A stretch of DNA of 64,000 nucleotides from an uncultured Gammaproteobacteria bacterium. Lineage in GTDB: Bacteria; Patescibacteriota; Microgenomatia; Levybacterales; GWA1-39-11. The position numbers were made by a program, and so were the translations under genes. The notes under the pieces were generated by a model. It did no database searches and had not been told where the DNA came from. It saw only the letters and a program-made list of their open reading frames with translations. The stretch spans positions 1,715-65,714 of the forward strand of contig CAYVKP010000001.1 in the NCBI GenBank assembly GCA_964452165.1, read 5' to 3'. Below, one piece after another: positions 1 through 64,000 of the stretch; the stretch's first letter is position 1, and each line of letters starts with the position of its first letter.

Positions 1-212
1 TCACCGGGTTCCCTACCCGCCACTATACAATTCACCTTACGGCAAATCGCTTTTATAGCAAGGTTTCCTATCCTTTGCAGATAGGTGGGTTTCCCCATTC
101 GGACACCAACGGATCAAAGAGTCATAGGTCTCTCCCCGTCGATTTTCGCGTACCTTGAAGCGTCCTTCTTCGGTCAATACTTCCTAGGCATCCACTAATG
201 ACATTAAAAATA
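1..212 (-). rRNA. rrl: 23S ribosomal RNA, 5' portion; gene continues beyond the window start
   Basis: Reverse complement reads GGATGCCTAGGAAGT...GAAGAAGGACGC...CCGAATGGGGAAACCCACC...GGGAACCCGGTGA, matching the conserved 5' domain of bacterial 23S rRNA. Exact 5' end is uncertain by ~15 nt. Confidence 0.85.
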
Positions 213-515
213 GCGTAGATTTTAAAAAATCAAAACTTATGTTCCGGCAAAGGACATAAGAAACTCGATCCCCGAGTTTTTGGCCTAGTTGTACTCAAAT
301 TAATATTTTACTCCGACTACTGCGTCGGAAATTATTTGAGAAAACAATATTTTATATATAAACCCCAATTGTCAATGTGCGGCTCTATAATATACTTTTG
401 TCTCGTCCCAAGTATATTGCCCTTGGCGACGAGGCAGAAATATACTAAATCTGCCTTAAAAATTAAGTGTGCTTGCACTGAGACCCACCTTTTCGAAGAA
501 AGGGTGAGTCGAAGT

Positions 516-588
516 GGACCCAAGGAGATTCGGACTCCTGACCTCCTCGTTGCAAACGAGGCGCACTACCAGCTGTGCTATGGGCCCG
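516..588 (-). tRNA. tRNA-Ala (anticodon TGC)
   Basis: Reverse complement GGGCCCATAGCACAGCTGGTAGTGCGCCTCGTTTGCAACGAGGAGGTCAGGAGTTCGAATCTCCTTGGGTCCA folds as a cloverleaf. Anticodon loop is TTTGCAA. It sits directly upstream of the 23S gene, as in rRNA operon spacers. Confidence 0.85.
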
Positions 589-845
589 AGATTATTGCAA
601 ATCACTCGAACCGCAGCCGAATAGCCTTGGTCCATTTAAATTTAATTTTTAAACCTGGTTGAGAAAACAAGATGTCCCCGCGTATGGGGAGAAGTTTCGT
701 TGACAATAGGGATCCCTAAGGATGTATTGGATTTAGTTTGAGTTTTTTATCATGAACTTGTGATCTGTTTCCTCGAAAGGTAAAAACTATTCTAGCGAGT
801 TCACGAAGTCTTGTCAAGCAGTATTTTGATGCTATAATTTAGCCA

Positions 846-1118
846 ATGATAGAGTTTGAAGGCGTTGATCTTTTTAAGATAAGAGAATTTACCAGTCCTA
901 ACGCAGACATCGGAGAACATACCGGAGCAATGAGATCAGCCAAGAAAAACAACCATTCAACGCTCAAGTTTGGTCCCAAAAAACTAATGGTAGCAAAAGA
1001 CAAACCACTAAGGGAAGCAGTTGAAGTTACTCATAAGCCCAGACTTTTGTCCGTCGATCACAGACAGCTACGTATTGGTGGAACTTTTAGCAAGTGGGGA
1101 ACTTCTCCAAAGAAATAA
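846..1118 (+). CDS. hypothetical protein (90 aa)
   Basis: ORF with plausible composition and no recognisable domain. Confidence 0.3.
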   Translation: MIEFEGVDLFKIREFTSPNADIGEHTGAMRSAKKNNHSTLKFGPKKLMVAKDKPLREAVEVTHKPRLLSVDHRQLRIGGTFSKWGTSPKK

Positions 1119-1136
1119 TTAAAAGTTGGTATTAAA

Positions 1137-1361
1137 ATGACATTTGAAGACAAAGTTAAATTCCTTAAGTCACATTCCTCCTTTAAAGTTGTTCAACTCT
1201 CAGAAATTCGAGGCGTGGCATTTTCCGTTAAGGAGACTGAAAAGCCCTCTGAAAGTCAGTATGTTTTAGGAAAATTGGGCTCGGTCAGCCTCGTTTTGAA
1301 TACCAATGATATTGAAAAAATAGTACGCGCCTACCCTGATTTAGCCTCAAAGTTGGCATAG
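1137..1361 (+). CDS. hypothetical protein (74 aa)
   Basis: ORF with an A-rich SD-like region upstream (aaaagttggtattaaaATG). No recognisable domain. Confidence 0.3.
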   Translation: MTFEDKVKFLKSHSSFKVVQLSEIRGVAFSVKETEKPSESQYVLGKLGSVSLVLNTNDIEKIVRAYPDLASKLA

Positions 1362-1465
1362 TTTCGCTTCAGCTTGCCTTAATTTTTTTCTTACTCGCAA
1401 TTAGCTTTTAACTTAATACTTCTTCCCTATACTCTCTTGCATAAACGGAAGGAGGTGAAAGATAA

Positions 1466-1744
1466 ATGGCAGACACATCAAAAAGAGGCTTTGCAAGCAT
1501 GGACCCTCAAAAACAAAGAGATATTGCAAGTAAAGGTGGCCAGGCAAGCTCGTCTCAGCAAGACATGAGTGACCTTGGACGTAAAGGAGGGCAAGCTGCC
1601 CAGTCCAGCGGAAATGCTCATCAGTTAACTGACGAGGACAGAAGCAAAGGTGGCTCAATGAGCCCAGGTAACTTCAAGAACGATCCTCAAAGAGCCAGCG
1701 AGGCTGGTAAAAAAGGTGGTGAATCGAGAGGTTCATCCGATTAG
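1466..1744 (+). CDS. KGG-repeat general stress protein (GsiB/YciG-like)
   Basis: Repeated SKGG/RKGGQ/KKGG motifs in a low-complexity hydrophilic protein. Strong SD (aaggaggtgaaag) 8 nt upstream. GC hairpin terminator at 1750-1778. Confidence 0.7.
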   Translation: MADTSKRGFASMDPQKQRDIASKGGQASSSQQDMSDLGRKGGQAAQSSGNAHQLTDEDRSKGGSMSPGNFKNDPQRASEAGKKGGESRGSSD

Positions 1745-1820
1745 TTTTCAGGAGCAGGCGGCCTTGCCGCCTGTTTGAATTTATAAAGCAAGATTTTTAT
1801 AAGAAAGGGGGTGAGAGCAT

Positions 1821-1907
1821 ATGGCAAGAAAAACTGGACAAGGAAGAGGCTGGCACGGTGATCCTCAAGGACATGCCGAGGCAGGCCGTAAAGGCGGTAG
1901 CGAATAG
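1821..1907 (+). CDS. small KGG-motif peptide (28 aa), possible second stress peptide
   Basis: atg at 1821 preceded by aagaaaggggg SD. Translation is MARKTGQGRGWHGDPQGHAEAGRKGGSE, sharing the KGG motif with the preceding gene. A hairpin follows at 1915-1940. Not in the supplied ORF track (below size cutoff). Confidence 0.4.
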   Translation: MARKTGQGRGWHGDPQGHAEAGRKGGSE

Positions 1908-2033
1908 TTATTCAGGCGTGACCTAGGCACGCCTGTGTGACTCGTATTTATATCCTATATTGCTTGACTTGGAAGGCTATTTTTGATAGAATTCAAGCTT
2001 CAGTTTAGTCCTGCTATCTAGCAGGATTTTTTT

Positions 2034-2687
2034 ATGTCAAAGGCAGGCCGTATTCTGCTCCTTCTTGTGGCAATTTTTGCCATAGTTGGAGCTCACACAA
2101 CGACATTTGCAGCGACAGGAGGAAATTTTTGTTCCTCCTCCTTGGTATCCAAAGCCACTTGTGGCGAAGGACTAAATGTCTGTACTAAACCTACACCAAC
2201 TGAAGGTCCCAAACAGGTTCAGTCGGCGGTGATAACACTTACCCCCAAAAATATAACGGGCACAAATACTCAACAACCAACCCCCACAAATCTTCCATCA
2301 GCTCCTGTCTTGAGCGGTCAAATGGCCTCAGATGGGGCAACTCTCAACTCCAACGCAATTTTTGATCTGGTAAATCAATATCGAGCCTCCCTTGGACTTA
2401 CTGCTTTTGAAAAAGATGATAAGGTTTGCGAACTTGCCGCAACAAGAAGTACTGAAATTCCTGCCGAGATAGAGCGTGGAAGCCTTCATTCGGGTCTTTA
2501 TAACAGGAACCTTCCTTATTGGATTTGGGAAAATGCAAAATACGGATCCGATGAGCAGGGAACCGTTGCGTGGTGGCTTGCCTCCCCTATCCATCACCAA
2601 TCAATTGTAGGAGACTACAAATTCTCCTGTGTAAAATGTAGCGGAAGCTATTGCTCAGAGCTTTTTACTAGCTTTTCACCCAAATAA
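2034..2687 (+). CDS. secreted CAP/SCP (YkwD-like) domain protein
   Basis: N-terminal signal peptide/TM (LLLLVAIFAIVGAHTTTFAATG). The C-terminal region has CAP-domain-like motifs (NQYRASLGL...HSG...WLASPIHHQSIV). Confidence 0.65.
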   Translation: MSKAGRILLLLVAIFAIVGAHTTTFAATGGNFCSSSLVSKATCGEGLNVCTKPTPTEGPKQVQSAVITLTPKNITGTNTQQPTPTNLPSAPVLSGQMASDGATLNSNAIFDLVNQYRASLGLTAFEKDDKVCELAATRSTEIPAEIERGSLHSGLYNRNLPYWIWENAKYGSDEQGTVAWWLASPIHHQSIVGDYKFSCVKCSGSYCSELFTSFSPK

Positions 2688-2761
2688 TCCACAGGCTGCC
2701 TGCCCGAGCGAAGCGAGGGGTTGCCACTCACAACTTGCCAGCAGTATAATATACAGTTGCC

Positions 2762-3346
2762 ATGGTAATTAAAAAAATGCCTCAGAAAAAAGAAAGCGCA
2801 GTTGAAAAACTCGCTGTAAAAATGACCGAATGGGTGGGTACGCCTGCTTCAATAGTCCTACACACGGGGCTTTTTATTGTGGCATTTTTTGTTTATTTCT
2901 TGGGCATTGACCTCTCAACAATTCTTTTAGTTGTGACAACTATAGTCTCTCTTGAAGCTATATATTTATCTCTCTTTATTCAGTTATCGGTTAATCGAAC
3001 AAGTGAGAGCCTTGAGGGGGTTGAAGAGAACCTTGATGAAATTCAGGAAGACGTTGAAGGCCTGGAGGGTGGATTTGGAGAAATTCAGGAAGATTTTGAA
3101 GGACTTGAAGGAAATGTTAAGAGGATCAGGCGAAACGTTGAAGAGCTTGAGGCCGACGTTGAGAATATTTCAGAAGATATTGACCGCTTTTACCTCGAAG
3201 ACGATAAAGAAGAAACCTCCGGACAAACTGCACACGTCCAATCCAGCAAATCCCTACAAAATATAGAAAAAGAAATTATAGTATTATCAAAAGGAATTCT
3301 CGCTCTACGTGACGATCTTGAAGTCCTCAAAAAAAACCTCCCCTAA
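2762..3346 (+). CDS. membrane-anchored coiled-coil protein with acidic LEG/EEL repeats
   Basis: TM helices at residues ~30-75, then repeated LEGVEENLDEIQEDVEGLEGGFGEIQEDFEGLEGNV heptad-like acidic repeats. Confidence 0.5.
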   Translation: MVIKKMPQKKESAVEKLAVKMTEWVGTPASIVLHTGLFIVAFFVYFLGIDLSTILLVVTTIVSLEAIYLSLFIQLSVNRTSESLEGVEENLDEIQEDVEGLEGGFGEIQEDFEGLEGNVKRIRRNVEELEADVENISEDIDRFYLEDDKEETSGQTAHVQSSKSLQNIEKEIIVLSKGILALRDDLEVLKKNLP

Positions 3347-3364
3347 GCCTAGACTACCCATTAA

Positions 3365-3634
3365 TTATCTAATATGAACTCCAAACATCCGAATATTAGA
3401 AAGCTCTCCATTGGTTAAGATTGAAAAAAAGGATAAAATCAGATGCAAGACTACCAATGCTACAGTAAATATTATCCAGCGTTTAGCCCAGTAAAATCTT
3501 CTACGCTTTGTGTCAAGAAATATTGAAACGGGAAGTCCTATGATCGATACAACAAAGGCCGGAGGAATAATAAACGACCAAAATATAAAGAAGTAACCCA
3601 AGAGAGGGCTAGAAGAAAAAGCCTGAATATACAT
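3365..3634 (-). CDS. small hypothetical membrane protein
   Basis: 89-aa ORF with three predicted TM segments. Confidence 0.35.
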   Translation of the reverse strand: MYIQAFSSSPLLGYFFIFWSFIIPPAFVVSIIGLPVSIFLDTKRRRFYWAKRWIIFTVALVVLHLILSFFSILTNGELSNIRMFGVHIR

Positions 3635-3639
3635 ATCTA

Positions 3640-4557
3640 CTATTGGTCCATTAAGTATTTTTCAACTTCCAGGGCGGCCATGCAGCCAAATCCTGCGGCG
3701 GTTACTGCTTGTTTGTAAGTATAATCGTGGACGTCTCCTGCAACAAAAACACGATCAATATTTGTCTTTGTGTGTTCGCGGATTTTGATGAAACCCTTCT
3801 CATCCGTCTCGATTCCTTTGAAAATTGCCGAGTTTGGAATGTGGCCAATAGCAACAAATACTCCATCGATTGGCATTTCAGATTCCTCTCCTGTTTGAGT
3901 ATTTTTTAGCTTTACTTTTTCAACTTTCATCTCACCAAGGATCTCAGCAATTTCTGTATTGTAGATTATTTTAATTTTAGAATTTTCCTTCACTCTTTTT
4001 TGCATAATCTCCGAAGCCCTGAAAGAATCGCGTCTGTGAATAAGTGTCACTTGATCGGTATATTTTGTCATGACAAGTGCCTCTTCCATAGCAGAATCTC
4101 CTCCACCTACAACAATAACTCGCTTGTTACGGAAAAATGCGCCGTCACAAGGCGCGCAAGTGGAAACTCCGCGACCAATCTTCTCCTTTTCTCCTGGCAC
4201 ATCGAGCCATTTTGTATCTGCACCCGTTGCAATAATGACAGTTTTACCCTGATATTCCTTGTCGTCATCGGCCTTAATCTTAATTGGGGTTGAATTGTAG
4301 TCTGCCTCTTTAAAGTCTATATCTAGAATTGTTGCGCCGTGGTGTTCTGCCTGTTTGCGCATTTGCGTCATAAGATCCGGTCCCTGAATCCCCTCAGGAA
4401 ACCCGGGAAAATTCTCAACCAGGGTCGTCAATTGGAGTTGTCCTCCCCATTTTCTACCACCAATAATCAAAGTTTTAAGATTGGCACGGGTTGTATAAAT
4501 TGCTGCAGTGAGTCCTGCGGGTCCAGAACCGATGATAATTACGTCGTATAGGTCCAT
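3640..4557 (-). CDS. trxB: thioredoxin-disulfide reductase
   Basis: FAD-binding GSGPAG motif, redox-active CAPCDG, NADPH-binding GGGDSA. 305 aa. Confidence 0.9.
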   Translation of the reverse strand: MDLYDVIIIGSGPAGLTAAIYTTRANLKTLIIGGRKWGGQLQLTTLVENFPGFPEGIQGPDLMTQMRKQAEHHGATILDIDFKEADYNSTPIKIKADDDKEYQGKTVIIATGADTKWLDVPGEKEKIGRGVSTCAPCDGAFFRNKRVIVVGGGDSAMEEALVMTKYTDQVTLIHRRDSFRASEIMQKRVKENSKIKIIYNTEIAEILGEMKVEKVKLKNTQTGEESEMPIDGVFVAIGHIPNSAIFKGIETDEKGFIKIREHTKTNIDRVFVAGDVHDYTYKQAVTAAGFGCMAALEVEKYLMDQ

Positions 4558-4564
4558 GTGGGGC

Positions 4565-4888
4565 TTACGAAGATAAAGCGGCGTCTATATTCTTCTTGAA
4601 TGTCTCTTTCGCCTGGACTCCAATCATTGTGCTTTCGGGCTTTCCGTTCTTAAAGATCATTATTGTTGGAATAGACATAACGCCATACTGTCCGGCTATT
4701 TGATTTGCATCAACATCCATTTCTGTAACCTTGATCTTATCGCCGTATTCTTCTGCAAGCTCGTGGACGAGGGGCCTTACCATCTTGCAGGGTTGGCACC
4801 ACTCTGCCCAAAAATCTACCAAGACCGGCGTATTACTTTTTAATACTTCTTGTTCGAAAGTTGCGTCTGTGAGGGTTACGACTGACAT
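4565..4888 (-). CDS. trxA: thioredoxin
   Basis: 107 aa with WCQPCK active site (a CQPC variant of CGPC). Immediately upstream of trxB. Confidence 0.85.
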   Translation of the reverse strand: MSVVTLTDATFEQEVLKSNTPVLVDFWAEWCQPCKMVRPLVHELAEEYGDKIKVTEMDVDANQIAGQYGVMSIPTIMIFKNGKPESTMIGVQAKETFKKNIDAALSS

Positions 4889-4973
4889 AGGAGTAACAGT
4901 ATATTACATTGTAATTTAAAGTGTCAACTAATAATTTGTTGACTTTAAATTAGATTACTGAAATACTAAAATC

Positions 4974-5330
4974 ATGAGCACAAGATCAAAAAATTCATCT
5001 TCGAATATACTTGCTTCTGCATTTTCGTTCGCCTGTATATTGATAAGTGTAGTAACTATCGCATTAGCAATTCTCGCAATATATCCAGCTGTTAGCATGA
5101 TCTCGTTTGGCTACAGCAATTACTATATATATCTTCTATTGTCAGTTGCTGGAATTTTTTTTGGTTCCATAAATATTTTTCTCATCGTCAAAAAGGTAAA
5201 TATTATTTTTATAGTAATTTGCACTTTTTTATGTTTATGCTTTGGGTTTACTTGTTTGAATATTCTCATTCTAGCTTTAGGTATCTTTGGACCTTCAGGA
5301 ATGAAAATTCCCGACAACTCCTCAATTTAA
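4974..5330 (+). CDS. hypothetical membrane protein
   Basis: 118-aa ORF with 3-4 TM helices. Confidence 0.4.
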   Translation: MSTRSKNSSSNILASAFSFACILISVVTIALAILAIYPAVSMISFGYSNYYIYLLLSVAGIFFGSINIFLIVKKVNIIFIVICTFLCLCFGFTCLNILILALGIFGPSGMKIPDNSSI

Positions 5331-5444
5331 AGAAATTACCCTGAAGAATGACCATAAAGAGTAAATTGTATTTTTTAAACACCAGATTTGAGAAAGCCTA
5401 ACAATAGGCTTTCTCATAAATTCGGCTCTCATTACAAAATTAAG

Positions 5445-5885
5445 CTATTTATAGTAGGATTTGATTTGGAATAAGATGTAGAAAGCAATTGCTGCTCCAA
5501 CAAGTCCTCCAAGTGATAAGGAAACTACGTTTGAAACAACGTTTACTACCTCACTCCAAAATAAAAATGTCCAACCGGACATTTTGTGAGCCTTGGTTCC
5601 AGGAAAGGAAGCCAAAAGCAATGCGCTTGAAACTAAGAAAAGGAGTGATCCAATTACGCCATTACCCGCTTGTCCGACTCCTGCTCCGAGAGCAACAAAA
5701 GGAGCCAGGAATGTAAGAATTCCAAAAGCTGCAACCGCTGTCACAACTCCTAAAATTCCAAAGACTAATGATATCCAGGGTGTAATTTTTACTATAACTT
5801 CAGTCCAATTTTTTGGTAACGGTGGAAGCTTTTTAAATTGTACCTCCATCATTTCTATTAATTGATTTGCGTCTGTTTTTGCCAT
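5445..5885 (-). CDS. hypothetical membrane protein
   Basis: 146-aa ORF with multiple TM helices (GILGVVTAVAAFGILTFLAPFVALGAG). Confidence 0.45.
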   Translation of the reverse strand: MAKTDANQLIEMMEVQFKKLPPLPKNWTEVIVKITPWISLVFGILGVVTAVAAFGILTFLAPFVALGAGVGQAGNGVIGSLLFLVSSALLLASFPGTKAHKMSGWTFLFWSEVVNVVSNVVSLSLGGLVGAAIAFYILFQIKSYYK

Positions 5886-5943
5886 TTTTTTTCACCTCCT
5901 CTCGAGTTTCTATCAATATACCAAAATGAGGCGTGCGAAGCAA

Positions 5944-7347
5944 TTAGAACGTGAGTCCAAGTTGGGTTTTGTCTTGATCCGAATTGCCTTCTGTCTCCTC
6001 ATCCCATATAGCAACTTTTCCGTATTCGCCGTCAAATCCGGGAACTATTTTTATGTTACGGGCGCGGACTTTTCCAATACCTTGCGCCACCTTGTCTCCG
6101 GCAACGGCTCTAATCTCTGATAGATCTACGCGGAAAAGAACTTCGTGCTCTGACCCAAAGTGGTTTACGAGTCTATCAAAAACGGTCAAGACTGTTGCTG
6201 TTGCGACTCCGGAATTAAGGCTTTCTGATAAGACCTCTAGTAGTGGGACGAGCGAGACATAGGGAGGCTTTTTATTCTCAGGATCTTTTTGCCATACTAC
6301 GCCAAATTTATCCTGTTCAGGCCTGAAATTATTTGCTGGGGTATTTGCCAACACCTCTACTCTATTCATAACCCCAACGGTCAGAGGTTTGTGACAAACA
6401 GGGCAGATTGTACCGCGACTTTTATCTTCATCTGGTGAATAAGAAACTTTACAAAGTCTGTGCCCTGTATAGTGATATTTACCTTCTTCAGGATAAAATT
6501 CGATAGTGTAGGCTATCTCAAACACACGCTCGCGACCCCTAACAAACGAGTTGAGAATGTTATCGTACGTAATGTCTTCCATTTTGATTTTTGGATTTTG
6601 ATTTTTGGATTTTAAAACGGTTGCTTCTCGTCCCATTTTTTCAAGCGAGTGAGCATCAGAAAAAGAGACTATCGAACGAGTCGCAAGCTCATTTATTCGC
6701 CAGTTCATTGCAGGATCGCTTGATAAACCCGTTTCGATTGCAAAAATATACTTTGTGTACTCCCCAAAACAATCTTGGATCCTGTCGTATCCGGAGCGAG
6801 AACCGTAAAGTGAGAACCAGGGGGTCCAGATGTGACAAGGAATAATCGCGATCTTTTTATCTATACCGTAAACTATTTCTGCCAGTTGCTTTGAGGTTAG
6901 TCCCAGTATTGGCCGCCCGTCAGATGAAAGATTTATCCCTCGCCTTGTGAGCTCCGCGTTAATTTTTGCCGCAGTCTCAAAGTTGGGAGAGAAAATTAAG
7001 TTGTGAATCCTGTGCGGGACCCCATTTTCAGTATAAATTGCCGCAACTTCTGTTGATAACATAAAATACGGCCCTAAAAAATCTTTCTGTGAAAGCTCCC
7101 CAAGTTGCGCTTCTGCATTTTTTTTATCTTTGAGGCGATAAATCCCAGAATTAATCTCCTCCAGCTGAGATTGTGCCTCACGAAACCAAATTGGGTGAGT
7201 AAAATCGGCGACTGATAGGATATTTATCCCCTTCTTGCGTCCCCAAATATACATATTTGTAAGATTCATTTTTTGAGATACTGCGCGAGAAAATCTTGAA
7301 TGTATGTGGAGGTCTAAAACGAGTTCCATTTGGAACTCATTAAACAT
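5944..7347 (-). CDS. PHP-domain protein, endonuclease Q (EndoQ)-like
   Basis: N-terminal DLHIHSRFS PHP metal-binding motif and a C-terminal CPVCHK zinc-finger-like motif. Length and architecture resemble archaeal/CPR EndoQ family proteins. Confidence 0.55.
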   Translation of the reverse strand: MFNEFQMELVLDLHIHSRFSRAVSQKMNLTNMYIWGRKKGINILSVADFTHPIWFREAQSQLEEINSGIYRLKDKKNAEAQLGELSQKDFLGPYFMLSTEVAAIYTENGVPHRIHNLIFSPNFETAAKINAELTRRGINLSSDGRPILGLTSKQLAEIVYGIDKKIAIIPCHIWTPWFSLYGSRSGYDRIQDCFGEYTKYIFAIETGLSSDPAMNWRINELATRSIVSFSDAHSLEKMGREATVLKSKNQNPKIKMEDITYDNILNSFVRGRERVFEIAYTIEFYPEEGKYHYTGHRLCKVSYSPDEDKSRGTICPVCHKPLTVGVMNRVEVLANTPANNFRPEQDKFGVVWQKDPENKKPPYVSLVPLLEVLSESLNSGVATATVLTVFDRLVNHFGSEHEVLFRVDLSEIRAVAGDKVAQGIGKVRARNIKIVPGFDGEYGKVAIWDEETEGNSDQDKTQLGLTF

Positions 7348-7384
7348 GAAATGTTATTAAGTTTCAAGGTGTTATAATTGAGGG

Positions 7385-7666
7385 GTGCAAAGCGTATCTG
7401 ACGTTCTTAAAAAGTTTAACCCCATTGAAGATAAATATATTAGCCGTGAATTTCAATCTTATGGAATATATTTATCGGAAGAACTTAATGACTACAAGCA
7501 CAAATCTCTTTATATAAAGCTTGCAAAAACGGTTCACCGTTCTATACTTGATAAGGCCTTGTCATACTGCAAAGATGCAAGAACCGACACTCCCAACAAA
7601 GGCGCCCTCTTTATGTGGAAGATGAAACAATTGAAAGATGAGAACAAGCAAAAAACAAACAAGTAA
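7385..7666 (+). CDS. hypothetical protein (93 aa)
   Basis: ORF only. Its 3' end overlaps the next gene's 5' end in another frame. Confidence 0.3.
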   Translation: MQSVSDVLKKFNPIEDKYISREFQSYGIYLSEELNDYKHKSLYIKLAKTVHRSILDKALSYCKDARTDTPNKGALFMWKMKQLKDENKQKTNK

Positions 7667-7961
7667 AGCCTTTGATAAGGTATATAAATTACTTCGAACC
7701 GTTCCAAGGGGAAAAGTTACAACGTATGGCGCAATTGGCAAAAAATTGAACATGAGCCCGCGTGTCGTGGGCTTTGCGCTTCATGCCAATCCCGATTCTG
7801 ACAATAATCCTTGTCACAGAGTAGTAAACCGTGAAGGAAGACTTGCGCCCGGCTTTGCTTTTGGAGGAACTGGCGCACAAAAACAATTACTTGAACAAGA
7901 AAGAGTGGAATTTATTGACTCAAACCACGTAGATCTTCAGAAATACTTCTTTGGATTTTAA
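7638..7961 (+). CDS. MGMT-family DNA-binding domain protein (methylated-DNA-protein-cysteine methyltransferase C-terminal-like)
   Basis: HTH region plus the PCHRVV motif characteristic of the O6-alkylguanine alkyltransferase active site. Confidence 0.65.
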   Translation: MRTSKKQTSKAFDKVYKLLRTVPRGKVTTYGAIGKKLNMSPRVVGFALHANPDSDNNPCHRVVNREGRLAPGFAFGGTGAQKQLLEQERVEFIDSNHVDLQKYFFGF

Positions 7962-8008
7962 AAGTCCGAACAAAAAGGCAAGAAAAAACCCGCCGAAGCG
8001 GGTCATTG

Positions 8009-8233
8009 TTAAGCGGCTGGTGCCGGTGGAGGTGTTCCACCCTGATCTTCCGCTGGAGGCTCTGTTGGTGCCGCCGGTGGTTCAGTTGGCATTGATGGTG
8101 GTTCTTGTGTTGGTGCCGCTGGAGGTGTTTGACCTGCCGGTGGTGTCATTGGATCTCCCGCTGGAGGAGGTGTCTGCATTCCTGGTTGTGTTGGGTCATT
8201 CGGATTCATTAATAAATTTATAACATTAATCAA
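8009..8233 (-). CDS. proline-rich low-complexity peptide (uncertain)
   Basis: Translation consists of PPAG/TPP/EPP repeats and is encoded by a local GC-rich imperfect repeat tract. A competing ORF of similar length exists on the + strand (7951..8223). Confidence 0.25.
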   Translation of the reverse strand: MINVINLLMNPNDPTQPGMQTPPPAGDPMTPPAGQTPPAAPTQEPPSMPTEPPAAPTEPPAEDQGGTPPPAPAA

Positions 8234-8271
8234 AAGAGCTTGTCAATAGGGGAAATGTATTAATTCTAAAA

Positions 8272-8736
8272 TTATCTTGTCTGAGGACACGAAAATTGCA
8301 GAGTTACATCAGTTGCTCGAAAATCTACCAACCGTGTCTCAACACTATAAATCATGTCGGGTGTCATAAAGTCTATCGTAGTATGTCCAGGCTCTCTTCT
8401 TTGACGCAAAATAAGACCATCAACCCCACTGTTATCATATATCTCACCTGGTGGATTAATTGGAAAATGAGAGTTACCCACCTTTATGCCAGGGCCAGTT
8501 TGATCAAACGGAATAGTTTTATGTTCGGGCCTGAGAGTTTTGGGATCCTTACAATTGGCATTTACTCCTAACTCTAGTGGTCCAACTGTTTGTCCTTGGG
8601 AAAGTGAGCTAGAAATAGCTGGTCTAGTGGGAGCTTGTCTATTTTCAGAATTTGCAGATCCACGACAACCCATTAATACTGCTCCTAACGCGGCTGCCCC
8701 GAGCATTCTAACAGGCCACCTCATTCCCTCTAACAT
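8272..8736 (-). CDS. secreted/lipoprotein-like hypothetical protein
   Basis: N-terminal hydrophobic signal with Cys (AVLMGCRGS). No domain recognised. Confidence 0.4.
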   Translation of the reverse strand: MLEGMRWPVRMLGAAALGAVLMGCRGSANSENRQAPTRPAISSSLSQGQTVGPLELGVNANCKDPKTLRPEHKTIPFDQTGPGIKVGNSHFPINPPGEIYDNSGVDGLILRQRREPGHTTIDFMTPDMIYSVETRLVDFRATDVTLQFSCPQTR

Positions 8737-8763
8737 ACTCTATACTTATAATCCCATTGCCAA

Positions 8764-10548
8764 TTATTCTGCATTTTTCTTTGACTTCTCATGGTGCTGG
8801 GAGGAAAACATTTTTTCTATTTCGGCTAGAGATGTTGCGTCTTCCGGCTTTCTATCATCGCGAAATTTTTCGAGTCTGGGGAAACGCAAGGCATATCCCG
8901 GCACATCTACGTCAAAGGCTGAACCGCTCTTTGAAGCTTTCATAATTCGGCCCGCGGTATGAATTGGTGAACGGGTTATTTCATCCGCCTTTATCTCAAC
9001 GACGATTTCAGGCTCAATCCAAACATCAGGTTCAAGGTTTTTATCGACTAAATAGAGCGGGGGTTTCTCTTTCGCTTTCAATTTATTACCTCTGACAGCC
9101 AGGGTCTTCCATTCTTCATCGGTTAATCCTGTCCCAACACGCGCAATAGTTACATAATGGTCAGACTTTTTATCATAGATCCCGATTAAAAAACCGCCAA
9201 TTCCAAAAGCAGTTCTTTTTCCGCGCCCGTAATAATAACCCATTACAAGACAATCTACTGTGTCATCAAGCGAGGCCGAATAAGAACGCTTAAACTTTAT
9301 CCAATTCCAACCGCGAGCTCCGGCCTGATACGTTCCGTCTAGTTTTTTAGCCAAAATTCCTTCGAGTCCTCGCGATATTGCATCGTCGAAAAAATTCTCA
9401 ATTTTTTTGGGGTCTCCAAAAACCTGTTCTTCCGAAATTAAAACCGTATTACCTTCTTTTATTATTGACGCGAGCAATCTGCGTCTTTCCACGTAGGCTT
9501 TGCCTATCATATTATTGCCATCGAGGAAGAGCAAATCAAACGTAATAAGTTTTAACGGATATTTTTTTGCCATCTCTTCAATCCCATATTTTCTTTTCCT
9601 CTGTGTAGTTATTTGAAATGGCAGATATTCGCCGGTGTCGGGATCATAAGCGATTGCTTCGCCTTCAAATATAGCTTCTTTTACTTTGATTTGACTTTTT
9701 ATTCCCGCAACAACATCGGGGTACATAAAGGTTACGTCTTCAAGATTGCGGGTTATTAGCTTAATTTCTTGACCACGAACATGAGCCTGAAGCCTAAATC
9801 CGTCAAACTTTGGTTCGACTGCACACTCACCAATCTTGTTAATAATCTCCTCACCGCTCGATAATCTTTCTGCCCGCGCCATCAATACCGGAGTAAACGG
9901 AACAGGAGTAGCCTCTGCCAGTCCTTTAACGCCCCTTTCTTTTACGGTTTTTGCAATATATCCAAGGTCCGGACGAATGTTGAATACCGGTTCGATTTCT
10001 TTTCTGTGAGTTTTAGTCCCATCAATCATCCATGAAAGAGAATCAAGAACAGTCATATCTGAAAATCCAAGACGAAGCTTGGCAACCGGGATTCTTGAAA
10101 CGAATCTTGCCGACAACGGATCGAGGCTTTTTAGAAGATCTGAGATTATTGTCATTTTCTTCTCAACCGAGCCGGCCCCGCCGGTCTGTGCTACTTTTTT
10201 AAGAGCATCGAATACCTCCGTGACAGTAACATTTGAAGCTTTTTTTTGTTTTACAGCTAACTTTTCAGCCAAAACTCCCAAGTCTCCAATTTTTTTGTAT
10301 TCGGCCAAAATTTCCTTATCATCAATTGAGTAGGCAAAAGCAAAGGCCTTAAGCATTTGTTTCTCGGCAATTCCAAACTCAAGCGGTTCGTAAAGCGGGA
10401 CTACTCTACCCTGCATCAGGTAAACAATTTTGTCGATATCCTGGGGGTCGGTCTCACGGAATAAATCCGCAAGAAGCTCAATCATAGTATTGCGGGAAGT
10501 TGTGCCCTCAAGCTTTTCTAAATGTTTTGATAGATCCGAAAATTTCAT
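8764..10548 (-). CDS. lig: ATP-dependent DNA ligase (archaeal/eukaryotic Lig1-like)
   Basis: Motif I EPKFDGFRLQAH (KxDGxR adenylation lysine). 594 aa, the typical length of ATP-dependent ligases with DNA-binding, adenylation and OB domains. Confidence 0.85.
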   Translation of the reverse strand: MKFSDLSKHLEKLEGTTSRNTMIELLADLFRETDPQDIDKIVYLMQGRVVPLYEPLEFGIAEKQMLKAFAFAYSIDDKEILAEYKKIGDLGVLAEKLAVKQKKASNVTVTEVFDALKKVAQTGGAGSVEKKMTIISDLLKSLDPLSARFVSRIPVAKLRLGFSDMTVLDSLSWMIDGTKTHRKEIEPVFNIRPDLGYIAKTVKERGVKGLAEATPVPFTPVLMARAERLSSGEEIINKIGECAVEPKFDGFRLQAHVRGQEIKLITRNLEDVTFMYPDVVAGIKSQIKVKEAIFEGEAIAYDPDTGEYLPFQITTQRKRKYGIEEMAKKYPLKLITFDLLFLDGNNMIGKAYVERRRLLASIIKEGNTVLISEEQVFGDPKKIENFFDDAISRGLEGILAKKLDGTYQAGARGWNWIKFKRSYSASLDDTVDCLVMGYYYGRGKRTAFGIGGFLIGIYDKKSDHYVTIARVGTGLTDEEWKTLAVRGNKLKAKEKPPLYLVDKNLEPDVWIEPEIVVEIKADEITRSPIHTAGRIMKASKSGSAFDVDVPGYALRFPRLEKFRDDRKPEDATSLAEIEKMFSSQHHEKSKKNAE

Positions 10549-11586
10549 TTAGCTTTTATCCAGGATGTATTTTACACCTTTTGTCACGCCTTGCTTCTTG
10601 AGCAAGCCCTTTTTGACTAAATCCTGAACCTCGCGAAGAACCGTATCCTCGGAGACCATTGGAAAAAGCGAGTTATATGCGTTGTTTTCTATGTATCCGT
10701 TTGCTTGAATATATTCGATGATCTTAAGTTGTCGCTCTGACAACATTACCGGACCGCCTAATTTCTTTTTTAAATTGTTGTCAATTGAAATATTCTCAAT
10801 CCTATCTTTAATCTTGGATAGTTCTACCGCAAGACACTCCGTAAAATACTCGAGCCACTCTGTCTGGTCACCGTTTTTCTTTTCAACTGACTGCAATGCT
10901 TCATAATATCTTTCAGGATCACGATCAAAATGTTCTTCGATTGAGAAAAACTGACGAATGTCATAACCTAGCTTGTATAAGACGAGCATTGAAAGCGCGC
11001 GCCCTACCCTACCATTTCCATCTAAAAACGGGTGGATTCTGACAAATTCATAGTGAACTATTCCTCCTTTTAAAACCGGGTGAATCTCTGGCTCTTCCTG
11101 AATAAATATCGCAAGTTCTTTCATCTGCCAAGGGACTTCAACGGATTTTGGAGGCTTGAAAGCAACGTCTCCGGTTATTGAATTTCGGATTACGACTTCT
11201 TTCTGGCGATATTTTCCCGACTCCTCGTCCGGCAAAACGTTTTTGACAACTATTTTATGAAGTTCACGTATTGTATCCTCATCTATCTGTTGCCCTGTGT
11301 GGCGATCTATATAATCAATGACTCTGCGATAATTTATAACTTCCTGAACGTCTCGCTCTCTTGCAACGATTCGCTCTCCATCTAGTATTTTTTGGACTTG
11401 AGTTAAAGATAATTCATTTCCTTCAATGTGAGTTCCAAAATGCGTTGTCCTGACCAAAGCTTCATCTTGAAATTTCTTTTCCCAGTAAGGCAGGAGGGGG
11501 GCGTTTTCTATAATTTCTTTTGCCGCTTCAATTGCTCCAATATTCTTGAGAATCTTATTATCGATAGAAAAAGTTGGGGTATACAT
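10549..11586 (-). CDS. Fic family protein (AMPylation-competent motif) with C-terminal winged-helix domain
   Basis: Canonical Fic motif HPFLDGNGRVGR, an N-terminal Fic_N-like inhibitory-helix region (THIEGN), and a C-terminal wHTH. Stop codon abuts the start of the ligase gene. Confidence 0.85.
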   Translation of the reverse strand: MYTPTFSIDNKILKNIGAIEAAKEIIENAPLLPYWEKKFQDEALVRTTHFGTHIEGNELSLTQVQKILDGERIVARERDVQEVINYRRVIDYIDRHTGQQIDEDTIRELHKIVVKNVLPDEESGKYRQKEVVIRNSITGDVAFKPPKSVEVPWQMKELAIFIQEEPEIHPVLKGGIVHYEFVRIHPFLDGNGRVGRALSMLVLYKLGYDIRQFFSIEEHFDRDPERYYEALQSVEKKNGDQTEWLEYFTECLAVELSKIKDRIENISIDNNLKKKLGGPVMLSERQLKIIEYIQANGYIENNAYNSLFPMVSEDTVLREVQDLVKKGLLKKQGVTKGVKYILDKS

Positions 11587-11634
11587 TAAGATCTTAAAAC
11601 TCAGATATTGGATGTCAGATTTGAATTATGACAT

Positions 11635-12018
11635 TTGAGTTCTGAGTTATTAAATAGTATTATATCAGCTATGGCAACCGAATCTGAGGGAAAGCTTGAT
11701 GAAGTAGACGTTGAGGTCCTCAGGGAAATTCTTGATCTGGCAAAGACGGGAATTAAGGCAAAAAAAGAGAGCAAAGAGGAAAGACTTCATGTTGAGGTGG
11801 TAAGACAAATGCTGACTTTGGCAACTTCCGGTTTTGGACTCGTTGCGGCACTCGCCTGGAATAGCCTAATTCAAGAAATTGTTAGTAGCTACGTTAAAAG
11901 AAATCTTCCCGGGGGTAATGCAGGCGTCATATCACTTATTATCTATGCTGTTGTCGTCACAGCAATAGCGGTCTTTGTGACATTTCAGCTCTCAAAACTT
12001 CTCAAGAAGCTTTCGTAA
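11635..12018 (+). CDS. hypothetical small membrane protein
   Basis: 127-aa ORF with C-terminal TM helices. Stop overlaps the recF start. Confidence 0.4.
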   Translation: MSSELLNSIISAMATESEGKLDEVDVEVLREILDLAKTGIKAKKESKEERLHVEVVRQMLTLATSGFGLVAALAWNSLIQEIVSSYVKRNLPGGNAGVISLIIYAVVVTAIAVFVTFQLSKLLKKLS

Positions 12019-13067
12019 TGATTTTAAAAAAGCTAAAGCTAACAAACTTTAGAAATCATAAGGCTGCCCAATTTAATCTCGCACTTACTACTGTCATTAT
12101 TGGCAAAAATACGGCGGGCAAAACCAACATCCTTGAGTCGATTTATATCTTGTCCGCAGGAAAGTCATTTCGCGCTCAGAAGGATCTTGACACAATCCGT
12201 GAGGAAACAGATTTTTGCAATATTGAAGCTCAAGTTGAAGACGAAGATGAAAAGATAGATCTTAAAGTAATTTTCTCTCTGCAAAAAGGCTACTTATCAA
12301 AAAGGTTTTTGGTAAATAACGTACCCCGCCGTCAACACGATTTTGCATCAAATTTTGTCTCCGTTCTTTTTACTCCAAAAGATATTGAAATAATGACTGA
12401 TTCACCTGGAGTAAGACGCCGTTATATTGATTCTGTTTTGTATCAGTCTAACAAAAACTATCGAATTGCCCTTTCCACTTACGAACGGGCGCTAAAGCAC
12501 AGAAACAGAATGCTTTATGACATTCGAGAGGGCAAAAAACAATATGCCCGCCATGATTTTGAATACTTTGAAAACATATTAATCGAGCAGGGAAATATTT
12601 TGACCCAAAAGCGCGAGGAATTTGTAGATTTTGTGAATGAGTCAAACAAGGATATCTTCAAGTTCACTCTTTTTTATGACAAAAGCCTTATGTCTACGGA
12701 GCGCCTCTTCAAATATCATTTTGAAGAACAGGCGGCGGGTGTCACTTTGGTTGGCCCGCAAAGAGATGATTTTGCTTTTTACTTTGAAGGGACACAAAAA
12801 CCCGTTCGCGAATTTGGGTCAAGAGGAGAAGAACGCTTGACAATTTTACAACTTAAAACGCTTGAGATAGAGTTTCTTCGAACGAAAACCGGAAAGAATC
12901 CCGTACTCTTACTCGATGATATTTTCTCAGAGCTTGATGATGCAAATATCTTTAAGGTTTTTGAACTTTTGCCTAATCAGCAGACAATTTTGACAACAAC
13001 TCACCACGAATTCGTCCCCAAAAAGATTTTGAACCGAACAGACGTTGAAATTATCGAATTAAAGTAG
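12018..13067 (+). CDS. recF: DNA replication and repair protein RecF
   Basis: N-terminal LKLTNFRNH and Walker A GKNTAGKTNILESI. 349 aa with SMC-like ABC ATPase architecture. Confidence 0.85.
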   Translation: MILKKLKLTNFRNHKAAQFNLALTTVIIGKNTAGKTNILESIYILSAGKSFRAQKDLDTIREETDFCNIEAQVEDEDEKIDLKVIFSLQKGYLSKRFLVNNVPRRQHDFASNFVSVLFTPKDIEIMTDSPGVRRRYIDSVLYQSNKNYRIALSTYERALKHRNRMLYDIREGKKQYARHDFEYFENILIEQGNILTQKREEFVDFVNESNKDIFKFTLFYDKSLMSTERLFKYHFEEQAAGVTLVGPQRDDFAFYFEGTQKPVREFGSRGEERLTILQLKTLEIEFLRTKTGKNPVLLLDDIFSELDDANIFKVFELLPNQQTILTTTHHEFVPKKILNRTDVEIIELK

Positions 13068-13874
13068 CTCTTTCATCATTTGAGGGATTTCGTTGGCAAG
13101 GTCTGAGGCGTTAAAGAAAATTCCAACACGCAGCTCCAAAGATTCTCCGGCTTTTTTATTTATATATGAGGCGGCACACGCCGATAAAAAGGCTTCGTTT
13201 TTGCAGTAAAAACTTGCAACAAGTCCGGCCAGGACGTCTCCTGTCCCACCTTTTGTCATTCCCGGATTTCCTCCCGGAATCTTGACAGATTGCTCAGGGG
13301 AAATAACAATATCCTCTTTACCTTTTAACAAAATTGTCATCCCGTATTTTCTCGCCATTTCAGTTACGTTTTCCGCAGTTGCCGGCACTTGAAATAGAGT
13401 TTCAAATTCCTTTTTATGAGGCGTTATTATAGTTTTTTTTGGAAGAACACTGGGCACTATTACCTGCAAAGACCCTCCATCTACAACCCACTTCTTATCC
13501 GGATATTTTTTAAAAAGTTTTTCTGTTAGTGCTTTTGTGTCATCGTCTCCCTCTTCTTTTCCTTCAGTCCTTGGAAGTCCTGGACCAATTAATATAACGT
13601 CTGCTTCATTAATGTAGTTATCTATTTTGCTACGAGGGACTACTATTCCATTTCTGAATTCGTCTTTTGCGACACTAACTAACTTATTATTCTCTTCAAC
13701 CGAGGAATAAAAAACCATATCCACAATCCTTGAAGCTATTGAAAGTGGCCAAAGAGACGCTGCGTGGAAAAGCTTACTGCCTGCAATAATCATAAGCTTG
13801 CCATTTTCGCCCTTATGAGACTCTGGTGCGGGTTTATATAAATTTTTAAGAATTTCTGCGTTGAATTCTTGCAT
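13059..13874 (-). CDS. nnrD: ADP-dependent NAD(P)H-hydrate dehydratase (YjeF C-terminal domain)
   Basis: GGTGDVLAGLVASF motif typical of carbohydrate-kinase-like YjeF_C domains. Confidence 0.75.
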   Translation of the reverse strand: MQEFNAEILKNLYKPAPESHKGENGKLMIIAGSKLFHAASLWPLSIASRIVDMVFYSSVEENNKLVSVAKDEFRNGIVVPRSKIDNYINEADVILIGPGLPRTEGKEEGDDDTKALTEKLFKKYPDKKWVVDGGSLQVIVPSVLPKKTIITPHKKEFETLFQVPATAENVTEMARKYGMTILLKGKEDIVISPEQSVKIPGGNPGMTKGGTGDVLAGLVASFYCKNEAFLSACAASYINKKAGESLELRVGIFFNASDLANEIPQMMKELL

Positions 13875-14018
13875 TTGAGGAGATTATACAAAGTTTAATA
13901 GCAAATTCCAATTTCCAAGCACCAAGTTCCAAACAATATCCAATGTTTTAAATTTTAGAAATTAAATACTTAGAATTTATTTGGATCTTGGGATTTGATA
14001 TTTGGAATTTTAGAGAGG

Positions 14019-14720
14019 TTAGCCTTCGATGGTTGTTCCTACAAATTCACGGCCTTCAAAATAGTTTTCAAGGTTTTCAAGATTACCTCCCTTAACAATT
14101 ACTACCTTAAGACCAAGTTCTTGTGCTTTCTTTGAGGCAATTGGATCATAAGGCATATTGAGTCCCGGAGTCCAGGTATCTCCAACTATTTTTCTGAATT
14201 CTTCCCAATTGATATTTTTTATTGGCTTTGCATCGGGATTGGTCTTGGGATCTGAATCATATGCCATTTCAATATTGCTCATATTAACAACTGTTTTGAC
14301 ATGGTAATCCTCGCACACCATTGCCGCGCAGAAATCGGTAGACCAGCCGGGCTTCCAACCTGAGGCAATGATAACAGGCTCGGTTACTTTTCTGATTATT
14401 TCATAGTGCTTGAGAATGTAGGGGTGGGCGATATCGCGGAAAATGGTACGGACAAGCTGCGCATTAAGACGTGTTGCGTGAATTCCAAGCCAATCAAGAT
14501 CCTCGGGGACAATATTTCCATCGACCACTTCTCTTGCTGCTTTCTGATAGTCTCTAGTTGTGGCGCCGCCACCTGCGACAATAAAAAATTGGAGATTTTT
14601 GTTTTCTGAAAGTTCCCTTCTTATAAAATCACTGAAGCGTTTGAGAAAGTCGACATCAATTCCTGTTTGCGGAACAATTAGCGAACCCCCAAGTGATATT
14701 ACTACTCTTTCTCGTTGCAT
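14019..14720 (-). CDS. pyrH: amino-acid-kinase family protein, archaeal-type UMP kinase-like
   Basis: N-terminal VISLGGSLI, an internal AGGGATTRDY, and a C-terminal VGTTIEG that resembles the archaeal PyrH C-terminus. 233 aa. Confidence 0.55.
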   Translation of the reverse strand: MQRERVVISLGGSLIVPQTGIDVDFLKRFSDFIRRELSENKNLQFFIVAGGGATTRDYQKAAREVVDGNIVPEDLDWLGIHATRLNAQLVRTIFRDIAHPYILKHYEIIRKVTEPVIIASGWKPGWSTDFCAAMVCEDYHVKTVVNMSNIEMAYDSDPKTNPDAKPIKNINWEEFRKIVGDTWTPGLNMPYDPIASKKAQELGLKVVIVKGGNLENLENYFEGREFVGTTIEG

Positions 14721-14860
14721 GCGTAAATCCTTATAAAAAAGGCAGACATGTTGCCCGCCATTTCTTATTCATTTAAGATACCAAAAAATACGCCTAAATG
14801 CAAGTTTGCGCTCTCTTTCCAATCTTGACAACAATTGGCATTTAACCTAATATATTAACC

Positions 14861-15643
14861 ATGCCGACGCGTACAACAAAAACCTCTTCTGCCTCCAAAG
14901 AAAATTTAATTGACAAAGCATCTACTATGCAGGCTCCTCAATTTACTTATTTCTTGCTTCTTATCGTTGTCTTTGTTCTTGGATATTTTGTTGCCCGCGT
15001 TCAATTTTTTGAAAAAGGTAATGGCGGAACTACTCCAACAACCGCACCTTCTGGGCAAGCTGCTGCGCCACAAGCACCATCTGTTCCTGATCCAAAAGAT
15101 GTTTTGAAGAAGATTACCAACGGCCATTTTCCAGTTAAGGGAAACTCCAACGCCAAAGTTAAGATTGTAGAATTTGCAGACTTCCGCTGCCCATTCTGTG
15201 AAAGATTCTTCACTGATACTGAGGGACAATTGATAAAAGATTACGTTGATACAGGAAAAGTAGCCTTTATTTTCAGGCAGTATGAATTCCTTGGTGCAGC
15301 ATCTGTCGTTGCCGGAAACGCAGCCGAATGTGCAAACGAGCAAGGAAAATTCTGGGAATACCACGACTGGCTTTACAAAAACCAGCCTGATGAAAGCGAT
15401 ACCTCAATGTTCAACACGGATTCCATGACTACCGCCGCAGTCTCTCTTGGAATGAACGGTGATCAATTTAGAAGCTGTCTTTCAGCAAATAAATACAATG
15501 CCAACCTCCAAAAAGATTTATCAGAAGGACAAAGCATTGGAGTCTCCGGAACACCAACTTTCTATGTTAACGGTCAACAATTAGTTGGAGCACAACCATA
15601 CACAGCCTTCAAAGCAATAATAGACACAGAGCTCAAGAAATAA
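14861..15643 (+). CDS. DsbA-family thiol:disulfide oxidoreductase with N-terminal membrane anchor
   Basis: CPFC active site within a thioredoxin fold and an N-terminal TM helix. Start may be the internal Met (MQAPQF...). Confidence 0.75.
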   Translation: MPTRTTKTSSASKENLIDKASTMQAPQFTYFLLLIVVFVLGYFVARVQFFEKGNGGTTPTTAPSGQAAAPQAPSVPDPKDVLKKITNGHFPVKGNSNAKVKIVEFADFRCPFCERFFTDTEGQLIKDYVDTGKVAFIFRQYEFLGAASVVAGNAAECANEQGKFWEYHDWLYKNQPDESDTSMFNTDSMTTAAVSLGMNGDQFRSCLSANKYNANLQKDLSEGQSIGVSGTPTFYVNGQQLVGAQPYTAFKAIIDTELKK

Positions 15644-15733
15644 TTCCTCCGGAAACAATTTACAAGGTTAACCAATTGACAAATTGACTCGTAAAAAACG
15701 TTATTTTGTTAATTTGTTGTTTTCGTTAATTTG

Positions 15734-16600
15734 TTAGTGCTGGCAACTCTCGCAGAAGAAGGTTCCGCGGCCTCCAAGATAGACTTTCTGAATCACTCCA
15801 CCATCAGCGCGTGAGCAGGGTTTCCCTTTTCTACCGTAAACTAAAAAATGTTTTTGATATTCTCCAAGCTGTCCCAAAACGTCTACAAAGTTAAGCTCTG
15901 AAGATCCACGATATTTCATTGCCTTTTCAAGTACTTTCAGGATTGAATCGAACAATGTTTTGATTTCGGTCGAACTCAAACTCTTAGCTCGGCGCCTCGG
16001 GTCAATGTGGGCATCAAAACACCCATCATTTGCGTAAATATTTCCTATTCCGCCAATCTTCTTCTGATCCATCAGTAGAACTTTAATTGGTAGGTTGGAC
16101 TTCTTAACTATTGCCGCAAACAAGGGTAGCGTTAACAAAGGCGTTCCGGATCCGGGAGACGGAATCGGCTCAGGGCCAAGCTCTTTAAAGAATGGTAGCG
16201 TCTTCAAGTCTGATGTTTTTAAAATCTTCATCCACGCAAAACCCCTGACTTCTTGAAAATAAAGCTTCGAACTTCCATTCAAGTGAAGTGTAACTCTCGT
16301 AAATTTATTGGGAACTTTTGCGGGCACTGGCTTCATAACTTCAAGATCTCGATTAAGACTATCACGAAAAATTAGTTGTCCGGTAAGCTTTATATGAAAG
16401 GCGATCGAATACGAATTTGATAGATCAATGACGATCCCTTTTGCATAGCGACGAATATCTTTTACTTTTGCGCCGGCTATTGAATCTGGATCTCCCGTCA
16501 GAAGCTTCTTGTCTATTACCTCAACGCTCTCAATTGTCTTTCCAACAACGTATTTTTGAAGACCTAATTTAAGTGTTTCAACTTCTGGAAGTTCCGGCAT
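15734..16600 (-). CDS. mutM: formamidopyrimidine-DNA glycosylase
   Basis: N-terminal MPELPEVE catalytic Pro2/Glu3, H2TH region, and C-terminal zinc finger CxxC...CESC. Confidence 0.8.
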   Translation of the reverse strand: MPELPEVETLKLGLQKYVVGKTIESVEVIDKKLLTGDPDSIAGAKVKDIRRYAKGIVIDLSNSYSIAFHIKLTGQLIFRDSLNRDLEVMKPVPAKVPNKFTRVTLHLNGSSKLYFQEVRGFAWMKILKTSDLKTLPFFKELGPEPIPSPGSGTPLLTLPLFAAIVKKSNLPIKVLLMDQKKIGGIGNIYANDGCFDAHIDPRRRAKSLSSTEIKTLFDSILKVLEKAMKYRGSSELNFVDVLGQLGEYQKHFLVYGRKGKPCSRADGGVIQKVYLGGRGTFFCESCQH

Positions 16601-16601
16601 A

Positions 16602-17012
16602 CTAAATCCAACCTAACTCTTTGAAAATCTTTTTAGACGGGCGAGTCAAGGCAAGATTCTTGAGTTCGCTTCTGTCAAACCATTTTATTTCGACTATATC
16701 GTCTCCCGGAACTGCCCTATTTGTTGTAGAGATAACCTTAAAGATAAGAAAAACATAATGAACCATTTCTCCATGACTATTTGACTCGTTATCTTCATCA
16801 AAACCAAGTCTTTCAATCTCCTTAACTTCCAAACCGGTTTCTTCTTTAATCTCCCGTGTAACACCTTCTATTAAAGTCTCCGATTCAAGATTCACTCCCC
16901 CACCGGGCATATGCCACGTATCCGGATACGGACCTTTTCCCGGAGCTTTTCTACCCATTAAAATCTTCCCATCGTGTTCAATTAAAGCTCCTACTACGAC
17001 TCTGTATTTCAT
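16602..17012 (-). CDS. NUDIX hydrolase
   Basis: Nudix box GGGVNLESETLIEGVTREIKEETGL. Confidence 0.75.
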   Translation of the reverse strand: MKYRVVVGALIEHDGKILMGRKAPGKGPYPDTWHMPGGGVNLESETLIEGVTREIKEETGLEVKEIERLGFDEDNESNSHGEMVHYVFLIFKVISTTNRAVPGDDIVEIKWFDRSELKNLALTRPSKKIFKELGWI

Positions 17013-18112
17013 TTTGCTATTTTTGTGACGAATTCTTTTATCTTCTTATCAAAAATCTCCGAACTGAACTTTTGGGCTTGATGGCGACACACTTCCGAAC
17101 TGAACTTGGATGCTTCGAACTTTTTGATAGCTGAATTTAAACTTTCCGGAGTATTCTCATCAAAAAATATTCCGGTTTTTCCATCAACCACAGTCTCTTT
17201 TACTCCCCCAGACTTGTAGGCAATAACGGGCGTGCCCACAGCTTGCGCTTCAACCGGAGTTATTCCAAAATCCTCATCAAATGAAGCAAAAACGTAAGCC
17301 TTTGCTTCTGTCATTAAGCGCGATCGCGCATCATCTGTCACTTCTCCCACAAATTCAATATTGGATTTTGCAATTTTTCGCAACTCCTCATCAAATCCGG
17401 CGAATCCTTTACCAAAAATCTTAAGTTTTTTTCCGTTTTCATTAAAGGCCTTGATAATAATATCCGTTCCTTTAGCACGAGCAAGTCTTCCACCCGTCAG
17501 ATAGTAATTCTGCTTTTTAACTTTCGTAGGACTTTCTGGAATATCGACCGGGGGATTAATAACAACTGCATCTTTTCTATAAAACTTTTGAATTCTAGCT
17601 TTAATCTCTTCTGAATTTGCAATAAAGTAATCAACATTCTCAGAAGCTTTAAAATCTAAAAGTCTTAAGAAGTGGTTTGTGATTGTTCCAAAAAAATTCA
17701 TGAGGTGGTCTTTTTTCCACTCACGCGCTGTCATATAACCGTATAAATATCTTGGCGGCGTGTGAGTGTAGCAAATAAGTTTTGTCTTTGGTCCTTTCTG
17801 TGTTAGATTCGGGAAATACGCTCCGGTTTGCGAAACAATAATTACATCAAAATCATCTAGAACAAAGCTCCAAAAAGCAAAAGGCGAGAGCAATCGGAAG
17901 ACAGAAATCAATTTCTCGCGATATGGAATTAAATTGAGAAATGAGGCGCGAACATTCATTTTTACAAAGCTTGCTCCGTGGGGACCAAGAAATTCAGGTG
18001 CGAAAATTGAAGTGAAAATGGGCGCCTCAGGAAACAACTCATGGAGCTCCTCCAAGACCCTCTCTGCTCCACCGTATTCTTTTATATAATCGTGAACAAT
18101 AGCTATTTTCAT
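17009..18112 (-). CDS. glycosyltransferase family 4 (GT-B fold)
   Basis: C-terminal EDFGITPVEAQAVGTPVIA motif (the E-X7-E region of GT4). Confidence 0.75.
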   Translation of the reverse strand: MKIAIVHDYIKEYGGAERVLEELHELFPEAPIFTSIFAPEFLGPHGASFVKMNVRASFLNLIPYREKLISVFRLLSPFAFWSFVLDDFDVIIVSQTGAYFPNLTQKGPKTKLICYTHTPPRYLYGYMTAREWKKDHLMNFFGTITNHFLRLLDFKASENVDYFIANSEEIKARIQKFYRKDAVVINPPVDIPESPTKVKKQNYYLTGGRLARAKGTDIIIKAFNENGKKLKIFGKGFAGFDEELRKIAKSNIEFVGEVTDDARSRLMTEAKAYVFASFDEDFGITPVEAQAVGTPVIAYKSGGVKETVVDGKTGIFFDENTPESLNSAIKKFEASKFSSEVCRHQAQKFSSEIFDKKIKEFVTKIAK

Positions 18113-19038
18113 ATAAGTTTCATCTGATTTTGCTTTTTAGTTTCGGCTTTTTGCACAAATACCTCATCTACTCTCTTTGGCAAGGTTTTGAATTCGAATT
18201 CTTCAAGTGCTTTTTTGAACCCATCGACGTCAATTTTTGAAGCAAGACAATCATCAAAGTCACATGAAAAAGGCGCATCGGTCAAAATAGTCGCAAGAGT
18301 GTGAGAAATTTGTCCTGACTCTGCCCCATCAATCAATTTTTGGGCCAAATTTTTATTTTTAACCGCAATCTCATCTAAGTGCTTGTAAATATTGTCAAAA
18401 TTTCCATACGCATTAATCAAAGTTGCCGCGGTTTTGGGGCCGACACCCGGAACTCCGGGATAATTATCCGATGCGTCACCTGTCAAAGACTTTAAGTCTA
18501 TTATTTGCGCCGGATCTACTCCATATTGAGCACGGACTGATTCTTCATCGTGAATCTTAACCTCTGAAATTCCTTTTATAGGCATTAATACTAAAGTCTT
18601 ATGATTCACAAGCTGTAACATATCGCGATCTCCCGTCACAACATAAACGATATTTCCCATATCTTTTGCCCTGTGCGCCAAAGTTCCAATCACATCATCT
18701 GCCTCAAATCCATCTACTCCAATTTGCATAATTTTTGCTTTATTTAAAATTTCAATGATTGCCCCGAACTGATCAGATAGGTCTGACTCCATCTTTGGAC
18801 GTTGTGCTTGATAGCCAACGTACATTTGCTGACGGAAAGTTGGCTTTGGGCGGTCAAAAGCAACCACAACATGAGCCGGTTTTAGCTGCTGAAATAGTTT
18901 TAAAAACATTCCGAAGAATCCTGAAATTGCGCCTGTCGGGACTCCGGCCGAAGTTGTAAACGGAGGCATTGAATGATACGCGCGGTGGACAAGTGCCGAA
19001 CCGTCAATAAGCATAAAAACTTCCTTTTTAGCTTCCAT
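18109..19038 (-). CDS. 5'-3' exonuclease / flap endonuclease (Pol I N-terminal domain-like)
   Basis: Conserved LIDGSALVHRAYH, FDRPKPTFR, GFEADDVIGTLA and GDRD motifs. The likely start is the internal Met (MEAKKEV...); the long ORF extends to 19140. Confidence 0.8.
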   Translation of the reverse strand: MEAKKEVFMLIDGSALVHRAYHSMPPFTTSAGVPTGAISGFFGMFLKLFQQLKPAHVVVAFDRPKPTFRQQMYVGYQAQRPKMESDLSDQFGAIIEILNKAKIMQIGVDGFEADDVIGTLAHRAKDMGNIVYVVTGDRDMLQLVNHKTLVLMPIKGISEVKIHDEESVRAQYGVDPAQIIDLKSLTGDASDNYPGVPGVGPKTAATLINAYGNFDNIYKHLDEIAVKNKNLAQKLIDGAESGQISHTLATILTDAPFSCDFDDCLASKIDVDGFKKALEEFEFKTLPKRVDEVFVQKAETKKQNQMKLI

Positions 19039-19410
19039 TGACCATATTATACAGGAGTTTTTGCCAATAAAAAGGGCGGTTGAGGAAGAAAAGTGAAAAT
19101 CATCATGAAGATGAAGCAAGTAGCATAAGCTACAGGTCACGATTCTATCAAACCGCCCTTTCGAACTCAGTTCGCATTGTAAGATTCATCCCGCCGGAAA
19201 GAAGGTGAGCAAGCATGTAGCTCAGTTTCTACCCAAAGGGATATACACCTGGAAGGTGAAGGATCTTACAAAGAGTGTCTCCAGAGGAGACAGGTACAAG
19301 GCAATCGCCTTGTGGTCCTGTCGTCCTCCTTCGACGCTTTGGGACGCACCTATGTGGTCCGGCTGGCAGCTAGGCTGTCAGACGTACGACATCAGGCCGT
19401 GTCCGTGAGA

Positions 19411-20835
19411 TCACCTGCGGACAACCGTCGCGACCGCGGCACCGGAGATGAGGAGAACCACCATGACACCAGCAACGATGGTCCAGATCGAACTCGAGGA
19501 GGAGCTCATGGCAAGACCTGCGTCACCGGTAGCCGGTGGCTTGATCGAAGGCGTCAGCGGCGCGTCGGCGGTGTCCACGGGGCGTGGAGCCGGTTCGGAG
19601 CCGTTGTAGTAGCCGTTGATCGCGGGCGTGTCAGCGTCACCAGCGTTCGTCGTGGTGCGACCATCGAACGTCGAGGACGTAGGAATGGGCACGTTAGATG
19701 CCGAAGGTGACTGTGCGAAGGCATCGTTCGTCGAGAAGACGTTGCTACTGACGAGCGGAGCCGGACCCTGACCCGTTGCGTAGTCCTTGACGGTGACCGT
19801 GTCTGTCGCCTGAGCGTTCACAGGATCGCTAGACGCCGTGTCGGCCGTCGTGTTGGACTGGTTGACCACGTAGACAGCGATGCAGAAGCCGGAGGGGTTC
19901 TCAGGCGCAGCGCATGCGGTCTTGGAGGCGACAGCGACGATCAGCAGACACGTAGTGCCAGGTGACGCCGTAGCGCAGCCGTTGTTGGTCAGGTTGTTCG
20001 TGTTCTGGCCGGCCAGGTTCGGCAGGCTCAGGTAGTTCGCCAGGCCAGGGTTCGAAGCGCCGATGACGACGGCGTCGAGCTGGCTGAAGTTAAGCAGACC
20101 CTGTTGTACCACGGGAAGTACGCCGAGAATTCGGCCGTCGATCAGGACCGTCAAGTGAGCGTTCGGGATCGACACAGCGTCGCGGATGTCGAGAACAGCG
20201 CCGTCAGAGCCAGCGGCCGGGACGAGTGCGTTCGTGACGTCGTTGACAGAGTTGCCCCTATTCGTGGCCTTCTCGTCACCGGTGGGGCTCGTCTGGTATG
20301 CAGCGACCGTGATGGATGCCGGCAGGCCAGTAAGCCTTAACGTGGCGGTAAGGACGATGTTCGGCACGCCGAGGTAGTTCGGCAGGCTCAGGTTGTTACC
20401 CAGCGGGTAGTTGGACTCCTGGACGTTGGTCTTGCCGAGAGTCGTTCCGGGGGCCATGTTGGTGCCCGAGTTGGCCAGGTTGGCCAGGTTCAGTTGGCTA
20501 ACGACTACGTAGTCGATGCCACTGCTGGAGAACGTAACGACCTTTTCGGCGAGGAGGATACCTCCAGGATCCGATCCGGTGTAGACGTCGTGCAACGAGT
20601 TGTTCGTCTGGACGGTCGACGCCGCAATACCTGGGGTCGAGTCAGACGTTGCCGCGGCAGTAGGAGCCGGCGAAGTCCAGAAGGCCGTCAAGCCAAACAG
20701 AACTGCTACCGTTACTGCCAGGGCGAAGAGCTTTGCCAGCGACACGCGCGGAGGCGGGTCCTGATAGTTGGTTGTGTGTCTGGTTTTCACCGGACACTCC
20801 TTTCCTTGCAAGGAAATGCCTGCATTCTGCAGCAT
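19411..20835 (-). CDS. cell-surface protein with signal peptide, internal repeats and a sortase-like C-terminal sorting signal
   Basis: N-terminal TM/signal (LFALAVTVAVLFGLTAFW). Internal repeats LSLPNYLGVPNIV and LSLPNLAGQNTNN in Ala/Thr/Ser/Asn-rich sequence. The C-terminus is KPPATGDAG, then a Ser stretch, a hydrophobic helix and RR, i.e. an LPXTG-type tripartite architecture with P in place of L. Confidence 0.55.
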   Translation of the reverse strand: MLQNAGISLQGKECPVKTRHTTNYQDPPPRVSLAKLFALAVTVAVLFGLTAFWTSPAPTAAATSDSTPGIAASTVQTNNSLHDVYTGSDPGGILLAEKVVTFSSSGIDYVVVSQLNLANLANSGTNMAPGTTLGKTNVQESNYPLGNNLSLPNYLGVPNIVLTATLRLTGLPASITVAAYQTSPTGDEKATNRGNSVNDVTNALVPAAGSDGAVLDIRDAVSIPNAHLTVLIDGRILGVLPVVQQGLLNFSQLDAVVIGASNPGLANYLSLPNLAGQNTNNLTNNGCATASPGTTCLLIVAVASKTACAAPENPSGFCIAVYVVNQSNTTADTASSDPVNAQATDTVTVKDYATGQGPAPLVSSNVFSTNDAFAQSPSASNVPIPTSSTFDGRTTTNAGDADTPAINGYYNGSEPAPRPVDTADAPLTPSIKPPATGDAGLAMSSSSSSIWTIVAGVMVVLLISGAAVATVVRR

Positions 20836-20839
20836 GGGT

Positions 20840-22900
20840 TGTGAAAAGAACGTTCCTCCCTCGCACCTTGCGAGATAGATCTTAGCTCTAAGCTATCCAC
20901 TTTGTGTACGGGTGTCTTTCCGGCGTCTGTCCTCGATGCCTCCCTCGGATGAGATCACTGCTGAGAACATCAAGGGCCAGGCCTTTCAGACTTTCCCGAA
21001 CTTTCGAGATCATCCCCTTTCAGTACTGCCTCTACGGTCAGTACTCTATTTCCAAGAGCTTGCCGAAGCGGGCGGCGGATCACAAGGCTACGCGGGGTGT
21101 ACCCGTTTCAGACTCGCTCTGAGAAAGCATTGGAGGGACGCCCCTTTTCCCTACGGACCAATCCGGCACTTTGCCGAACTTAAAATGTGTTGGGACGTCC
21201 CCTGATGATTAGCAGGTCTTCGATTCAAGCGAACACGTGCCCTGCACGTAATGCGTACAAATCCGCTCGTTTTCCGTTCAGCCGAATGCGTTGACGCACG
21301 GTTGATCTTTGACCTGCTCGTGGGAGCTCACCTCATCAGGGTGGCTTCTGGTAGTGATGCACCTTGCATCTCCTTTCTATTGATAGTAATCATCTCCGAC
21401 CCGAGCACCGAGAGCAGACTTTCGTCGCTGGCTCGACAACCGGAGAGAATCCCCTTAGTGGGAGACGTCCCATTTTTACTTACCCCACAAATGCCCGTCG
21501 TAAAGACAGGTTCCTCCTTTCTGAACTAGGAGCTGGACGCGGGACGTCTCCGGCGGCAATGGGTTTAGACAGTCAATACGAACCCTCCTTTCAGGGTTAT
21601 TCAGATAAGGCTCCGGGGAGTGAGCCTGGATCTGGCTGGTGGGAGGTAGCAGCAATAGACAGGGGGACAGGACCCTGTACTCGGCGCTTACTGCTACCAG
21701 ATGGTTTGGGAGGAACCCTACCATCCTTTTCCCAAGAACGTGCAAGTCCGAGGATTTCTCCTTGGACTGGGAATGGCTATGGAGACCATGGAGCGATGGG
21801 TCCAGAGGGCCTCCTGGTTGTTAGGGCGGAGCTCTTATCCGTGTCAGTGCGTTGTAGACATTTGCACTTTCCATGGCACCCTTCCTCTTTCGAGAATGGC
21901 TGGAGATCCGGCCTCGTACGAGTGGTCGCCTCTTATGAGGACTGAGCAGCTGGCTGCAACCAGACTTTTATATCTCAGCAACGACCATAGGCTGTGCTGC
22001 CATTAGGGCGGAGAGCGTGACCGGGTCACTATGCAAACGCGTCTGTTAAGAAGCGTCCACTTCCGGTTTACCTCCACCATACTCGACTCCTCCCTTCGAG
22101 TCTTCCTAGATAAGGTCTCAGCACTAGACCTGGATCTGGCTGGCGGGGTACGGCAGCTGAAACACGAATGCGATCGTGACACCACTGCCTAAAGATGGGT
22201 TCCAAGCCATCCTTTCCCCGATGAAAAGTGCAGTCTCCTCACGATGAGAAGACGTAGTTTTCCAGGAGGTGAAGGTCTCTTCACTTGCGCAGGCCACCAC
22301 GCGAAGAGAGCTTGCACCACTAGCCTGGTGAGTGTCGTCAACCGCCATACCACAGATCGTGGTAGTCCAGCACAAGGCGGAGACAAGACAACTCCTGGAC
22401 TCATCGAGATAGCAAGATGAGCCTAATTTGCGTCATTCAAGTGGAAAGCCATTCCACAAGAAAGTTATTTTGAATAACGAACAACAATAAAATAAAACTA
22501 AAATTTGATTTTTGTAAAATCCTTAAAAAAGACTCCTTCTGGAGTGTGGGGTTGTGAATTCAGACAATAAACAAACTCGTAATTATTGCCTCAGCTCACA
22601 ACCGGACACAAGCGCTATGCAAATAAGCGCTGTCAAAAGAAGTTATGCGAACTGGTTGTTAAAGTGCAAAACTTTTTTGCCAGAACGCATGCATTTGCAT
22701 AAAGGCATTATGTTATGTAATGCGAGTATATCTCTAAGGGAATTGCTTTTCAATTGGGCATTTACTGTAGCCTGAGGGGGATTGGGCGCGGGAATAGGAT
22801 ATAGATGTTTGTCTTCTTGAAGAAGACGATGCAGTTTGACTGCTACATCAGGTCCTAAACCCGCGTCCGCACCGGTTGCGAATTTATTTGTTGTAGATCA
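20840..22900. ncRNA. candidate large structured noncoding region with an internally duplicated module (strand undetermined, possibly minus)
   Basis: No ORF longer than 193 aa in ~2 kb, and the ORFs present are scattered over frames. Two homologous ~150-nt modules start at 21603 and 22108 (shared agataagg...cctggatctggctgg...gatgg...ccatcctttcc). The hairpin ggctc/gagcc in copy 1 becomes ggtct/agacc in copy 2, with three compensatory pair changes. Also contains an 11-bp inverted repeat (21460-21471 / 21531-21541) and multiple GGGACGTCCC palindromes. Confidence 0.35.
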
Positions 22901-22904
22901 CCTC

Positions 22905-24398
22905 CTATCTTCTGGTAGGAACTTGTGTCGCAAGACACTGTCCTGTCGCGATGACGTAATAGTCGCAGTTAGTCGGCGGCTGAGGATTTCCGCTTGGCTT
23001 CTGCGGCTGGACAGGCTGTTGCTGGACCGAAGGACCCGAGTTGGCCTTGCCAACAATCTGGTACGTTGCGGTGTTGCTTACGAGCGGTGTGTTGCCGTCG
23101 TATAGCGTAATCCTAAGCGTATCAGTGCCAAGTGGCGGAGCAACATTGCCCGTCGATTGACAGCCTGTGCCGGCGTTCACGTATTTGCTGACTGGCCGAG
23201 TCGCCGGACTTCCGTCTTGGGGAGAGTCGGTAACAACTATCGTACCAGCCTGCGACACATTCCAGCAGAACTTACCACTCGTGTAGACCGTTATGACTGA
23301 TGGATCAGCCCAAACGCTCACAGTAGCGGCAGGTGGTGGAGGTGCCGGACGAGATGTCGGCGCGGGTGGTGGTGCCGCGGGCGCTTGGGGCGCAGGCGGA
23401 ACCTTGGTCGCTGTTGGCGGTGGCGCTTGAACCTGCTGAACTTGCGGAGCAGGCGTTGGCGGCGTGAACGACCCAATGTTGGGTGCTGGACCCGACTTTT
23501 TTTGAATCTCAACGGAAGTGGTGTCTACCGCGACTTTCACGTCGTCGACATATGCTACTGCAGCGATGCTGTAGATGCCAGGAATGACATTGTCGACGAT
23601 TGGAATCGTGGTGCAGGACTTTTCTTCCGAAGAATACCCATTCCACAACGGCGTTGGCTCCTCTCCTTCTCGGGAGAAAGTTGAAACTACTCTGTACCAG
23701 ATCTTCTTGTTGAGCTGGAAACAAAGAGTTGCGCGGTCTCCTTCGACGTAGACGTTCTTGCCGTCATTGAACCACACTTTTAGAGTGTAGCTGAACGGAG
23801 CAGGCGTTGATGTTGCCGTTGACGGTGCCGCCTTCACCTCAGGGTGATCGTAGTCATCCCTAAGTTGGGAGTGTAACCACCCCATCACAGGTGAAAAACG
23901 ACCCTTGGTGTCAATTATGTTCGCTGGAGAAATCTGTAGGCTGGTTTGCCATTTTTCACCAACGTTCTGCTGAACGAAGGTGATTTTTCCGTTCGCCACT
24001 CCGGTGACCAGCGCCACATGTCCCCAAGGCCACTCCTCGTTTTTCCCGAAAACGAGAATGTCTCCCGGAACAGGAGCAGTTGAAGAACCGTTTTCGTACA
24101 CGTTGGCGAAGTTAATGTTGTCCTTGTTTCCAAACATCTCAAATGCATTGAGACCCCAGTTGTAAGGACCCCATTCTCTCTCGCCCCAGTAACGCTGAAC
24201 GAATTCGACGCACTGCCACTCAATACCGTACTTTGACGAACGTCCGGAGTAGTAAAACGGGTCATCTCCGTTGGAGAAGATGTCCGTTTTGTCGTAGGTT
24301 CCAAGACGCTGTCCGAATGACGACGACGCCATAACGATACCTACGAAAATGAGGGGGCTCAATCCCAGAAGGACTGCAGCCCTGACTAACCTGATCAT
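22905..24398 (-). CDS. secreted CHAP-domain peptidoglycan hydrolase with Ig-like middle region, Pro-rich linker and Cys-containing C-terminal domain
   Basis: Signal peptide (MIRLVRAAVLLGLSPLIFVGIVMA). CHAP catalytic Cys context WQCVEFVQRYW and His GHVALV. A ~45-residue P/A/Q-rich linker and a C-terminal domain of ~130 aa with 4 Cys. GC-rich codon usage. Confidence 0.7.
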   Translation of the reverse strand: MIRLVRAAVLLGLSPLIFVGIVMASSSFGQRLGTYDKTDIFSNGDDPFYYSGRSSKYGIEWQCVEFVQRYWGEREWGPYNWGLNAFEMFGNKDNINFANVYENGSSTAPVPGDILVFGKNEEWPWGHVALVTGVANGKITFVQQNVGEKWQTSLQISPANIIDTKGRFSPVMGWLHSQLRDDYDHPEVKAAPSTATSTPAPFSYTLKVWFNDGKNVYVEGDRATLCFQLNKKIWYRVVSTFSREGEEPTPLWNGYSSEEKSCTTIPIVDNVIPGIYSIAAVAYVDDVKVAVDTTSVEIQKKSGPAPNIGSFTPPTPAPQVQQVQAPPPTATKVPPAPQAPAAPPPAPTSRPAPPPPAATVSVWADPSVITVYTSGKFCWNVSQAGTIVVTDSPQDGSPATRPVSKYVNAGTGCQSTGNVAPPLGTDTLRITLYDGNTPLVSNTATYQIVGKANSGPSVQQQPVQPQKPSGNPQPPTNCDYYVIATGQCLATQVPTRR

Positions 24399-24403
24399 GA
24401 CCT

Positions 24404-24973
24404 TTACTCCTTCTCGAATTTGAAGGTACTCAGGATTTGAGGTCCGATTCCCTTCATGATATTGAACGTAGCGGATTGGCTCGGCGAAATGCCGTAAAGC
24501 CTACTACCTTCTTGAATGAACCACCTGACGTAGACAGGGTGGACGTCCGGCTGTTCAAGCCAACGCTTCTGGTTAGTAAGTTCGAGACAGCTTCCGCTTG
24601 TCAGCGTGAAGGAACAAGGGGAGAAAACCAGGCGCTTGCCCGCATCCCCGAGTTGGTCTCTAACTGAAGCCTCTACGTCGTTAGCTGATGCCACCTTTTC
24701 GTATCGAATGACAGCAAAGCCTGCGTACAACTCGCCGTCGTTCTCAAATTCCAGGTGCAAGATGTTGCCCGGATCTGTCTCGTACGTATCCTTGTGGAGA
24801 TCGAGATCCTTGATCTTTCCCGAAAGCCACCCGTCCTGGAAGTCTTCCCAGTCCGCAGTACTTGCGGTAGCCGGAATGACTGGCAGGGTAGATACTGGCT
24901 TCTTGGTCGAGCCTCCGCATGCTGCGAGCAGTGGAAGCACTAGGAGCAGTAATACCGAGACTGTCTGTCTCAC
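24404..24973 (-). CDS. lipoprotein (hypothetical)
   Basis: Lipobox LLAACGGS after a hydrophobic leader. 189 aa. Co-directional and 5 nt upstream of the CHAP gene, so a probable operon. Confidence 0.5.
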   Translation of the reverse strand: MRQTVSVLLLLVLPLLAACGGSTKKPVSTLPVIPATASTADWEDFQDGWLSGKIKDLDLHKDTYETDPGNILHLEFENDGELYAGFAVIRYEKVASANDVEASVRDQLGDAGKRLVFSPCSFTLTSGSCLELTNQKRWLEQPDVHPVYVRWFIQEGSRLYGISPSQSATFNIMKGIGPQILSTFKFEKE

Positions 24974-25391
24974 TTCGCACCTCTACCTTCCGTAGTCTAT
25001 TCGTGCTAGGTTGATATTCGACCCTGCTGGGTCTTGTGCTTTACCTTGTTTTATTTTCGTCGTCGTTCTCCTTTTTTAAATTCCGCTTCTTGGCGGAAAC
25101 TATCGTGCGTATTTTGTTTAGTCTTCTTTCGGCCGAATGCAAAATTCCGGACCCGAACTTTTTATCTGGTCAAGAACTTTGCATTCGATAAACACCTTGC
25201 TTTATAGTGCTTTCTGAAAGAAGTTTCGCAACCGGTTGTTAAAGAGCGAAAAACCTCGCGCTACAATGCATGCAAACGCACTAAGCCACGAGGAATTACT
25301 ATGTAATTGGAGTATAACGCCGTCTGAGACGGTTTTCAACTTAACACTATAAGATTTCTTTGCCCGTATTTTGAGCGAATGTGAAGGCTAT

Positions 25392-25595
25392 CTACGTTTT
25401 ACCCCACGTTACGCGGTTCCATACCCTTTCATGTAGGTAATAAAAGACTAACTTCAAAATTCCTTCGGCGCCTCCAACTCCGATTGAAAGAAGTAATTTA
25501 CGCGTGAAGACGAAAACAACCGCTGCTGTAGTAAGTGAAGCAATAATTCTCCAAGTAATAGTTTTGGCAACGCTGCGGTGGCTCTCCTCCTTCAT
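25392..25595 (-). CDS. small membrane protein, DUF2061-like
   Basis: 67 aa with two TM segments and a C-terminal YYLHERVWN-type motif, from recalled family similarity. Overlaps the stop of the upstream ATPase gene by 1 nt. Confidence 0.4.
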   Translation of the reverse strand: MKEESHRSVAKTITWRIIASLTTAAVVFVFTRKLLLSIGVGGAEGILKLVFYYLHERVWNRVTWGKT

Positions 25596-27811
25596 TAAAA
25601 TTGAGCTTTCCTACCGTAGCGCTCTTTGGAGTAACGAATAATCGCATCACGGTTTTCATTCTTAACATTTGGAAGCGGCAAGGTGGTTGCAGGGAAAGGC
25701 GCTGAGGTCATTCCGTCAATTGAAAGCTTTAAAACTATTTCAAATTTGCCAAGGGATACTAGGTCATTTTCGGTGTAAATCTCCGCATATTCCTTTGTAA
25801 GTCGCTCCGCATCTTGTGCACCGACAACAAAAGACATAAGAGTTCCGACATTTCCATAAATTGCATATTGAATCTCCTCCTCAAGCTGATCCGAATATTG
25901 ATTTGCTAAAGTCAAAGACAAGCGATATTTTCGTGCTTCGGATAGAATTTTAATGAAAGAGCTGGTTGCAAAATTTTGGAACTCATCAACGTATAGGAAA
26001 AAGTCACGTCTACTCTCCTCTTTCTGAAAAGATCTATTCATTGCAGCAAGCTGAATTTGGGTGATAACCATTGCTCCAAGAAGTGCCGCGTTATCCTCTC
26101 CTAATTTTCCCTGTGATAAATTAAGAATCAAGATTTTTCCTTCGTCCATTATCTCCTGAAGATTAATTGAAGAAGTGGGGTGGCCAATAATGTTACGGAT
26201 CATTTTTGATGAGACAAATTGTCCTACCTTGTTTTGGATTGGAGAAACAGCCTCAGCCTTTAGCTTATCCGGCATCCTGGCAAACTCAGCTTCCCAGAAA
26301 TTCTTGAGAACCGGGTCTGATAGTTTTGCAACAATTCTTGCACGAAACGCATCGTCTGATAATATTCTCAACGCGTCAATTAGAGTACCCTCCTCAACGT
26401 CGAGAAGGGTCAAAATAACATTTCGCAAGATATATTCAAGGCGCGGACCCCAAGATTCTCCATAAATCTTGTGGAAGATCGAGACAATTCCCGATGAGAC
26501 CAAGTCTTTATGCTGAGAATTACGAACCTCCAAAACGTTTAGCGAGAACGGGCGCTCGGCATCAAAAGGCTCCAGATAAACTACGTCATTGAGTCGTCTC
26601 TTTGGAATGTAATCCATAATAATCTCCGATAAATCTCCGTGAGGGTCAATGATTCCAATTCCGCGGTCTTTGCGAATATCGTCAATTGCCATGTTGGCAA
26701 TTAAAGTGGATTTTCCGGCTCCGGTTTTTCCAATAACGTAAACGTGTTTTCTCCTGTCGGGCGTTTTTATTCCAAAAATTGTTTCGGCATTTTTGAATTC
26801 GGTTTTTGCAAAAAAGTTGATATCCTTCTTTTCTTCTTCGGTAATGGCAGTTATAACCGGAAGATCTTCGGGTGGTTCTCCAAGAAGAGTCTTACCCCAA
26901 GCAATATTCTTAACCCCGGCAAGCAAGAATCCTGTGGGGTGCCAAATGGTTGCGAGTTCCTGAGCATTTAATATCTGTGTGCGCTTTTCAAGATAATAGG
27001 TTGAACGGTTTTTAATCCTTTCAATAAAGTTTTTCTTGCGGATAAGCGGACGCTTCAACTCAAATTCATTTCCGTCACCGTGAGAGAATATTCCAAACGT
27101 TCCCGCAAGATTTCGCAGATATAATCTTGGATCTGTATTTTCCGTACCTACAACTAGACGAATAAGCGCTTTTCCTCCTTGAAATGAGGCTTTTTGCATG
27201 ATTAAAAGTTGTTGTGGATCGCGGGCGTATCTGGCCGTTTCGGTACTATGTGCTTCAACCCCGGCCGTAGCAGGAGAAGTATGGGAGTCTGTTCCTGCAA
27301 GTATCATTTGCCCTGCTCGTTTTACGGCCCTTGCCTGCCAATCAAAAGACGCTGAGGTTACAAGAATCTCAACAGCCATTTTAACGTCTGCCGGCTGTTT
27401 TGCTAAGAATCCGATCAGCGCGCCTAAGGTATCTATGTCTTCAAAGTCGGCATAAGTCTTTGTTGGAAGATAAAATTCGTTATCCAGAACCAATTGACCT
27501 ACTGATATGTGCTTGCTGTCAAAAACTTTTGGCATAGGGTCCTCGGTTTTTTCAATTGATGAGGTTGGAAAAGAGGCTGCAATTTGGCTTGCGACAAAAG
27601 TCTCCTGATCTTCATCGGCCGTTACATAGAAGTAGACCGTTTGATTGATTAGAAAAATTTCGAATGAATAATAATGTGTTTTCATCCATGATCTTTTCCA
27701 GAAGGGAACATATGCATGCGATAAGCAGGAAGCAAAAATCTGTGCTGCTGAAGCAATTGGAGTCTCATCGTCCTTAGGATTTCTGACTAAAAGATGTACC
27801 AGTTTTCTCAT
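25595..27811 (-). CDS. FtsK/HerA-superfamily ATPase, TraG/VirD4 (TraD)-like or DUF87 type IV-secretion-related protein
   Basis: Walker A GKTGAGKST, Walker B FLYVDEFQNF. 738 aa with a long N-terminal region lacking TM helices and a C-terminal TraG-D_C-like region. Confidence 0.55.
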   Translation of the reverse strand: MRKLVHLLVRNPKDDETPIASAAQIFASCLSHAYVPFWKRSWMKTHYYSFEIFLINQTVYFYVTADEDQETFVASQIAASFPTSSIEKTEDPMPKVFDSKHISVGQLVLDNEFYLPTKTYADFEDIDTLGALIGFLAKQPADVKMAVEILVTSASFDWQARAVKRAGQMILAGTDSHTSPATAGVEAHSTETARYARDPQQLLIMQKASFQGGKALIRLVVGTENTDPRLYLRNLAGTFGIFSHGDGNEFELKRPLIRKKNFIERIKNRSTYYLEKRTQILNAQELATIWHPTGFLLAGVKNIAWGKTLLGEPPEDLPVITAITEEEKKDINFFAKTEFKNAETIFGIKTPDRRKHVYVIGKTGAGKSTLIANMAIDDIRKDRGIGIIDPHGDLSEIIMDYIPKRRLNDVVYLEPFDAERPFSLNVLEVRNSQHKDLVSSGIVSIFHKIYGESWGPRLEYILRNVILTLLDVEEGTLIDALRILSDDAFRARIVAKLSDPVLKNFWEAEFARMPDKLKAEAVSPIQNKVGQFVSSKMIRNIIGHPTSSINLQEIMDEGKILILNLSQGKLGEDNAALLGAMVITQIQLAAMNRSFQKEESRRDFFLYVDEFQNFATSSFIKILSEARKYRLSLTLANQYSDQLEEEIQYAIYGNVGTLMSFVVGAQDAERLTKEYAEIYTENDLVSLGKFEIVLKLSIDGMTSAPFPATTLPLPNVKNENRDAIIRYSKERYGRKAQF

Positions 27812-27857
27812 AAATTAGATTATAGCAGAGTTAATAATTACCAATAGAAACAGGCCT

Positions 27858-29756
27858 TTAGGAAGCGTTGGAAGAACTTTTTCTTTTTGTAACTTTCTTT
27901 TGTACGCCATCTTTCATGATTGAATCAAATTCTTCCCCATCCAAGGTCTCTTTTGAAAGAAGTGTTGCTGCGACTACATCGAGTTTGGGCTTATTTGATT
28001 TAAGTATTTTCTGAGCTCTTGCATATGCTTCATCCATGATTTTTCTAATTTCAGTATCAATTTTTGACTGCATACTTTCGGAAATCTGAGAGTTCTCGCC
28101 GTACATTCTTTCTCGCTCCACATCATAATTAACGGGTCCAAGACCACTCATTCCATATTCAATAACCATGGTTCTTGCAACCTCTGTGGCTTTTTGAATA
28201 TCATCTGATGCTCCGGTTGTCATTTCTGAAAAAATTAATTCTTCCGCCGCTCTTCCTCCAAGCATTGTTGCAATAGTCTCAAGAAGTCTGGTTCTGGTCT
28301 CATGCACCCGGTCCTGCGCGGGCGGAATAAGTGTGTGACCAAGCGAAAGGCCACGACCCACAATTGAGATCCTGTGAACCGGATCGGCTTTTGGTGAGTA
28401 GTAAGAAACGATTGCATGACCTGACTCGTGATATGCAGTAATTCTTTTGTCGTCCTCTGACTGCATACGTTTTTTTTCAGGTCCCATCTTTACTTTTGTT
28501 GCCGCCTCCTCAAGATCGGTCATGTCAATCTGTTTTTTTCCAAGACGGGCAGCTAAAATTGCTGCTTCATTGAGCATATTTTCAAGATCGGCGCCGGAAT
28601 ATCCCACAGTGCGTCTTGCAACTCTTTCCCAATTAACTTCTTTTGTGAAAGGTTTTCCTTTTGCATGGATTTGAAGTATAGATTTTCTTCCTTCAATGTC
28701 CGGAAGCTGAAGCATAATTCTTCTATCAAACCTGCCAGGACGAACAAGCGCTGAATCTAAAATATCCGGACGATTTGTGGCTGCAATTACAACGAGTTGC
28801 TCATTTGGAGTAAAACCGTCCATTTCAACCAAGATCTGATTTAGGGTTTGTTCGCGCTCGTCGTGTCCTCCCATGATTCCGACTCCTCGTTGACGTCCGA
28901 TTGCATCAACTTCATCAATAAAAATTATTGCAGGTTGGCTTTTTTTAGCGGTTGTAAAAAGGTCACGGACACGAGCGGCTCCAACTCCTACCAACATTTC
29001 CATAAATTCTGATCCTGCAATTGAAATAAACGGAACCTGTGCCTCTCCTGCTACGGCTCGGGCGAGCAATGTTTTTCCGGTTCCCGATGGCCCAACGAGC
29101 AAAACCCCTTTTGGCGTACGTGCTCCCATTGCGCGATATTTCTCAGGGTGTTTTAGAAAATCTACAACCTCGGACATTTCTTGTTTTGCTTCATCTACTC
29201 CCGCAACGTCTGCAAAAACGGTTTTAGGAAAATCCTTATTAAAGGTTTTTCCCTTATTTGATCCGAAAGAAAAAATATTTTCCTGTGCGCCTCTGGCTTG
29301 ACGGAAAATAAAATAGAAGAAAATAATTATCAAGACAACCGGAAGAAATGAGGAGATTAGATTAACCCAGGTATTTAAAGTCGCATCATCTTTTACATTA
29401 ATCTTGACTGAGCTTGGGTCAATACTTGAGTTCTTAAGGACTTCAAACAGGGATACGTTTGCTTCTTTTCTTGAAATTGCAGCTTTACCGTCTTTATATT
29501 TAATGTCTATTTTTGTGTCTGAAACATCAATCTGGCTAACTTTCTTGCTTTTTATATCCTGAACAAGTTTTGAAATTGGAACTTCTTGTCCTCCTTGAGT
29601 TGACGCAAAATCTCCAATTCCCATGACGATAAATAACAAAAAGAAGAAAAGAAATCCGTATAGAAGAAGGTCTTTCCAGGTGAATTTGAAGCCAACTTTA
29701 ACCTTTTTGAAGTTTTTTTGCCTGCCGTTCATTAGAGTTCGAAAATTATAACACAA
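27858..29756 (-). CDS. ftsH: ATP-dependent zinc metalloprotease FtsH
   Basis: N-terminal TM helices, AAA Walker [12 protein letters not shown] region, and zinc-binding HESGHAIV. Confidence 0.9.
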
Positions 29757-29763
29757 CGTGAGG

Positions 29764-30000
29764 CTACTTTAAAGGATCATGACCTCCGACGCTCCAAGGA
29801 TGGCAACGAATGATTCTCTTAAAACCCAGGACCGAACCATGAATAACCCCATATTTATCAACTGCTTGATAGGTATATTCTGAACATGTCGGGGAAAACC
29901 TGCAAATTGAATCCGATAAAAATAGTGTTCGAAACAACTGTAAGTGGAAAACTTGCGTCTTTTTATAAAATTTGATTGCCGCCAAAACTAATTTCTTCAC
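29764..30000 (-). CDS. yidD: membrane protein insertion efficiency factor YidD
   Basis: CRFSPTCSEY and HPWSVGGHDP motifs. 78 aa. Confidence 0.8.
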   Translation of the reverse strand: MKKLVLAAIKFYKKTQVFHLQLFRTLFLSDSICRFSPTCSEYTYQAVDKYGVIHGSVLGFKRIIRCHPWSVGGHDPLK

Positions 30001-30022
30001 TCAGGAATTATAACATTCAAAC

Positions 30023-30301
30023 CTAAACCGTGGGTCTTTTTTTAAAGGAGTCGAAAGTTTCGGTAATTTCCTGCCAATCAATCGCCACACTTTTTATTTC
30101 AGAAAGCATTGGTCCTCGCGAACAAGCTTCGACAAACTCTTTTAATTTTTGGTCTTCTCCCTGAGCCAAAACCTCTACTCTCTTATCGGATAAATTACGA
30201 ACCCAACCTGCAACACCAATTTTTTTTGCAGAATAGTTGACGAAATTTCTGAATCCTACACCTTGAACAAGACCGGAGATTAAGAGGTGAACCTGTTTCA
30301 T
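30023..30301 (-). CDS. acyP: acylphosphatase
   Basis: VQGVGFR signature near the N-terminus. 92 aa. Confidence 0.75.
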   Translation of the reverse strand: MKQVHLLISGLVQGVGFRNFVNYSAKKIGVAGWVRNLSDKRVEVLAQGEDQKLKEFVEACSRGPMLSEIKSVAIDWQEITETFDSFKKRPTV

Positions 30302-30306
30302 ATGAG

Positions 30307-31338
30307 TTAAATCAAGCCCATTTTTTGGCGGACCTGCTCAACTGTTGCGGCGGCAACTTTTCTTGCTTTCTCGGCCCCTTGCGCAATTACCTTATCTACA
30401 AATTCCGGATTTGCCTCAAGCTCGCGTCTTTTCTGCTGAATCGGCTCAAGTTCTTTATAAATTGCTTCTGCAAGACTATTCTTCAAATCTCCATAACGAA
30501 CTCCATCCGCATCGTATTGAGCCTGATACTCTTTCATTTTCTCAAATCCCTGAAAGAGTTCTACAAACTTCATTAGGGCTCCCACCCCCTCGGATAATTT
30601 TCCGTTTTCATTTTCATAATAATATTCCTTCTTGCCTTCCATCTTGCGAACTACTCCACGTCCACTATCTGTTGTTACTCGGGCAAGAGCGGCTTTAATC
30701 TCGTCAAGGCTGTCGGTCAAGTTAATATACGTTCCTTCGACAGATTTACTCATCTTTCCCTCGCCTGTTAGTGATGGAACATATTCGCCTTTTGTTTTAA
30801 ACCTTTGAGGTTCCGGAAAATCCATTCCATACATCTCGTTCATTTTTCTTGCTATTTCACGTGTCACCTCTATGTGCGATTCTTGATCTAACCCGACAGG
30901 AACCATTGATGCCTTATAAATCAATATGTCAGCAGCCATTAGGACCGGATAATTAAGTAACGCCATATTTACATTTTCAGGGTGTTGCTTAACCTTTTCC
31001 TTAAAAGTTGGCAGGTGCTGCATTCGTGCAACAGTTACCACTGACGAGAAATAAAAAGCAAGCTGGGTGTGAAGATCAGCCAATTGCGATTGAGCAAAAA
31101 TTGCTGATTTTTCCGGGTCAAGACCAACCGACAAATAATCAATTATTACGCTTTTTGCGTTTAAACCAATTTTCTTAGGATCAAATGGGGTGGTTAAGCC
31201 ATGAAGATCCGCAACCATATAAAAGGTTTCGTATTCCGGATCTTCTTGCAACGCAAGCATACCCTTGGCAGTACCAAGATAATTGCCTATATGCAATTTT
31301 CCGGTTGGTCTCATTCCTTGTAATACTGTCTTTTTCAT
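30307..31338 (-). CDS. trpS: tryptophan--tRNA ligase
   Basis: Class I HIGH-like TGKLHIGNYLG and KMSKS motifs. 343 aa. Confidence 0.9.
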   Translation of the reverse strand: MKKTVLQGMRPTGKLHIGNYLGTAKGMLALQEDPEYETFYMVADLHGLTTPFDPKKIGLNAKSVIIDYLSVGLDPEKSAIFAQSQLADLHTQLAFYFSSVVTVARMQHLPTFKEKVKQHPENVNMALLNYPVLMAADILIYKASMVPVGLDQESHIEVTREIARKMNEMYGMDFPEPQRFKTKGEYVPSLTGEGKMSKSVEGTYINLTDSLDEIKAALARVTTDSGRGVVRKMEGKKEYYYENENGKLSEGVGALMKFVELFQGFEKMKEYQAQYDADGVRYGDLKNSLAEAIYKELEPIQQKRRELEANPEFVDKVIAQGAEKARKVAAATVEQVRQKMGLI

Positions 31339-31340
31339 AT

Positions 31341-31751
31341 TTATTTTCCTTTCTTAAATCGTTTTAAAAAATAATCTAAAAAAATATCTATTAATTGTTG
31401 GTTATCGCTTTCAAAAAAAGTTTTATCTATTTTGAAAAACAACTTTCTTCTATCAATTATTAAAAGTCTTTGGTATATAGATGGGTCTTTTTCTAACCTA
31501 AAAAAATATTTCTGCGACTCAATTCTATATTGTTTACTGATTTTAACATACTCTTCCCGCGTTCCAAACCCAATCCTCTTAAGAACAACCCCTTTATCAA
31601 TCCTTTTCGCTAAAAGATTGCGATAGGAAACTGGCAGGGGGTTTTTTACCTCTTCTGATAGAAGCATTGATGCAAGGATTTCTTTTTTTGCTTTTCTTAC
31701 TTCCTTCTCAACTTCATTAACGATATCTTTTTTGTCAATTATTTTAATCAT
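31341..31751 (-). CDS. hypothetical protein (136 aa)
   Basis: ORF tightly packed between trpS and the upstream gene. No domain recognised. Confidence 0.35.
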   Translation of the reverse strand: MIKIIDKKDIVNEVEKEVRKAKKEILASMLLSEEVKNPLPVSYRNLLAKRIDKGVVLKRIGFGTREEYVKISKQYRIESQKYFFRLEKDPSIYQRLLIIDRRKLFFKIDKTFFESDNQQLIDIFLDYFLKRFKKGK

Positions 31752-31752
31752 A

Positions 31753-33474
31753 TTATTTTCTCACAAACATAAACCTCAGTAATGAAAGTCTTGGCCCGTC
31801 TTTCCCATATAATATTGCGTCATCCGGCTTAAAAGGAATGGGGATTGCCGTCAGGTCGATTTTCTTTCCTTGTCTTTTTGCCAATTGTACAGCCTTATGA
31901 ACTTCTGAAAAGCTTTTAACATCGTAACGAAAAGTTGGAATATAAGCTTGGTCGTTTCCAACTGAAAAATAAACAATATCATTATCTATTCCGCCTTTTT
32001 GGAGTGCTCCCTGAATAGCTTTGAATTTGTTGTGAACACCTTCGGGTTTATCCAGGTTGGAAGGAGCTATTATTTTAAGGAATTTATCAACGACTTTTGG
32101 ATCAATTACTTTTCTTTCAAAAGTCGTTGCCTCTGTCTCGAAAAGTTTAACAAAGGGATCAGGATAACAATCTATCTCACCCAAGGCGACCCGGCGCAAG
32201 AGATCTTCATAGCCTGGTGCATCGGTTGAAATGTTAAACAGAAGAACGGATGAACCACCATAGATTTCATTTACCTGACTTAAAGTGCAAGGGTCTGCTC
32301 TTCTTCCTTGATTTAAAAATTCTTTACGAAAAGCTCCAAGCTCTAAATGCTCAAGAGTATCCTCTCTATTATTAATCACTTCGTCTCGTGTAAGTAAAAC
32401 GATGTCTCCAGCTGAGCCGGCGGATACTGCTTCGACAACCTCCATTTTTATCCTTTCGTTTATCTCTTTAATTGCTTGCAGTGGACCTTCATCATTAGGC
32501 ACGTTTATCATATCGCTTGTTAAGAACATACCAAGATCGGGCATATTAATTCTTTCAATATCAAAAGTACCATCTTTTCGAATTAGAACATCTGGTTGAA
32601 AATAAAGAAACGCTCTGGTATCGGTATTGCTTTGAAAAGGTTGTTCGGCTAATCCGTTTGCCATGAGAACTGCATCTTTAATTGGCATCCCTGCACCTGC
32701 AAGACCACGTGTAATTGCTGCCTTTCTCTCGATTCGGGCAATGATTTCCTGTGTTTTTTGAGAGATGGTGTCGGTCAAATCCTGGCCTATTGTTATTTGT
32801 CGATCCGTCTGAATAGGACGAAATAAGAAAAACTCTTCCCTTCCTACTACTGCCCGGCGGGTTGACTCAATATTATTTGCCTGACAAATTTCTCTTAATT
32901 TCATAATCGCTTCATGAGTTTGTCTATATTCTCCTATTTCGTAGTGATGTTTAACCAAGCCTATTTGTCTAGTTACTTCAATTTGAGCACTTTCCGGAAA
33001 CTTACCTGCAAGTGAGGCATCTTTAATTGCCATTCCGACAAATGCTTCAAGAACAGCCGAGCCCTGCTCTCTTACTATCCTGCCATCAAGGTTTGAGGGT
33101 GGTTTATCATCCATAGTGAAATATCCTACGTTTCCTCCGGGTCCCTGATCCGTCTTAATAGTAGGTCTGTAAATCCCTAAGCCTCTAAATGCTGTTCGCA
33201 TTGCACCTTCATCTTGTGGAAAGAATGCTGCACGAAAAGGAAATGGCGGTTTCTCTTTAAGGACGGCAAAATTTTTGCTTGTTTCAAAAGCTGCGTCAAC
33301 TGAATCCGGAGACTCTATGAGAGGACGAGATGCGTCATATAAATAACGCATACTCACAGATGCAGCTTTAATTCGACCACCAAATATAAGGGGCCTATAT
33401 CGCTCGGTACCGGATACCCGTTCTTCTTGAACCTTATCTTTTTGATTTAATCTGATTGAATATTCAGGGTTCAT
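31753..33474 (-). CDS. hypothetical protein (573 aa), possible carboxylate-amine ligase-like enzyme
   Basis: Long ORF with 4-nt overlap to the upstream AstE/AspA-like gene, so translationally coupled. No signature motif confidently recognised. The ligase guess rests on the neighbourhood only. Confidence 0.45.
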   Translation of the reverse strand: MNPEYSIRLNQKDKVQEERVSGTERYRPLIFGGRIKAASVSMRYLYDASRPLIESPDSVDAAFETSKNFAVLKEKPPFPFRAAFFPQDEGAMRTAFRGLGIYRPTIKTDQGPGGNVGYFTMDDKPPSNLDGRIVREQGSAVLEAFVGMAIKDASLAGKFPESAQIEVTRQIGLVKHHYEIGEYRQTHEAIMKLREICQANNIESTRRAVVGREEFFLFRPIQTDRQITIGQDLTDTISQKTQEIIARIERKAAITRGLAGAGMPIKDAVLMANGLAEQPFQSNTDTRAFLYFQPDVLIRKDGTFDIERINMPDLGMFLTSDMINVPNDEGPLQAIKEINERIKMEVVEAVSAGSAGDIVLLTRDEVINNREDTLEHLELGAFRKEFLNQGRRADPCTLSQVNEIYGGSSVLLFNISTDAPGYEDLLRRVALGEIDCYPDPFVKLFETEATTFERKVIDPKVVDKFLKIIAPSNLDKPEGVHNKFKAIQGALQKGGIDNDIVYFSVGNDQAYIPTFRYDVKSFSEVHKAVQLAKRQGKKIDLTAIPIPFKPDDAILYGKDGPRLSLLRFMFVRK

Positions 33475-34328
33475 CTTTCTCCTTTCATTTCTTCTCGTGA
33501 AATTTTCTTTGCTTTCAGGCAGAAAGTATCGTAAGAAGCTTCTTTAACAAATACCGGATAAAAATCATCTTCGGCACGCATGACATTGCCGGATCTTCGC
33601 GGCATAGACAGAGACAGTACTTCGTCGCCTCTCTTAACCAGATTAAAGTTATGAACAAAAGACACAAGCTTGTCATCGCTATGCGGAGGGTATTTAATGT
33701 TTCCAAACAGTTCATAGTAGTTACTTCCCACATGATCAACGACACCCAAATATTCGTATATGATTGAAAACTCTCTGGAAGAAATCATTCCTAAAGAATG
33801 GAGCGTATTTTTAACTGCCCTCATCCCCATTTCGTATGAATAATCACTTCCGTGAGGACCAAGCTCTATGCCTACACCGCACTTAACAAAATCAATCATC
33901 GCGTAGTCTTTGTCACGAGGAATTAATAAAATGTTCTGAATCCCCATTACCTCAGCCAATCTAACTCGGGCAGGATCCTTTTTGTCAACAATTGCGAATG
34001 CTTCGGTCTCTGAAGTCGTTGAATGAAGATCTATTGCATAATCTGAATCCCGCACTGTTTTAAATACCTGCGGAGCAAGCCTTGATTCAATGGAGTCTTT
34101 ACTCCTACCACCTGGGAAAGCTCTATTTAAATCTTCTGAAATGAATCTAGTTCCACCGAACAAAGCAGGAGGGTTCGCAACGACTAGTCTGAGCGTGCCT
34201 TTTAATAATTTTTCTGGGCGTATTATTCTTCTAAGATCGTCAAGAATGTATACTCCCACTTCTTCATTGCCGTGCATTGCCGCAGTAACGGCGACAATCG
34301 GGTGACCATGGCCAATTTCAGCCAACAC
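33471..34328 (-). CDS. succinylglutamate desuccinylase/aspartoacylase (AstE/AspA) family zinc hydrolase
   Basis: N-terminal AAMHGNEEVG zinc-binding motif and a downstream DLHS. 285 aa. Confidence 0.65.
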   Translation of the reverse strand: MLAEIGHGHPIVAVTAAMHGNEEVGVYILDDLRRIIRPEKLLKGTLRLVVANPPALFGGTRFISEDLNRAFPGGRSKDSIESRLAPQVFKTVRDSDYAIDLHSTTSETEAFAIVDKKDPARVRLAEVMGIQNILLIPRDKDYAMIDFVKCGVGIELGPHGSDYSYEMGMRAVKNTLHSLGMISSREFSIIYEYLGVVDHVGSNYYELFGNIKYPPHSDDKLVSFVHNFNLVKRGDEVLSLSMPRRSGNVMRAEDDFYPVFVKEASYDTFCLKAKKISREEMKGER

Positions 34329-34394
34329 AATGGGACGATCGACCGGTTTTAATCCTTCAATTGATAGAAGCTTCTGTCTTCTTTCTTCTGGGCC

Positions 34395-34505
34395 AAACTA
34401 ACCCCTCCCCCGCTTGAGGAGGGGTTTCCTTTCCATATAAATTGTGTTCGAAATCTTTATTCATATTTTTCCCAATAAAAAACCTCCCCTTCAGGAGGTC
34501 ATATA
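34395..34505. terminator. pair of GC hairpins with CCTCC...GGAGG stems (bidirectional terminators)
   Basis: aacccctcccccgcttgaggaggggtt followed by a T-rich run on the + strand. aaaaacctccccttcaggaggt, whose reverse complement is followed by tttttattggg on the minus strand downstream of the YerC-like gene. Confidence 0.5.
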
Positions 34506-34602
34506 ATTTTTGTTGTGTTTAAATTACACTACAAAACTAACCTCCTAATTCAGAAGGTTTTGCCAATCACTCAATTTATTAACTTTAAAATTATTTTTCA
34601 TA

Positions 34603-34854
34603 TTAAACACTTATAAATTTTCCTCTTTTTATTTCTTTTGAACCTCTTGTAACAGTTGCTATTCCAACACCAAGCTTTTCTGCAATCTTGTGTTGCGGTA
34701 CCCCACTCTTGATCATTTTTACTATTTCCAAACGTGTCGGGATTTCAACCAATTCTTTAGGTGTAAAAATTCCCTGAAGGAAGTTAAGCATTTCCTCTTG
34801 AGAATTTATACTTAACAAAGCATCAATCAAGGAATCTAAATACCTATCGTTCAC
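34603..34854 (-). CDS. TrpR-like protein YerC/YecD family
   Basis: 83 aa with a C-terminal HTH (KIAEKLGVGIATVTRGSKEIK), typical of the YerC/YecD family. Confidence 0.7.
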   Translation of the reverse strand: MNDRYLDSLIDALLSINSQEEMLNFLQGIFTPKELVEIPTRLEIVKMIKSGVPQHKIAEKLGVGIATVTRGSKEIKRGKFISV

Positions 34855-34896
34855 AAGTTATATTATACTAGTGTACTAGTATTTGTCAAGGGGGAA

Positions 34897-36258
34897 CTAT
34901 GCCAAAGCTTCGACTTCTTGCTTAAATTGGGCACCTCGTTCTTTGTAATTCTTAAACATATCAAAAGATGCGCAGGCGGGCGTCAGAATGACTACGTCAC
35001 CAATCTCAGCAACAGCTTTGGCGGCCTTTACAATTTGTTCCATGTTTGTTGCGTCTTCAATAATATGAAACTTATGGAAATGGCCGATTTCAGCTTTAAT
35101 CTTTGGCCATTCCTCACCAATTCCAATAACAGCTTTTATATTTTTTGCGTTGCGAATAGTTTTGCCAAGGCCGGAGAAATCGCTATTCTTGCTTGACCCA
35201 CCAAGAATTAATATCTCGGGGTCTTCAAACGCTTCAATTGCGGCAGTTGCCGTCTCTGGAGTTGTTGAGAAAGAATCATCATAGTAGCGGACTCCATTGA
35301 AAAGACGGACAAGCTCAAGCCTATGCTCAAGTCCTTTAAATTCCTTAAGAACTGCAGCTATGTTTTGTATCTGAACACCCGCAATATAGGCTGCCATTGC
35401 TGCGGCACATGCATTTTCCCAGTTATGTTTGCCCGGAAGAAGAATGTCGGCTGTCGCCAAAACTTTTTGCTCACCTTCATCATTCTTTATGACAATAAAT
35501 CCGTCTTTGACAAAACAGCCGCGGTCAACATTAAGTTCCCTACTTACAAAATACACTTGTCCCGCGGTTACAATATCGCTTTCATTGCTTGCCGGATAGT
35601 CGCGATTTATAACAGCGCTATCAACAGGACTTTGGTAGCGCAAGATATTTCTTTTTGCGTCCACATATTCCAGTACGTCCCTATGGTAGTCCAAATGTTC
35701 GCTTGTAACCATCAAAAACACCGCAATTTGAGGACTTTTGGTCAAATCCTGTAGTTGGAAGCTTGACAGCTCCAAGACGACCTTAGAATCGGATTTGAGC
35801 TGATCTATAAAATCCAAAGGTGGCGTACCAATATTTCCCCCAAGATAAACGGCCGCTCCCTGCTTTTTAAGCATCTCATGAATTAAACTTGAAGTTGTAC
35901 CCTTACCTTTCGTCCCGGTAACTCCAATTATTGGGCACGGACACAGGTCAAAGAAAATTTTGGTAGCAGAAGTTACGGGAGTTTTCTGTTTTTTAACTTT
36001 CTCAATTACGGCAGACAGGGGGCTAATTCCAGGTGAACGGACTACAAAGTCGAACCCTGAGAAGTCGTCAGGGTATGAATCCAAAATAAAATCGACATTT
36101 TTCTCGCGGAGCAGGTCAATCTTGTCTTTCTCAAGGGTAGACTCACTTCTAACATCTGAGATCGTGATTTTTGCATCATTTTTAAGTAAAAACGAGGCAA
36201 CACTCTCCCCTTCTACCCCAAATCCCAAAATTAAAACTTTTTTTCCTTTAAATTCCAT
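34897..36258 (-). CDS. murD: UDP-N-acetylmuramoylalanine--D-glutamate ligase
   Basis: Mur ligase P-loop GVTGTKGKGTT, with an N-terminal Rossmann-like fold and C-terminal domain. 453 aa. Confidence 0.85.
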   Translation of the reverse strand: MEFKGKKVLILGFGVEGESVASFLLKNDAKITISDVRSESTLEKDKIDLLREKNVDFILDSYPDDFSGFDFVVRSPGISPLSAVIEKVKKQKTPVTSATKIFFDLCPCPIIGVTGTKGKGTTSSLIHEMLKKQGAAVYLGGNIGTPPLDFIDQLKSDSKVVLELSSFQLQDLTKSPQIAVFLMVTSEHLDYHRDVLEYVDAKRNILRYQSPVDSAVINRDYPASNESDIVTAGQVYFVSRELNVDRGCFVKDGFIVIKNDEGEQKVLATADILLPGKHNWENACAAAMAAYIAGVQIQNIAAVLKEFKGLEHRLELVRLFNGVRYYDDSFSTTPETATAAIEAFEDPEILILGGSSKNSDFSGLGKTIRNAKNIKAVIGIGEEWPKIKAEIGHFHKFHIIEDATNMEQIVKAAKAVAEIGDVVILTPACASFDMFKNYKERGAQFKQEVEALA

Positions 36259-36271
36259 TTATTTTGTTTGA

Positions 36272-37060
36272 TTATAGTTCAGCTTTATATACTCTATCAA
36301 GCCTGTATCCCAAAAGCCTTTGTGACACTACACGAAACTTTTGAGAATCTGCCGTTGTGTAATACAAATCATGAAGTTTTTTTGCTGAAGCCATGTCTTC
36401 TTGGGCAAGTATTTGTTTTACTCTTCTTGCTACGGCTCCTCCCGAATCATAAATAGTGACTTTTTTACCTACAATTTTTTTAATCTCCTCTGTCAAAAAT
36501 GGATAGTGAGTACAGCCCAATGCGATTGAATCGACTTTTTTTGCAAGAAGCGGTAAAAGTGATCTTTTAATTGCTGCCTCAATCTCAGACCCATCAATTA
36601 TCCCTTTTTCGACTAGATGTTCGAGCTTGCTCGTACCGATTGTATAAACTGTGATTTCTGAGGCGAATTTTTTTATTAAGTCTTTAAGATAGCGGCTTCT
36701 TGCAGTTGCGGGAGTTGAAAATACCGCAGTCTTTCGAGTCTTCGTTTTTTTGGCCAAAGTTTTAACGACAGGAACAACTGCAATTATAGGTACGTCGAAT
36801 TCTTGGCGTAAATAATCAATCGCATTAACGCTTACAGTATTACACGCAACAACAATTAACTTAACGTCTTTTTTGAGCAAAAAAGCAACAACTTTTGAAG
36901 AAAGAGATTTTATTTTGGCAACAGTTCTGCCTCCGTAAGGATTATTCTTTTGATCTGCTAAATAGATGAATGACTCACGAGGCAAAAGCTTCTTTATTTC
37001 GGTAAGAATGGTCAAGCCCCCAACACCCGAATCAAAAATTCCGATTGGTCTATTATCCAT
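36272..37060 (-). CDS. murI: glutamate racemase
   Basis: IGIFDSGVGGLT and VACNT active-site Cys motifs. 262 aa. Confidence 0.85.
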   Translation of the reverse strand: MDNRPIGIFDSGVGGLTILTEIKKLLPRESFIYLADQKNNPYGGRTVAKIKSLSSKVVAFLLKKDVKLIVVACNTVSVNAIDYLRQEFDVPIIAVVPVVKTLAKKTKTRKTAVFSTPATARSRYLKDLIKKFASEITVYTIGTSKLEHLVEKGIIDGSEIEAAIKRSLLPLLAKKVDSIALGCTHYPFLTEEIKKIVGKKVTIYDSGGAVARRVKQILAQEDMASAKKLHDLYYTTADSQKFRVVSQRLLGYRLDRVYKAEL

Positions 37061-37128
37061 AAACGAACATTAATTATAATCAAACTTTAATTCAAAACAA
37101 GAGCGATTTGTGCTAAAATTAGGCTCTT

Positions 37129-37201
37129 GCCAGGGTAGCTCAGTGGTAGAGCACAAGATTCATATCCTTGCGGTCGTGGGTTCGAACCCCACCCCTGGTA
37201 C
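37129..37201 (+). tRNA. tRNA-Met/Ile2 (anticodon CAT)
   Basis: GCCAGGGTAGCTCAGTGGTAGAGCACAAGATTCATATCCTTGCGGTCGTGGGTTCGAACCCCACCCCTGGTA. Anticodon loop TTCATAT. Standard D and T arms. Confidence 0.8.
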
Positions 37202-37258
37202 ATTTTCCGGCAAACTTGACAATAACAAGATTTTTAGCCTAAACTTATAGCAAGCAGT

Positions 37259-37642
37259 ATGGAAACTTTTTTAAGTGGGATCGCAAGCTTCGTGATTTTC
37301 CACCTCACGACCCGCCCCAAGGGGAAAATTAATCAAAAATATCCACGGGTTAAATTTAAAAGGATACAGCTTTTCCCAAGCTTTAATTTTGAGGCTAAAA
37401 ATAAGATTGTTCATGTTCACCACTGGATGTGGTTGACTCCGCTTTACGTTATTGCTCAAACTATTGGCCGGGGTTTTGCTATTTTTCAGTCTGATATTGT
37501 GCACGGTCTACTTCTTGGGGGAATATTACAAGGATTAATGTTTGAGGATAGTTTTAAATTCATTCATCACAATAAAGACTACCAGAAAAAAATAAAATCT
37601 ACTTCTTACCACAGGTTTGGCTTCCTAAAGAGAATCTTCTAA
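37259..37642 (+). CDS. hypothetical protein (127 aa)
   Basis: ORF between two tRNA genes with no domain. May be spurious. Confidence 0.25.
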   Translation: METFLSGIASFVIFHLTTRPKGKINQKYPRVKFKRIQLFPSFNFEAKNKIVHVHHWMWLTPLYVIAQTIGRGFAIFQSDIVHGLLLGGILQGLMFEDSFKFIHHNKDYQKKIKSTSYHRFGFLKRIF

Positions 37643-37712
37643 TTTATCTTTTGAATCTGCGCCAGTTTTGAGTTTACGAAAACTTGGCACCGAGATCACC
37701 GAGTGATCGAGG

Positions 37713-37796
37713 CGGAGGAGGCGAGATTCGAACTCGCGTAAGCTTGCGCTTGCATCCTTTCCAAGGATGTGGAATGGACCACTATCCGACTCCTCC
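37713..37796 (-). tRNA. tRNA-Ser (anticodon GGA)
   Basis: Reverse complement GGAGGAGTCGGATAGTGGTCCATTCCACATCCTTGGAAAGGATGCAAGCGCAAGCTTACGCGAGTTCGAATCTCGCCTCCTCCG with a long variable arm and anticodon loop TTGGAAA. Confidence 0.8.
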
Positions 37797-37802
37797 AGCT
37801 GT

Positions 37803-38309
37803 CTATTTTATCATTAATTCTAGATAACTAAATGTTTCTCCGCTGTTGCCATAGTTTTCTATCTCTCTCATCTTCTTTGCTCCATATCTTCTCTCAAGAA
37901 CCTTACTTAAACCGTCGATTTGCCTCGTATGCATTGTAATTTTTTGATAGCCTTGCTCCTTGGCTTGGGCCATAAAACTATTACACATTCCCCGAACGTC
38001 TCTAGGTTTACCGCCAACTACCGCAAAAGACCAAATATATAATGCTCCTTCTTCCAAAACCAGCCCTGGGTCTGAAGGACCGGATTTTAAACTTGTTAAT
38101 GGAAATCCCGATATGTAGCCGGCTTTCTCCCCGCCGACCTCAAGGTACTCAGTAATACAACCGGGTCGTCTAAGAAAATATTCAATTCCTACGGTTGGCA
38201 TATGTTGCTCTCTTGGATATGCTAGTTCATCAATTTTCCGTAGTTCTTTTGCTACTTTATGAATTTTTATATCTGAACCTATAGCATTCCAGGCCTCTTT
38301 AAAAATCAT
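37803..38309 (-). CDS. hypothetical protein (168 aa), possibly acyltransferase-like
   Basis: ORF with a weak GNAT-like motif. The assignment is tentative. Confidence 0.3.
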   Translation of the reverse strand: MIFKEAWNAIGSDIKIHKVAKELRKIDELAYPREQHMPTVGIEYFLRRPGCITEYLEVGGEKAGYISGFPLTSLKSGPSDPGLVLEEGALYIWSFAVVGGKPRDVRGMCNSFMAQAKEQGYQKITMHTRQIDGLSKVLERRYGAKKMREIENYGNSGETFSYLELMIK

Positions 38310-38332
38310 AAAGGAGAATTATAATTCACTGA

Positions 38333-38773
38333 CTAGGAATTCGCCAGTTCTCTAATTTGGGGAAGTGCTTCTTCAAAAGCCTGTTTATCGCTTTTATAAC
38401 TTAAACGATTCAAGATTTCGTTTTCAGGCAACCATTCAACTGCAGCCATCTCGTGATCGTGTTTTGTTATGTCTCCTCCCGCATATTTCATGATGAAGTA
38501 ATAAACGGTTTTCTTGCGTTTCTCCCCTTCCCAAACATACCAATAAGTAACGGGTGTTATTTGTTTTAAGATTTCGCCCTTGGCTCCAGTCTCCTCCTCT
38601 ACCTCACGGACCGCAGTCTCCTCTTTTTTTTCGTTTTTATTATCTTCCCTATCGCCAATTAAACCTTTTGGGAAAACCCAACCAAGATGTTGGGAGTGTT
38701 GTGAAACCAAAATTTCGATTATCAAACCGCTCTTTTTAAAAACTATTCCTCCAGCTGAAAATTCAAATTTCAT
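38333..38773 (-). CDS. NUDIX hydrolase
   Basis: Nudix box GDREDNKNEKKEETAVREVEEETG. Confidence 0.75.
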   Translation of the reverse strand: MKFEFSAGGIVFKKSGLIIEILVSQHSQHLGWVFPKGLIGDREDNKNEKKEETAVREVEEETGAKGEILKQITPVTYWYVWEGEKRKKTVYYFIMKYAGGDITKHDHEMAAVEWLPENEILNRLSYKSDKQAFEEALPQIRELANS

Positions 38774-39344
38774 ATGTTCTTATATTAATAAAGTCTAAGC
38801 CTGCCTTTTGGGCAGCAGTTTCGTCATTCTTACTATCTCCGATGAAGAGATAGTCTTCTTTGGGTGTTTTTCTATCCCAAATTTTGTAAAATCCTTCGTC
38901 CTCCGGTTTTAGCTGCTCGACACTCTCGCAAGATACAATTTTATCAAATTTATCCAAAATTCCAGCTTTTTCAAGCGCATATCGAGCAATGTTTTGGGAA
39001 TTACTCGTCCATATGTAAAGTTTAAACCCGTGAACTTTTTTAATAAATTCTATTAGCTTCTCGTTGTTAATAATTTCCTTAAGAAGATCTTTTTCCCAAT
39101 TGTGATTGTGACTATCGAGAAGTTTTTTATAACCCATTCGAGCATATTTATTTTGCATCTCGTTAAGACTTAGTTTCCGTGACTTATAGTCCGCGAGAAC
39201 ACTGGGATCGATTTTCTCGAGCTCTTTTTGAATTCTCTTTTCCCACTCTTTCCAAGGAAGCACAAGTTCAAGAATTGTTTCATCTAGATCAAAAATCAGA
39301 TGAGTCTTATCATTCTCAATGATATATTTTTGTAAATTACTCAT
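38763..39344 (-). CDS. HAD-superfamily hydrolase
   Basis: Motif I LIFDLDETILE near the N-terminus. A GDSKND motif IV-like sequence near the C-terminus. Confidence 0.65.
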   Translation of the reverse strand: MSNLQKYIIENDKTHLIFDLDETILELVLPWKEWEKRIQKELEKIDPSVLADYKSRKLSLNEMQNKYARMGYKKLLDSHNHNWEKDLLKEIINNEKLIEFIKKVHGFKLYIWTSNSQNIARYALEKAGILDKFDKIVSCESVEQLKPEDEGFYKIWDRKTPKEDYLFIGDSKNDETAAQKAGLDFINIRTYEI

Positions 39345-39351
39345 TTAATTG

Positions 39352-39423
39352 CGCTCCCGGCGGGAATCGAACCCACATTAGAGGATCCGGAATCCCCCGT
39401 TCTATCCGTTGAACTACGGGAGC
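39352..39423 (-). tRNA. tRNA-Arg (anticodon CCG)
   Basis: Reverse complement GCTCCCGTAGTTCAACGGATAGAACGGGGGATTCCGGATCCTCTAATGTGGGTTCGATTCCCGCCGGGAGCG. Anticodon loop TTCCGGA. Confidence 0.8.
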
Positions 39424-39451
39424 AAATGCGTCCGCGCCGAACAAAGTGAGG

Positions 39452-39536
39452 CGGAGGGTACAGGATTCGAACCTGTGAATCCCTTACAGGATCGAGTTTT
39501 CGAAACTCGTGCAATTGACCGCTATGCGAACCCTCC
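39452..39536 (-). tRNA. tRNA-Ser (anticodon CGA)
   Basis: Reverse complement GGAGGGTTCGCATAGCGGTCAATTGCACGAGTTTCGAAAACTCGATCCTGTAAGGGATTCACAGGTTCGAATCCTGTACCCTCCG with a long variable arm and anticodon loop TTCGAAA. Confidence 0.8.
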
Positions 39537-39621
39537 AAGTTTCTCCCCAAAATATAAAATTTTTGGGGACCCCGGTTTTGTTTTGAGGCCTCCATTGCTT
39601 TCGCAATGGAGAGAAAATCTG

Positions 39622-39694
39622 CGTACCCGAGAGGAATCGAACCTCCAACCGCCTGGACCGCAACCAGGTGTTCTATCCATTGAACTACGGGTAC
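39622..39694 (-). tRNA. tRNA-Arg (anticodon GCG)
   Basis: Reverse complement GTACCCGTAGTTCAATGGATAGAACACCTGGTTGCGGTCCAGGCGGTTGGAGGTTCGATTCCTCTCGGGTACG. Anticodon loop TTGCGGT. Confidence 0.75.
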
Positions 39695-39773
39695 AAAACT
39701 CTTTCCCAAAATCAAAGATTCTGGGGGCCCTGAGAGTGTATTTTAGATTATTTGAAGCTCTGAAGCAAACAAC

Positions 39774-40310
39774 TTAAGTCTTCTCGAGGGGAAAATTGTG
39801 AGAAAGCCAGTCGGCACTTTTCTCCATAAATGTGGGGTGAACGTATTCTCTATATGGAAGGTAGGGGACCAAAGTCTTGCGAATATGGTCGCGAGAAAGA
39901 TTACCAAGTGATATTTTAAGCTCACCCGGTAAAAGCGCCTGCGTACGAAGTGTCAATATATCTACTCCGTCCATTCTTTTAAAGTAAAAGTCGTACAATT
40001 CAGACCAGATATAAAAATAGTCCTCTACTTTTACTCCTTCCGTCGTGATTTTATAGTGAAAATCGTGTGGCGGGACAATTGATAGGGCAACCGATAAAAA
40101 GGCGAGCGCCAAAATGACAATCATAAGCTCATACTGACTGAAGAGAAAAAGAACGATCTCAAAAAGTAGCAACAATAATGTAACAGACATGAAGAATTGT
40201 TTGCCTTTTTTTCTAAATGGGCGTCCCGGAGCAGTCCAGGAAAGGAGAGTTCTTACATCGAATTCATGATCATGAGCACCTTCATGATGCTCGTGGACAG
40301 GCTGATCCAT
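39774..40310 (-). CDS. hypothetical membrane protein with His-rich N-terminus
   Basis: 178 aa. N-terminal HEHHEGAHDHE followed by two TM helices. Confidence 0.45.
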   Translation of the reverse strand: MDQPVHEHHEGAHDHEFDVRTLLSWTAPGRPFRKKGKQFFMSVTLLLLLFEIVLFLFSQYELMIVILALAFLSVALSIVPPHDFHYKITTEGVKVEDYFYIWSELYDFYFKRMDGVDILTLRTQALLPGELKISLGNLSRDHIRKTLVPYLPYREYVHPTFMEKSADWLSHNFPLEKT

Positions 40311-40361
40311 ATACTTCTAATAATGCATTAACTCGCGCGAAAAATCAATCTTTAAGTGGGA

Positions 40362-41228
40362 TTAAAGCTCAAGAAGAGAGGTTGATTCACCGTTTTTAAC
40401 TTCCTTAAGATACTGAAGGTAGCGCTCGGTTGAAGAAAGTCTTTTGTGGCCTAGAATCTTTGATAAAAATACGATAGATATACCGTTCTTGAGGTGGTGA
40501 GCAACAAAAGTGTGGCGGAGATCATTTATCTTAGCGTTTTCAATTCCGGCTTTCCTGAAATATCGCTCTATGGCATCGCGAATATTACGTACCAGGAAAG
40601 GTTTACCGGTTTTTGTGACAAAAAGGTGGTCGTCTGGGGTCTGAGGTCTTGCGTCCATATATCGCCTTAAAGCTTCCTTTGCACGCTTATTTAGAGGAAC
40701 TTCTCGTGCGGCGTGTCCTTCATAAGTCCTTATTGCCAAAACCCCATCTTTTGCATCTTCAGAGCGTATGTTTGCAAGCTCCCCGATTCTTACACCTGTT
40801 TGAAGTAAAATTTCAACTATTGCAAAGATCCTTGGATCAGACGAGGCAGAATCACGAAGCGCTCTATATTCAAGAGGGGACAAAACCCTTGGGGGATTCA
40901 ACTCATACTTTGGGTGCTTCACCAGAAGTGAGGGGTCATCAGTGATAAATTCACTTACTTTGAGAAACCTATAGAATGTGCGCGTCGAGTTGAGTTTTCT
41001 TGAGACTGATTTTGGGGTGTATCCTTTCGTCTGCATAGAAACCAAGAAGGCCTGAATGTCGTCTGAGTTGACCTCGTGAACATTTTCCTTCTTAAGCTCA
41101 GCGAGAAAGCCAATAAGCTGATCAATATCCTTGCCATAGGCAAGAATTGTGGCAGAGGCTTTATTTTTTGACTTCAGGAATTCCTGGAAGCGGTCTTTAG
41201 CGTCTTTAATTCTAATTGCAGTTGCCAT
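40362..41228 (-). CDS. xerC: tyrosine recombinase XerC/XerD family
   Basis: N-terminal SAM-like domain. C-terminal catalytic R...HxxR (LRHTFVAHHL) ... Y (STERYLQY). 288 aa. Confidence 0.8.
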   Translation of the reverse strand: MATAIRIKDAKDRFQEFLKSKNKASATILAYGKDIDQLIGFLAELKKENVHEVNSDDIQAFLVSMQTKGYTPKSVSRKLNSTRTFYRFLKVSEFITDDPSLLVKHPKYELNPPRVLSPLEYRALRDSASSDPRIFAIVEILLQTGVRIGELANIRSEDAKDGVLAIRTYEGHAAREVPLNKRAKEALRRYMDARPQTPDDHLFVTKTGKPFLVRNIRDAIERYFRKAGIENAKINDLRHTFVAHHLKNGISIVFLSKILGHKRLSSTERYLQYLKEVKNGESTSLLEL

Positions 41229-41267
41229 AAAATTTAATAAAGCCTATAATATCAAGAGGCTCAGAGA

Positions 41268-41621
41268 TTGTCAATCATGAATACGGCTCGAAAGATTCTT
41301 CCTTTTTTAATCATTTTAGTCCTACTCCTCATAATTAAAGGTAATATTTCGGCAATTTTAGGTTCGTTTCATAACGAAAACACAACAACAAATCTCAAGA
41401 AACAACTCTCTTTACAGAAAAAGCAAAATCAGTACTTGAAGGAAAGACTGTCTTACGTTAAAACTGATCAATTTGTGCGCGAAGAGGCACAGGACAAGCT
41501 TGGGCTGCTTAAGAATGGGGAATATTTTGTTATTGCACCAACTCCAGCGCCATTTGAAGGAAAGAGCGTATTTTTAGATTCCGACCCTAATTGGAAGAAG
41601 TGGCTAAAGCTGTTCTTCTAA
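41268..41621 (+). CDS. septum formation initiator family protein (FtsB/DivIC-like)
   Basis: N-terminal TM helix, then a coiled-coil (LKKQLSLQKKQNQYLKERLSYVKTDQFVREEAQDKLGL) matching the FtsB/DivIC pattern. Confidence 0.6.
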   Translation: MSIMNTARKILPFLIILVLLLIIKGNISAILGSFHNENTTTNLKKQLSLQKKQNQYLKERLSYVKTDQFVREEAQDKLGLLKNGEYFVIAPTPAPFEGKSVFLDSDPNWKKWLKLFF

Positions 41622-41626
41622 ATGAC

Positions 41627-42460
41627 CTAAGCTTTAACCGCAATTGGCTGAGATCGAGCTACAAATCTGGAAGATTCACGCCTGGGCCGCTTATTCATTC
41701 TTTCCCTTGATTGTCTTAAATACTGCTTTTCACTTCGAGTTTTTTCGCTTATAAAACCATGTAGGCTTTCTCTACCCTTATTCAAAGCTTCAGGACTTCT
41801 TAGAGCACCCCTTACGACAGCTCCCGGAATGTCCTTTGCAACTGAGGCAAGCACCACACCATCATCAACAAGTCCCACACCTTCGGCCAAATTATTCAAC
41901 CCTGCTTTAATAAAACCGGGCCCACCCACGTGATCAATACCAGAGGCTATTGCGTGAACTGCTTCAGGCGCCATTCCGCCTGCGACGGCGAGTGCGGCTG
42001 CAGAAGCAAGGCCTGTCAAGCGATTCTCATTTTTTAGACCCATTGATGCAAGACCTAATGCTCCTGAGGCTGTTGCTGCATCTATTACACCAGATCCACC
42101 CATTCCCAGCTTATCTAAAGCAAAAATTGCAACGCTTGTGGCCACCAAGCCAAAACCGGGTTCGCTTATTTTATGAGTGATAAATTTCATAGACTTATTG
42201 AACAGACTAAGGTTCTCGTTCGCGCTTTTTTCCAAATCCTGTAGATTGCTTAGATCAGGCGTTGACTTATCTATTTGACCGTTTGCAATCGCTGCAATTA
42301 CCTGGTCCGGGTTCGCGTTTGTTTTAGCTTCATTCGACTTCAGAAAGCTGAAAACTTTTTCTGCGGCCTTGTTTACAAACCCGACCTTTTTTTCCTGCTG
42401 GACTTGCGGTACAGCCTTTTCTTGTTGTGGAGGTCTAACTTCAGCTTTTATCGCATCCAT
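41627..42460 (-). CDS. hypothetical protein with Gly/Ala-rich C-terminal half
   Basis: 277-aa ORF with no recognised domain. Confidence 0.4.
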   Translation of the reverse strand: MDAIKAEVRPPQQEKAVPQVQQEKKVGFVNKAAEKVFSFLKSNEAKTNANPDQVIAAIANGQIDKSTPDLSNLQDLEKSANENLSLFNKSMKFITHKISEPGFGLVATSVAIFALDKLGMGGSGVIDAATASGALGLASMGLKNENRLTGLASAAALAVAGGMAPEAVHAIASGIDHVGGPGFIKAGLNNLAEGVGLVDDGVVLASVAKDIPGAVVRGALRSPEALNKGRESLHGFISEKTRSEKQYLRQSRERMNKRPRRESSRFVARSQPIAVKA

Positions 42461-42843
42461 TATGTGTTTGCCTTCTTCAAAATAGCATGTGCCTCTTCAA
42501 TTCTACCTGAATCTATAAGTTTTTGAGCATGCGCGGCAACAACCGTTCTTAAATGATCATCGTGCTCTTTCATTAAGGGAATAGTGGCATTCGAAAGCTC
42601 TATAAACTCATCATCGAGTGTTGTAACGACATCATATAGTTGTTCTAGTGTTAAGGGAGGATGAAGTTTTTCAAGAAGCATTTTGGCAATTTTCTGGGCT
42701 CGTTCAGCACTCATTTGTCCAACGGCAAGCTTGTTTTCCATTAACACAAGAATGTCACGTTCGAGCTGCTTTCTCTTTTCTTCCGAGTCCATTAGGTCAT
42801 TATTGTGGGATTTCCAGACGAAAGTCAAACGAAATGCGTGCAC
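42460..42843 (-). CDS. hypothetical protein (127 aa)
   Basis: ORF only. Start probably at an internal Met (MDSEEKRK...). Confidence 0.35.
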   Translation of the reverse strand: MHAFRLTFVWKSHNNDLMDSEEKRKQLERDILVLMENKLAVGQMSAERAQKIAKMLLEKLHPPLTLEQLYDVVTTLDDEFIELSNATIPLMKEHDDHLRTVVAAHAQKLIDSGRIEEAHAILKKANT

Positions 42844-42867
42844 TGAGGAACACTAGCGACGAATGTG

Positions 42868-42937
42868 TTGCGGAGCCAGGAATCGCACCTAGTCTAGGAG
42901 ATTATGAGCCTCCTGTGCAGCTTTACACTACCCCGCA
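42868..42937 (-). tRNA. tRNA (anticodon CAT), short D-loop, atypical T-loop
   Basis: Reverse complement TGCGGGGTAGTGTAAAGCTGCACAGGAGGCTCATAATCTCCTAGACTAGGTGCGATTCCTGGCTCCGCAA. Anticodon loop CTCATAA. It has a U1:A72 pair, a 6-nt D-loop, and T-loop TGCGATT rather than TTCGATT. Confidence 0.6.
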
Positions 42938-43041
42938 TGTGGCTTAATTATACCAGCTTCGAGCCTAAAACGAAAGAGCTTGGACTACCTAAAGCCGAAA
43001 AAAGTTGTTTTTGCTAAGTTTTTCTTGTAAAATCAACTCTC

Positions 43042-43782
43042 ATGGCACAAAGAGAACACCTAAAAGTTGAAAAACGCACAGTCCTTGGCAAGAAAATAAA
43101 GAAGCTTCGCCAGGAAGGATTATTGCCCGCAAACGTTTATGGCAAGGGGATGAAATCTGTGGCTCTTCAGGTTCCGCTTAAAGATTTTACACCGGTTTAC
43201 GAGGCTGCACATGAGACAGGACTCGTCGACCTTTCTTATGAATCTGAGACCGTACCCGTTCTTATACACAATGTTCAGATCAACCCCAGAACTCAAACCC
43301 CACTTCACGTTGACTTTTTCAAAGTTAATTTGAGTGAAAAAATTACAGCTAAAATTCCTGTTGTCTCGGTTGGTGAGCCTAAGGCGGTAACCGACAAGAT
43401 AGGACTTCTTGAGCAACCCGTTATGGAACTTGAGGTCGAAGCACTTCCAACCGACCTTCCTGAGAATGTTGAAGTTAATGTTGAAGGAATGGCAACCGTT
43501 GATGAGCAAATTCTCGTAAATGACTTGAAACTTCCATCAGGCGTAACAGTTCTTTCTGAACCGTCTCAGGTTGTATTTAAGATAGGAGAACTTGTTACTA
43601 AAGAAATGGAAGCACAAGCCGCAGCAGATGAAGCCGCGGCAGCAGAAGCATCCGCTACAACTGAGGCAGAAGGCGAGACACCTGCTGAAGGAGAGAAACC
43701 GGCCGAGGGTGAGGCAGCAGTAGAGGGCGAACAGAAAGAAGAAAGTAAAGAAGAAGCTCCGGCTGAGGCTCCAAAGGAATAA
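43042..43782 (+). CDS. rplY: 50S ribosomal protein L25/general stress protein Ctc with acidic C-terminal extension
   Basis: N-terminal LKVEKRTVLGKKIKKLRQEGLLPANVYGKG, matching the L25/Ctc family. C-terminal E/A-rich tail. Confidence 0.85.
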   Translation: MAQREHLKVEKRTVLGKKIKKLRQEGLLPANVYGKGMKSVALQVPLKDFTPVYEAAHETGLVDLSYESETVPVLIHNVQINPRTQTPLHVDFFKVNLSEKITAKIPVVSVGEPKAVTDKIGLLEQPVMELEVEALPTDLPENVEVNVEGMATVDEQILVNDLKLPSGVTVLSEPSQVVFKIGELVTKEMEAQAAADEAAAAEASATTEAEGETPAEGEKPAEGEAAVEGEQKEESKEEAPAEAPKE

Positions 43783-44148
43783 CTATCTCAGGATTTCACT
43801 TTCAAGTTTTTTCGCTTTATCAAATGATGGATCGAGACTTAAGGCATGGTTAAGTAAATCCACTGCATCTTCCCTTTTCCCAAGCTCAAGAGAATATAGA
43901 GCAGCGTTGTAGTAGGCATCGGGTGAATTTGGTTGCCTATGGATAACGTCTTGCCAATACGAAAGGCTATCTATCGCTCTACCCCTCTCCTCGCGTGTTT
44001 CTTGATAATTGAAGTACAGCAAGATAATAAAAAGTGCCAATATTGAGGCTGAAACTAGCAGAAAAAGAGTCACAAGACGGATCAGGTGAGAAGTGACCTT
44101 CGGTAATCGTTCGGTAATTCTGCGGTAATAATCAGACTTTTTTGCCAT
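43783..44148 (-). CDS. membrane-anchored tetratricopeptide-repeat protein
   Basis: TM helix followed by a TPR-like region (DAYYNAALYSLELGKREDAVDLLNHALSLDPSF). Confidence 0.55.
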   Translation of the reverse strand: MAKKSDYYRRITERLPKVTSHLIRLVTLFLLVSASILALFIILLYFNYQETREERGRAIDSLSYWQDVIHRQPNSPDAYYNAALYSLELGKREDAVDLLNHALSLDPSFDKAKKLESEILR

Positions 44149-44166
44149 AACCCATTTTATAATACC

Positions 44167-46179
44167 CTACTTTACTCTCCAAATTTGTGCATTTGCGCTT
44201 TCATACGCCTTCCCAAGTCCTAAAATCTCGGGTGGATAAGGAAGGCTTTCTATATAATCCTCGTATTTCGTGAGATACACATACTTTGCGTGGACTCTTT
44301 TAAGCTCGGCCTTTATATCCTCTGGGGATTTTGCCAGAGGCAACGCTAGGCTCTTTACAACTAGCTTATCAGAGAACCTGCTTACGTATCCTTTATAACC
44401 CGCCATAGCGGCGGGTTCTTGTGGTGTTTGCCATACACAACGAAGGCAATCTTTATCATAAACAAGTACAGTGCCGCCAGGTTGTCTTGATAAATAAGAT
44501 AGTGCCGCCATTTCATCTTCTGAAACATACAGCTTCTGTCTTGAAGCAAAAAAAACGACCGCAGATATTAAGACCATGAGAATAATGAATTTATAATAAG
44601 GCTTTGGCAAAAATTTATAAGCTAGGAACAAAATAAGTAAAATTGAGATCATGAAAATTGCAGGAGCAAAGTTAATTAAGATGATGGGAAGGCGCCTTGC
44701 AACCGTAAATGGAATTCTAAATCCTATTTTTTCAACCGTTACACCACTCTGCTCTTTCAGATACTCAGGAAAAATGGTTGTGGAGTCATTGCCTGAACTA
44801 AATTTGAGATTTGGATTTGCTAAAAATTCTTTTGGAAGCTTGACCTTTCCAACTATCTTGATTGACTTATCTGAAAAATCGAATGAACATTTATCAAATC
44901 GCAGACTGTTTTGTGTTGCAAAAATGTATTTCCCACAGGCAAGATCTATCTCGCTTTTTGGTTCGATAACAGCGTCGACTATGTAGGGCAGAGTAATAAA
45001 CAAATAATCTTGCTTATTGGGGGAAGAGTAGAATGGCTCCTTAAGGTCTGTGAAATAAACTCTAAGGTCACGCATCTTCACTTTCTCTGTTTTTGAATCG
45101 TACAATAGTCCTATTCTGTAGTTTGGATTTTGATACCAGATAGCTTTTTGTGCGCTGCCTAAAAAGTCGTCTGAAACAATAAGTTGAGGGGGAGAAATTG
45201 TTTTAAATTCCACACGATACCAATTTGTAAAGTCTTTCATGGTCAAAATCTGCCTTCCGGAAAGACTTGAGACCATATCGAGCCGTTTGGCATACAAAGA
45301 GGAAAAAGAAGAGGGTGGAAAATCGCTCTCAAGACCTAATGTCAGATGAGCAAACTTATTTTCTGGTTGTTGCTGTGAATAGAAAGAGGTTATTTGTTGA
45401 AAATAACTATCCGGAAGATGAATTGTGTCGTAATCCTGAACGCTATACATGCCGGAAGACACCTTCGTAGGGCTCTTGTAACCATTGACAGGATCACGAG
45501 GTGCCCACTTCAGCATTAAAACATCAGCATTATCAGAAATGCTCTTTGCAGGAACTGCCGCATTTATTTTTGAGGGGTAATAAGGCGTAGACCAATATGT
45601 CCCCCAGACTTGATATCCATCTAAGGTAAACTGATCCGAAACCGAAAGATTTGACGTTACTTTATATTTATTTGATAAATAGTTGAGCGAATAAGAGTCC
45701 GTCCACCAGGAGCCGACCGAAACCGGTGTAAACCCAAGTCTCTGTTGAAATTTTGAGAAGACTGCATCGATTAACTTCTTCCTGTCCGCCTGTAAATAGC
45801 CTGAGAGGAAAAGAGAGGCTGCTCTGTGCCAAGAGTCACGCTTGTTGTAGGTAACTCCTGCATTTTGGGCGAACGAGGGGGAAACCTCAAGAAAAATTCC
45901 AATCTCTTGATTTACGTCAAAGGTTGATACGACTTTCATCATGTCGTCGCGCGAAAGAACATCGTAGGTGAGGAGCCAAGTTGCAGGTAAATTTCTTCTT
46001 TTAATCTCTTGATACTCCGCGTCAAGACTTTTTGCCGGATCCTTGACGTATGAGGAGACCCTGACAGGATTGACGATTGTTATGAATGAATTACTTTGCG
46101 CAAAAGTTTTTTTGGTGGAGGTAAAAAATAATATCAATAATAAAAACGCGAACAGTAGTTTTAAATAACGGTTAGTCAT
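44167..46179 (-). CDS. large extracytoplasmic hypothetical protein with signal peptide and C-terminal TM helices
   Basis: Start taken at the internal Met (MTNRYLKLLFAFLLLILFF), because the longer ORF to 46251 would overlap valS by 80 nt. No domain recognised. Confidence 0.5.
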   Translation of the reverse strand: MTNRYLKLLFAFLLLILFFTSTKKTFAQSNSFITIVNPVRVSSYVKDPAKSLDAEYQEIKRRNLPATWLLTYDVLSRDDMMKVVSTFDVNQEIGIFLEVSPSFAQNAGVTYNKRDSWHRAASLFLSGYLQADRKKLIDAVFSKFQQRLGFTPVSVGSWWTDSYSLNYLSNKYKVTSNLSVSDQFTLDGYQVWGTYWSTPYYPSKINAAVPAKSISDNADVLMLKWAPRDPVNGYKSPTKVSSGMYSVQDYDTIHLPDSYFQQITSFYSQQQPENKFAHLTLGLESDFPPSSFSSLYAKRLDMVSSLSGRQILTMKDFTNWYRVEFKTISPPQLIVSDDFLGSAQKAIWYQNPNYRIGLLYDSKTEKVKMRDLRVYFTDLKEPFYSSPNKQDYLFITLPYIVDAVIEPKSEIDLACGKYIFATQNSLRFDKCSFDFSDKSIKIVGKVKLPKEFLANPNLKFSSGNDSTTIFPEYLKEQSGVTVEKIGFRIPFTVARRLPIILINFAPAIFMISILLILFLAYKFLPKPYYKFIILMVLISAVVFFASRQKLYVSEDEMAALSYLSRQPGGTVLVYDKDCLRCVWQTPQEPAAMAGYKGYVSRFSDKLVVKSLALPLAKSPEDIKAELKRVHAKYVYLTKYEDYIESLPYPPEILGLGKAYESANAQIWRVK

Positions 46180-48382
46180 TAATCGGTTTACCCTGAGGAG
46201 CGCTCGCGACGAAGGGCCATTTCTCAACAATAAGATGCTTATCCGACTCAAACTTTTGATAAAGTTCCTCGGTTATAAATGGCATAAAGGGGTGGAGTAG
46301 AGCAAGCGAAGTTTTAAAAACATATTCAAGAGTAGGTTGAGCTTCTGCCCGTCTTTCTTTTACGCTTTCTACATATTTGTCTGCAAATTCATGCCAGATA
46401 AATTGATAAAGCTCTTGAGCCCCGTCGTGGAGCCTAAACTGATCTATTGCAGAGCTTACCTTCCCGGAGATATCTTTAAGTTTTTTAATTATCTCCTGAT
46501 CTGCAATGTTAGAGCTAATCTCTTGCGCTGAATCTTCGGGCTTAAAGTCTACAATAAAACGTGCGATGTTCCAGAGCTTGTTGGTAAAGTATTTCATTCC
46601 GCGTACCTTGTCTTCTGACATAGGAATATCAGATCCCGCGGCAGTTGAGAAAACTAATGCCATTCTTAATGCATCAGTTCCATATTTTTCCGATAGATCC
46701 AACGGATCGATTACATTTCCTTTTGACTTACTCATTTTTTGTTTTTCAGCATCCCTAACCAAACCATGGAGCAAGACCTGGCGGAAGGGGACTTGACCCA
46801 GCAGAGAAGTTGTCATAAGAATCATTCTGGCAACCCAGAAGAATATGATGTCATAACCTGTTTCCAAAACACTTGTGGGGTGAAATATTTTCAAGTCTTC
46901 TGTTTCTTTTGGCCAACCCAAAGTTGAAAAGGTCCAAAGCCCTGAAGAAAACCAAGTGTCCAAAGTATCGGGGTCCTGGCGCACATCTTTAGAGTTACAC
47001 TTCGAGCATTTTTCGGGAACCGCTTCATCTTCCACAATGACATTCGAGCATTTTTCGCAGAACCAAGCTGGAATTCTATGTCCGTACCAAAGTTGGCGTG
47101 AGATACACCAGTCGCGCAAATTATCAATCCAGTGGTAATAGGTTTTGACAAATCTATCGGGATTTATTTTTATAAGATTTTTTTCAACAACATGTTTCAT
47201 AAGCTCTTTGAGGGTTACCTTAGAGCCTGATTCGATGCCTTCAATCTCTGAGTGAGCAAGAACAAACTCTTTATTAACTGCTACCATCCACTGGGCAAGA
47301 ATTTGTGGCTCAATTATTCCGCCTCCACGATAGTTTGTGGCAATTCTATGTTGATAGTTTTCGTCGATCTTTTCAATCAAGCCTTTTTGTTTTAATTTTT
47401 CTACAATCAAAGGCCTGGCTTTTTTAATATGAAGCCCTGCAAGGTCTCCTGCTACAGGCAAAAGTTTTCCTTTAAAATCGACTACCTGCTCCGTATCAAG
47501 CTTGTGTCTTTTGGCAATTTCATAATCCGTCTTATCGTGCCATGGAGTAATGGTCATAACTCCCGTCCCAAACTCCATATCAATTGCCTCGTCCTTTATG
47601 ATTGTTGCCGTTATCTTTCCGTTGATCCACTCAACTTCAATTTTTTCTCCGTCTTTATATTTTTCATAGCGCGAGTCTGCCGGATGCATAACTACGTATT
47701 TATCTCCGAATTTTGTCTCGGGACGTGCTGTACCAATTGTAAAGGGGCCATATTTAAGATAGTAGAATTGAGCACTTTCATCTTTCCATTCAATCTCATC
47801 GTCTGAAACGGTCGTTTGAAGTTTTGGATCCCAATTAACGATTGTCTCGCCTCTATAAATTAGACCCAAATCATACATTTTTTTGAACGCAACTCGAACG
47901 GCCAAATTTCGCTCCTCATCTAAGGTGTATGCCTCGCGTTTCCAGTCAACTGATGCTCCCATTTTTTTAATTTGGTTAACTATGGTATCGTGACTTGTTT
48001 TGGCAAATTCCTCAACCCTTTGAAGAAATTCTTCACGACCCAAATCGTGTCTCGTTTTCTCCTCTTCCTTATAAAGAATTGATTCAACTTTTGATTGAGT
48101 TGCTATCGCGGCGTGATCTGTACCCGGAAGCCACAACGTGTTAAAACCTTTCATTCTGTTGTAACGAATTAAGATGTCTTCAATAACAAGCATTAAGGCG
48201 TGTCCGATATGCAAAGTTCCCGTTACGTTAGGTGGAGGCAGAACAATAGAGTAGGTATCTTCTTCATGTTTGCCGAAGCGAGCAATAGGGGAAAAATAAT
48301 CATTTTTTTCCCATTCGGAATAGATTTTTTCTTCAATCTTTTTATGATCATAGGCTTTATCCATAGAGCGTGATTTTAGCAT
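46172..48382 (-). CDS. valS: valine--tRNA ligase (short form)
   Basis: HIGH motif PPPNVTGTLHIGHAL, WCISRQLWYGHRIPAW, KMSKS. 736 aa, shorter than canonical ValRS, so it probably lacks the C-terminal coiled-coil domain. Start may be at 48364 (MDKAYD...). Confidence 0.85.
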   Translation of the reverse strand: MLKSRSMDKAYDHKKIEEKIYSEWEKNDYFSPIARFGKHEEDTYSIVLPPPNVTGTLHIGHALMLVIEDILIRYNRMKGFNTLWLPGTDHAAIATQSKVESILYKEEEKTRHDLGREEFLQRVEEFAKTSHDTIVNQIKKMGASVDWKREAYTLDEERNLAVRVAFKKMYDLGLIYRGETIVNWDPKLQTTVSDDEIEWKDESAQFYYLKYGPFTIGTARPETKFGDKYVVMHPADSRYEKYKDGEKIEVEWINGKITATIIKDEAIDMEFGTGVMTITPWHDKTDYEIAKRHKLDTEQVVDFKGKLLPVAGDLAGLHIKKARPLIVEKLKQKGLIEKIDENYQHRIATNYRGGGIIEPQILAQWMVAVNKEFVLAHSEIEGIESGSKVTLKELMKHVVEKNLIKINPDRFVKTYYHWIDNLRDWCISRQLWYGHRIPAWFCEKCSNVIVEDEAVPEKCSKCNSKDVRQDPDTLDTWFSSGLWTFSTLGWPKETEDLKIFHPTSVLETGYDIIFFWVARMILMTTSLLGQVPFRQVLLHGLVRDAEKQKMSKSKGNVIDPLDLSEKYGTDALRMALVFSTAAGSDIPMSEDKVRGMKYFTNKLWNIARFIVDFKPEDSAQEISSNIADQEIIKKLKDISGKVSSAIDQFRLHDGAQELYQFIWHEFADKYVESVKERRAEAQPTLEYVFKTSLALLHPFMPFITEELYQKFESDKHLIVEKWPFVASAPQGKPIND

Positions 48383-48426
48383 ACCACAAATTTGCGTTCA
48401 ATCGACGCACGGCATATAATACAAAT

Positions 48427-50052
48427 ATGGATAATGCTAGCGTACAAAGCGCAACAGAGGGTCAAGTTGTCGGTAGTCAAAGTGATCACAAACACGAACT
48501 TAATAAGGCTTCTCAATATCTCACCAAAGCGTATGAGACAGGAAACAAACCACACCACGATAAGGGAAATGTCGCACGTGGAATAGCCTCAGAGCTTGCT
48601 GCCTGGTATGAAAAGCTGCGGACCGCAATTGAGAATCGTGATGAAGAAGTTATCTTGCGCTCGGCAATTGAGAGAATTTTAAGACGTAGATTACTTCTGG
48701 GTGGAAATGGCGCGAGTGTGGCAAAACCGCTTGTTCGTGAGCTTATTTGGGCAAGATATTTTCCCGATGAATCGATCAGTGATGACAAGATAACCGAGAT
48801 TGAAAAAATAATAGACCTATATCTCAATCTTCGTCGTAACGTTCCAACTTATAACAAAATCAGCGAATCAGATCTTAATGAGTGGATATATCAACTGATG
48901 TCTGCACATATTGAAAGCCATTTAAGCCCAGGACTGCGGACGGAAGCAATGATTTCCTATATCTATCACAACATTCGCGACAAGGTAAAGATAAAAGATG
49001 ACAGTGTAGAGACCCGCGATGCTCAAGTCTTTATCGCCATAAGAAAGGCTTATGCAAAAGAGGACTTGCCATTCCTCAGATACGCACTTTTCACTCAATA
49101 TTTTGGAGTTCTGACAGACAAAAATGTTAGAGACATTATGAGAAGATTCGGACAGGGTAAGCACGTAATTGATACCCAATTAAATTACTCTGGACGTTTT
49201 AAGATTTTTGAATTTGTTAAGAGGCAAATCCCTCCATTCCTGATTCTTGATGACATAATGAAAAATTATGAAGATACCTTTGATGACTTGCTCCGCGACG
49301 AAGAGGAATTTACAAATGTAATTGTCCAAACTTGCGACGCCAGATACGCCAACATTTCAGGAAAAGTTAGGCGAGCAATAATCCGTTCGATTATATTTAT
49401 TTTGTTATCGAAAGTATTCTTGGCATTAACAATTGAAGGGACTTATGACAGATTTGTCTATGGACATATTAAGTGGGAAATTATTGGTATCAATATTGCA
49501 ATCCCGGTTGGCATGATGATAATCGTCTCCTTTTTCATGAGAGCTCCCGGAATGGATAATACCGACCGAATCGCTGCAAGAATTAAATCTCTTCTTTTTG
49601 ATGAGCAACCACAACTCGGAAAGGATCTGGCGTTTAATCACAAGCCGCGCGCAAAGACTTTAATGGATACAATCTTTACAACTGTTTGGCTTGGAACATT
49701 TCTTGCAAGTTTTGGAATAATAATTTATGCCCTAACACAATTGCAATTTAATTATGTAAGTCAAGCATTCTTTATCTTTTTCTTTGCAATCGTTTCGTTC
49801 CTTTCGTATAGAATTAATCAAGCAGCAAATCTTTACACGGTTAAGGATAAACCAAGTCTCGCGACTCCATTTGTAGACTTCTTCTTCATGCCAATAGCTC
49901 GAGTAGGGCGCTATCTTGCAGAAGGGGTGAGATCGATTAATATTTTTGTGTTCTTGCTTGATATGTTAATTGAAATGCCACTTAAAGGACTCGTTGCATT
50001 CTTTGAACAATGGTTCTTCTTCCTTCACTCAAAGCGCGAAGATTTGGCCTAG
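48427..50052 (+). CDS. hypothetical membrane protein (C-terminal TM helices)
   Basis: Long ORF divergent from valS. Start taken at the internal Met (MDNASVQ...) to avoid overlap with the valS start; the ORF extends back to 48370. Confidence 0.45.
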   Translation: MDNASVQSATEGQVVGSQSDHKHELNKASQYLTKAYETGNKPHHDKGNVARGIASELAAWYEKLRTAIENRDEEVILRSAIERILRRRLLLGGNGASVAKPLVRELIWARYFPDESISDDKITEIEKIIDLYLNLRRNVPTYNKISESDLNEWIYQLMSAHIESHLSPGLRTEAMISYIYHNIRDKVKIKDDSVETRDAQVFIAIRKAYAKEDLPFLRYALFTQYFGVLTDKNVRDIMRRFGQGKHVIDTQLNYSGRFKIFEFVKRQIPPFLILDDIMKNYEDTFDDLLRDEEEFTNVIVQTCDARYANISGKVRRAIIRSIIFILLSKVFLALTIEGTYDRFVYGHIKWEIIGINIAIPVGMMIIVSFFMRAPGMDNTDRIAARIKSLLFDEQPQLGKDLAFNHKPRAKTLMDTIFTTVWLGTFLASFGIIIYALTQLQFNYVSQAFFIFFFAIVSFLSYRINQAANLYTVKDKPSLATPFVDFFFMPIARVGRYLAEGVRSINIFVFLLDMLIEMPLKGLVAFFEQWFFFLHSKREDLA

Positions 50053-50085
50053 ATTTATTTTGTGGATGGCTGAAATTTATTTGAA

Positions 50086-50511
50086 ATGAAAGACCAACCC
50101 GACTTCATAATCTACACAGATGGTGGATCGCGTGGAAATCCCGGACCTGCAGCATACGGCTTTGTTATATACAATGGGGCCAACAAGGTTTTGTTTGAAG
50201 AAGGAAAAAGCCTAGGAATAAATACCAATAATTTTGCAGAGTATAGCGGGGTGGTAGCGGCGTTAAAATGGGTTTTGGAAAATTCAAAAATCAAGCAACC
50301 CAACATTCAGTTCTTTATGGATTCACAGCTTGCCGTTATGCAAATTACGGAAAAGTGGAAAATTAAAAATGAAAATATCCGTAATTTCTATGCTACGGTC
50401 AAGGACTTGGAGCAGAAGATTGGCGGAAAAATTTTATACACTCACGTTAGACGAGAGGCGAATAAAGAGGCCGATCGCCTCGTAAACTTTGCTCTTGATA
50501 GTCTGATTTAA
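50086..50511 (+). CDS. rnhA: ribonuclease HI
   Basis: DEDD catalytic pattern in an RNase H fold (IYTDGGSRGNPG...E...D...H.REANKEADRL). Confidence 0.8.
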   Translation: MKDQPDFIIYTDGGSRGNPGPAAYGFVIYNGANKVLFEEGKSLGINTNNFAEYSGVVAALKWVLENSKIKQPNIQFFMDSQLAVMQITEKWKIKNENIRNFYATVKDLEQKIGGKILYTHVRREANKEADRLVNFALDSLI

Positions 50512-50573
50512 ATACTGGCTCAATTTTAACCTCGATACTAGATACGAAATACTAAATACCTTATACTAATTTT

Positions 50574-53252
50574 ATGCCCAAACTTGCCCTTGAAACGCGA
50601 GACCGCGAAAAACCCTTACTCCTTGTCGCGGGAAAAAGCCAACTGACGAGTTACTTGATAGAAAAATCTTCCGACGATTTTAAAATCGCATACCTTTCTG
50701 ACGAACAAATTCCAACAAGTGTCGCCGGATCCGAACATTTTTACCGCATAGGTAAAGACTCAGCCCATCTTATAGCGAGTCTTGAAGAGAAAATAGACTA
50801 CGCGGTAATATTTTTGGAAAGCACATCTGATAAAGATTTCTTACCTGCGCTTTTTGAAAAATTATCATCTGACAATACCAAAACTGCAGTTATGATTCCC
50901 GTCCAAAAAACAGATGTTTTTGTGGACGTGATGCTTGAGTATAAAAAAAATCCTTCGTTTTATTTCTTAATTCTTGGAGACGTTTATTCAGAATCCGGAA
51001 GTGATCAGGAAGTCATTTCGGGGTTAATAAAAAATGCCATAACGAATCATATAGTTAAGCTAACAGGAGACGATTTAACTCCCATTTTCCCAATCTATTT
51101 AGAAGACGCCCTGACCGGAATAAATCAGGTGCTTTTGGGTCCAAGTAAACGACAAAAGTTTTACTGGCTTTTCTACAGTCACCCCCAAACAATTATCTCG
51201 GCAACCCATATTTTAAAACGTGTTGAGTCCGACCTTGAGATTCAATACGAGGATGAGGAAACAGCTTTGGAGAAAAGACTCAGACATGAAGAGATAGAAG
51301 AAAACCTTGCGGCCAAAATATTAACCAAGCCTGTATATCTTGATAAGTACTTTATGGGATTTGAGAAAAGCGTAGAGTTATTTGTAAATTACAGAGAGCC
51401 TGAAAGATCTACTGAAGAAAAACAAGTAGCCAGACCTCCCAAGATTATCAAAAGAAAAAAATCTCAGATAAAGCTTTTAATATCTGCTGCCCTTATAGCA
51501 TTCGGTATTTTTCTAATAATGATGGTGGCAGCAACTGCGCTTTCAATTGCACACTTCAAGGCGTCCCTCAAGGCTTTTGAAGCAGGTGATTTCAAAACAG
51601 CAGGCAGACAAATTCACGATGCAAATTTCTTTTTAAGCTTTGCCTCTCCGAGTATCAATCTGCTTGGTCAAACAACTAGAGTTATCGGACTTACCGGAAC
51701 CAACGTTTTCTTTGATAACTTCTCTGCAAGCTCTGCGCTTGTACAAATTGCGGCAAAAGACATAGAGGCTATTTCCAGAATTGACAAAGGTATTGATAAA
51801 AATACTTTGGACAGTCTTATCTCCGATTCTTTTTACTTCTATTTCTCTGCTCAAAAATATAAGATTGATTTTTCAAATAACATTATTGATTCTCTTCTTA
51901 CTCCGCAGCTATCAAAAACCATGAGCGTTGCGCCAATCGCCGAAAAAATTCTAGGCTTTAACGGTGAGAAAAATTATCTTCTACTTTTTCAAAATAATGG
52001 AGAGCTTAGGCCTACCGGCGGTTTTATAGGATCAATCGGAGAACTTAAAGTCAAAGATGGGGCAATAAAGAAGCTTACTCTCAACGACGTTTACGATTTT
52101 GACGGTAAACTTAAAGCCCACGTGGAACCGTATTATGTCGTCAGAAGATACTTACAACCCCATTTATATTTGAGGGATAGTAACTTTGACCCCGACTTCC
52201 AAAACAGTGCCAGCGCGGCGGCGCTTCTTTATAACCTTGAGAGTGGTAGAAAAGTAGATGGAGTAATTGCCATAAATTATGATGCGGTAAAACAGATAAT
52301 AGGAGCTGTTGGACCAATCAAGCTTACCGCCTACAACAAAACCGTTGATGAAAATAACGCTTTTGAATTTTTACAAAATACGATTGATAACAACTTCTTT
52401 CCTGGATCAACACAGAAGAGAGACGTTTTAAACGCTTTGTTTGATGACCTGGTTTTCAAGATAGGGGAAAATCAAAACTCTATAAAAATCGCAAGACTTT
52501 TGCCAAAGCTTATGAACGAAAAGAATATTTTGTTTGCGTTTGAACAACCCTCCGTTCAAGCAATATTTTCTTCCATTAATTTTGGCGGGGAATATAAAGA
52601 AATAAGACCTACGACAAAAGATACAATTATGGATTCGCTTGCAGTCAACGAAGCCAACATTGGAGTAGATAAAGCAAATGCTTATCTTACCTCCGAAACT
52701 TCTTATGAGGTAGATCTTTCATCGAATAATATTTCGTCAAAAGTTACACATACAATTAATAACACTTCCACAAAATCCAAGGATTACAAGGCGTATGTAA
52801 GATTTTTTGCGCCATTAGGAAGTAATCTTTCAAGAATCATAATTGATGGACAAGAGCAAAAAATTGTACCTGCGATTACAGATTACAAGACTTATGAACG
52901 TATAAACTTTAAAGCTCCCGCTGGGCTTGAGGTAGATCAGGGAACAGAAAACGGATACCAAGTTTTTGGTTTTATAATAAATGTCCCAAGACTAACAAAA
53001 CAGGAGATATATATCGAATACGCAAATGGAGCGAATAATATCTCAAGTTCAATCTTTAACTATTCCTTAAGGCTTATAAAACAACCCGGGAAAGAGGCTT
53101 ACCCTTTCACGCTCAATGCAAAATATAACAAAAATATTACTCCAGAGAAAGTAGATAACGCACAACTACTTGAAAATAGTCTCAGAATGAACAGAACTAT
53201 CAGTCAGGACGAAGAATTTACAATTAAATTTATCAGAAGGTCTAATCAGTAA
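50574..53252 (+). CDS. large membrane-anchored extracytoplasmic protein (892 aa), possibly DUF4012-like
   Basis: Single TM helix at ~aa 300 (LISAALIAFGIFLIMMVAA), with large N-terminal and C-terminal soluble regions. Family assignment is tentative. Confidence 0.45.
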   Translation: MPKLALETRDREKPLLLVAGKSQLTSYLIEKSSDDFKIAYLSDEQIPTSVAGSEHFYRIGKDSAHLIASLEEKIDYAVIFLESTSDKDFLPALFEKLSSDNTKTAVMIPVQKTDVFVDVMLEYKKNPSFYFLILGDVYSESGSDQEVISGLIKNAITNHIVKLTGDDLTPIFPIYLEDALTGINQVLLGPSKRQKFYWLFYSHPQTIISATHILKRVESDLEIQYEDEETALEKRLRHEEIEENLAAKILTKPVYLDKYFMGFEKSVELFVNYREPERSTEEKQVARPPKIIKRKKSQIKLLISAALIAFGIFLIMMVAATALSIAHFKASLKAFEAGDFKTAGRQIHDANFFLSFASPSINLLGQTTRVIGLTGTNVFFDNFSASSALVQIAAKDIEAISRIDKGIDKNTLDSLISDSFYFYFSAQKYKIDFSNNIIDSLLTPQLSKTMSVAPIAEKILGFNGEKNYLLLFQNNGELRPTGGFIGSIGELKVKDGAIKKLTLNDVYDFDGKLKAHVEPYYVVRRYLQPHLYLRDSNFDPDFQNSASAAALLYNLESGRKVDGVIAINYDAVKQIIGAVGPIKLTAYNKTVDENNAFEFLQNTIDNNFFPGSTQKRDVLNALFDDLVFKIGENQNSIKIARLLPKLMNEKNILFAFEQPSVQAIFSSINFGGEYKEIRPTTKDTIMDSLAVNEANIGVDKANAYLTSETSYEVDLSSNNISSKVTHTINNTSTKSKDYKAYVRFFAPLGSNLSRIIIDGQEQKIVPAITDYKTYERINFKAPAGLEVDQGTENGYQVFGFIINVPRLTKQEIYIEYANGANNISSSIFNYSLRLIKQPGKEAYPFTLNAKYNKNITPEKVDNAQLLENSLRMNRTISQDEEFTIKFIRRSNQ

Positions 53253-54252
53253 ACTCCTGGACAAACATTTTTCCGTAAATTCCCGCGTCCAAGACTCCGA
53301 TTCCTACTTTACCAAAATTTGGGGACAATATATTTGCTCTGTGCCCGGGACTTTTCATAAGTCCGTCCATGGCAATTGTTACTTCTGGCGCAAACGCTAA
53401 ATTTTCTCCGGCATATTGGTAGACAATGCTTGCTTGCTCCATTCTGTCAAACGGAGATAAACCTTCAGGGGTGTAATGCGAGAAATATCCTTGCTCAAGC
53501 ATATCTCTTGCGTGAGCACGAGCAACATCTGTCAATTGCGAATCCTCAGTCAATCCGGAGAGTCCTGCCTTTCTTCTTTCCTGATTGAGTAGTTTCAACA
53601 TTCCCTGCTCCGATTCTTCATCTACCTTTGCCGAATTTGTTTTGAAGTTAAGTCCAACTGACTCATTGGAAGAAGGTTCTATGGTCAGGAAATTAATTGT
53701 ATCCTCAATTGCTCCACCAAAAACCTGCCTTACGGTGCCCTCAAATGTTTGTGCGCGAGCTACGAAAAACTTCCCCGAGGCAGAATTCTTGATGGAATTT
53801 TTAATTACTGTTGAAACCGGAAAAGACAGGAGAAAAGCAACCGCAAAAGAGGCAATAAAGAAGAATGACAGTAATCCGAAAATGGCTCCTCCTGCCATAT
53901 CTAAATTTTTAGGAATTGTAATTGAAACGTATTTTCTTCTAACAAATGCTAGGAGTGCCGAGACTAAAGTGAATGCAATAGCAGTAACCAACAGATAAGC
54001 AATTGCATCTGAAATACCCTTTGTTAAAGAGAGCCTTTGTTCAATAACTTGTGAAAGAGGGTGATAGAAGGCAAGTCCCATAAAGAAAGCTACGACCGTT
54101 GAGAAAAAACCAATTCCTGCGGCTATTGTTCCTGTTAGCGCATCTTCGAGAACGTAGAGCAGAAGACCCGCAAAAACTATATAGTCAAAAAGAGAGAAGG
54201 GGATAACTGAGGCGATTTTACCCAAGAAAGATAAGTAACCTGGTAAATTCAT
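53242..54252 (-). CDS. CvpA-like membrane protein fused to C-terminal CAP/SCP (YkwD-like) domain
   Basis: N-terminal 4 TM segments resembling colicin V production protein CvpA. C-terminal TDVARAHARDM...GHRANILSPNFGKVGIGV CAP-domain motifs. Confidence 0.6.
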   Translation of the reverse strand: MNLPGYLSFLGKIASVIPFSLFDYIVFAGLLLYVLEDALTGTIAAGIGFFSTVVAFFMGLAFYHPLSQVIEQRLSLTKGISDAIAYLLVTAIAFTLVSALLAFVRRKYVSITIPKNLDMAGGAIFGLLSFFFIASFAVAFLLSFPVSTVIKNSIKNSASGKFFVARAQTFEGTVRQVFGGAIEDTINFLTIEPSSNESVGLNFKTNSAKVDEESEQGMLKLLNQERRKAGLSGLTEDSQLTDVARAHARDMLEQGYFSHYTPEGLSPFDRMEQASIVYQYAGENLAFAPEVTIAMDGLMKSPGHRANILSPNFGKVGIGVLDAGIYGKMFVQEFTD

Positions 54253-54332
54253 GATTTATATAATATCATTTTCTTAGCTTATTTGAACTGTAAAATGCAG
54301 GGTGTTATAATGAATTTTAGGTAAATTACCTC

Positions 54333-56507
54333 ATGGATCCACAAAAAAGACTCTCCAAAATTAAGATAGGCAAATTTAAGCTCAGTGGAATAATTCTATT
54401 TGTTCTGATTGTGCTGGGAGCGATTTTTTCATACTTTTTCGTGCTTAGGGATATTCCATCAACCGCAATAATAGGCACGGCTAATTATCCTCAGACTACA
54501 AATATCTATGACAGGAATGGAAAGTTGCTGTATGCAATTTATACAAAGAAGAATCAGACCTTTGTGCCCTTTGATAAAATACCAGATCAGCTTAAACAGG
54601 CAACGATTGCCATCGAGGATAAAGACTTTTACAAACATGGAGCCATTGATTTTAGAGGAATAACGCGTGCTGCCATCTCAACCGTCTTTCACAAACAAGT
54701 ACAGGGTGGATCAACCATCACACAACAGCTTGTTAAAGCAACTCTACTAACACCTGAGCAAACCGTAACCCGCAAGATTAAAGAGATAATACTTTCCTTC
54801 CTGGTTGAATCTATTTACTCCAAAAATAAAATTCTTGAAATGTACCTCAATCAAGTAGCATATGGTGGTACGGCGTGGGGTGTTCAAGCCGCATCTTATG
54901 TTTACTTTGATAAACCCGTGGATAAGCTTAACCTTGCAGAAGCAGCTTTTCTTGCCGGTCTTCCTCAGGCACCCAGCATCTACTCGCCGTTTGGATCCCA
55001 CCCAGAGGCAGGGCGCTCAAGACAGCTTGAGGTGCTCAAGAGTATGCGCCAAGAAGGATATATTACGGCCTCCCAGCAAGAAAATGCAGCGGCTTACAAC
55101 TTAAAATTTTCCAAAATTCAAAACAAAATTTTGGCTCCTCACTTCGTTTTCTACATCAAGGATTTGCTTGCACAAAGGTATGGCCAGAGAATCGCAGACC
55201 AGGGAGGTTTAAACGTTACAACAACGCTTGATCTGGGTCTTCAGAACTATGTCCAGGCAAGTGTCTCAGGAGAACTTGATAAACTCGACAATCCAACAGT
55301 TACAAATGGTGCGGCCCTTGTTACAGAGCCCGGCACAGGCGAAATACTTGCAATGGTCGGGTCGCGCGATTATTTTGATGCGGATCATGACGGAAACGTC
55401 AATGTAACAATTTCAAAAAGACAGCCGGGATCAAGCATCAAACCCATAAATTATGCCGTTGGTCTTGCAAAAGGATATACGGCTTCAACTCCGTTTATTG
55501 ACCAGCCGATATGTTTTCAAGCTTCCGGACAACCAAACTACTGTCCCGTAAATTACGATGGAAAATGGCACGGAATAGTTCAGATGAGATATGCACTTGC
55601 AAACTCGTTTAATATTCCGGCCGTGAAGATGCTTAAGCTAAACACAGTGCAGGACATGATTGCCTCAGCCTCTGCAATGGGAATTACAACTTTTGATTCA
55701 CCCGACAGATACGGGTTATCACTAACCCTTGGAGGAGGAGAAGTGTATATGACAGATATGACCGAGGCGTTTGGTGTCTTTGCAAACGGCGGTTACAGAA
55801 TCCCCCTACAACCAATTCTCAAGGTCACAGATAGAACCGGAAAGGTTCTTGAAGAGTATAAGCCACCAACAAGTCCAATTTTTGGTAAGAAAGTTATAGA
55901 TCCGGGAATCTCGTTTATTATCTCAAGTATCTTATCCGATAACGCTGCACGAGCAGTAGAATTTGGAACTAACTCCCCTCTTAAAATCGGAAATTACATC
56001 GTATCAGTTAAAACTGGAACGACCAATGATTTTCGCGACAACTGGACAATTGGATATACACCGGAATATGTAGTTGCAGCATGGGTAGGAAACAACAACA
56101 ACAAACAAATGACCGGGATTGTATCAGGTATCACGGGAGCAGCTCCTATTTGGCATGCAATTATGGCTCACCTGGTTGCAGGTAATCCCCCCAAAGGACT
56201 TATAAAACCCGATGATGTTATAGGAACTTATGTTTGTACCGATACCGGACAAGTAGCAGCGGCAAAAGAGGGAGGTTGTCCGACTAGATTTGAATACTTG
56301 CTTCGCAATTCTCAGAATAGTCACGGGAAGATAGAAAAAGAAAACGTTTTGATTGACAAGGGAAGCCAAAATATTGCCAAGCCCGGCCAGACGGACAATG
56401 TTGAGATGCAAGAGAAAACCGTCGTCCTTGATGCTAACGGAGATAGGTATTGTATCGACTGTCCGCATCCAGAGCTTGTCTCACCAACCCCAACTCCTAA
56501 GCCTTAA
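54333..56507 (+). CDS. mrcA: class A penicillin-binding protein (transglycosylase + transpeptidase)
   Basis: GT51 motifs (ATIAIEDKDFYKHGAIDFRGI, TITQQLVK). Transpeptidase SSIK (SxxK) and KTGTT motifs. N-terminal TM anchor. Confidence 0.85.
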   Translation: MDPQKRLSKIKIGKFKLSGIILFVLIVLGAIFSYFFVLRDIPSTAIIGTANYPQTTNIYDRNGKLLYAIYTKKNQTFVPFDKIPDQLKQATIAIEDKDFYKHGAIDFRGITRAAISTVFHKQVQGGSTITQQLVKATLLTPEQTVTRKIKEIILSFLVESIYSKNKILEMYLNQVAYGGTAWGVQAASYVYFDKPVDKLNLAEAAFLAGLPQAPSIYSPFGSHPEAGRSRQLEVLKSMRQEGYITASQQENAAAYNLKFSKIQNKILAPHFVFYIKDLLAQRYGQRIADQGGLNVTTTLDLGLQNYVQASVSGELDKLDNPTVTNGAALVTEPGTGEILAMVGSRDYFDADHDGNVNVTISKRQPGSSIKPINYAVGLAKGYTASTPFIDQPICFQASGQPNYCPVNYDGKWHGIVQMRYALANSFNIPAVKMLKLNTVQDMIASASAMGITTFDSPDRYGLSLTLGGGEVYMTDMTEAFGVFANGGYRIPLQPILKVTDRTGKVLEEYKPPTSPIFGKKVIDPGISFIISSILSDNAARAVEFGTNSPLKIGNYIVSVKTGTTNDFRDNWTIGYTPEYVVAAWVGNNNNKQMTGIVSGITGAAPIWHAIMAHLVAGNPPKGLIKPDDVIGTYVCTDTGQVAAAKEGGCPTRFEYLLRNSQNSHGKIEKENVLIDKGSQNIAKPGQTDNVEMQEKTVVLDANGDRYCIDCPHPELVSPTPTPKP

Positions 56508-56522
56508 TGCTATAATTGCTTT

Positions 56523-56789
56523 ATGGCTGACAAAAATCTCGAAGACAGAGTTGCTGCGTTAGAAGAAAGAAACAAACGGGTAGAAGCTGGAAAAGCTTGG
56601 GAGACAAGTTGGACAAGAAGAATTATCATTGCAGTATTCACTTATTTATCGATCGCTTTGTATTTGAAGTTTGTTGTCCGAATAGATCCTTGGATTAACG
56701 CGATTGTTCCAGCAGTCGGCTTTTTACTTTCAACACTAACTCTTCCCTTTTTTAAATCTTTTTGGACGAAATATATTGCTAAAAGATAA
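56523..56789 (+). CDS. hypothetical small membrane protein
   Basis: 88-aa ORF with two TM helices. Its 3' end overlaps the convergent gene. Confidence 0.3.
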   Translation: MADKNLEDRVAALEERNKRVEAGKAWETSWTRRIIIAVFTYLSIALYLKFVVRIDPWINAIVPAVGFLLSTLTLPFFKSFWTKYIAKR

Positions 56790-58040
56790 ACCAAAAGTTA
56801 GAGCTAGAATTATTTGCCCTTGTTCAACAGTCAGAAAAAAGTGATCAAACATTCCGACTACAATTATTCCAATCAAGACGAACAGAAGGCCGCGGCTAAA
56901 GCTCTTAACCTCCACGGATTTGCTTTTTAGATTGTGGTAAACCGAACGAAACGCTAATAGAAAGACGTATGGAAAAATCCACCAACCCAACAAGCCAAGA
57001 GATAAAATCGACAAAATGAAAATGTTATGTACCGGCTGAAAAACAATTGGAGATATTGTCTTAATAAGAGGTGCTTGATGAATAAAAAAGTTATTAAGAC
57101 CTATTCCAAAATAAGGGGCGCTTAGAAATATTTTTAGTGACTGCGCGAATAGTTCTTCTCTAAAATCTATCCCGCGGAATAAAAATTCCGGACCAAATAT
57201 TTGTTGAAATCTTAAATAGATAGAAACGACCAAAACGAGTAAAATAGGCGCGAAATATTTCACATTACGCTTTCCTTTCGTGTAAAGTTCAATCAATAAA
57301 AAGACAACAGCAAGCAAAATTACTATTCTTGAAAAAGTTAAAATCAAAGCGATAGAACAAAAGATAACGGTTGCCGCCAAAAATACTTTTTCACTTGTAT
57401 TCTTTTCTAAAAATATTCTTTCGGTAGCAAAAACCACCACCATCAGCAGAAAAAAAGCGAGAATGTTAGGGTGAGGAAAAGCAGCATAACTTCTTAGGAT
57501 CTGGTGGTCAAGATTTACCGTTGATATACCAATCGTCGCAAGATTAAAATTTCGCTCTCCTAAGAAATACCATAGACCGCCAACCGATGATTGATTTACA
57601 AACTGCCAAATCCCAAGAACCGATGAGACAATTCCTGAGAGAGCAAGTACATCAATCAAGTATGGTATATCCTGTAAAACAAAAGTCTTGGCGACAAAAA
57701 AGCTAAAAAGAACAAATTCGGCAACTTTTATCATTCCAAAAAGGTGAGCGGGTACTGATTTTGCAAATAAAAGATTCACCAAAATATCTAGAATGAAAGC
57801 CGCAGATAATAAAGTTAAAATTTTATTTCTTGCAAAAGAGGTTTTTTTAATTGGAAGTAAGATTACAGAGGCTACAATGAATAAAATTAGTAATACGTCC
57901 AGGAAGTATAGGGTAGGGGATAAATAATCAACTCTTGCACCAAATATATAAGCAAAATTTGGCCAGAAATGAAAACCGGTCTGAAAAGACAAGCAGAAAA
58001 TGAGCAGGAAGAGGACAACTTTTCCTACTCTTCCAAACAT
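56736..58040 (-). CDS. polytopic membrane protein, O-antigen ligase/polymerase-like
   Basis: 434 aa with 10 or more TM helices. The topology is reminiscent of Wzy/WaaL family proteins. Confidence 0.45.
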   Translation of the reverse strand: MFGRVGKVVLFLLIFCLSFQTGFHFWPNFAYIFGARVDYLSPTLYFLDVLLILFIVASVILLPIKKTSFARNKILTLLSAAFILDILVNLLFAKSVPAHLFGMIKVAEFVLFSFFVAKTFVLQDIPYLIDVLALSGIVSSVLGIWQFVNQSSVGGLWYFLGERNFNLATIGISTVNLDHQILRSYAAFPHPNILAFFLLMVVVFATERIFLEKNTSEKVFLAATVIFCSIALILTFSRIVILLAVVFLLIELYTKGKRNVKYFAPILLVLVVSIYLRFQQIFGPEFLFRGIDFREELFAQSLKIFLSAPYFGIGLNNFFIHQAPLIKTISPIVFQPVHNIFILSILSLGLLGWWIFPYVFLLAFRSVYHNLKSKSVEVKSFSRGLLFVLIGIIVVGMFDHFFLTVEQGQIILALTFGLSFSNIFRPKRFKKGKS

Positions 58041-58090
58041 GGGTGTAGTTTAACAATCGAAGATAGAAAGTTCAACAGCAAAGAAGGGGG

Positions 58091-58540
58091 TTATTTCTTT
58101 TTAATTACGAGGACACGGTCGCGGCCTTCGCCTTCCGACTCGCTTGTTACTTCATCTGACTCCGCAAGCTGCATATGAATGACGCGTCTCTCCCAAGGTT
58201 TAAGTCCCCTAACTGTTTTTGCTTCACCCGTCTCAACAACCTCATCAACCAATCTTCCGGTAAGATCCTGAAGATATTCTTCTCTCTCCTGTCTGTAACC
58301 GCCAATCTCAACAAGAATCCTTTTAAATTCTCCGGTCTTCTGAGAAACAATCAAAGAAAGGACCAATTCAAGTGACGAGAGTGTATTACCGTGTTTTCCA
58401 ATAAGAAGGGCATTTTCCTGGCAGTCGATGTGGACTGAGAAACTATCGTCTTGAGGCTCAACCTTTACGGTTGCATCTAGTCCGATTTTATCAAGAAGTG
58501 CTTTTGCTTCTTCTTCAATTGTCTTATTTATTTCTTCCAT
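58091..58540 (-). CDS. khpB: RNA-binding protein KhpB/Jag (KH + R3H domains)
   Basis: Lies immediately downstream of yidC, the conserved yidC-jag arrangement. C-terminal R3H-like LTGRLVDEV...RRVIHMQL. Confidence 0.65.
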   Translation of the reverse strand: MEEINKTIEEEAKALLDKIGLDATVKVEPQDDSFSVHIDCQENALLIGKHGNTLSSLELVLSLIVSQKTGEFKRILVEIGGYRQEREEYLQDLTGRLVDEVVETGEAKTVRGLKPWERRVIHMQLAESDEVTSESEGEGRDRVLVIKKK

Positions 58541-59360
58541 TTAATCCTACTTTTCTAAAATGCTTGGAGGCAGAACCAGCACCTACCAAAATATACTGCT
58601 GGAGTATACCAAAAATTGTGAATGTATTCCAGTAAAGAGAGAGGCCCAGGGGAAGCGAGAAAGAGAAGAACCCAATCATTGCAGGAAAGAGAAACATCGA
58701 TTGCTTCTGAAATGCTGCTTGGAAATCGTCTTCTTTCTTTTTACCCGTCGCTGCGACCGGAGTGAGTAAGGATTCTTCAGGCATCATCATTTTTGACAAA
58801 ATAAACTGAAGTAATCCGGTAATAACTGGAATTGCCACCATCCATGGCGCGTGCCCAAAAAGCTTAGAAGGAGAATCTCCTAAGGAAAGACCGAAAAACG
58901 AGGTGTCCCAAATTCGTTGTAATTTTAGGAAATCAAAATAAAGCACTTTATTTATTGGAGCAAGCTCCTTGAGTGAATGAATTTTTACAGCAGTCGTTAA
59001 AACATGATAAAGAGCCCAAATGACGGGAAGTTGAACAATAAGCGGCAAACAACCGGCGGCAGGATTGACGCCATGCTCTTTGTAAAGTCTCATTATTTCT
59101 TCCTGCTGACGCTTATTATCTCCTTTGTGTTTTTCTTTAATAGCTGCCAGGTGGGGAGCAACTTTTTGCATTTTGTAAGAAGACTTAATCTGTGCTGCGG
59201 TGAAGGGGTAAAGAATAAATCTTACAAAGGCAGTGAGCGCGATTATAGAAAACCCGAACGCAAATGGGATATGAAGACTTACGAATAACTTATAAAACCC
59301 GACCATTACATTGGTTATTGGGTTGGTGAATACTATGTTGAAAATATCAAAAATTACCAT
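58524..59360 (-). CDS. yidC: membrane protein insertase YidC (short form)
   Basis: Five TM helices with the conserved YidC/Oxa1 core. Located downstream of rnpA. Confidence 0.85.
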   Translation of the reverse strand: MVIFDIFNIVFTNPITNVMVGFYKLFVSLHIPFAFGFSIIALTAFVRFILYPFTAAQIKSSYKMQKVAPHLAAIKEKHKGDNKRQQEEIMRLYKEHGVNPAAGCLPLIVQLPVIWALYHVLTTAVKIHSLKELAPINKVLYFDFLKLQRIWDTSFFGLSLGDSPSKLFGHAPWMVAIPVITGLLQFILSKMMMPEESLLTPVAATGKKKEDDFQAAFQKQSMFLFPAMIGFFSFSLPLGLSLYWNTFTIFGILQQYILVGAGSASKHFRKVGLNGRNK

Positions 59361-59664
59361 TTTTTATTTTATTAAGTGCCTCCTCAATTTCTTTAGCAAG
59401 AATCGGTTTCTCAGTTTGCTTTCTAGAATAGAAGACGAGACTGAGATTGTCTTCTATGTTAACTTTCTGAGCAACAATATCAAGAATCTCTCTTTTTATA
59501 CTGTTGCGAACAACCGCTCGCTTATCTATTCTCTTACTTACTACTACTGCAACTTTTAAACCTTGCCCGTCATTTTTTTTGTATCTGAGATTAAATGATT
59601 CGGAGGATATGGATTGCTTTGGTAGTTTACTATCAAATTTAAATCTTTGCTTCTTAGAAAACAT
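59347..59664 (-). CDS. rnpA: ribonuclease P protein component
   Basis: 105-aa basic protein in the rpmH-rnpA-yidC context. Confidence 0.75.
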   Translation of the reverse strand: MFSKKQRFKFDSKLPKQSISSESFNLRYKKNDGQGLKVAVVVSKRIDKRAVVRNSIKREILDIVAQKVNIEDNLSLVFYSRKQTEKPILAKEIEEALNKIKNGNF

Positions 59665-59796
59665 TTAAACGCGCTTTCGGCCCTTGAGTCTTCTGCGCTT
59701 TATAACTTGTTTTCCCGTTCTGGTTTTAAGCCTGCCAAGAAATCCATGTTTTCTTGCATGTTTTATCTTACTGGCTTTTTTAAGCATCTCTGGCAT
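59665..59796 (-). CDS. rpmH: 50S ribosomal protein L34
   Basis: Manual translation gives MPEMLKKASKIKHARKHGFLGRLKTRTGKQVIKRRRLKGRKRV, the L34 family pattern. Not in the ORF track (below size cutoff). Confidence 0.8.
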   Translation of the reverse strand: MPEMLKKASKIKHARKHGFLGRLKTRTGKQVIKRRRLKGRKRV

Positions 59797-59896
59797 AGAG
59801 CATAATGATACCAAAAAATGAACCTAATCACAAGAAGAGGACAGAAAAATACCGGAAACGCTTGATTCTTTGTTCCTAATTATTTATTCTTAATGT

Positions 59897-61036
59897 ATGG
59901 TAAGAGTTGCAATAAATGGATACGGAAGAATTGGAAGAATAGCGCATCGGGTGATCTTACTCTCTCATCAAGATGAGATTGATGTTGTTGCGATAAATGC
60001 CGGTTCCTCAACAGACATTACCGGCTGGATGTATCTTCTAAAATACGACACTGTTTATGGAGGGCTCCAAGATTTTGAACTATCCGTTAAGAAGCCTGAG
60101 GAGGTTCAATTACCATTTCAGTCTGAAACCCCTCTTATTGGAGCGCTCGTTATAAACGGAAAGCAGATTCCCATTTTCTCCGGTCGTGAACCAGAGAAAC
60201 TTCCATGGAAAGATCTTGGAGTAGATGTTGTAATTGAATCAACCGGAGCATTCACAACGGCCGAGGGCTTGCAAAAACATATTACGGCCGGAGCGAAATC
60301 CGCTATTCTTTCTGCTCCTTTTAAAGATGAGGCGAGCTCTTCAACTTATGTTTTGGGAGTAAATCTTCCACAAAACGGAGAAGTCAAAATAGAAAATATA
60401 GTAAGTAACGCGTCTTGTACAACTAACTGTATAGCTCCGGTTGCTCACGTAATTGAGACGACTTTCGGGATTGAAAAAGCCATGATGACAACAATTCATG
60501 GATATACTTCAGATCAAAGACTTCAAGATGGCGGACATAAGGACTACAGACGCGCAAGGGCTGCCGCCGACAATATTATTCCAACTTCAACCGGTGCAAC
60601 AAAGGCAGCAGCCAAAGCAATTCCGGCACTTGTTGGTAAATTTAACGGACTTGCCATCAGGGTGCCAGTCCCAACAGGTTCTTTATCCGATTTCACATTT
60701 TTAGTCAAAAGAGATACAACGGTTGAAGAGGTAAATGGGGCTCTTGAAAAAGCAGCTGCGGATCCAAAGTTCGAAGGAATTTTACAAGTAACGCGCGATC
60801 CGATTGTTTCATCTGATATAATCGGCAATTATCATTCTGCAATCGCGGACTTATCACTTACACAAGTCGTTGGAGGAAATATGGTGAAAGTCATCGCTTG
60901 GTACGATAATGAATTTGGATATTCTAATAGATTGGTTGAGGAGGCAATTATACTCGGGAGCCAAGCGCAGACTCCAACACAACCTGCTCAAGGCGCACCG
61001 GCGACACCTGTGCAACAATCTCAAAATCCTACCTAA
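59897..61036 (+). CDS. gap: glyceraldehyde-3-phosphate dehydrogenase
   Basis: NAD-binding INGYGRIGR and catalytic ASCTTNC. 379 aa. Confidence 0.9.
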   Translation: MVRVAINGYGRIGRIAHRVILLSHQDEIDVVAINAGSSTDITGWMYLLKYDTVYGGLQDFELSVKKPEEVQLPFQSETPLIGALVINGKQIPIFSGREPEKLPWKDLGVDVVIESTGAFTTAEGLQKHITAGAKSAILSAPFKDEASSSTYVLGVNLPQNGEVKIENIVSNASCTTNCIAPVAHVIETTFGIEKAMMTTIHGYTSDQRLQDGGHKDYRRARAAADNIIPTSTGATKAAAKAIPALVGKFNGLAIRVPVPTGSLSDFTFLVKRDTTVEEVNGALEKAAADPKFEGILQVTRDPIVSSDIIGNYHSAIADLSLTQVVGGNMVKVIAWYDNEFGYSNRLVEEAIILGSQAQTPTQPAQGAPATPVQQSQNPT

Positions 61037-61042
61037 TATAAA

Positions 61043-61627
61043 ATGAGCGAGAAGAAAGAAATTCCAGGAATCCGAAATATAACAGTTTCGGGGCGCATCG
61101 CAAGTGGTGCGACTACTCTTGCACACCATTTATCAAGCGCGCTCGGTTGGCAGATATTGGACGGTGGAAAATTAATGCGCCAGATCCATTCAGAAATTGG
61201 TGCGGGAGTTGAGGAAACCCTAAAACGACCTGATCATTACGACACTGAGTATGAAGAACGCATTAAAAAAATGCTTAGAGACGAATCGGAATATATAATT
61301 CAAAGCCATTTAGCAGGTTATGATGCCCAGGGTATAGATGGGGTATTTAAGGTTTTGGTCGTCTGTCAAGATCACTCAGGACATGACAGAATGGAAATTA
61401 GAATAGATAGGCTCGTTAATCGTGACAACGTATCTCCTGATCAAGCGAAGCATGAAGTTATGGAGCGTGACCGTCAGAACTTGGAAAAATTCAGAAAGCT
61501 TTACGCAAATGACAATCCTAATTGGGTCTATTGGGATGAAAAATATTATGATCTTGTTGTAAATACTTACGAAAAAAGCCCTGAAGAAAGCTTTCGAACA
61601 GTAATGGAAGCTCTTGGTATTAAATAA
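61043..61627 (+). CDS. cmk: archaeal-type cytidylate kinase-like P-loop kinase
   Basis: P-loop VSGRIASGATT. Overall length (194 aa) and spacing resemble archaeal CMP kinases. Confidence 0.5.
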   Translation: MSEKKEIPGIRNITVSGRIASGATTLAHHLSSALGWQILDGGKLMRQIHSEIGAGVEETLKRPDHYDTEYEERIKKMLRDESEYIIQSHLAGYDAQGIDGVFKVLVVCQDHSGHDRMEIRIDRLVNRDNVSPDQAKHEVMERDRQNLEKFRKLYANDNPNWVYWDEKYYDLVVNTYEKSPEESFRTVMEALGIK

Positions 61628-61990
61628 TTATCCTGTTACATTCTCTAAGTGTTCTATATTCTCGAGTTTGTTATCTCTTGAGACAATTACTCCAATCGCA
61701 TCAATTCTCATGTCATCTGGAAGATTTGAGTGAGAGAGCTTATAGACCTGGGCAAGCTGAACAAGGTGGGCAAGTTTCCAAGGGGCAATGGAATCAAACG
61801 GTGAACCGAATGCATTTGATGTTCGGGTTTTGACCTCTGCGAATACCAAAGTTGAACCATCAAGCGCAATAATATCAATCTCTTCATAGCGCTTTCGGAA
61901 GTTACGCTCAATTATCTTATAGCCCTTCTTCTTAAGATAATCGACCGCTATATCTTCCCCTAAAACTCCCGTAGGGTTTGTTATTTTCAT
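61628..61990 (-). CDS. yraN: YraN family (UPF0102) predicted endonuclease
   Basis: GEDIAVDYLKKKGYKIIERNFR...DIIA...FAEVKTR conserved pattern. Confidence 0.75.
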   Translation of the reverse strand: MKITNPTGVLGEDIAVDYLKKKGYKIIERNFRKRYEEIDIIALDGSTLVFAEVKTRTSNAFGSPFDSIAPWKLAHLVQLAQVYKLSHSNLPDDMRIDAIGVIVSRDNKLENIEHLENVTG

Positions 61991-63033
61991 CTCATCAAGG
62001 CGGCAATTCCAGGAAGAGCGTGACCGGATAAAAATTCCAACATGGCGCCTCCACCGGTTGAGACAAAATCAAACTTATCGAGCAAATTTATCTGACGCAG
62101 ATAGGAAAGCGTGTCTCCACCGCCTACTACTTTGTAAGCTTTTGTTGAAACTATAAACTCAGCCAGTGTTTTTGTTCCTTTTTCAGTCTCCTCACCTTTA
62201 CCCGTGACACCGACGGGTCCATTCCAAACAATCGTGTTTGACATTCCTAAAATCTGGCAAAAATTCTCAACGGATTTTGAGTCGATGTCCGTACCGTCTT
62301 CGTTTGACTCGGAAACTACTACCGCAGATTTTCTTCCGGTAATCTTCTCATGTTGCACTTTTATTAAAACTTTGTCTTGTTCTGCAATCTCTCCTCCCAC
62401 AAGAACATAATCGGCAACATGATGCATCTTCTCAACAAGGGGCAGTTTTGTCTCGATTTTTGCCCCTCCAATAAGTATTGCAAGGGGACGCGCGGGATCG
62501 TTTAATATTTTTGACAACTCATCAATTTCTTTTTTCAAATGCAATCCGGCATATGAAGGAATAAATTTTGTTACGCCGACAATACTTGCATGGGCCCGGT
62601 GAGAAACGGCAAATGCATCGTTCACGTAGACCTCACCAAGTAGTGAAAGTTCGCGACTAAATTCTGTGTCACCCTCCTCCTCTTCTTTGAAGAAACGAAC
62701 ATTTTCAATCAAGTTGATTTTATCGGTAATTTTCCAACCCTTAAGTTTTCCTATTGTCATTGGCTCAACTTTTCCGCTAAGCCTGTCAGCAAACCAGGAT
62801 GCAACTGGCTGAAGCGTAAATTTATCATCTGGCCCATCGGGACGGCCTAAGTGTCCCAGAAGATTTATACATGCATCTTTTTTGAGCAATTCTTCAATAG
62901 TTGGAAGGCTCGCAGAAAGCCTAGTATCGTCGCTTATCTTCCCATTCTTAATATCAACGTCTGAATCAATTCTGAGAAGTACGGTTTTTCCGGAGATAGA
63001 GCTTAGGGTGTCAATTGTTCGAAGATGGGCCAC
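61987..63033 (-). CDS. pgk: phosphoglycerate kinase
   Basis: N-terminal LLRIDSDVDI and substrate-binding LGHLGRPDG motifs. 348 aa. Confidence 0.85.
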   Translation of the reverse strand: MAHLRTIDTLSSISGKTVLLRIDSDVDIKNGKISDDTRLSASLPTIEELLKKDACINLLGHLGRPDGPDDKFTLQPVASWFADRLSGKVEPMTIGKLKGWKITDKINLIENVRFFKEEEEGDTEFSRELSLLGEVYVNDAFAVSHRAHASIVGVTKFIPSYAGLHLKKEIDELSKILNDPARPLAILIGGAKIETKLPLVEKMHHVADYVLVGGEIAEQDKVLIKVQHEKITGRKSAVVVSESNEDGTDIDSKSVENFCQILGMSNTIVWNGPVGVTGKGEETEKGTKTLAEFIVSTKAYKVVGGGDTLSYLRQINLLDKFDFVSTGGGAMLEFLSGHALPGIAALMR

Positions 63034-63072
63034 TTCTTTTTTATACTAAACTGTCACCATCGCTGTCAAAGC

Positions 63073-64000
63073 TTAAGGTTGGTTCGTTGGGGTGGTGCTG
63101 GGCGCAGAAGCGCAGGAAACCGAATTTTCAGTTCCTTTTACGAAATAGCGGTCTTGTCCTACGCAATATTTTTTAACGATGTCACCCGGGATAACAAAAG
63201 CTGAGGGTGTACCCACCTTATCAAGCATCATAGACATTAATTGATGCCACATTGGAGCAGCACCCGTGATACCTGAAGCAAGCGCCGGATTCATTGGTGT
63301 GTTGTCGTTGTTTCCAACCCAGGTTGCTACCAGAACACTTGGTGTAAATCCGACTGTCCAATTATCACGCTTGTTATCCGTTGTGCCCGTCTTGACGGAA
63401 ACCCTTGCCCCATCAATCTTGAGCGGCGTATCAAGTCCAAACTCAATTCTTCTTGCATTATTATCTGCCAAAATGTCCGAAATTACGAATGCTACTCCCG
63501 GATCAATGACATCTGTTGACGTAGGCGACTTTCTGTATAATGATGCACCGGTTGAATCCTTGACTTCAAGTAAAGGATCCAGATTTACTTTTTCTCCACC
63601 ATTTGCAATTACTCCATATGCAGTTGCCAAGTCAGTCATCTTAACTTCTGCTCCTCCTAGAGTAATTGATACTCCATAATTCTTGATCCCCTCCCAAGCC
63701 GAGATACCCATTTTCAAACCAAAATTTTTAACGGCATCGGGACCAAATTTTTGAGTAAGTCGGACAGGCGGAATATTAAAAGAGTTGGCAAACGCTGTAC
63801 GGAGAGGAATTCTACCGTGGAACGTGCCGTCGTAATTGACAGGCGTGTAAGATGGGCCTCCGTCAGGCGAGGTTATGGTCAAGGGAGTATCGTCCATGAT
63901 ACTTGCTTCTGTATAGCCCTGGCTTAGAGCAAGTGTATAGGTAATAAGCTTGATTGAAGACCCGGGTTGGCGAAGAGACGTTGTCAAATTTACATTTCCG
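63073..64000 (-). CDS. penicillin-binding protein, transpeptidase domain (partial; N-terminus lies beyond the window end)
   Basis: RQPGSSIK (SxxK) and KTGTT motifs, a paralogue of the PBP at 54333..56507. The ORF is open to the window edge. Confidence 0.7.
   Translation of the reverse strand, partial: GNVNLTTSLRQPGSSIKLITYTLALSQGYTEASIMDDTPLTITSPDGGPSYTPVNYDGTFHGRIPLRTAFANSFNIPPVRLTQKFGPDAVKNFGLKMGISAWEGIKNYGVSITLGGAEVKMTDLATAYGVIANGGEKVNLDPLLEVKDSTGASLYRKSPTSTDVIDPGVAFVISDILADNNARRIEFGLDTPLKIDGARVSVKTGTTDNKRDNWTVGFTPSVLVATWVGNNDNTPMNPALASGITGAAPMWHQLMSMMLDKVGTPSAFVIPGDIVKKYCVGQDRYFVKGTENSVSCASAPSTTPTNQP

Follow-up and report, generated by a model that had tools for sequence, protein, structure and literature searches.

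The Fic gene and the gene for an ATP-dependent DNA ligase that follows it in the window (the whole stretch of 64,000 nucleotides that was analysed) appear to form a conserved operon of two co-directional, functionally coupled genes. The pairing occurs in about 65 loci of at least four CPR groups (Levy-, Roizman-, Gottesman- and Dojkabacteria), often with unrelated neighbours, and is thus not limited to this genome. These comparisons lend good support to a selected functional link between Fic and ligase, as had been proposed in the sequence-only reading; the GyrB/ParE precedent invoked for that proposal, however, belongs to class I FicT, another class of Fic proteins. This conserved arrangement makes the ligase, or DNA repair, a candidate client of Fic.

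Gene layout and the Fic–ligase junction

The coordinates of the features are given in Table 1. The two open reading frames are as first described, and the claimed abutment of the Fic stop and the ligase start is exact: the junction reads ...AGC TAA ATG AAA..., with a spacer of 0 nt and no overlap, and both genes lie in the same frame. The gene recF was correctly described as divergent and near Fic, but a DUF5654 gene lies between the two.

In the promoter/terminator scan of the region, no terminator-like site was detected on the minus strand between Fic and ligase. The two promoter-like hexamer pairs directly precede Fic; they lie in the 48 nt between the divergent genes and in the 5' end of the DUF5654 gene. 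They are only suggestive of a promoter, the number of such sites in the scan (14, with 8.2±3.1 expected after shuffling) being not clearly above the shuffled expectation. The abutment of Fic and ligase taken alone does not go beyond chance, because several neighbouring pairs in this compact genome also abut or overlap (DUF5654/recF, recF/nnrD, hyp93/ogt, and the genes at 17009-18112 and 18109-19140). The gene hyp154 (8272-8736), downstream of the ligase, was considered as a third member of the operon and rejected, since none of the related loci has a homologue of it; it shows no Pfam, NCBIfam or PADLOC match. No second ligase (NAD-LigA) was found within the window.

Table 1. Positions of the Fic and ligase genes, their motifs and the neighbouring features in the window
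Feature	Position	Strand	Remarks
EndoQ-like PHP protein	5944-7347	minus	downstream of ligase; DNA-repair neighbour
93-aa hypothetical protein (hyp93)	7385-7666	plus	downstream of ligase, among DNA-repair neighbours
Minimal Ogt/MGMT domain gene	7638-7961	plus	downstream of ligase; DNA-repair neighbour
ATP-dependent DNA ligase gene	8764..10548	minus	594 aa, three domains
Ligase motif I, E245-P-K247-F-D-G-F-R	9793..9816	minus	predicted adenylated lysine K247
Fic/ligase junction	10546..10551	minus	TAA 10551-10549, then ATG 10548-10546
Fic gene	10549..11586	minus	345 aa, ORF; Pfam PF02661; AMP-transferase/de-AMPylase type
C-terminal winged helix-turn-helix, DeoR-like	10561..10737	minus	residues 284-342; putative DNA-binding
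Fic catalytic motif HPFLDGNGRVGR (H185-PFLDGNGRVGR-196)	10999..11034	minus	residues 185-196
Inhibitory-helix signature G51-T-H-I-E55-G-N57	11416..11436	minus	putative Einh = E55
Two promoter-like hexamer pairs	11591..11653	minus	9/12 matches each
DUF5654 gene, membrane protein	11635..12018	plus	divergent from Fic
recF	12018..13067	plus	divergent from Fic

The Fic protein

The Fic gene product matches the Pfam Fic domain with an E-value of 1.9e-18 and 67.5 bits (cut-off 24). The complete catalytic motif reported in the sequence-only reading is indeed present, and the pattern HP[FY]x[DE]GNGRxxR is kept in 60 of the 61 ligase-linked Fic proteins, the exception being a Dojkabacteria protein with DLNGR. 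In class II Fic proteins the textbook inhibitory motif, (S/T)xxxE(G/N), precedes the Fic core within one polypeptide. The likeness of THIEGN (residues 52-57) to an inhibitory helix stands in part: E55-G56-N57 aligns with IE(N/G) of 4RGL, but the literal motif is absent, with Gly at position E-4 and Thr at E-3 instead. The sequence G-T-H-[ILVM]-E-G-N occurs in 55/61 ligase-linked Fic proteins and E-G-N in all 61. In the AF2 model of the window Fic (pLDDT 80.5), residues 44-57, which comprise the inhibitory-helix region, have pLDDT values below 50, so that the helix is a putative one.

The C-terminal winged helix-turn-helix (wHTH) is modeled as three helices (residues 284-296, 301-307 and 313-325) and a beta-hairpin (strands 329-332 and 339-342). 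The C-terminus aligns with the wHTH of 7XUX and 8CIL, and the HTH_DeoR family (PF08220) is precomputed on many Fic orthologues. The Foldseek search with the window Fic gave full-length matches to 4RGL, 7XUX, SoFic 3EQX and CbFic2 8CIL (alignments of 346-378 columns), and the fold also matches FICD. By fold and active-site motif (HxFx(D/E)GNGRxxR), the protein counts among the AMP-transferase-competent members of the Fic/Fido superfamily. The PADLOC SoFic model covers residues 39-334 with 184 bits, while the NCBIfam SoFic equivalog NF046030 reaches 67 bits against a cut-off of 550, so that the window Fic is not a member of the latter.

On the basis of its motifs, the window Fic is probably a class II, SoFic/CbFic2-like protein with a putative inhibitory Glu in cis and a C-terminal wHTH, and the model places it in the Fic-wHTH subfamily (SoFic/CbFic2/CccR-like). 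With these features it does not group with the toxin families that have their antitoxin elsewhere. A Doc reading was ruled out by the catalytic motif, which has GNGR and not the NKR of HxFx(D/N)(A/G)NKR, and a class I FicT/VbhT toxin–antitoxin pair by the putative inhibitory motif in cis and by the upstream gene, which is the divergent DUF5654.

Across the relatives compared, the Fic sequence is better conserved than those of the ligase, RecF and PyrH. The sequences indicate a vertically inherited, housekeeping-like, probable class II enzyme in which the catalytic motif and the predicted inhibitory Glu are intact. A mobile or phage origin was rejected; the scan of viral contigs gave relatives at 38% identity or less alone, none with ligase.

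The ATP-dependent DNA ligase

All three Pfam ligase families score above their cut-offs (DNA_ligase_A_N 1e-37, _M 3e-51, _C 2e-19), which correspond to DNA-binding, nucleotidyltransferase and OB domains, and NCBIfam TIGR00574 (dnl1) matches with 409 bits (cut-off 217.8). By its domain composition, the protein is identified as a three-domain ATP-dependent DNA ligase (dnl1). The K, D and G residues of motif I (K247-x-D-G) are invariant in an alignment of nine divergent Fic-linked ligases. Identity with LigD/NHEJ ligases was rejected, all LigD/NHEJ models scoring below cut-off, and no Ku domain is present in any neighbourhood table of the compared loci.

In respect to residues that would be common to the type-A and type-B Fic-linked ligases and absent from Fic-less ligases, none were found. 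Three columns differ in the alignment of Fic-linked versus Fic-less ligases, and type-A and type-B share just a trivial L/I.

Conservation of the gene pair

All 27 GTDB species loci recovered via Fic (27/27) show Fic followed by ligase on the same strand. In the Levybacteria the pair is part of the syntenic block PyrH-NnrD-RecF-DUF5654-Fic-Lig-Ogt-hyp93-EndoQ. Part of the conservation is inheritance, because the Microgenomates keep some synteny also among functionally unrelated genes (PyrH-RecF-NnrD). In Levybacteria clade 2 (Fic 60% identical) the pair is kept although recF is inverted. The surroundings are different in other groups: the order is PolA-x-HTH-Fic-Lig in Dojkabacteria, Fic-204aa-Lig in Gottesmanbacteria, Fpg-RecF-Fic-Lig with a 4-nt overlap in the P0244/P0420 lineage, and mevalonate genes-prenyltransferase-Fic-Lig-GT2 on a 594-kb contig. 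One ligase cluster (L047) is named Roizmanbacteria.

The ligase-centred metagenomic scan comprised 80 loci, with Fic immediately upstream in 35, the upstream sequence missing in 18 and no Fic in 27. The NJ ligase tree places 34 of the 35 Fic-linked ligases in a low-GC clade (the remaining one, L105, groups with the Dojkabacteria ligase), and every member of this clade with at least 1.1 kb of upstream sequence carries Fic. The other neighbours are retained much less often: RecF, NnrD, DUF5654 and EndoQ are each kept in just 7-8 of the 35 metagenomic Fic–ligase loci, and DUF5654 together with recF, which adjoin Fic in all Levybacteria loci, in about 7. Among the metagenomic loci whose upstream sequence extends over 3.7 kb or more, at least 11 have nothing in common except Fic-Lig.

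The two proteins share a phylogeny, as judged from their distances: the Mantel correlation is r = 0.71 over the full set of 61 pairs and rises to 0.87 once the displaced ligases are left out (p about 0.001). The displaced ligases are those of four loci (L005, L008, L009 and L010), in which the identity to the window proteins amounts to 85-86% for Fic and 74-76% for RecF, against 48-49% for the ligase. The sequence identities indicate that the ligase was swapped in situ for a distant homologue in these loci, with the pair left intact.

The junction is variable. The gap between Fic and ligase ranges from -4 nt (an ATGA overlap) to about 1900 nt across the relatives; in about 40 of the 61 pairs, the two genes are kept apart by more than 50 nt or by an inserted gene, and 21/61 have no room for a small gene downstream of Fic. 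Most of the close Levybacteria relatives carry a variable extra gene here. A fixed third gene between Fic and ligase was rejected, since the inserts belong to at least six unrelated families and singletons, i.e. the slot is a variable one. Strict translational abutment as a coupled feature, suggested by the window alone, is therefore not conserved, and tight translational coupling is dispensable, because about two thirds of the pairs have an insert or a gap above 50 nt. The TAA-ATG abutment of the window is one state of this variable junction. As tight junctions prevail in the groups other than Levybacteria clade 1, it probably comes close to an ancestral tight coupling.

Outside these groups, Fic is found without the ligase. 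The non-CPR Fic relatives (42-43% identity) are located in TA, RM or defence surroundings, where Fic genes frequently stand in tandem. No ligase lies beside them in any of three lineages (0/3), and none of 80 generic viral-contig loci (0/80) has a ligase beside Fic. In one sister lineage (L042), Fic is present in a Dojkabacteria-like context with no adjoining ligase, and in another a PP2C-like gene and a convergent NAD-ligase are found beside Fic in place of the ATP-ligase.

Interpretation and alternative explanations

The pair is co-directional, its two genes often overlap or are less than 50 nt apart, and it outlives its neighbours. We lean, with modest confidence, towards a selected Fic–ligase operon ancestral to this CPR group, in which a DNA-dependent Fic would reversibly AMPylate a protein at lesions, the ligase being the prime candidate. 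Such a two-gene operon would be ancestral in the Microgenomates (Levy-, Roizman- and Gottesmanbacteria) and Dojkabacteria. By analogy with CbFic2 and FICD, Fic would bind DNA through its winged helix and reversibly modify, in a DNA-dependent way, a protein present at the same DNA lesions; the co-translated ligase would be the first client to consider, and its sealing activity would be adjusted to the ATP status or to damage in the DNA. That Fic regulates the ligase itself by AMPylation is pure conjecture. That a housekeeping, DNA-bound class II Fic is a dedicated reversible-AMPylation regulator of the ATP-dependent ligase in Microgenomates and Dojkabacteria is a tentative and somewhat doubtful extension. 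Known Fic chemistry concerns Ser/Thr/Tyr hydroxyls, not the Lys-AMP of the ligase.

It is rather unlikely, in our estimate, that the adjacency amounts to inherited synteny with gene packing, the Fic client being unrelated to the ligase. The fully syntenic Levybacteria block, which includes functionally unrelated genes, would fit this, as would the abutting or overlapping genes that are common in the window, the tolerated insertions between Fic and ligase, the L042 lineage with Fic and no adjacent ligase, and the lack of ligase signature residues. Nevertheless, the pair is kept in every assessable locus of the clade, while other neighbours are kept in about 20%; it persists in wholly different contexts, and the replacement in place by a ligase of 48% identity left the arrangement intact. 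The conserved DeoR-type wHTH at the C-terminus, the promoter-proximal position of Fic, the deposition of 3EQX as a 'Fic domain containing transcriptional regulator' and the precedent of CccR, both a Fic toxin and a transcription factor (PMC9755527), would suit a Fic-wHTH protein that is mainly a DNA-binding (auto)regulator of the operon, with the ligase as the regulated gene and auto-AMPylation as the sensor. We regard this as unlikely. The 120-nt regions upstream of Fic in 26 Levybacteria loci are not even alignable and share no palindrome or conserved operator, which on its own weighs neither for nor against autoregulation, and the strict conservation of the catalytic motif and Einh indicates selection for catalysis, beyond DNA binding.

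Reading Fic as a SoFic-type abortive-infection or toxin-like defence gene, whose latent toxin would be set free by phage attack, with the small downstream genes as AS1-like antitoxins and the ligase as a bystander or repair back-up, seems very unlikely to us. Every related species recovered has Fic at a fixed chromosomal site within a housekeeping block, its conservation above that of RecF or PyrH is the opposite of defence-gene behaviour, the 21 pairs mentioned above cannot accommodate a small downstream gene, close relatives are absent from viral/proviral contigs, and the score for the SoFic equivalog is far below its cut-off. These points outweigh, in our opinion, the PADLOC SoFic match, the TA, RM or defence contexts of the non-CPR relatives, the hypervariable slot downstream of the CPR Fic and the small downstream antitoxin gene of the E. 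coli Sofic (PMC12249575). The least probable explanation, which we consider hardly credible, is that Fic acts on ligation intermediates, either removing AMP from 5'-adenylated DNA in an aprataxin-like manner or resetting ligase-AMP; we know of no Fic enzyme that acts on AMP bound to nucleic acid or to lysine, and none was found in the literature. Circumstantial evidence for such a role would be that Fic is so strictly paired with an enzyme working by AMP transfer, that it has a putative DNA-binding domain, and that it conserves Einh, the driver of de-AMPylation in FICD and EfFic (PMC10628234).

The preferred reading, a selected operon with a DNA-dependent Fic, would have several consequences. 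In the CPR bacteria, with their reduced genomes, this Fic clade has the behaviour of a core gene, better conserved than RecF or UMP kinase. It stays locked to one neighbour through the shuffling of its context and even through the replacement of the ligase, and the pair offers a concrete candidate substrate or partner for Fic. Class II Fic-wHTH proteins have mostly been studied as toxins, effectors or defence genes, and we know of no physiological clients for most bacterial Fic enzymes, especially for these very common proteins. If the proposal is true, the window Fic would be the first one in bacteria whose conserved client is a DNA-repair protein of the same cell, and the ligase the first DNA ligase known under the control of a partner AMP-transferase. 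DNA ligation in this poorly understood, uncultured CPR branch would then have a further level of regulation. In the literature, we found no paper joining 'Fic domain' with 'ATP-dependent DNA ligase', no published description of the pair, and no ligase family described with a dedicated Fic partner.

Comparison with known systems

The window ligase resembles the three-domain ATP-dependent DNA ligases (archaeal/eukaryotic Lig1-like and bacterial LigB/LigC-type) in its DBD, NTase and OB domains and in the KxDG of motif I; it differs from LigD/NHEJ ligases in being without Pol or PE domains. The class I FicT/VbhT toxins, which Harms and colleagues reportedly described in 2015 as targeting GyrB/ParE, share with the window Fic the Fic fold, and transfer AMP to DNA-topology enzymes; they show that proteins of DNA metabolism can be targets of bacterial Fic enzymes. 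In their case, however, the inhibitory helix is borne by a separate upstream antitoxin, whereas the window Fic has the putative motif in cis, no small upstream partner, a wHTH and the behaviour of a core gene.

The best sequence matches of the window Fic are the Dde_2494 Fic (4RGL; 3.5e-22), for which we know of no function, and CccR of Yersinia pseudotuberculosis (7XUX; 5.8e-21). These are also ranks 1-2 in Foldseek, with an identity of about 22%, but neither is reported with a ligase. CccR is a toxin secreted by the T6SS; besides having a Fic domain, it binds DNA and functions as a transcription factor (PMC9755527). SoFic (Shewanella SO_4266, 3EQX/3ZEC; E. coli Sofic 9VJC) has the same architecture and is a class II auto-inhibited AMP transferase. 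The SoFic genes serve in defence, are patchily distributed and have an antitoxin of 47 aa encoded downstream (PMC12249575), whereas the CPR Fic appears to be vertically inherited, is highly conserved, and seems coupled to a ligase.

CbFic2 of Coxiella burnetii (8CIL) belongs to class II, as the window Fic probably does, and bears its inhibitory helix at the N-terminus, where that of the window Fic is putative. The two have HPFxDGNGRxxR and a C-terminal DeoR-like wHTH, and CbFic2 matches the window Fic over the full-length fold (Foldseek E 5e-12; phmmer 1.7e-16). The two proteins are about 20% identical; the N-domain of CbFic2 is a DUF4172 and carries TSAIEG, in place of GTHIEGN in the window Fic. 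CbFic2 has been examined as an effector that is secreted and acts on histone H3 of the host (PMC10628234), and no ligase neighbour is described for it, while the window Fic belongs to the chromosomal core genes of free-living/episymbiotic CPR bacteria. In CbFic2, DNA binding stimulates the activity and switches between AMPylation and de-AMPylation (PMC10628234); a Fic acting on a protein at DNA lesions in the CPR bacteria would extend this type of DNA-induced switch to endogenous DNA repair.

The gene pair

The sequence-only reading had placed the stop codon of a Fic gene directly against the start of an ATP-dependent DNA ligase gene, and the ORFs, the junction and the Pfam and NCBIfam matches bear out this description of both genes (Table). 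The junction reads AGC-TAA-ATG-AAA: the ligase start directly follows the Fic stop, with no spacer, no overlap and a shared frame. Taken alone, the abutment is nothing unusual: several other pairs of neighbouring genes within the same 12 kb abut or overlap. In a promoter and terminator scan there was no terminator-like site between Fic and ligase, and promoter-like hexamers were found upstream of Fic; the two genes are co-directional and probably co-transcribed. The recF gene, described earlier as lying nearby, is indeed divergent, but a DUF5654 gene intervenes between it and Fic. Further neighbours (Pfam/NCBIfam) are an EndoQ-like PHP protein, a minimal Ogt domain, an NnrD-like kinase and PyrH.

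Coordinates of the features (window positions unless a locus is named; L-numbers are loci from the genome and metagenome scans)
Feature	Position	Strand	Remark
Fic ORF, 345 aa	10549..11586	-	Pfam PF02661, 1.9e-18
Fic residues 44-57, holding GTHIEGN	11416-11454
ATP-dependent DNA ligase ORF, 594 aa	8764..10548	-	Pfam DNA_ligase_A_N/M/C, three domains
Insertion slot between Fic and ligase	10548/10549		Empty in the window; hypervariable in L001-L029, L048, L052, L082, L123 and others
154-aa ORF	8272-8736	-	27 nt downstream of ligase
DNA-repair cluster	5944-7961		Downstream of ligase
GC-rich island	19411-24398		50-57% GC, about 40% elsewhere
Stretch of ~2 kb in the island	20836-22904		Sole ORF 193 aa; no Rfam match
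VirD4/TraG-like coupling ATPase	25595-27811		After the GC-rich island
23S rRNA gene, 5' end	1-218	-	Cut by window edge
tRNA-Ala(TGC)	514-587		Upstream of 23S rRNA
Displaced ligases	L005:8737-10482, L009:3134-4870; also L008, L010		Compare window 8764-10548
61-68-aa spacer protein	L049:4819-5004, L051:2664-2849, L085:4805-4999, L094:2754-2939, L098:3711-3917, L120:4794-4982
Tandem Fic pairs, non-CPR	L033:4637-7032, L037:4861-7032
Fic, PP2C-like gene and LigA	L039:6001-10149

The ligase scores 409 bits with TIGR00574 and carries its motif-I lysine at K247; against the NCBIfam LigD/NHEJ models it stays below every cut-off. For Fic, the solved structures closest in sequence are 4RGL, 7XUX, 8UQU, FICD, CbFic2 (8CIL) and SoFic. 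The AlphaFold2 model (49-sequence alignment, pLDDT 80.5, pTM 0.72) predicts the Fic core and, C-terminal to it, a winged helix of three helices and two strands (residues 284-342). Its full-length Foldseek matches are 4RGL, CccR (7XUX), SoFic and CbFic2, and many orthologues carry a precomputed HTH_DeoR match. The complete catalytic motif (HPFLDGNGRVGR, residues 185-196) and the inhibitory-helix-like THIEGN of the sequence-only reading (in G-T-H-I-E-G-N, residues 51-57) are both present, but the textbook class II motif (S/T)xxxE(G/N) fails at its first position, which is Gly. Among 61 ligase-linked Fic proteins, the inhibitory-signature E-G-N is kept in all, the full G-T-H-[ILVM]-E-G-N in 55 and HP[FY]x[DE]GNGRxxR in 60. 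Judged from its residues, Fic appears to be catalytically intact, with the inhibitory glutamate in cis and a DNA-binding-type domain. The segment holding GTHIEGN has the lowest confidence of the otherwise well-modelled protein (pLDDT 41-44), perhaps because it is mobile and regulated, or perhaps only because the alignment is shallow.

Conservation of the pair

Fic has thousands of close relatives, and those with names are Candidatus Levybacteria/Patescibacteria, which places the window in a Levybacteria genome (CPR, Microgenomates). Scanning one genome per GTDB species gave 27 loci with Fic 59-88% identical to that of the window, and all 27 have the ligase after Fic in the same orientation. 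Since the entire block PyrH-NnrD-RecF-DUF5654-Fic-Lig-Ogt-hyp93-EndoQ is common to these loci, the adjacency at that depth could be plain inheritance. The strict translational abutment noticed at first is not the conserved character, because about 20 of the 27 loci have an extra same-strand, tightly packed gene between Fic and ligase. These genes are unrelated to one another: some encode a receiver domain or a four-helix 23S-rRNA-IVP protein, and several belong to families without Pfam match. Over all loci, this slot holds among others a family of 164-188 aa without Pfam match in 8 loci, one of 178-187 aa in 3, receiver domains in 3, four-helix proteins of the 23S-rRNA-IVP/bAvd-like kind in 4, and singletons up to 345 aa.

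Fic keeps a fixed position and is better conserved than any protein around it. Identities to the window are 85-88% for Fic, 73-80% for the ligase, 70-81% for RecF and 73-76% for PyrH in the near group, and 60, 43-45, 39-42 and 58-62%, respectively, in the far group. The second Levybacteria clade (Fic 60% identical) retains the pair, with recF on the other strand.

The adjacency, put forward earlier for comparison across CPR genomes, is kept in Levy-, Dojka- and Gottesmanbacteria and with a ligase cluster named Roizmanbacteria, the latter at a locus sharing only Fic-Lig with the window. When representatives of 50%-identity clusters were searched exhaustively (E<=1e-30), 242 Fic-related clusters were found; going by cluster names, the nearest outgroups are Dojkabacteria (49%), ahead of ANME-1 archaea and Elusimicrobia (42-43%). 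The Dojkabacteria order is PolA-x-HTH-Fic-Lig, all Levybacteria neighbours being absent, and that of Gottesmanbacteria is Fic-204aa-Lig. A further lineage has Fpg-RecF-Fic-Lig with a 4-nt overlap, and on a 594-kb contig mevalonate-pathway genes and a prenyltransferase precede Fic-Lig and a glycosyltransferase.

Conversely, an alignment of nine divergent Fic-linked ligases retrieved 80 metagenomic ligase loci, scored upstream with a Fic profile: 35 are directly preceded by a full-length, same-strand Fic, 27 have none by this profile, and 18 are short of upstream sequence. The neighbour-joining tree unites 34 of the 35 Fic-linked ligases in a clade of low GC (26-45%) and places the remaining one, L105, with the Dojkabacteria ligase. 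No locus of the low-GC clade for which 1.1 kb or more of upstream sequence is available lacks Fic. Ligases without Fic form separate clades (GC 63-72%, 47-53% and 30-45%). Only 3 of the 35 loci are close Levybacteria; for the remainder, identity to the window is 42-54% (Fic) and 38-57% (ligase). Each of RecF, NnrD, DUF5654 and EndoQ is kept in 7-8 of the 35, and in at least 11 loci with at least 3.7 kb upstream the pair is the sole likeness to the window.

Non-CPR Fic relatives have no ligase neighbour; the genes around them are of toxin-antitoxin, restriction or other types, and Fic itself is often present in tandem. L033 and L037 (Elusimicrobia and another lineage) are tandem two-Fic pairs that adjoin ParE/RHH and PIN toxin-antitoxin genes, or an MmeI-type methyltransferase and a PLD-SNF2 helicase, a defence-island-like setting very different from that of the CPR Fic. 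In a control with 80 generic Fic loci from viral contigs (24-38% identity), none had an ATP-dependent ligase within 5 kb. The pairing is missing from two CPR-like relatives, of which one reads PolA-NUDIX-Fic, with no ligase. In the other, L039, Fic (41% identical) has UvrD and FtsK upstream, and after it come a PP2C-like gene and, in convergent orientation, LigA, an NAD-dependent DNA ligase; the nearness to this other ligase class may be coincidence.

The records of many CPR MAG loci (L001, L002, L010, L012, L013 and others) are titled 'uncultured Gammaproteobacteria bacterium', and the soil-metagenome Fic orthologue P0126 carries the annotation 'Dot/Icm type IV secretion system effector CoxFIC1'; these look like mislabelling or over-transferred annotation.

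Ligase replacement and junction length

In four Levybacteria genomes (L005, L008, L009, L010) the ligase is just 48-49% identical to that of the window, and Fic (85-86%), RecF (74-76%) and PyrH (73-76%) are as close as in sister genomes. These displaced ligases are of a different ligase lineage and group with clade-2 Levybacteria ligases, nearer a high-GC Fic-less clade. The ligase was replaced in situ with the arrangement preserved, a sign of selection on that arrangement. The correlation of Fic and ligase distance matrices over 61 pairs (Mantel r = 0.71, or 0.87 once displaced ligases are left out; p about 0.001) is a further sign, and the pair appears to be retained under selection.

The distance from Fic stop to ligase start is <=0 nt in 5 of the 61 pairs and 1-50 nt in 16. 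Longer distances are 51-300 nt (12 pairs), 301-700 nt (24 pairs, mostly from Levybacteria clade 1) and >700 nt (4 pairs). Tight junctions are the rule outside Levybacteria clade 1, so the TAA-ATG junction of the window resembles the probable ancestral state. Six divergent non-Levybacteria loci hold a conserved 61-68-aa protein, apparently with two transmembrane helices, in a spacer of ~180-215 nt.

Other features of the window

The 154-aa ORF has a lipoprotein-like N-terminus (…LMGC…); with no homologue in any related locus and no family match, it is presumably a genome-specific insertion at the operon 3' end. In the DNA-repair cluster, the EndoQ-like PHP protein scores 159 bits with TIGR00375, below the 327-bit cut-off, and its orthologues match Pfam MJ0043_C. 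The cluster also holds a conserved hypothetical protein of 93 aa and a stand-alone MGMT/Ogt C-terminal domain of 107 aa that contains the PCHRV cysteine; the ORF for this domain shares its first 29 nt with the 93-aa ORF. The GC-rich island contains a 474-aa ORF without Pfam match and a 497-aa CHAP-domain protein. From the 23S rRNA and tRNA-Ala genes at the left edge, an rRNA operon runs off that end of the window.

Possible function and comparison with known systems

Both proteins are members of known families; a conserved Fic-Lig operon, with a housekeeping-like Fic clade tied to DNA ligase, was not found in the searchable literature. The pair is of interest because it makes the question of which targets endogenous bacterial Fic-wHTH enzymes have amenable to an experiment with two proteins. 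For CbFic2, DNA binding by the wHTH raises the activity of the enzyme and shifts it from AMPylation to de-AMPylation (PMC10628234). On the most economical reading of our analysis, the CPR Fic would likewise be a DNA-bound, DNA-gated (de)AMPylase, its client would be a protein working on the same DNA, and the co-expressed ligase would be the first candidate.

Several rival explanations were weighed against this DNA-gated enzyme. Pure synteny would account for the adjacency where the whole block is shared; the loci with Fic-Lig as sole likeness and the exchanged ligases argue against it. Fic could instead act as a transcription factor, as its winged helix would allow and as in CccR, where a Fic domain is coupled to transcription-factor activity (PMC9755527), or it could act on ligation intermediates. 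An operator search upstream of Fic and a search for signature residues in Fic-linked ligases did not discriminate among the rival explanations. As a SoFic-like defence toxin, Fic would have AS1-like antitoxins in the variable downstream genes: the PADLOC SoFic model matches at 184 bits, and the NCBIfam SoFic equivalog is not matched (67 bits, cut-off 550). E. coli Sofic has a small AS1 antitoxin encoded downstream (PMC12249575), and the 61-68-aa spacer protein is similarly positioned, with no sequence evidence of kinship. Unlike toxins and defence genes, the CPR Fic is position-fixed and highly conserved.

What the first reader, a model, noticed from the sequence alone, without database searches (positions are those of the whole stretch)
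22627..22745. ~95-bp sequence block duplicated at 22627-22745 and 25205-25320, flanking the island's two leftward transcription units
The two blocks are ~70% identical (gaagtt..cggttgttaaag..atgcatgca..tatgtaat.gagtata). One lies upstream (minus-strand sense) of the lipoprotein/CHAP operon. The other lies upstream of the noncoding region and surface-protein gene. On the minus strand the first copy contains TTGCAC-N17-ATAACT, a sigma70-like promoter geometry. Both copies contain an ATGCATGCA palindrome. This suggests a shared promoter/operator module driving both units, or a footprint of duplication within the island.
Basis: seen in the sequence. Interest (0 to 1): 0.5.

Follow-up and report, generated by a model that had tools for sequence, protein, structure and literature searches.

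The report
Duplicated promoter plus boxA antitermination leader
The two similar blocks are the front halves of two copies of a roughly 230-base unit, a strong promoter followed by a folded leader RNA carrying the same "boxA" signal that ribosomal RNA operons use to stop RNA polymerase terminating early; one copy heads each gene unit of a foreign-looking island in a Levybacteria (candidate phyla radiation) genome.

Summary
The repeat is real: local alignment z = 13 against shuffles, about 62-66% identity. It is read on the minus strand.

Each copy starts with the same promoter, TTGAAA-N17-TATACT. The rest of the block is transcribed.

The most conserved segment is GCTCTTTAACAA in copy B and GCACTTTAACAA in copy A. 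That is 12/12 and 11/12 identical to the E. coli rrnB boxA. The same motif class also occurs in this genome's own tRNA-23S spacer.

I found 11 further copies in 10 other distinct Levybacteria loci. Most lie just downstream of a conserved VirD4-like ATPase gene and ahead of varying, often G+C-rich cargo genes.

All 10 copies analysed in detail share one RNA architecture:
- a boxB-like hairpin;
- single-stranded boxA;
- a long-range helix (CUUCUUUC/GAAAGAAG) that closes over two hairpins.

Covariation supports this fold: 91% of cells paired against 68% in shuffles, and 24 of 29 pairs changed on both sides. Rfam has no matching family.

Best reading: an rRNA-leader-like, Nus-factor antitermination cassette that drives each island unit, one of them through 1.7 kb without an ORF. 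Nus-factor binding and antitermination are inferred, not shown.

Verdict: a new variant of a known kind, of moderate interest.

The parts
22521..22753 (-). Copy A, whole element: promoter, structured leader RNA and U-run
   Evidence: Folding z = -4.84.
22748..22753 (-). Copy A -35 box, TTGAAA
   Evidence: Promoter scan, 10 of 12 matches, 17-nt spacer. The same position is conserved in the other loci.
22725..22730 (-). Copy A -10 box, TATACT. Inferred transcription start is about 22718.
   Evidence: The start site is inferred from spacing only.
22672..22704 (-). Copy A P1/P2 (boxB-like) hairpin region. The P2 hairpin AUGC-AAAUGCAU-GCGU lies at 22685-22700.
   Evidence: P1 is weak in this copy (4 bp) and is not in its minimum-energy fold.
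22656..22667 (-). Copy A boxA, GCACUUUAACAA
   Evidence: 11 of 12 identical to the E. coli rrnB boxA (PMC2176067) and one mismatch to the consensus GYTCTTTAANA (PMC5725501). Located.
22634..22643 (-). Copy A P5 5' arm, ACUUCUUUUG
   Evidence: Pairs with 22532-22541 in the minimum-energy fold, also when 90 nt of extra 3' sequence is added. Covariation.
22611..22631 (-). Copy A P3 hairpin, AGCGCU-UAUUUGCAU-AGCGCU
22550..22603 (-). Copy A P4 long hairpin, GGUUGUGAG...CACAACC (the subtype shared with L011)
22532..22541 (-). Copy A P5 3' arm, CAGAAGGAGU, followed by CUUUUUU at 22521-22531
   Evidence: The same bases were flagged as a terminator-like hairpin plus T-run.
25121..25339 (-). Copy B, whole element: promoter and structured leader RNA
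   Evidence: Folding z = -5.52.
25334..25339 (-). Copy B -35 box, TTGAAA
25311..25316 (-). Copy B -10 box, TATACT. Inferred transcription start is about 25304.
   Evidence: The start site is inferred.
25254..25293 (-). Copy B P1 (CCUCGUG/CGCGAGG) enclosing the P2 hairpin with the UUUGCAU loop.
25236..25247 (-). Copy B boxA, GCUCUUUAACAA
   Evidence: 12 of 12 identical to the E. coli rrnB boxA and a perfect match to GYTCTTTAANA. It is the only exact match in the window.
25216..25223 (-). Copy B P5 5' arm, CUUCUUUC
25190..25212 (-). Copy B P3 hairpin
25134..25187 (-). Copy B P4 long hairpin, CGAAUGCAA...UUGCAUUCG (the subtype shared with L004, L015 and L018)
25123..25130 (-). Copy B P5 3' arm, GAAAGAAG
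22905..24973 (-). Transcription unit headed by copy B: predicted lipoprotein (24404-24973) and CHAP-domain protein (22905-24398). A terminator-like hairpin lies at 22827-22850.
19411..22520 (-). Transcription unit headed by copy A: a 1.7-kb ORF-free G+C-rich stretch (20836-22520), then a 474-aa surface protein with a sortase-like C-terminal signal (19411-20835)
   Evidence: The scan found no other strong promoter-like site between copy A and the gene.
370..380 (-). This genome's own rRNA-operon spacer boxA, GCACAUUGACA, between the tRNA (515-587) and the 23S rRNA (from about 218)
   Evidence: It is the only other match in the window to the family pattern GCWCWTTRANA. Context.

Best explanation
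Each block is the 5' half of a unit of about 220-235 bases on the minus strand.

Parts of the unit:
(1) A near-consensus sigma-70 promoter, TTGAAA-17-TATACT.
(2) A nested hairpin, P1 enclosing P2, in the position of the rrn boxB.
(3) A single-stranded boxA, G-C-U/A-C-U-U-U-A-A-C-A-A.
(4) About 13 nt further on, a pyrimidine-rich segment (CUUCUUUC). After a short hairpin (P3) and a long variable hairpin (P4) it pairs with a purine-rich segment (GAAAGAAG). This forms a leader-trailer-like closing helix, P5.

Proposed mechanism, by analogy with rrn operons, lambda nut sites and boxA-protected CRISPR arrays:
- The nascent boxA is bound by NusB-NusE(S10).
- With NusA and NusG, this converts RNA polymerase into a termination-resistant form.
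- The polymerase can then transcribe untranslated or compositionally foreign DNA that Rho would otherwise terminate: 1.7 kb without an ORF before the surface-protein gene (copy A), and a roughly 330-nt leader plus the lipoprotein/CHAP genes (copy B).

The two copies are old paralogous subtypes of a Levybacteria-wide RNA family, not a recent duplication.

Shown here: the repeat, the shared and conserved promoter, the conserved and covarying RNA fold, identity of the core to boxA, and the same motif in this genome's rRNA spacer.
Inferred: the transcription start sites, Nus-factor binding, antitermination, and any role of Rho.
For: Repeat: significant at z = 13.

Promoter: identical TTGAAA-17-TATACT at homologous positions in both copies. 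These are the two best promoter-like sites in 19000-25700. A TTGnnn-17-TATACT-type promoter sits 66-79 nt upstream of the core in eight of the nine copies measured (in L023 the promoter lies further upstream because of insertions); L016, L026 and L027 also have a promoter-like site upstream.

boxA identity: copy B GCTCTTTAACAA matches the E. coli rrnB boxA tgctctttaacaa 12/12 (PMC2176067) and the consensus GYTCTTTAANA (PMC5725501). Copy A has one mismatch. The A/G variation at the eighth base of the consensus mirrors the purine exchange between the E. coli and Aquifex boxA, which is judged likely to be tolerated (PMC3177189). The family pattern hits the window only three times; the third hit is in the tRNA-23S rRNA spacer, on the rRNA strand.

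Other copies: found in L004, L011, L012, L015, L018, L019-22, L023, L027, L016 and L026, the last with two copies. All but L016's lie just downstream of the VirD4-like gene.

Structure: the minimum-energy fold of each of 10 RNAs, computed independently, gives P5 closing over P3 (plus P4 where present; L012 has none) in 10/10 and P1/P2 in 7/10. P5 persists in 9/10 when 90 nt of extra 3' sequence is added. Covariation: 91% of cells paired against 68% in shuffles (0/500), 24 of 29 pairs changed on both sides, and slid controls at 31-49%. Folding z = -4.8 and -5.5.

Architecture: the order promoter, boxB-like hairpin, boxA, then the 5' strand of a closing helix matches the described rrn leader layout (PMC10250234).

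Context: boxA is known to protect untranslated RNA from Rho (PMC7665894), and Rho targets horizontally acquired DNA (PMC12360218). Long ORF-free stretches follow the element in the window, L023 and L019. The cargo is 48-60% G+C against 37-43% in the surrounding genomes.
Against: - There are no expression data, so the promoters and start sites are predictions.
- No nusB or rho gene could be checked. That is only a small sample of several genomes.
- Half of the copies, including copy A, have A instead of U at the third boxA position. The effect of this on NusB/E binding is unknown.
- The count of loose boxA-like matches in the window is not above chance on its own: 12 against 10.3 expected at up to 2 mismatches, and 3 against 1.9 for the family pattern. 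The argument rests on position and conservation.
- The boxC sequence of enterobacterial rrn leaders (UCUGUGUGGG) is absent.
- The helix arms used for the covariation count were chosen by me and aligned by register with artificial anchors, which inflates the percentage paired.
- Copy A and L011 end in a hairpin plus U-run that could simply terminate a roughly 190-nt RNA.
- boxA can also promote Rho termination in some contexts, as at suhB.
Confidence: 0.55

Rival explanations
1. Stand-alone small RNA genes. Each copy encodes a structured RNA of about 190 nt that ends at the hairpin plus U-run after P5 and acts in trans. The conserved single-stranded core would be a seed for base pairing or a protein-binding site. 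The downstream genes would have their own unrecognised promoters.
For: Copy A ends in ACUCCAGAAGGAGU followed by CUUUUUU, which was flagged as terminator-like. L011 has a hairpin plus a U-rich tail after P5. The layout, with a conserved unpaired core flanked by hairpins, resembles many small RNAs. In some loci the distance to the next gene is very long: 1.7 kb in the window and 1.1 kb in L023.
Against: Most copies (B, L004, L012, L019, L023, L027) have no convincing U-run after P5. In every locus examined the next gene is on the same strand. The scan found no other strong promoter-like site ahead of the downstream genes in the window. The core is a literal boxA, which is a co-transcriptional signal rather than a typical seed. 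The two readings are not exclusive: there could be partial termination with regulated read-through.
Confidence: 0.2
2. The blocks are a DNA-level promoter/operator module whose palindromes ((AT)GCATGCA and CAACCGGTTG) bind a dimeric transcription factor that co-regulates both units.
For: There is a shared promoter. Copy B contains two perfect palindromes, TGCATGCA and CAACCGGTTG. The core is conserved in sequence rather than in structure.
Against: The palindromes are not conserved as palindromes. Copy A has CAACCAGTTC, L015 has GCGCTTTAGCTTGCGC in place of TGCATGCA, and L019 has GAAAATTCAG. The GCATGCA region changes sequence while keeping hairpin pairing. The motifs lie 30-90 nt downstream of the -10 box, inside the transcribed region.
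Confidence: 0.07
3. A ligand- or protein-sensing attenuator (riboswitch-like leader). The conserved core would pair alternately with the 5' arm of P4, because ACAACC occurs both in the core and in the 3' arm of P4 in copy A and L011. This would switch a terminator on or off.
For: In copy A and L011 the sequence ACAACC(AG) occurs both in the core and in the 3' arm of the long hairpin that precedes a U-run. The fold is complex and conserved.
Against: The alternative pairing exists in only 2 of the 10 copies analysed. The other subtype (B, L004, L015, L018) has an unrelated P4 (CGAAUGCAA...) and no U-run. Rfam found no riboswitch match even at E <= 5. The cargo genes share no common metabolic theme that would suggest a ligand.
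Confidence: 0.08
4. A relic or recombination scar: either direct repeats left by insertion of the lipoprotein/CHAP module (att-like), or inert remnants of a former rRNA-operon leader with no present function.
For: The two copies are direct repeats flanking a 2.5-kb module. The slot is a hot spot whose content differs between genomes and, in L020/L021, holds a large insertion. The layout resembles an rrn leader.
Against: The copies are only about 65% identical and are no closer to each other than to copies in other species. Single copies occur in most genomes. Compensatory changes in four helices and an intact consensus promoter in all copies examined argue for purifying selection on a working RNA.
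Confidence: 0.05

Closest known systems
rRNA-operon antitermination leader (boxB-boxA-boxC plus leader-trailer helix; rrnTAC with NusA, NusB, NusE, NusG, SuhB and S4)
   Same: The order of parts is the same: strong promoter, hairpin, single-stranded boxA, then after a short spacer the 5' strand of a long-range closing helix (PMC10250234). The boxA sequence is identical to E. coli rrnB in copy B. The same motif class sits in this genome's own tRNA-23S spacer.
   Different: The closing helix encloses only 30-160 nt of hairpins, not an rRNA. The boxC sequence UCUGUGUGGG is absent, and the 5' arm is CUUCUUUC instead. What follows is protein-coding cargo and ORF-free DNA, not rRNA. There is no overall sequence similarity to this genome's 23S leader.
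Phage lambda nutL/nutR sites (boxA plus boxB, N protein and Nus factors)
   Same: Two diverged copies of a boxA-plus-hairpin signal, each placed just downstream of a promoter that drives one of two transcription units. Both are expected to give processive antitermination through NusB/NusE binding to boxA.
   Different: The order is hairpin then boxA, as in rrn, whereas lambda has boxA then boxB. No N-like protein is evident. The hairpin loops carry UUUGCAU, not the GAAAA-type boxB loop (the lambda loop is from my own knowledge). The element is chromosomal and conserved across a bacterial class, not a phage.
boxA elements upstream of non-rRNA targets: CRISPR arrays (Salmonella and many phyla), suhB, rpsJ, and a ParE-like toxin
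   Same: A boxA lies in the 5' leader of a non-rRNA transcription unit. For CRISPR arrays it protects a long untranslated RNA from Rho (PMC7665894; PMC5725501), which parallels the 1.7-kb ORF-free stretch after copy A.
   Different: Those elements are described essentially as a bare boxA. Here boxA is embedded in a conserved, covarying fold of about 190 nt. The targets are variable, compositionally foreign genes for secreted or surface proteins in a candidate-phyla-radiation lineage. I found no paper linking boxA with that group.
RfaH/ops (JUMPstart) and LoaP leaders; HK022 put and Bacillus EAR RNAs (other processive antitermination signals)
   Same: They work alike in principle: a conserved signal in the 5' leader of long or horizontally acquired operons makes RNA polymerase resistant to termination (for RfaH). 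The put elements also come as two diverged copies behind two promoters (from my own knowledge).
   Different: There is no sequence or structural similarity. ops acts as non-template DNA with a NusG paralog, and put and EAR act without boxA. Rfam, which I expect to include such families, gave no match.

Membership tests
boxA (NusB-NusE binding antiterminator RNA) | Sequence matches the boxA consensus (E. coli rrn UGCUCUUUAACAA; GYTCTTTAANA) | tested here: met
   Copy B is 12/12 to the rrnB boxA and 11/11 to the consensus. Copy A has one mismatch, U to A at the third position. Across the 10 copies analysed, G1, C2, C4, U6, U7, A9 and A11 are invariant.
boxA (NusB-NusE binding antiterminator RNA) | Lies in the transcribed leader shortly after a promoter, and is single-stranded | tested here: met
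   boxA starts about 50-65 nt after the predicted start site. It lies between helices in most of the 10 minimum-energy folds and is partly paired in some of them, including copy A. Transcription itself is predicted, not measured.
boxA (NusB-NusE binding antiterminator RNA) | The same motif is used in the organism's own rRNA operon | tested here: met
   GCACAUUGACA at 370-380(-), in the tRNA-23S spacer, is the only other match in the window to the family pattern. The 16S leader is not in the window and could not be checked.
boxA (NusB-NusE binding antiterminator RNA) | Bound by NusB-NusE, and the genome encodes nusB | not testable with these tools
   No nusB was found in the 331 kb held, but that is a small fraction of the genomes concerned. 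Binding needs an experiment.
boxA (NusB-NusE binding antiterminator RNA) | Confers resistance to Rho-dependent termination on downstream transcription | not testable with these tools
   Only circumstantial: long ORF-free or foreign DNA lies downstream.
rrn-type antitermination leader (boxB-boxA-boxC plus leader-trailer helix) | Order 5' boxB hairpin, boxA, then the 5' strand of a long-range helix within about 20 nt | tested here: met
   P1/P2 hairpin, boxA, about 13 nt, then the P5 5' arm. P5 is supported by compensatory changes. The reference layout is in PMC10250234.
rrn-type antitermination leader (boxB-boxA-boxC plus leader-trailer helix) | Conserved boxC sequence (UCUGUGUGGG in Enterobacteriaceae) | tested here: not met
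   No GU-rich boxC-like motif follows boxA. The equivalent position holds CUUCUUUC. boxC may differ between lineages.
rrn-type antitermination leader (boxB-boxA-boxC plus leader-trailer helix) | The helix encloses, and the unit expresses, an rRNA | tested here: not met
   There is no rRNA or other Rfam family within or after the element. Protein-coding genes follow it.
Sigma-70 promoter | -35 and -10 hexamers close to consensus with 17 +/- 1 nt spacing, conserved in relatives | tested here: met
   TTGAAA-17-TATACT in both copies, 10 of 12 matches. A TTGnnn-17-TATACT-type promoter is present in the other copies examined. Activity was not measured.
Any described RNA family (Rfam 15) | Covariance-model match | tested here: not met
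   No match at gathering thresholds in the window or in 9 related loci, and none at E <= 5 in 19000-25700.
att-type direct repeats of an integrated element | Near-identical short repeats at the exact borders of the inserted DNA, with an integrase nearby | tested here: not met
   The copies are 62-66% identical, include a promoter, and are as divergent from each other as from copies in other species. There is no integrase in the island.

The most novel reading that the evidence does not exclude
Levybacteria have turned an rRNA-leader-type antitermination module (promoter, boxB-like hairpin, boxA, leader-trailer-like helix) into a reusable expression cassette. The cassette sits at a hypervariable slot next to the VirD4-like ATPase gene and heads each newly acquired transcription unit. 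These units are G+C-rich and often encode surface or secreted proteins. In this way foreign or untranslated DNA would become transcribable in a host whose Rho would otherwise silence it. This would be a Nus-factor counterpart of RfaH/ops for horizontally acquired genes. The roughly 100-nt domain closed by P5 may in addition be cut out, as pre-rRNA is, to give a stable small RNA.
Probability: 0.3. Interest if true: 0.65.

Novelty: new variant of a known kind. Interest (0 to 1): 0.55.

Why it matters
boxA/Nus antitermination is textbook for rRNA operons and lambda. It has only recently been extended to a few other targets such as suhB and CRISPR arrays.

Here a literal boxA sits inside a conserved, covarying RNA of about 190 nt that is absent from Rfam. 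It occurs in a candidate-phyla-radiation lineage for which almost no gene regulation is known. It is placed in front of variable, compositionally foreign genes and of kilobase-long ORF-free stretches.

If the mechanism holds, three things follow:
1. It is the first cis-regulatory RNA assigned to this part of the tree.
2. It shows how ultra-small symbionts express acquired surface and cell-wall-active genes.
3. It is a compact natural test case for the model in which boxA-anchored polymerase helps a leader strand find its trailer strand.

It also gives genome annotators a simple marker for transcription-unit starts in Levybacteria: a TATACT promoter, then GCWCWTTRANA about 70 nt downstream.

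Tried and rejected
- Chance similarity: rejected, z = 13.
- Rfam match for the element or the island: none, even at E <= 5.
- Diversity-generating retroelement template/variable repeats: considered because such elements are, from my own knowledge, common in this group. Rejected because both copies are intergenic, the mismatches are not adenine-specific and there is no reverse transcriptase.
- att-type repeats or a recent duplication: rejected.
- Recent copy of this genome's own 23S leader: no significant alignment. Only short positional echoes remain: CGAAACTTCT after a boxA-like CCCTATTGTCAA, and CAACCAG. I treat these as hints only.
- My first guess that TTGTTTTCTCAA, present twice in the rRNA leader and spacer, is the native boxA: superseded by the GCACATTGACA match, but not excluded.
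- 5S-rRNA-like three-way junction for P5[P3,P4]: rejected because the domain length varies from about 50 to about 160 nt and there is no Rfam hit.
- Homology of the 1.7-kb ORF-free stretch to the ORF-free stretches in L019 and L023, or to any Pfam family: none.
- MAFFT alignment of the real or P4-excised sequences: this put the helix arms out of register. I therefore imported a register-anchored manual alignment using artificial anchor sequences. That weakens the independence of the test.
- Collection scans with the core pattern: most hits were chance matches inside coding DNA (L005-L010, L024, L025). Only L011 was a true copy.
- Search for nusB and S10 in the held DNA: nothing found, and uninformative.
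- Literature on boxA or NusB in Patescibacteria: nothing relevant.
Full report
**1. The observation**

The two blocks are real. A local alignment of 22600-22780 with 25180-25360 scores 48. One thousand dinucleotide-preserving shuffles give 17.0 +/- 2.4 (maximum 28), so z = 13. Scanning copy A against the whole window on both strands finds nothing comparable apart from self-overlaps.

The exact 9-mer ATGCATGCA is present only in copy B. Copy A has GCATGCAT.

**2. Setting**

- The window is about 40% G+C, but 19000-25000 is 52-59%.
- On the minus strand the gene order is: a VirD4/TrwB-like ATPase (25595-27811), a DUF2061 protein (25392-25595), copy B, a predicted lipoprotein (24404-24973), a CHAP-domain protein (22905-24398), copy A, 1.7 kb with no ORF, a 474-aa protein with a sortase-like C-terminal signal (19411-20835), and a 5'-3' exonuclease.
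- Sources name the nearest homologues of the ATPase as Candidatus Levybacteria or Patescibacteria.
- The lipoprotein has only one other homologue cluster among 5.8 billion proteins.

**3. Strand and promoter**

The promoter scan of 19000-25700 returned six sigma-70-like sites. The two best (10 of 12 matches) are the same sequence, TTGAAA-17-TATACT, at homologous positions in the two copies on the minus strand: 22753..22725 and 25339..25311.

The remaining roughly 90 bases of the repeat are transcribed.

**4. Relatives**

- The only lipoprotein homologue (L004) has the same block between the end of the ATPase gene and the lipoprotein gene.
- A pattern built from the three cores (TTTT-GCNCTTTRACAACCRGT-T) found one true further copy in the genome collection. 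This is L011, a Patescibacteria MAG that is syntenic with the window but has only a G+C-rich surface-protein gene as cargo. The remaining hits were chance matches in coding DNA.
- Contexts of ATPase homologues at 74-87% identity gave more copies: L012 (lipoprotein-like gene plus CHAP gene), L015 and L018 (fatty-acid desaturase), L019-22, L023, L027, L026 (two copies) and L016. L016's copy lies further downstream, after toxin-antitoxin genes.
- L014 has none.
- The element is therefore a family found across Levybacteria, usually in the slot between the ATPase gene and the 5'-3' exonuclease gene, whose cargo differs from genome to genome.
- A TTGnnn-17-TATACT-type promoter lies 66-79 nt upstream of the core in all but the insertion-bearing L023.

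**5. The core is boxA**

- The invariant segment reads GCUCUUUAACAA in copy B, L011 and L012, and GCACUUUAACAA in copy A.
- The E. coli rrnB boxA is ...tgctctttaacaatttatca (PMC2176067). The gamma-proteobacterial consensus is GYTCTTTAANA (PMC5725501).
- The A/G variation at the eighth base of the consensus in this family matches a purine exchange between the E. coli and Aquifex rrn boxA. Structural work judged that exchange likely to be tolerated (PMC3177189).
- The family pattern GCWCWTTRANA matches the window three times: the two copies, and 370-380 on the minus strand.
- That third site lies in the spacer between a tRNA and the 5' end of the 23S rRNA, on the rRNA strand. This is where an rrn spacer boxA is expected (PMC10250234). 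About 1.9 matches are expected by chance in the whole window, so it is the location that is informative, not the count.

**6. RNA structure**

RNAfold was run separately on ten copies, from the inferred start site to the purine-rich segment.

- It gives the same 3' domain in 10 of 10: a helix P5 (CUUCUUUC with GAAAGAAG) closing over a short hairpin P3 and a long variable hairpin P4. L012 lacks P4.
- It gives a 5' nested hairpin, P1 enclosing P2, in 7 of 10. boxA lies between these helices and is unpaired in most of the folds.
- With 90 nt of extra downstream sequence, P5 is still in the minimum-energy fold in 9 of 10.
- P5 shows clear compensatory changes: CGUCUUUC/GAAAGACG in L004, AAUUAUUUUGAA/UUCGAAAUAGUU in L011, and ACUUUUUCUGAA/UUCGGGAAAAGU in L023.

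The formal covariation count needed a workaround. MAFFT could not keep the helix arms in register. I therefore imported a manual, register-anchored alignment of the arms, using artificial anchor sequences.

On that alignment:
- 91% of cells pair, against 68% in shuffles (0 of 500 shuffles reach the observed value);
- 24 of 29 pairs show changes on both sides (13.4 expected);
- sliding the partners by 1-3 columns drops pairing to 31-49%.

Because I chose the arms, the percentage paired is biased upwards. The shuffle result and the independent minimum-energy folds are the more trustworthy parts.

Copies A and B fold far better than their shuffles: z = -4.84 and -5.52.

The P2 and P3 loops share a UUUGCAU-type motif.

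Rfam has no match.

**7. Relation between the two copies**

- In the promoter-to-P5a half, A and B are 65% identical. That is no more than B against L004 (66%) or A against L011 (62%).
- In the 3' half, A is closest to L011 (59%) and B to L004 and L015 (62%), while A against B is 51%.
- They are therefore two old subtypes, not a fresh duplication or an insertion scar. The subtypes differ in P4: GGUUGUGAG...CACAACC against CGAAUGCAA...UUGCAUUCG.
- L026 also carries two copies.

**8. Mechanism proposed**

The order of parts is: promoter, hairpin, boxA, short spacer, then the 5' strand of a closing helix. This is the described layout of rrn leaders. There, boxA bound to NusB/NusE is thought to hold the leader strand near the RNA exit channel until the trailer emerges (PMC10250234).

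boxA recruits NusB/E and builds a Rho-resistant elongation complex. It protects untranslated CRISPR arrays in the same way (PMC7665894). Rho preferentially silences horizontally acquired DNA (PMC12360218).

Here the element precedes:
- 1.7 kb with stop codons in all frames, no Pfam or Rfam match, and only moderate predicted structure;
- similar ORF-free stretches in L023 (1.1 kb) and L019;
- compositionally atypical genes.

I therefore read each copy as a promoter plus a Nus-type antitermination leader. The promoter, the fold and the boxA identity are shown. The start sites, Nus-factor binding and antitermination are inferred.

**9. Weak points**

- There are no expression data.
- nusB and rho could not be checked.
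- Half of the copies have A at the third boxA position.
- The enterobacterial boxC sequence is absent.
- Copy A and L011 end with a hairpin plus U-run that might simply terminate a roughly 190-nt RNA.
- boxA can also enhance Rho termination in some contexts.

The small-RNA reading is the main rival and is not exclusive of the leader reading.

**10. Novelty**

boxA leaders outside rRNA operons are known (suhB, CRISPR arrays, a toxin gene). I found no report linking boxA with the candidate phyla radiation, and there is no Rfam family for this fold.

I class the finding as a new variant of a known kind, of moderate interest.

Noticed in passing
window 19150-25000 (compare L011 4800-6400, L012 11537-13580, L015 3729-4811): The slot between the VirD4-like ATPase gene and the 5'-3' exonuclease gene is a variable-cargo hot spot in Levybacteria. 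The cargo is lipoprotein plus CHAP, a surface protein, a fatty-acid desaturase, a 23S_rRNA_IVP protein or small unknown genes. It is usually much richer in G+C than the genome (48-60% against 37-43%). The compositional jump persists even between relatives whose lipoproteins are only 55% identical.
   Followed up: partly
window 20836-22520: A 1.7-kb stretch of 54% G+C with stop codons in all six frames. It has no Pfam hit for any open segment and no Rfam hit. Predicted folding is moderate (z from -0.7 to -4.6 in 200-nt windows). It may be a long untranslated leader, a decayed gene or an undescribed large RNA. ORF-free G+C-rich stretches also follow the element in L023 (about 9790-10846) and L019 (about 9590-9915), but without sequence similarity to this one.
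   Followed up: partly
window 335-346 and 659-670 (minus strand): The 12-mer TTGTTTTCTCAA occurs twice on the rRNA strand: once in the leader upstream of the tRNA and once in the tRNA-23S spacer, just after the boxA at 370-380. It may be a second conserved rRNA-leader signal, for example a processing or boxC-like element. The leader also carries CCCTATTGTCAA followed by CGAAACTTCT; the same 10-mer follows boxA in copy B.
   Followed up: partly
window 1-820 (minus strand): The 23S rRNA (5' end at about 218) is preceded by a tRNA (515-587) and a TTGACA-17-TAGAAT promoter-like site at about 787-815. There is no 16S rRNA gene anywhere in the 64 kb, so the rRNA genes appear to be unlinked in this genome.
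   Followed up: no
L020 and L021, about 10250-16220: In two strains whose ATPase protein is identical to that of L019 and L022, the same slot holds a large insertion. It includes small unknown genes, an HTH_17/excisionase-like gene and an N6_N4 DNA methylase, so it is probably an integrated mobile element or prophage next to the boxA element.
   Followed up: no
L026 7330-7600 and about 9900-10150; L016 about 8355-8620: L026 carries two copies of the element (boxA at 7532 and 10036), each with an extra upstream module (GGGTTTACCCTGAGCGAA...GAGTCGAAGG). L016 has a copy that is not adjacent to the ATPase gene: it lies after PIN/antitoxin genes and a 1.3-kb ORF-free gap.
   Followed up: partly
window 19411-19560 (C-terminus of the 474-aa protein): The surface protein ends in KPPATGDAG, then a hydrophobic stretch, then RR. 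This looks like a sortase sorting signal with a non-canonical PPATG motif. The only similarity to the 546-aa cargo protein of L023 is in this tail (45% over 44 residues).
   Followed up: no
window 25320-25332: A perfect 6-bp inverted repeat, CCGTCT-N-AGACGG, sits inside the 17-nt spacer of copy B's promoter. It could be the terminator of the upstream DUF2061/ATPase unit, or a site that modulates the promoter. Copy A has no equivalent.
   Followed up: no
window 56119-56168 and 63232-63281: A 50-nt inverted repeat, 78% complementary, with arms 7 kb apart. It is probably a conserved motif shared by two paralogous genes on opposite strands.
   Followed up: no

What the first reader, a model, noticed from the sequence alone, without database searches (positions are those of the whole stretch)
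22905..24973. Secreted CHAP-domain hydrolase with proline-rich linker, co-operonic with a lipoprotein, inside the GC island
CHAP amidases/endopeptidases cleave peptidoglycan stem peptides and are classic phage endolysin or predatory/episymbiont attack enzymes. This one has a signal peptide, an Ig-like middle region, a ~45-aa P/A/Q linker and a Cys-containing C-terminal domain of unknown fold. It is co-transcribed with a lipoprotein gene 5 nt upstream. For an ultrasmall CPR-like cell, such a secreted wall hydrolase in a foreign-composition island could be a host-interaction or host-lysis factor, or a prophage lysis remnant.
Basis: partly seen in the sequence, partly recalled or inferred. Interest (0 to 1): 0.55.

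Follow-up and report, generated by a model that had tools for sequence, protein, structure and literature searches.

The report
Mobile secreted CHAP amidase–lipoprotein gene pair
An ultrasmall Levybacteria (CPR) genome carries a horizontally spread two-gene unit, a membrane-anchored partner protein plus a secreted cysteine amidase that most likely cuts cell walls, driven by its own promoter and a previously undescribed folded RNA leader; it is not a phage remnant.

Summary
ORF 22905-24398(-) encodes a 497-aa protein with a signal peptide and an N-terminal CHAP domain (Pfam E 8e-14; Cys63 and His127 invariant). Two homologous disulfide-bearing beta-sandwich modules follow, split by a ~57-aa Pro-rich linker. 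A lipobox lipoprotein gene ends 5 nt upstream. GC3 is 0.57-0.61, against 0.32-0.38 in host genes.

New points:
- The pair is an obligate module. The partner sits directly upstream of this CHAP type in all nine loci with readable downstream sequence. These come from Levybacteria, a Roizmanbacteria-like lineage and unidentified high-GC (0.57-0.59) contigs.
- The CHAP domain is closest to E. coli glutathionylspermidine amidase, not to solved phage lysins. No phage genes lie nearby and the signature is absent from IMG/VR.
- The module fills a variable GC-rich hotspot in 3 of 13 Levybacteria loci.
- A conserved promoter and a covarying structured leader RNA, absent from Rfam, precede it. A second copy precedes the neighbouring surface-protein unit.

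Best reading (confidence ~0.5): an exported wall-peptide amidase aimed at other cells, with the anchored partner as cognate inhibitor or tether. The prophage-remnant reading is rejected. Biochemistry is untested.

The parts
25311..25339 (-). Promoter A: sigma-70-like TTGAAA-17 nt-TATACT, upstream of the operon
   Evidence: 10/12 match. An identical hexamer pair recurs at 22725-22753. The same TTGNAA-17-TATACT sits ~85-95 nt upstream of the leader core in L039, L040, L044, L023 and L033.
25078..25305 (-). Leader A, the structured 5' UTR. It has an unpaired conserved core (25215-25252, UCGCUCUUUAACAACCGGUUGCGAAACUUCUUUC). P1 pairs CUUCUUUC with GAAAGAAG (~25126-25133). P2 is a hairpin with a GCA loop. 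P3 is a long hairpin (25134-25187). A TTCCGC/GCGGAA hairpin follows.
   Evidence: nhmmer E 4e-12. RNAfold z -4.77, 0/200 shuffles as stable. P1 and P2 covary across 14 instances. No Rfam match at gathering threshold.
24404..24973 (-). Partner gene: 189-aa lipoprotein (lipobox LLAAC, Cys19) with conserved Cys120-x8-Cys129 and LELT(N/D)QxxW / GIGPQILST motifs. Probable PsbP/DcrB-like fold.
   Evidence: The family is tiny: 14 real representatives in 1.84 billion proteins (P0015 is a tandem-repeat artefact). Remote members P0024 and P0025 pass Pfam PsbP_2 PF18933. The best PDB sequence hit is EagT6/PA0094 but is not significant (E 0.13). The AF2 model failed (pLDDT 38).
22905..24398 (-). CHAP gene, 497 aa plus stop
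24327..24398 (-). Signal peptide (aa 1-24; predicted cleavage VMA|SSS)
   Evidence: Read from the sequence. All homologues have an equivalent N-terminal hydrophobic segment ending in an A-x-A-like site.
23964..24230 (-). CHAP catalytic core (Pfam match aa 57-145; folded domain ~aa 30-180). Cys63 = 24210-24212, His127 = 24018-24020, Gln143-Gln144-Asn145 = 23964-23972.
   Evidence: Pfam E 7.9e-14. C63, H127, Q144 and N145 are invariant in 10 sequences. They align to Cys59, His131 and Glu147-Gln148-Asn149 of E. coli Gsp amidase. AF2 pLDDT is 70-93 and Foldseek to 3a30 gives TM 0.68.
23499..23804 (-). Middle beta-sandwich module (aa 199-300; Cys226/Cys262), DUF4384-like
   Evidence: All-beta in AF2 but pLDDT <50. 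It aligns with the equivalent modules of P0004 and the L050 CHAP protein. It is homologous to the C-terminal module by hhalign, 92.5%.
23328..23498 (-). Pro/Ala/Gln-rich linker (aa 301-357)
   Evidence: 16 Pro in the central 42 aa. GC1 and GC2 are 0.77.
23052..23327 (-). C-terminal beta-sandwich module (aa 358-449; Cys378/Cys413), DUF4384-like
   Evidence: AF2 pLDDT 55-78, all-beta. It aligns to the modules of P0002, P0003 and the L052 protein; 4 of those match Pfam DUF4384, and P0002 passes the cut-off.
22908..23051 (-). Q/P-rich tail ending in a Cys478-x9-Cys488 loop
   Evidence: It is variable among homologues. Function unknown.
22827..22850 (-). Weak terminator-like hairpin 55 nt after the CHAP stop
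   Evidence: 8 pairs, 3 G-C, T-rich tail. A consensus match only.
22522..22753 (-). Second copy of the promoter (22725-22753) and leader B. The core is 22636-22673. The 3' strand of P1 overlaps a terminator-like hairpin ACTCC-AGAA-GGAGT + T6 at 22522-22545. This heads the neighbouring unit, not the CHAP operon.
   Evidence: E 2e-15; z -4.94.
19411..22450 (-). Neighbouring GC-rich unit in the same hotspot: ~1.6 kb of non-coding DNA (20836-22450) plus a 474-aa surface protein gene (19411-20835) with a C-terminal PATGDAGL + hydrophobic + RR tail
   Evidence: Positional equivalents with the same tail occur in relatives L002 and L004 (AGEPGL variant in L007).

Best explanation
This is a self-contained, horizontally spread two-gene module with its own promoter and structured RNA leader. 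It sits in a variable hotspot between the T4CP-like ATPase gene and the 5'-3' exonuclease gene of a Levybacteria (CPR/Microgenomates) genome.

Shown by the analyses:
- Gene 1 encodes a membrane-anchored extracytoplasmic partner (a lipoprotein).
- Gene 2 follows after 5 nt, with its ribosome-binding site inside gene 1. It encodes a protein with a signal peptide and a catalytically intact CHAP cysteine amidase/peptidase of the glutathionylspermidine-amidase-like subtype (Cys63, His127, Gln143).
- The enzyme also has two homologous beta-sandwich (DUF4384-like) modules, each with a conserved Cys pair, on a Pro-rich linker.
- The partner/enzyme pairing is conserved in every locus examined.
- The module is patchily distributed and far more diverged than its flanks.

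Inferred:
- After Sec export the Cys pairs form disulfides. A DsbA-like gene lies at 14861-15643.
- The enzyme hydrolyses an amide bond of cell-wall peptide (peptidoglycan stem or cross-bridge) in other cells, either the host or competitors of this epibiont-type organism. The beta-sandwich modules act as wall or surface binders.
- The partner, tethered at the producer's own membrane next to its own peptidoglycan, binds the enzyme as a cognate inhibitor (immunity). Less likely, it acts as a tether or activator.
- The leader RNA gates transcription of the operon.
For: Enzyme:
- Pfam CHAP at E 8e-14, with invariant Cys and His.
- Residue-by-residue alignment and fold match to E. coli Gsp amidase: HMM E 4e-14; Foldseek E 1.5e-8, TM 0.68, 26% identity. 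Cys59 is the proven nucleophile of that enzyme (PMC6272389).
- PHROG endolysin profiles also match, at E 2e-11.

Export and anchoring:
- A signal peptide and a lipobox are read from the sequence.
- All 14 partner-family members have a lipobox or an N-terminal transmembrane anchor.

Obligate pair:
- The partner is immediately upstream of a WQCVE...QQN CHAP gene in the window, L041, L039, L040, L044, L050/L051, L052, L053 and L055. This holds down to 31% partner identity.
- The P0004 contig has the same layout, but its upstream gene could not be read.

Accessory and fast-evolving:
- Present in 3 of 13 syntenic Levybacteria loci.
- Window against L050: flanking genes 73-85% identical, partner 39%, CHAP domain 54%.

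Transfer:
- GC3 is 0.57-0.61 against a host value of 0.32-0.38.
- The module is also GC-elevated in the Roizmanbacteria-like contigs.
- It occurs on uniformly GC-rich contigs, GC 0.57-0.59.
- CPR copies form one clade next to high-GC copies in rough neighbour-joining trees.

Need for self-protection: the producer makes its own peptidoglycan (MurD and a class A PBP are in the window).

Precedent: amidase effector / periplasmic immunity pairs such as Tae4/Tai4 (PMC3695027).

Leader.
Against: - No activity, substrate or partner-enzyme interaction has been tested.
- The nearest characterised relative cleaves a glutathione-spermidine amide, not peptidoglycan.
- The third catalytic residue is Gln where Gsp amidase and LysK have Glu. 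That is plausible for papain-like enzymes but unproven here.
- The AF2 model of the partner failed. Its PsbP-like fold rests on remote family members only and a non-significant PDB hit.
- No orphan partner genes were seen, although these are common for immunity genes.
- Conserved adjacency equally fits an activator, chaperone or tether.
- Nothing shows that the target is a foreign cell rather than the producer's own wall.
- The elevated GC may be a property of the hotspot rather than a donor signature. All contents of this hotspot in relatives are GC-rich, including non-coding DNA.
Confidence: 0.5

Rival explanations
1. It is a housekeeping or conditional autolysin of the producer. The CHAP enzyme remodels the cell's own wall for growth, division or appendage insertion. 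The lipoprotein is its membrane tether or allosteric activator, analogous to lipoprotein- or FtsEX-controlled hydrolases.
For: The producer has its own peptidoglycan machinery. The partner is always membrane-anchored. The pairing is strictly conserved. The operon has a regulated leader. In L039 and L044 an LysM-M23 peptidase gene is next door.
Against: The module is absent from 10 of 13 syntenic Levybacteria loci. It diverges much faster than its flanks. The partner family has only 14 representatives in 1.84 billion proteins. It is spread across unrelated lineages.
Confidence: 0.22
2. It is a secreted amidase for a non-peptidoglycan substrate. Like its closest characterised relative, Gsp amidase, it would cleave a small-molecule or surface amide (polyamine conjugates, peptide-lipid or teichoic-type linkages) for scavenging or surface editing.
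For: The best sequence and structure matches are Gsp and trypanothione amidase domains. The active-site motif WQCVEF...GHVA...(E/Q)QN is shared.
Against: The protein is exported and carries two surface-binding-type beta-sandwich modules. Endolysin profiles match at similar strength. That glutathionylspermidine is an intracellular metabolite is established knowledge, not something tested here.
Confidence: 0.12
3. It is a VirB1-like wall-opening hydrolase of a monoderm-type type IV secretion system, working with the adjacent VirD4-like coupling ATPase.
For: The gene lies directly downstream of the 738-aa T4CP-like gene in the window, L041 and L050. Monoderm T4SS hydrolases often contain CHAP domains (PMC12102498).
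Against: There is no VirB4, VirB6 or other T4SS gene in the 64-kb window. Ten relatives keep the T4CP gene without the module. In the Roizmanbacteria-like and high-GC contigs the module is not next to a T4CP gene. There is no lytic transglycosylase or lysozyme domain. T4CP homologues in this group are mostly unlinked to virB4.
Confidence: 0.06
4. It is a prophage lysis remnant or endolysin.
For: The CHAP domain matches PHROG endolysin families (E 2e-11). The DNA composition is foreign.
Against: No phage gene lies in the neighbourhood. The protein has a signal peptide and an obligate non-phage partner. The signature is absent from IMG/VR. tblastn against 50,697 phage records finds only two Gss-type sequences, one annotated as glutathionylspermidine synthetase/amidase in a Salmonella record and one unannotated 1.7-kb record. 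BFVD structural matches are weaker (E >=5e-5) than the match to Gsp amidase.
Confidence: 0.03
5. It is an assembly chimera or contaminating DNA.
For: The GC content jumps sharply at about 19200 and 25000.
Against: Junction-spanning contigs come from independent Logan assemblies of two runs, and a third run's contig carries the same cassette. The same insertion site is used in L041 and L050/L051. The host-type promoter and leader lie inside the island.
Confidence: 0.02

Closest known systems
E. coli glutathionylspermidine synthetase/amidase, amidase (CHAP) domain (PDB 3a2z, 3a30, 2io7)
   Same: Same Pfam family and fold. The active-site motifs are shared: WQC(59)VEF, GH(131)VA, xQN. HMM E 4e-14; Foldseek TM 0.68 over ~175 residues at 26% identity.
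   Different: The E. coli domain is cytoplasmic, fused to a synthetase, and acts on a small thiol-polyamine conjugate. The window protein is exported and fused to two beta-sandwich modules. It has Gln143 in place of Glu147 and comes with a membrane-anchored partner.
CHAP peptidoglycan hydrolases of phages and Gram-positive bacteria (LysK CHAPK 4csh, LysGH15 4olk, LytN, PcsB)
   Same: Cys-His papain-like CHAP fold, modular architecture (catalytic domain plus linker plus binding modules) and extracellular action. PHROG endolysin profiles match at E 2e-11.
   Different: They are more distant than Gsp amidase (PDB HMM E 4e-6 to 4e-3; TM ~0.5). The window protein has no SH3b, LysM or other known wall-binding domain. 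It has a Sec signal rather than holin dependence, and there is no phage context.
Amidase effector / immunity pairs (T6SS Tae/Tai, e.g. Tae4-Tai4, PMC3695027) and bacteriolysin-immunity operons
   Same: A papain-like cell-wall amidase is encoded next to a small cognate protein. That protein is located in the compartment where the enzyme acts. The pair is patchily distributed, mobile and fast-evolving.
   Different: There is no T6SS or T7SS here; export is by a Sec signal peptide. The partner gene lies upstream. The partner is unrelated in sequence to known Tai/Tsi proteins. Inhibition has not been shown.
PsbP_2 (PF18933) / DcrB / DUF1795 (EagT6) Mog1-PsbP-like proteins
   Same: Remote members of the partner family pass the PsbP_2 threshold. 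Shared motifs are an N-terminal W-x-x-Y...(I/V)-S-F-x-Y-P and a C-terminal ILSTxxF. Many members are membrane-anchored extracytoplasmic proteins.
   Different: The window protein itself has no Pfam hit. The CHAP-linked clade has an extra conserved Cys-x8-Cys...DQxxW segment. The fold is not confirmed (AF2 pLDDT 38; PDB hit E 0.13).
DUF4384 (PF14326) accessory domain of orthocaspases, Ser/Thr kinases and others
   Same: The C-terminal module aligns with DUF4384-positive modules of the closest homologues. It is an ~90-aa all-beta module.
   Different: The window's two copies do not reach Pfam significance themselves. They carry a conserved Cys pair. The function of DUF4384 is unknown.

Membership tests
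CHAP domain (Pfam PF05257) | Profile HMM match above the curated threshold | tested here: met
   52.4 bits against a cut-off of 26, E 7.9e-14, residues 57-145, profile positions 4-81 of 81.
CHAP domain (Pfam PF05257) | Catalytic Cys (in a Q-C motif) and His (in a G-H-V motif) present and aligned to proven catalytic residues | tested here: met
   Cys63 and His127 are invariant in 10 homologues. They align to Cys59 and His131 of E. coli Gsp amidase. Cys59 is the proven nucleophile (PMC6272389).
CHAP domain (Pfam PF05257) | Third polar residue orienting the His (Glu in Gsp amidase and LysK) plus a conserved Asn | tested here: inconclusive
   Gln143 replaces Glu147. Gln144 and Asn145 are conserved. 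Gln at this position is found in 9 of 10 clade members. Catalytic competence was not tested.
CHAP domain (Pfam PF05257) | Papain-like alpha+beta fold | tested here: met
   AF2 pLDDT is 70-93 over ~60-180. Foldseek top hits are Gsp amidase (TM 0.65-0.68) and LysK CHAPK (TM 0.51).
CHAP domain (Pfam PF05257) | Amidase or endopeptidase activity on peptidoglycan | not testable with these tools
   Needs a zymogram and muropeptide analysis.
Phage endolysin / prophage lysis cassette | Phage context (holin, structural or integrase genes nearby) or homologues on viral contigs | tested here: not met
   Neighbours are housekeeping genes. There is no IMG/VR match to the signature. No true phage homologue appears among 50,697 phage records.
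Bacterial lipoprotein (partner) | Signal peptide ending in a lipobox [LVI][ASTVI][GAS]C | tested here: met
   LLAAC with Cys19. A lipobox is also present in P0011, P0012, P0013, P0016 and P0022; other members have a transmembrane anchor. Lipidation itself is not testable here.
PsbP_2 / Mog1-PsbP-like fold (partner) | Profile match or fold match | tested here: inconclusive
   The window protein has no Pfam hit. Remote family members P0024 (33.7 bits) and P0025 (39 bits) pass the cut-off of 27. The PDB profile search gives EagT6 at E 0.13. The AF2 model is unusable.
Effector-immunity (toxin-antitoxin-like) pair for an exported wall hydrolase | Conserved adjacent co-oriented gene pair, with the small partner located in the target compartment | tested here: met
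   The 5-nt spacing is the same in six loci. The pair is conserved in 9 loci with readable sequence. The partner is membrane-anchored outside the cytoplasm.
Effector-immunity (toxin-antitoxin-like) pair for an exported wall hydrolase | The partner binds and neutralises the enzyme; the enzyme is toxic without it | not testable with these tools
   No complex prediction or experiment was available.
Effector-immunity (toxin-antitoxin-like) pair for an exported wall hydrolase | Link to a dedicated delivery system (T6SS, T7SS or CDI markers) | tested here: not met
   There is a Sec-type signal peptide only. No such genes occur in the window or in related loci.
VirB1-like hydrolase of monoderm T4SS (TraG, PrgK, CwlT type) | Encoded within a T4SS gene cluster; usually has a lytic transglycosylase or muramidase domain plus CHAP or NlpC/P60 | tested here: not met
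   Only a T4CP-like gene is adjacent. There is no VirB4 or VirB6 in 64 kb. There is no glycosidase domain. The module occurs away from T4CP in other lineages.
DUF4384 (PF14326) (non-catalytic modules) | Profile match | tested here: inconclusive
   The window's modules give no hit on their own. Four of five aligned homologous modules match (best E 3.7e-5). P0002 passes the threshold (29.9 against 27). The middle and C-terminal modules are related by hhalign at 92.5%.
Known RNA families (Rfam 15) for the leader | Covariance-model match | tested here: not met
   Nothing at gathering threshold in the window or in 8 related loci. Nothing at E<=1 in 20700-23000, which contains leader copy B.

The most novel reading that the evidence does not exclude
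The T4CP/exonuclease gap of Levybacteria is a dedicated host-interaction hotspot. Interchangeable GC-rich units (the CHAP amidase with its cognate immunity lipoprotein, hypervariable sorting-signal surface proteins, a desaturase) are swapped between CPR lineages together with a shared promoter and a new riboswitch-like or attenuator leader RNA. In this reading the CHAP module is a CPR weapon for breaching the host wall, switched on by the signal that the leader senses.
Probability: 0.2. Interest if true: 0.75.

Novelty: new variant of a known kind. Interest (0 to 1): 0.5.

Why it matters
CPR/Patescibacteria are thought to live attached to other microbes, but few candidate host-attack or competition factors are defined outside Saccharibacteria. 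This locus offers three things:

- A concrete, expressible enzyme/partner pair whose bond specificity and target range can be assayed.
- An example of a secreted Gsp-amidase-type CHAP enzyme with an obligate membrane-anchored partner. I found no description of this architecture in the libraries or papers searched.
- A covarying leader RNA absent from Rfam. It links this module to the variable surface-protein locus and could reveal what signal controls envelope and host-interaction genes in Microgenomates.

If the enzyme instead proves to be an ordinary self-autolysin, the finding reduces to a well-annotated accessory wall hydrolase.

Tried and rejected
- Rfam at gathering threshold on the window and on 8 related loci, and at E<=1 on 20700-23000: nothing but tRNAs and rRNA.
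- AF2 of the lipoprotein with a 4-sequence alignment: pLDDT 38, unusable, so no fold search was run on it.
- The AFDB50 fold library was not available.
- BLASTP of the middle against the C-terminal module: not significant. Only profile-profile comparison showed the homology.
- RNAalifold on the MAFFT alignment of 14 leaders: no consensus structure, because loop-length differences put the stems out of register. I replaced it with per-sequence stem searches against shuffles. These tests ignore relatedness: L039 and L044 are near-identical, and L023 and L008 are close.
- Exact-pattern metagenome scan with the leader core: 5 hits. Four are chance matches inside unrelated coding regions. One is a true extra copy (L048).
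- IMG/VR scan and phage tblastn for the CHAP signature: no phage relatives.
- blastn, tblastx and tblastn of the 2-kb non-coding stretch against all fetched loci and proteins: no homology beyond the leader.
- P0015 (1684 aa, 28 'matches' to the partner profile) is a translated tandem repeat, not a relative.
- An integron-like attC reading of the repeated element was considered and dropped. The core does not fit the RYYYAAC/GTTRRRY consensus (recalled from memory), no integrase ORF was seen in the ORF lists of the loci examined, and each copy has a conserved promoter at a fixed distance.
- The source genome is not in the genome collection (best T4CP match 83%). The taxon is therefore inferred from relatives.
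- The listing of cluster members gave no accessions or names.


Full report
**1. What is in the sequence**

On the - strand there is a 189-aa ORF (24404..24973, GTG start) and a 497-aa ORF (22905..24398). The first ends in TAA. Five bases later (AGGTC) comes the ATG of the second, and an AAGGAG ribosome-binding site lies 8 nt upstream of that ATG inside the end of the first gene. The layout suits coupled translation.

The 189-aa protein begins MRQTVSVLLLLVLPLLAAC, a lipobox. The 497-aa protein begins with a basic and hydrophobic signal peptide ending VMA|SSS.

Pfam places a CHAP domain at residues 57-145 (E 7.9e-14, 52.4 bits against a cut-off of 26). The catalytic domain is therefore N-terminal, not C-terminal.

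The region from about 19200 to 25000 is a GC island (0.50-0.64 against 0.40). The difference also holds at synonymous sites: GC3 is 0.61, 0.57 and 0.75 for the three island genes, against 0.32-0.38 for flanking genes. Amino-acid composition therefore does not explain it.

**2. The assembly is sound and the host is a Levybacterium**

Independent Logan assemblies of SRR9179560 and SRR9179562 span the junction from the 738-aa gene through DUF2061 into the lipoprotein and CHAP genes. A third run, SRR9179563, carries the same lipoprotein and CHAP genes.

The 738-aa neighbour is a VirD4/TraD-like coupling ATPase. Its closest relatives (72-83% identity) are in Candidatus Levybacteria/Levyibacteriota MAGs. 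The source genome itself is not in that collection.

The wider window holds ordinary housekeeping genes: RecF, NAD(P)HX dehydratase, an amino-acid kinase, a DsbA-like oxidoreductase, Fpg, NUDIX, a GT4 glycosyltransferase, a 5'-3' exonuclease, FtsH, a class I tRNA synthetase, DNA ligase, Fic, MurD, a class A PBP and Wzy_C. There is no phage gene, and no type IV secretion gene other than the coupling ATPase. The organism makes its own peptidoglycan.

**3. The enzyme**

Ten aligned relatives keep Cys63, His127, Gln144 and Asn145 invariant.

A profile of the family hits the amidase domain of E. coli glutathionylspermidine (Gsp) synthetase/amidase best (E 4e-14), then trypanothione synthetase-amidase (1e-11). 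Solved lysin CHAP domains come well behind: lysin L2 at 3.6e-6, LytN at ~1.7e-5, LysK and LysGH15 at 4e-3.

In that alignment Cys63, His127 and Gln143-Gln144-Asn145 correspond to Cys59, His131 and Glu147-Gln148-Asn149. Cys59 is the experimentally established nucleophile (PMC6272389). The only departure is Gln for Glu at the residue that orients the histidine. This is shared by 9 of 10 clade members.

AlphaFold2 models residues ~60-180 with pLDDT 70-93. Foldseek against the PDB again ranks Gsp amidase first (3a30: E 1.5e-8, TM 0.68, 26% identity), ahead of CHAPK (TM 0.51). Viral predicted structures match more weakly (E >= 5e-5). PHROG endolysin profiles do match (E 2e-11). The domain is thus a bona fide CHAP domain of a Gsp-amidase-like subtype.

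The signature WQCVE[LF][VIA]Q is absent from 2.9 million IMG/VR contigs. tblastn of the domain against 50,697 phage records returns only two Gss-type sequences.

**4. The non-catalytic part**

Seven cysteines are present. One is the catalytic Cys63. The other six form three pairs: 226/262, 378/413 and 478/488.

The 'Ig-like middle region' (199-300) and the 'C-terminal domain' (358-449) are both predicted all-beta. Confidence is low for the first and moderate for the second. BLASTP sees no similarity between them. Small alignments of each type, built with homologues, are related by hhalign (probability 92.5%, E 4.7e-7, 88 columns, Cys pairs aligned).

Four of five C-terminal-type modules match Pfam DUF4384, and P0002 passes the threshold. 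The protein is therefore: signal peptide, CHAP, module, ~57-aa Pro-rich linker, module, Q/P tail with a small Cys loop.

Homologues vary in the number and kind of these modules. This is typical of enzymes whose binding part is tuned to a target surface.

**5. The partner and the pairing**

The lipoprotein has no Pfam, NCBIfam or meaningful PHROG hit.

Word-indexed searches of 5.8 billion proteins find four clusters. An exhaustive HMMER search of 1.84 billion representatives finds 15 at E <= 1e-3. One of those is a translated tandem repeat.

All members are anchored by a lipobox or an N-terminal transmembrane helix. They share a Cys-x8-Cys...(L/V)E(L/I/V)xDQxxW segment and a C-terminal ILST motif. 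Two remote members pass Pfam PsbP_2. A PDB profile search puts EagT6/PA0094 (DUF1795, the same fold class) first, but at a non-significant E of 0.13. The AF2 model failed. The PsbP-like fold is therefore probable, not shown.

The key result is context. In every locus where the downstream sequence could be read, the partner is directly followed by a WQCVE...QQN CHAP gene. These loci are the window, L041, L039, L040, L044, L050/L051, L052, L053 and L055. Six of them have the same 5-nt spacing. The pairing persists down to 31% partner identity and across hosts of very different composition.

**6. Distribution and history**

Ten Levybacteria relatives keep FtsH, T4CP, 5'-3' exonuclease and GT4 in order but lack the module. 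Three lineages (window, L041, L050/L051) have it at exactly this place.

Between the window and L050 the flanking proteins are 73-85% identical, the partner 39% and the CHAP domain 54%.

The same module lies in a different context, next to an LysM-M23 gene, in contigs whose other genes resemble Roizmanbacteria-type loci. There too it is GC-richer (0.49-0.53) than its surroundings (0.31-0.41).

On three contigs of uniform GC 0.57-0.59 the module has native composition. Rough neighbour-joining trees put the CPR copies in one clade beside the high-GC copies, for both proteins.

I read this as acquisition from high-GC bacteria, followed by spread and rapid divergence within Microgenomates. One caution applies. 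Every content of this hotspot in relatives is GC-rich, including non-coding DNA. A local process, such as recombination-associated GC bias, may contribute.

**7. Regulation: a conserved promoter and a structured leader**

The scan for promoters found the same TTGAAA-17-TATACT twice. One copy lies upstream of the lipoprotein gene (25311-25339). The other lies just downstream of the CHAP gene (22725-22753).

Each is followed, at about +50, by a conserved ~38-nt core (UUGCUCUUUGAYAACCRGUUYGCGAAACUUCUUUC). An nhmmer profile finds this element in three settings:
- upstream of the module in L041, L050/L051, L039, L040, L044 and L048;
- at the hotspot of relatives L006, L007, L008, L016, L023 and L033, with weaker matches in L034 and L002;
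- once elsewhere, in L010.

Both window copies fold far better than shuffles (z -4.9 and -4.8, 0 of 200 shuffles as stable). Both adopt the same architecture:
- the 3' half of the core (CUUCUUUC) pairs with a downstream GAAAGAAG (P1);
- P1 encloses a hairpin P2, with a variable stem and a conserved UUUGCAU loop;
- P1 also encloses an optional long hairpin P3.

Per-sequence tests support both helices. P2 forms in 13 of 14 instances, with at least nine different arm sequences (combined p 4e-6). P1 forms in 14 of 14, with eleven different arm pairs. Examples are CGTCTTTCA/TGAAAGACG and CTTCCTTCG/CGAAGGAAG (combined p 5e-7). These p-values ignore relatedness and are indicative only.

In copy B the 3' strand of P1 overlaps a terminator-like hairpin followed by T6 (22522-22545). 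This suggests a terminator/antiterminator switch. Rfam has no matching family. What the unpaired core binds is unknown.

**8. Mechanism and rivals**

Shown:
- an exported, catalytically intact CHAP enzyme with two homologous beta-sandwich modules;
- an obligately linked, membrane-anchored partner;
- accessory, mobile and fast-diverging behaviour;
- its own regulated promoter.

Inferred (overall confidence ~0.5):
- the enzyme cuts cell-wall peptide bonds of other cells;
- the partner, sitting at the producer's membrane beside its own wall, is the cognate inhibitor, as in amidase effector/immunity pairs (PMC3695027).

The main rival is a self-directed autolysin with a lipoprotein tether or activator (0.22). 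It fits the anchoring and the regulation but not the patchy, fast-evolving distribution.

A non-peptidoglycan amide substrate (0.12) is kept open by the closeness to Gsp amidase.

A VirB1-like role with the adjacent coupling ATPase (0.06) is weakened in three ways. No other secretion genes are present. Ten relatives keep the ATPase without the module. Other lineages carry the module without the ATPase (background in PMC12102498).

Prophage remnant (0.03) and chimera (0.02) are effectively excluded.

**9. Verdict**

It is a new variant of a known kind. The catalytic family is classical, but I found no description in the libraries and papers searched of three features: the Gsp-amidase-like exported subtype, its obligate PsbP-like anchored partner, and the shared structured leader. 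Interest is moderate (0.5), and would be higher if the leader and hotspot prove to be a general CPR host-interaction switch.

Noticed in passing
window 25078-25339 (-) and 22522-22753 (-); also L039:~10-200, L040:~5640-5830, L044:~730-930, L041:~500-760, L050:5740-5900, L033:9260-9500, L023:12230-12430, L008:6200-6400, L006:12500-12780, L007:7100-7320, L016:12230-12460: Candidate new cis-regulatory RNA of Microgenomates, absent from Rfam. A TTGNAA-17-TATACT promoter is followed by an unpaired 38-nt conserved core. Then come helix P1 (8-14 bp, 11 different arm pairs), hairpin P2 with a conserved UUUGCAU loop (the GCA lies exactly 49 nt after UUGC in 9 of 13 copies) and an optional P3. In copy B, P1 competes with a terminator-like hairpin. 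The element precedes the CHAP module, sorting-signal surface proteins and a desaturase.
   Followed up: partly
window 20836-22450: About 1.6 kb of GC-rich (0.52-0.56) DNA lies between leader copy B and the 474-aa gene. Stop codons are at random density in all six frames. There is no Rfam hit and no homology to the equivalent region of relatives. Relatives also have 0.4-1.2 kb of GC-rich non-coding DNA in this position. Whether it is a very long 5' UTR, decayed genes or a non-conserved RNA is unexplained.
   Followed up: partly
window 19411-20835 (-); L002:6967-7863, L004:13244-13876, L007:8011-9087: Fast-evolving GC-rich surface proteins occupy the same hotspot. They share a C-terminal tail '(P/F)A(T/G)DAGL + ~25 hydrophobic residues + RR' (AGEPGL...REE in L007). 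It looks like a sorting or anchoring signal not matched by any Pfam or NCBIfam model.
   Followed up: no
gap between the T4CP-like gene (25595-27811) and the 5'-3' exonuclease gene (18109-19140); equivalents in L002-L008, L016, L023, L033, L034, L050: This is a variable hotspot in Levybacteria, 0.1 to 6.4 kb long. Its content differs between species (CHAP module, surface protein, fatty-acid desaturase, or nothing in L005). Whenever it is occupied it is GC-richer (0.47-0.52) than the genome (0.38-0.42). Recombination-associated GC bias or repeated import are possible causes.
   Followed up: partly
window 25392-25595 (-): A small DUF2061 membrane protein gene has its start codon overlapping the T4CP stop. 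It is present here but absent from the same position in L041 and L050. Its GC (0.44) is intermediate.
   Followed up: no
L048:4544-5716 (-): In the Roizmanbacteria-like lineage, an ORF with an N-terminal HTH-like segment lies ~200 bp upstream of the module's promoter on the opposite strand. By eye it looks like a transposase, but it was not scanned against any family library. It is a possible vehicle for the module.
   Followed up: no
window 1-218 (-) and 514-587 (-): The 5' end of a 23S rRNA gene and a tRNA-Ala lie at the window edge. tRNA genes (Arg, Ser, Arg) cluster at 39351-39694.
   Followed up: no
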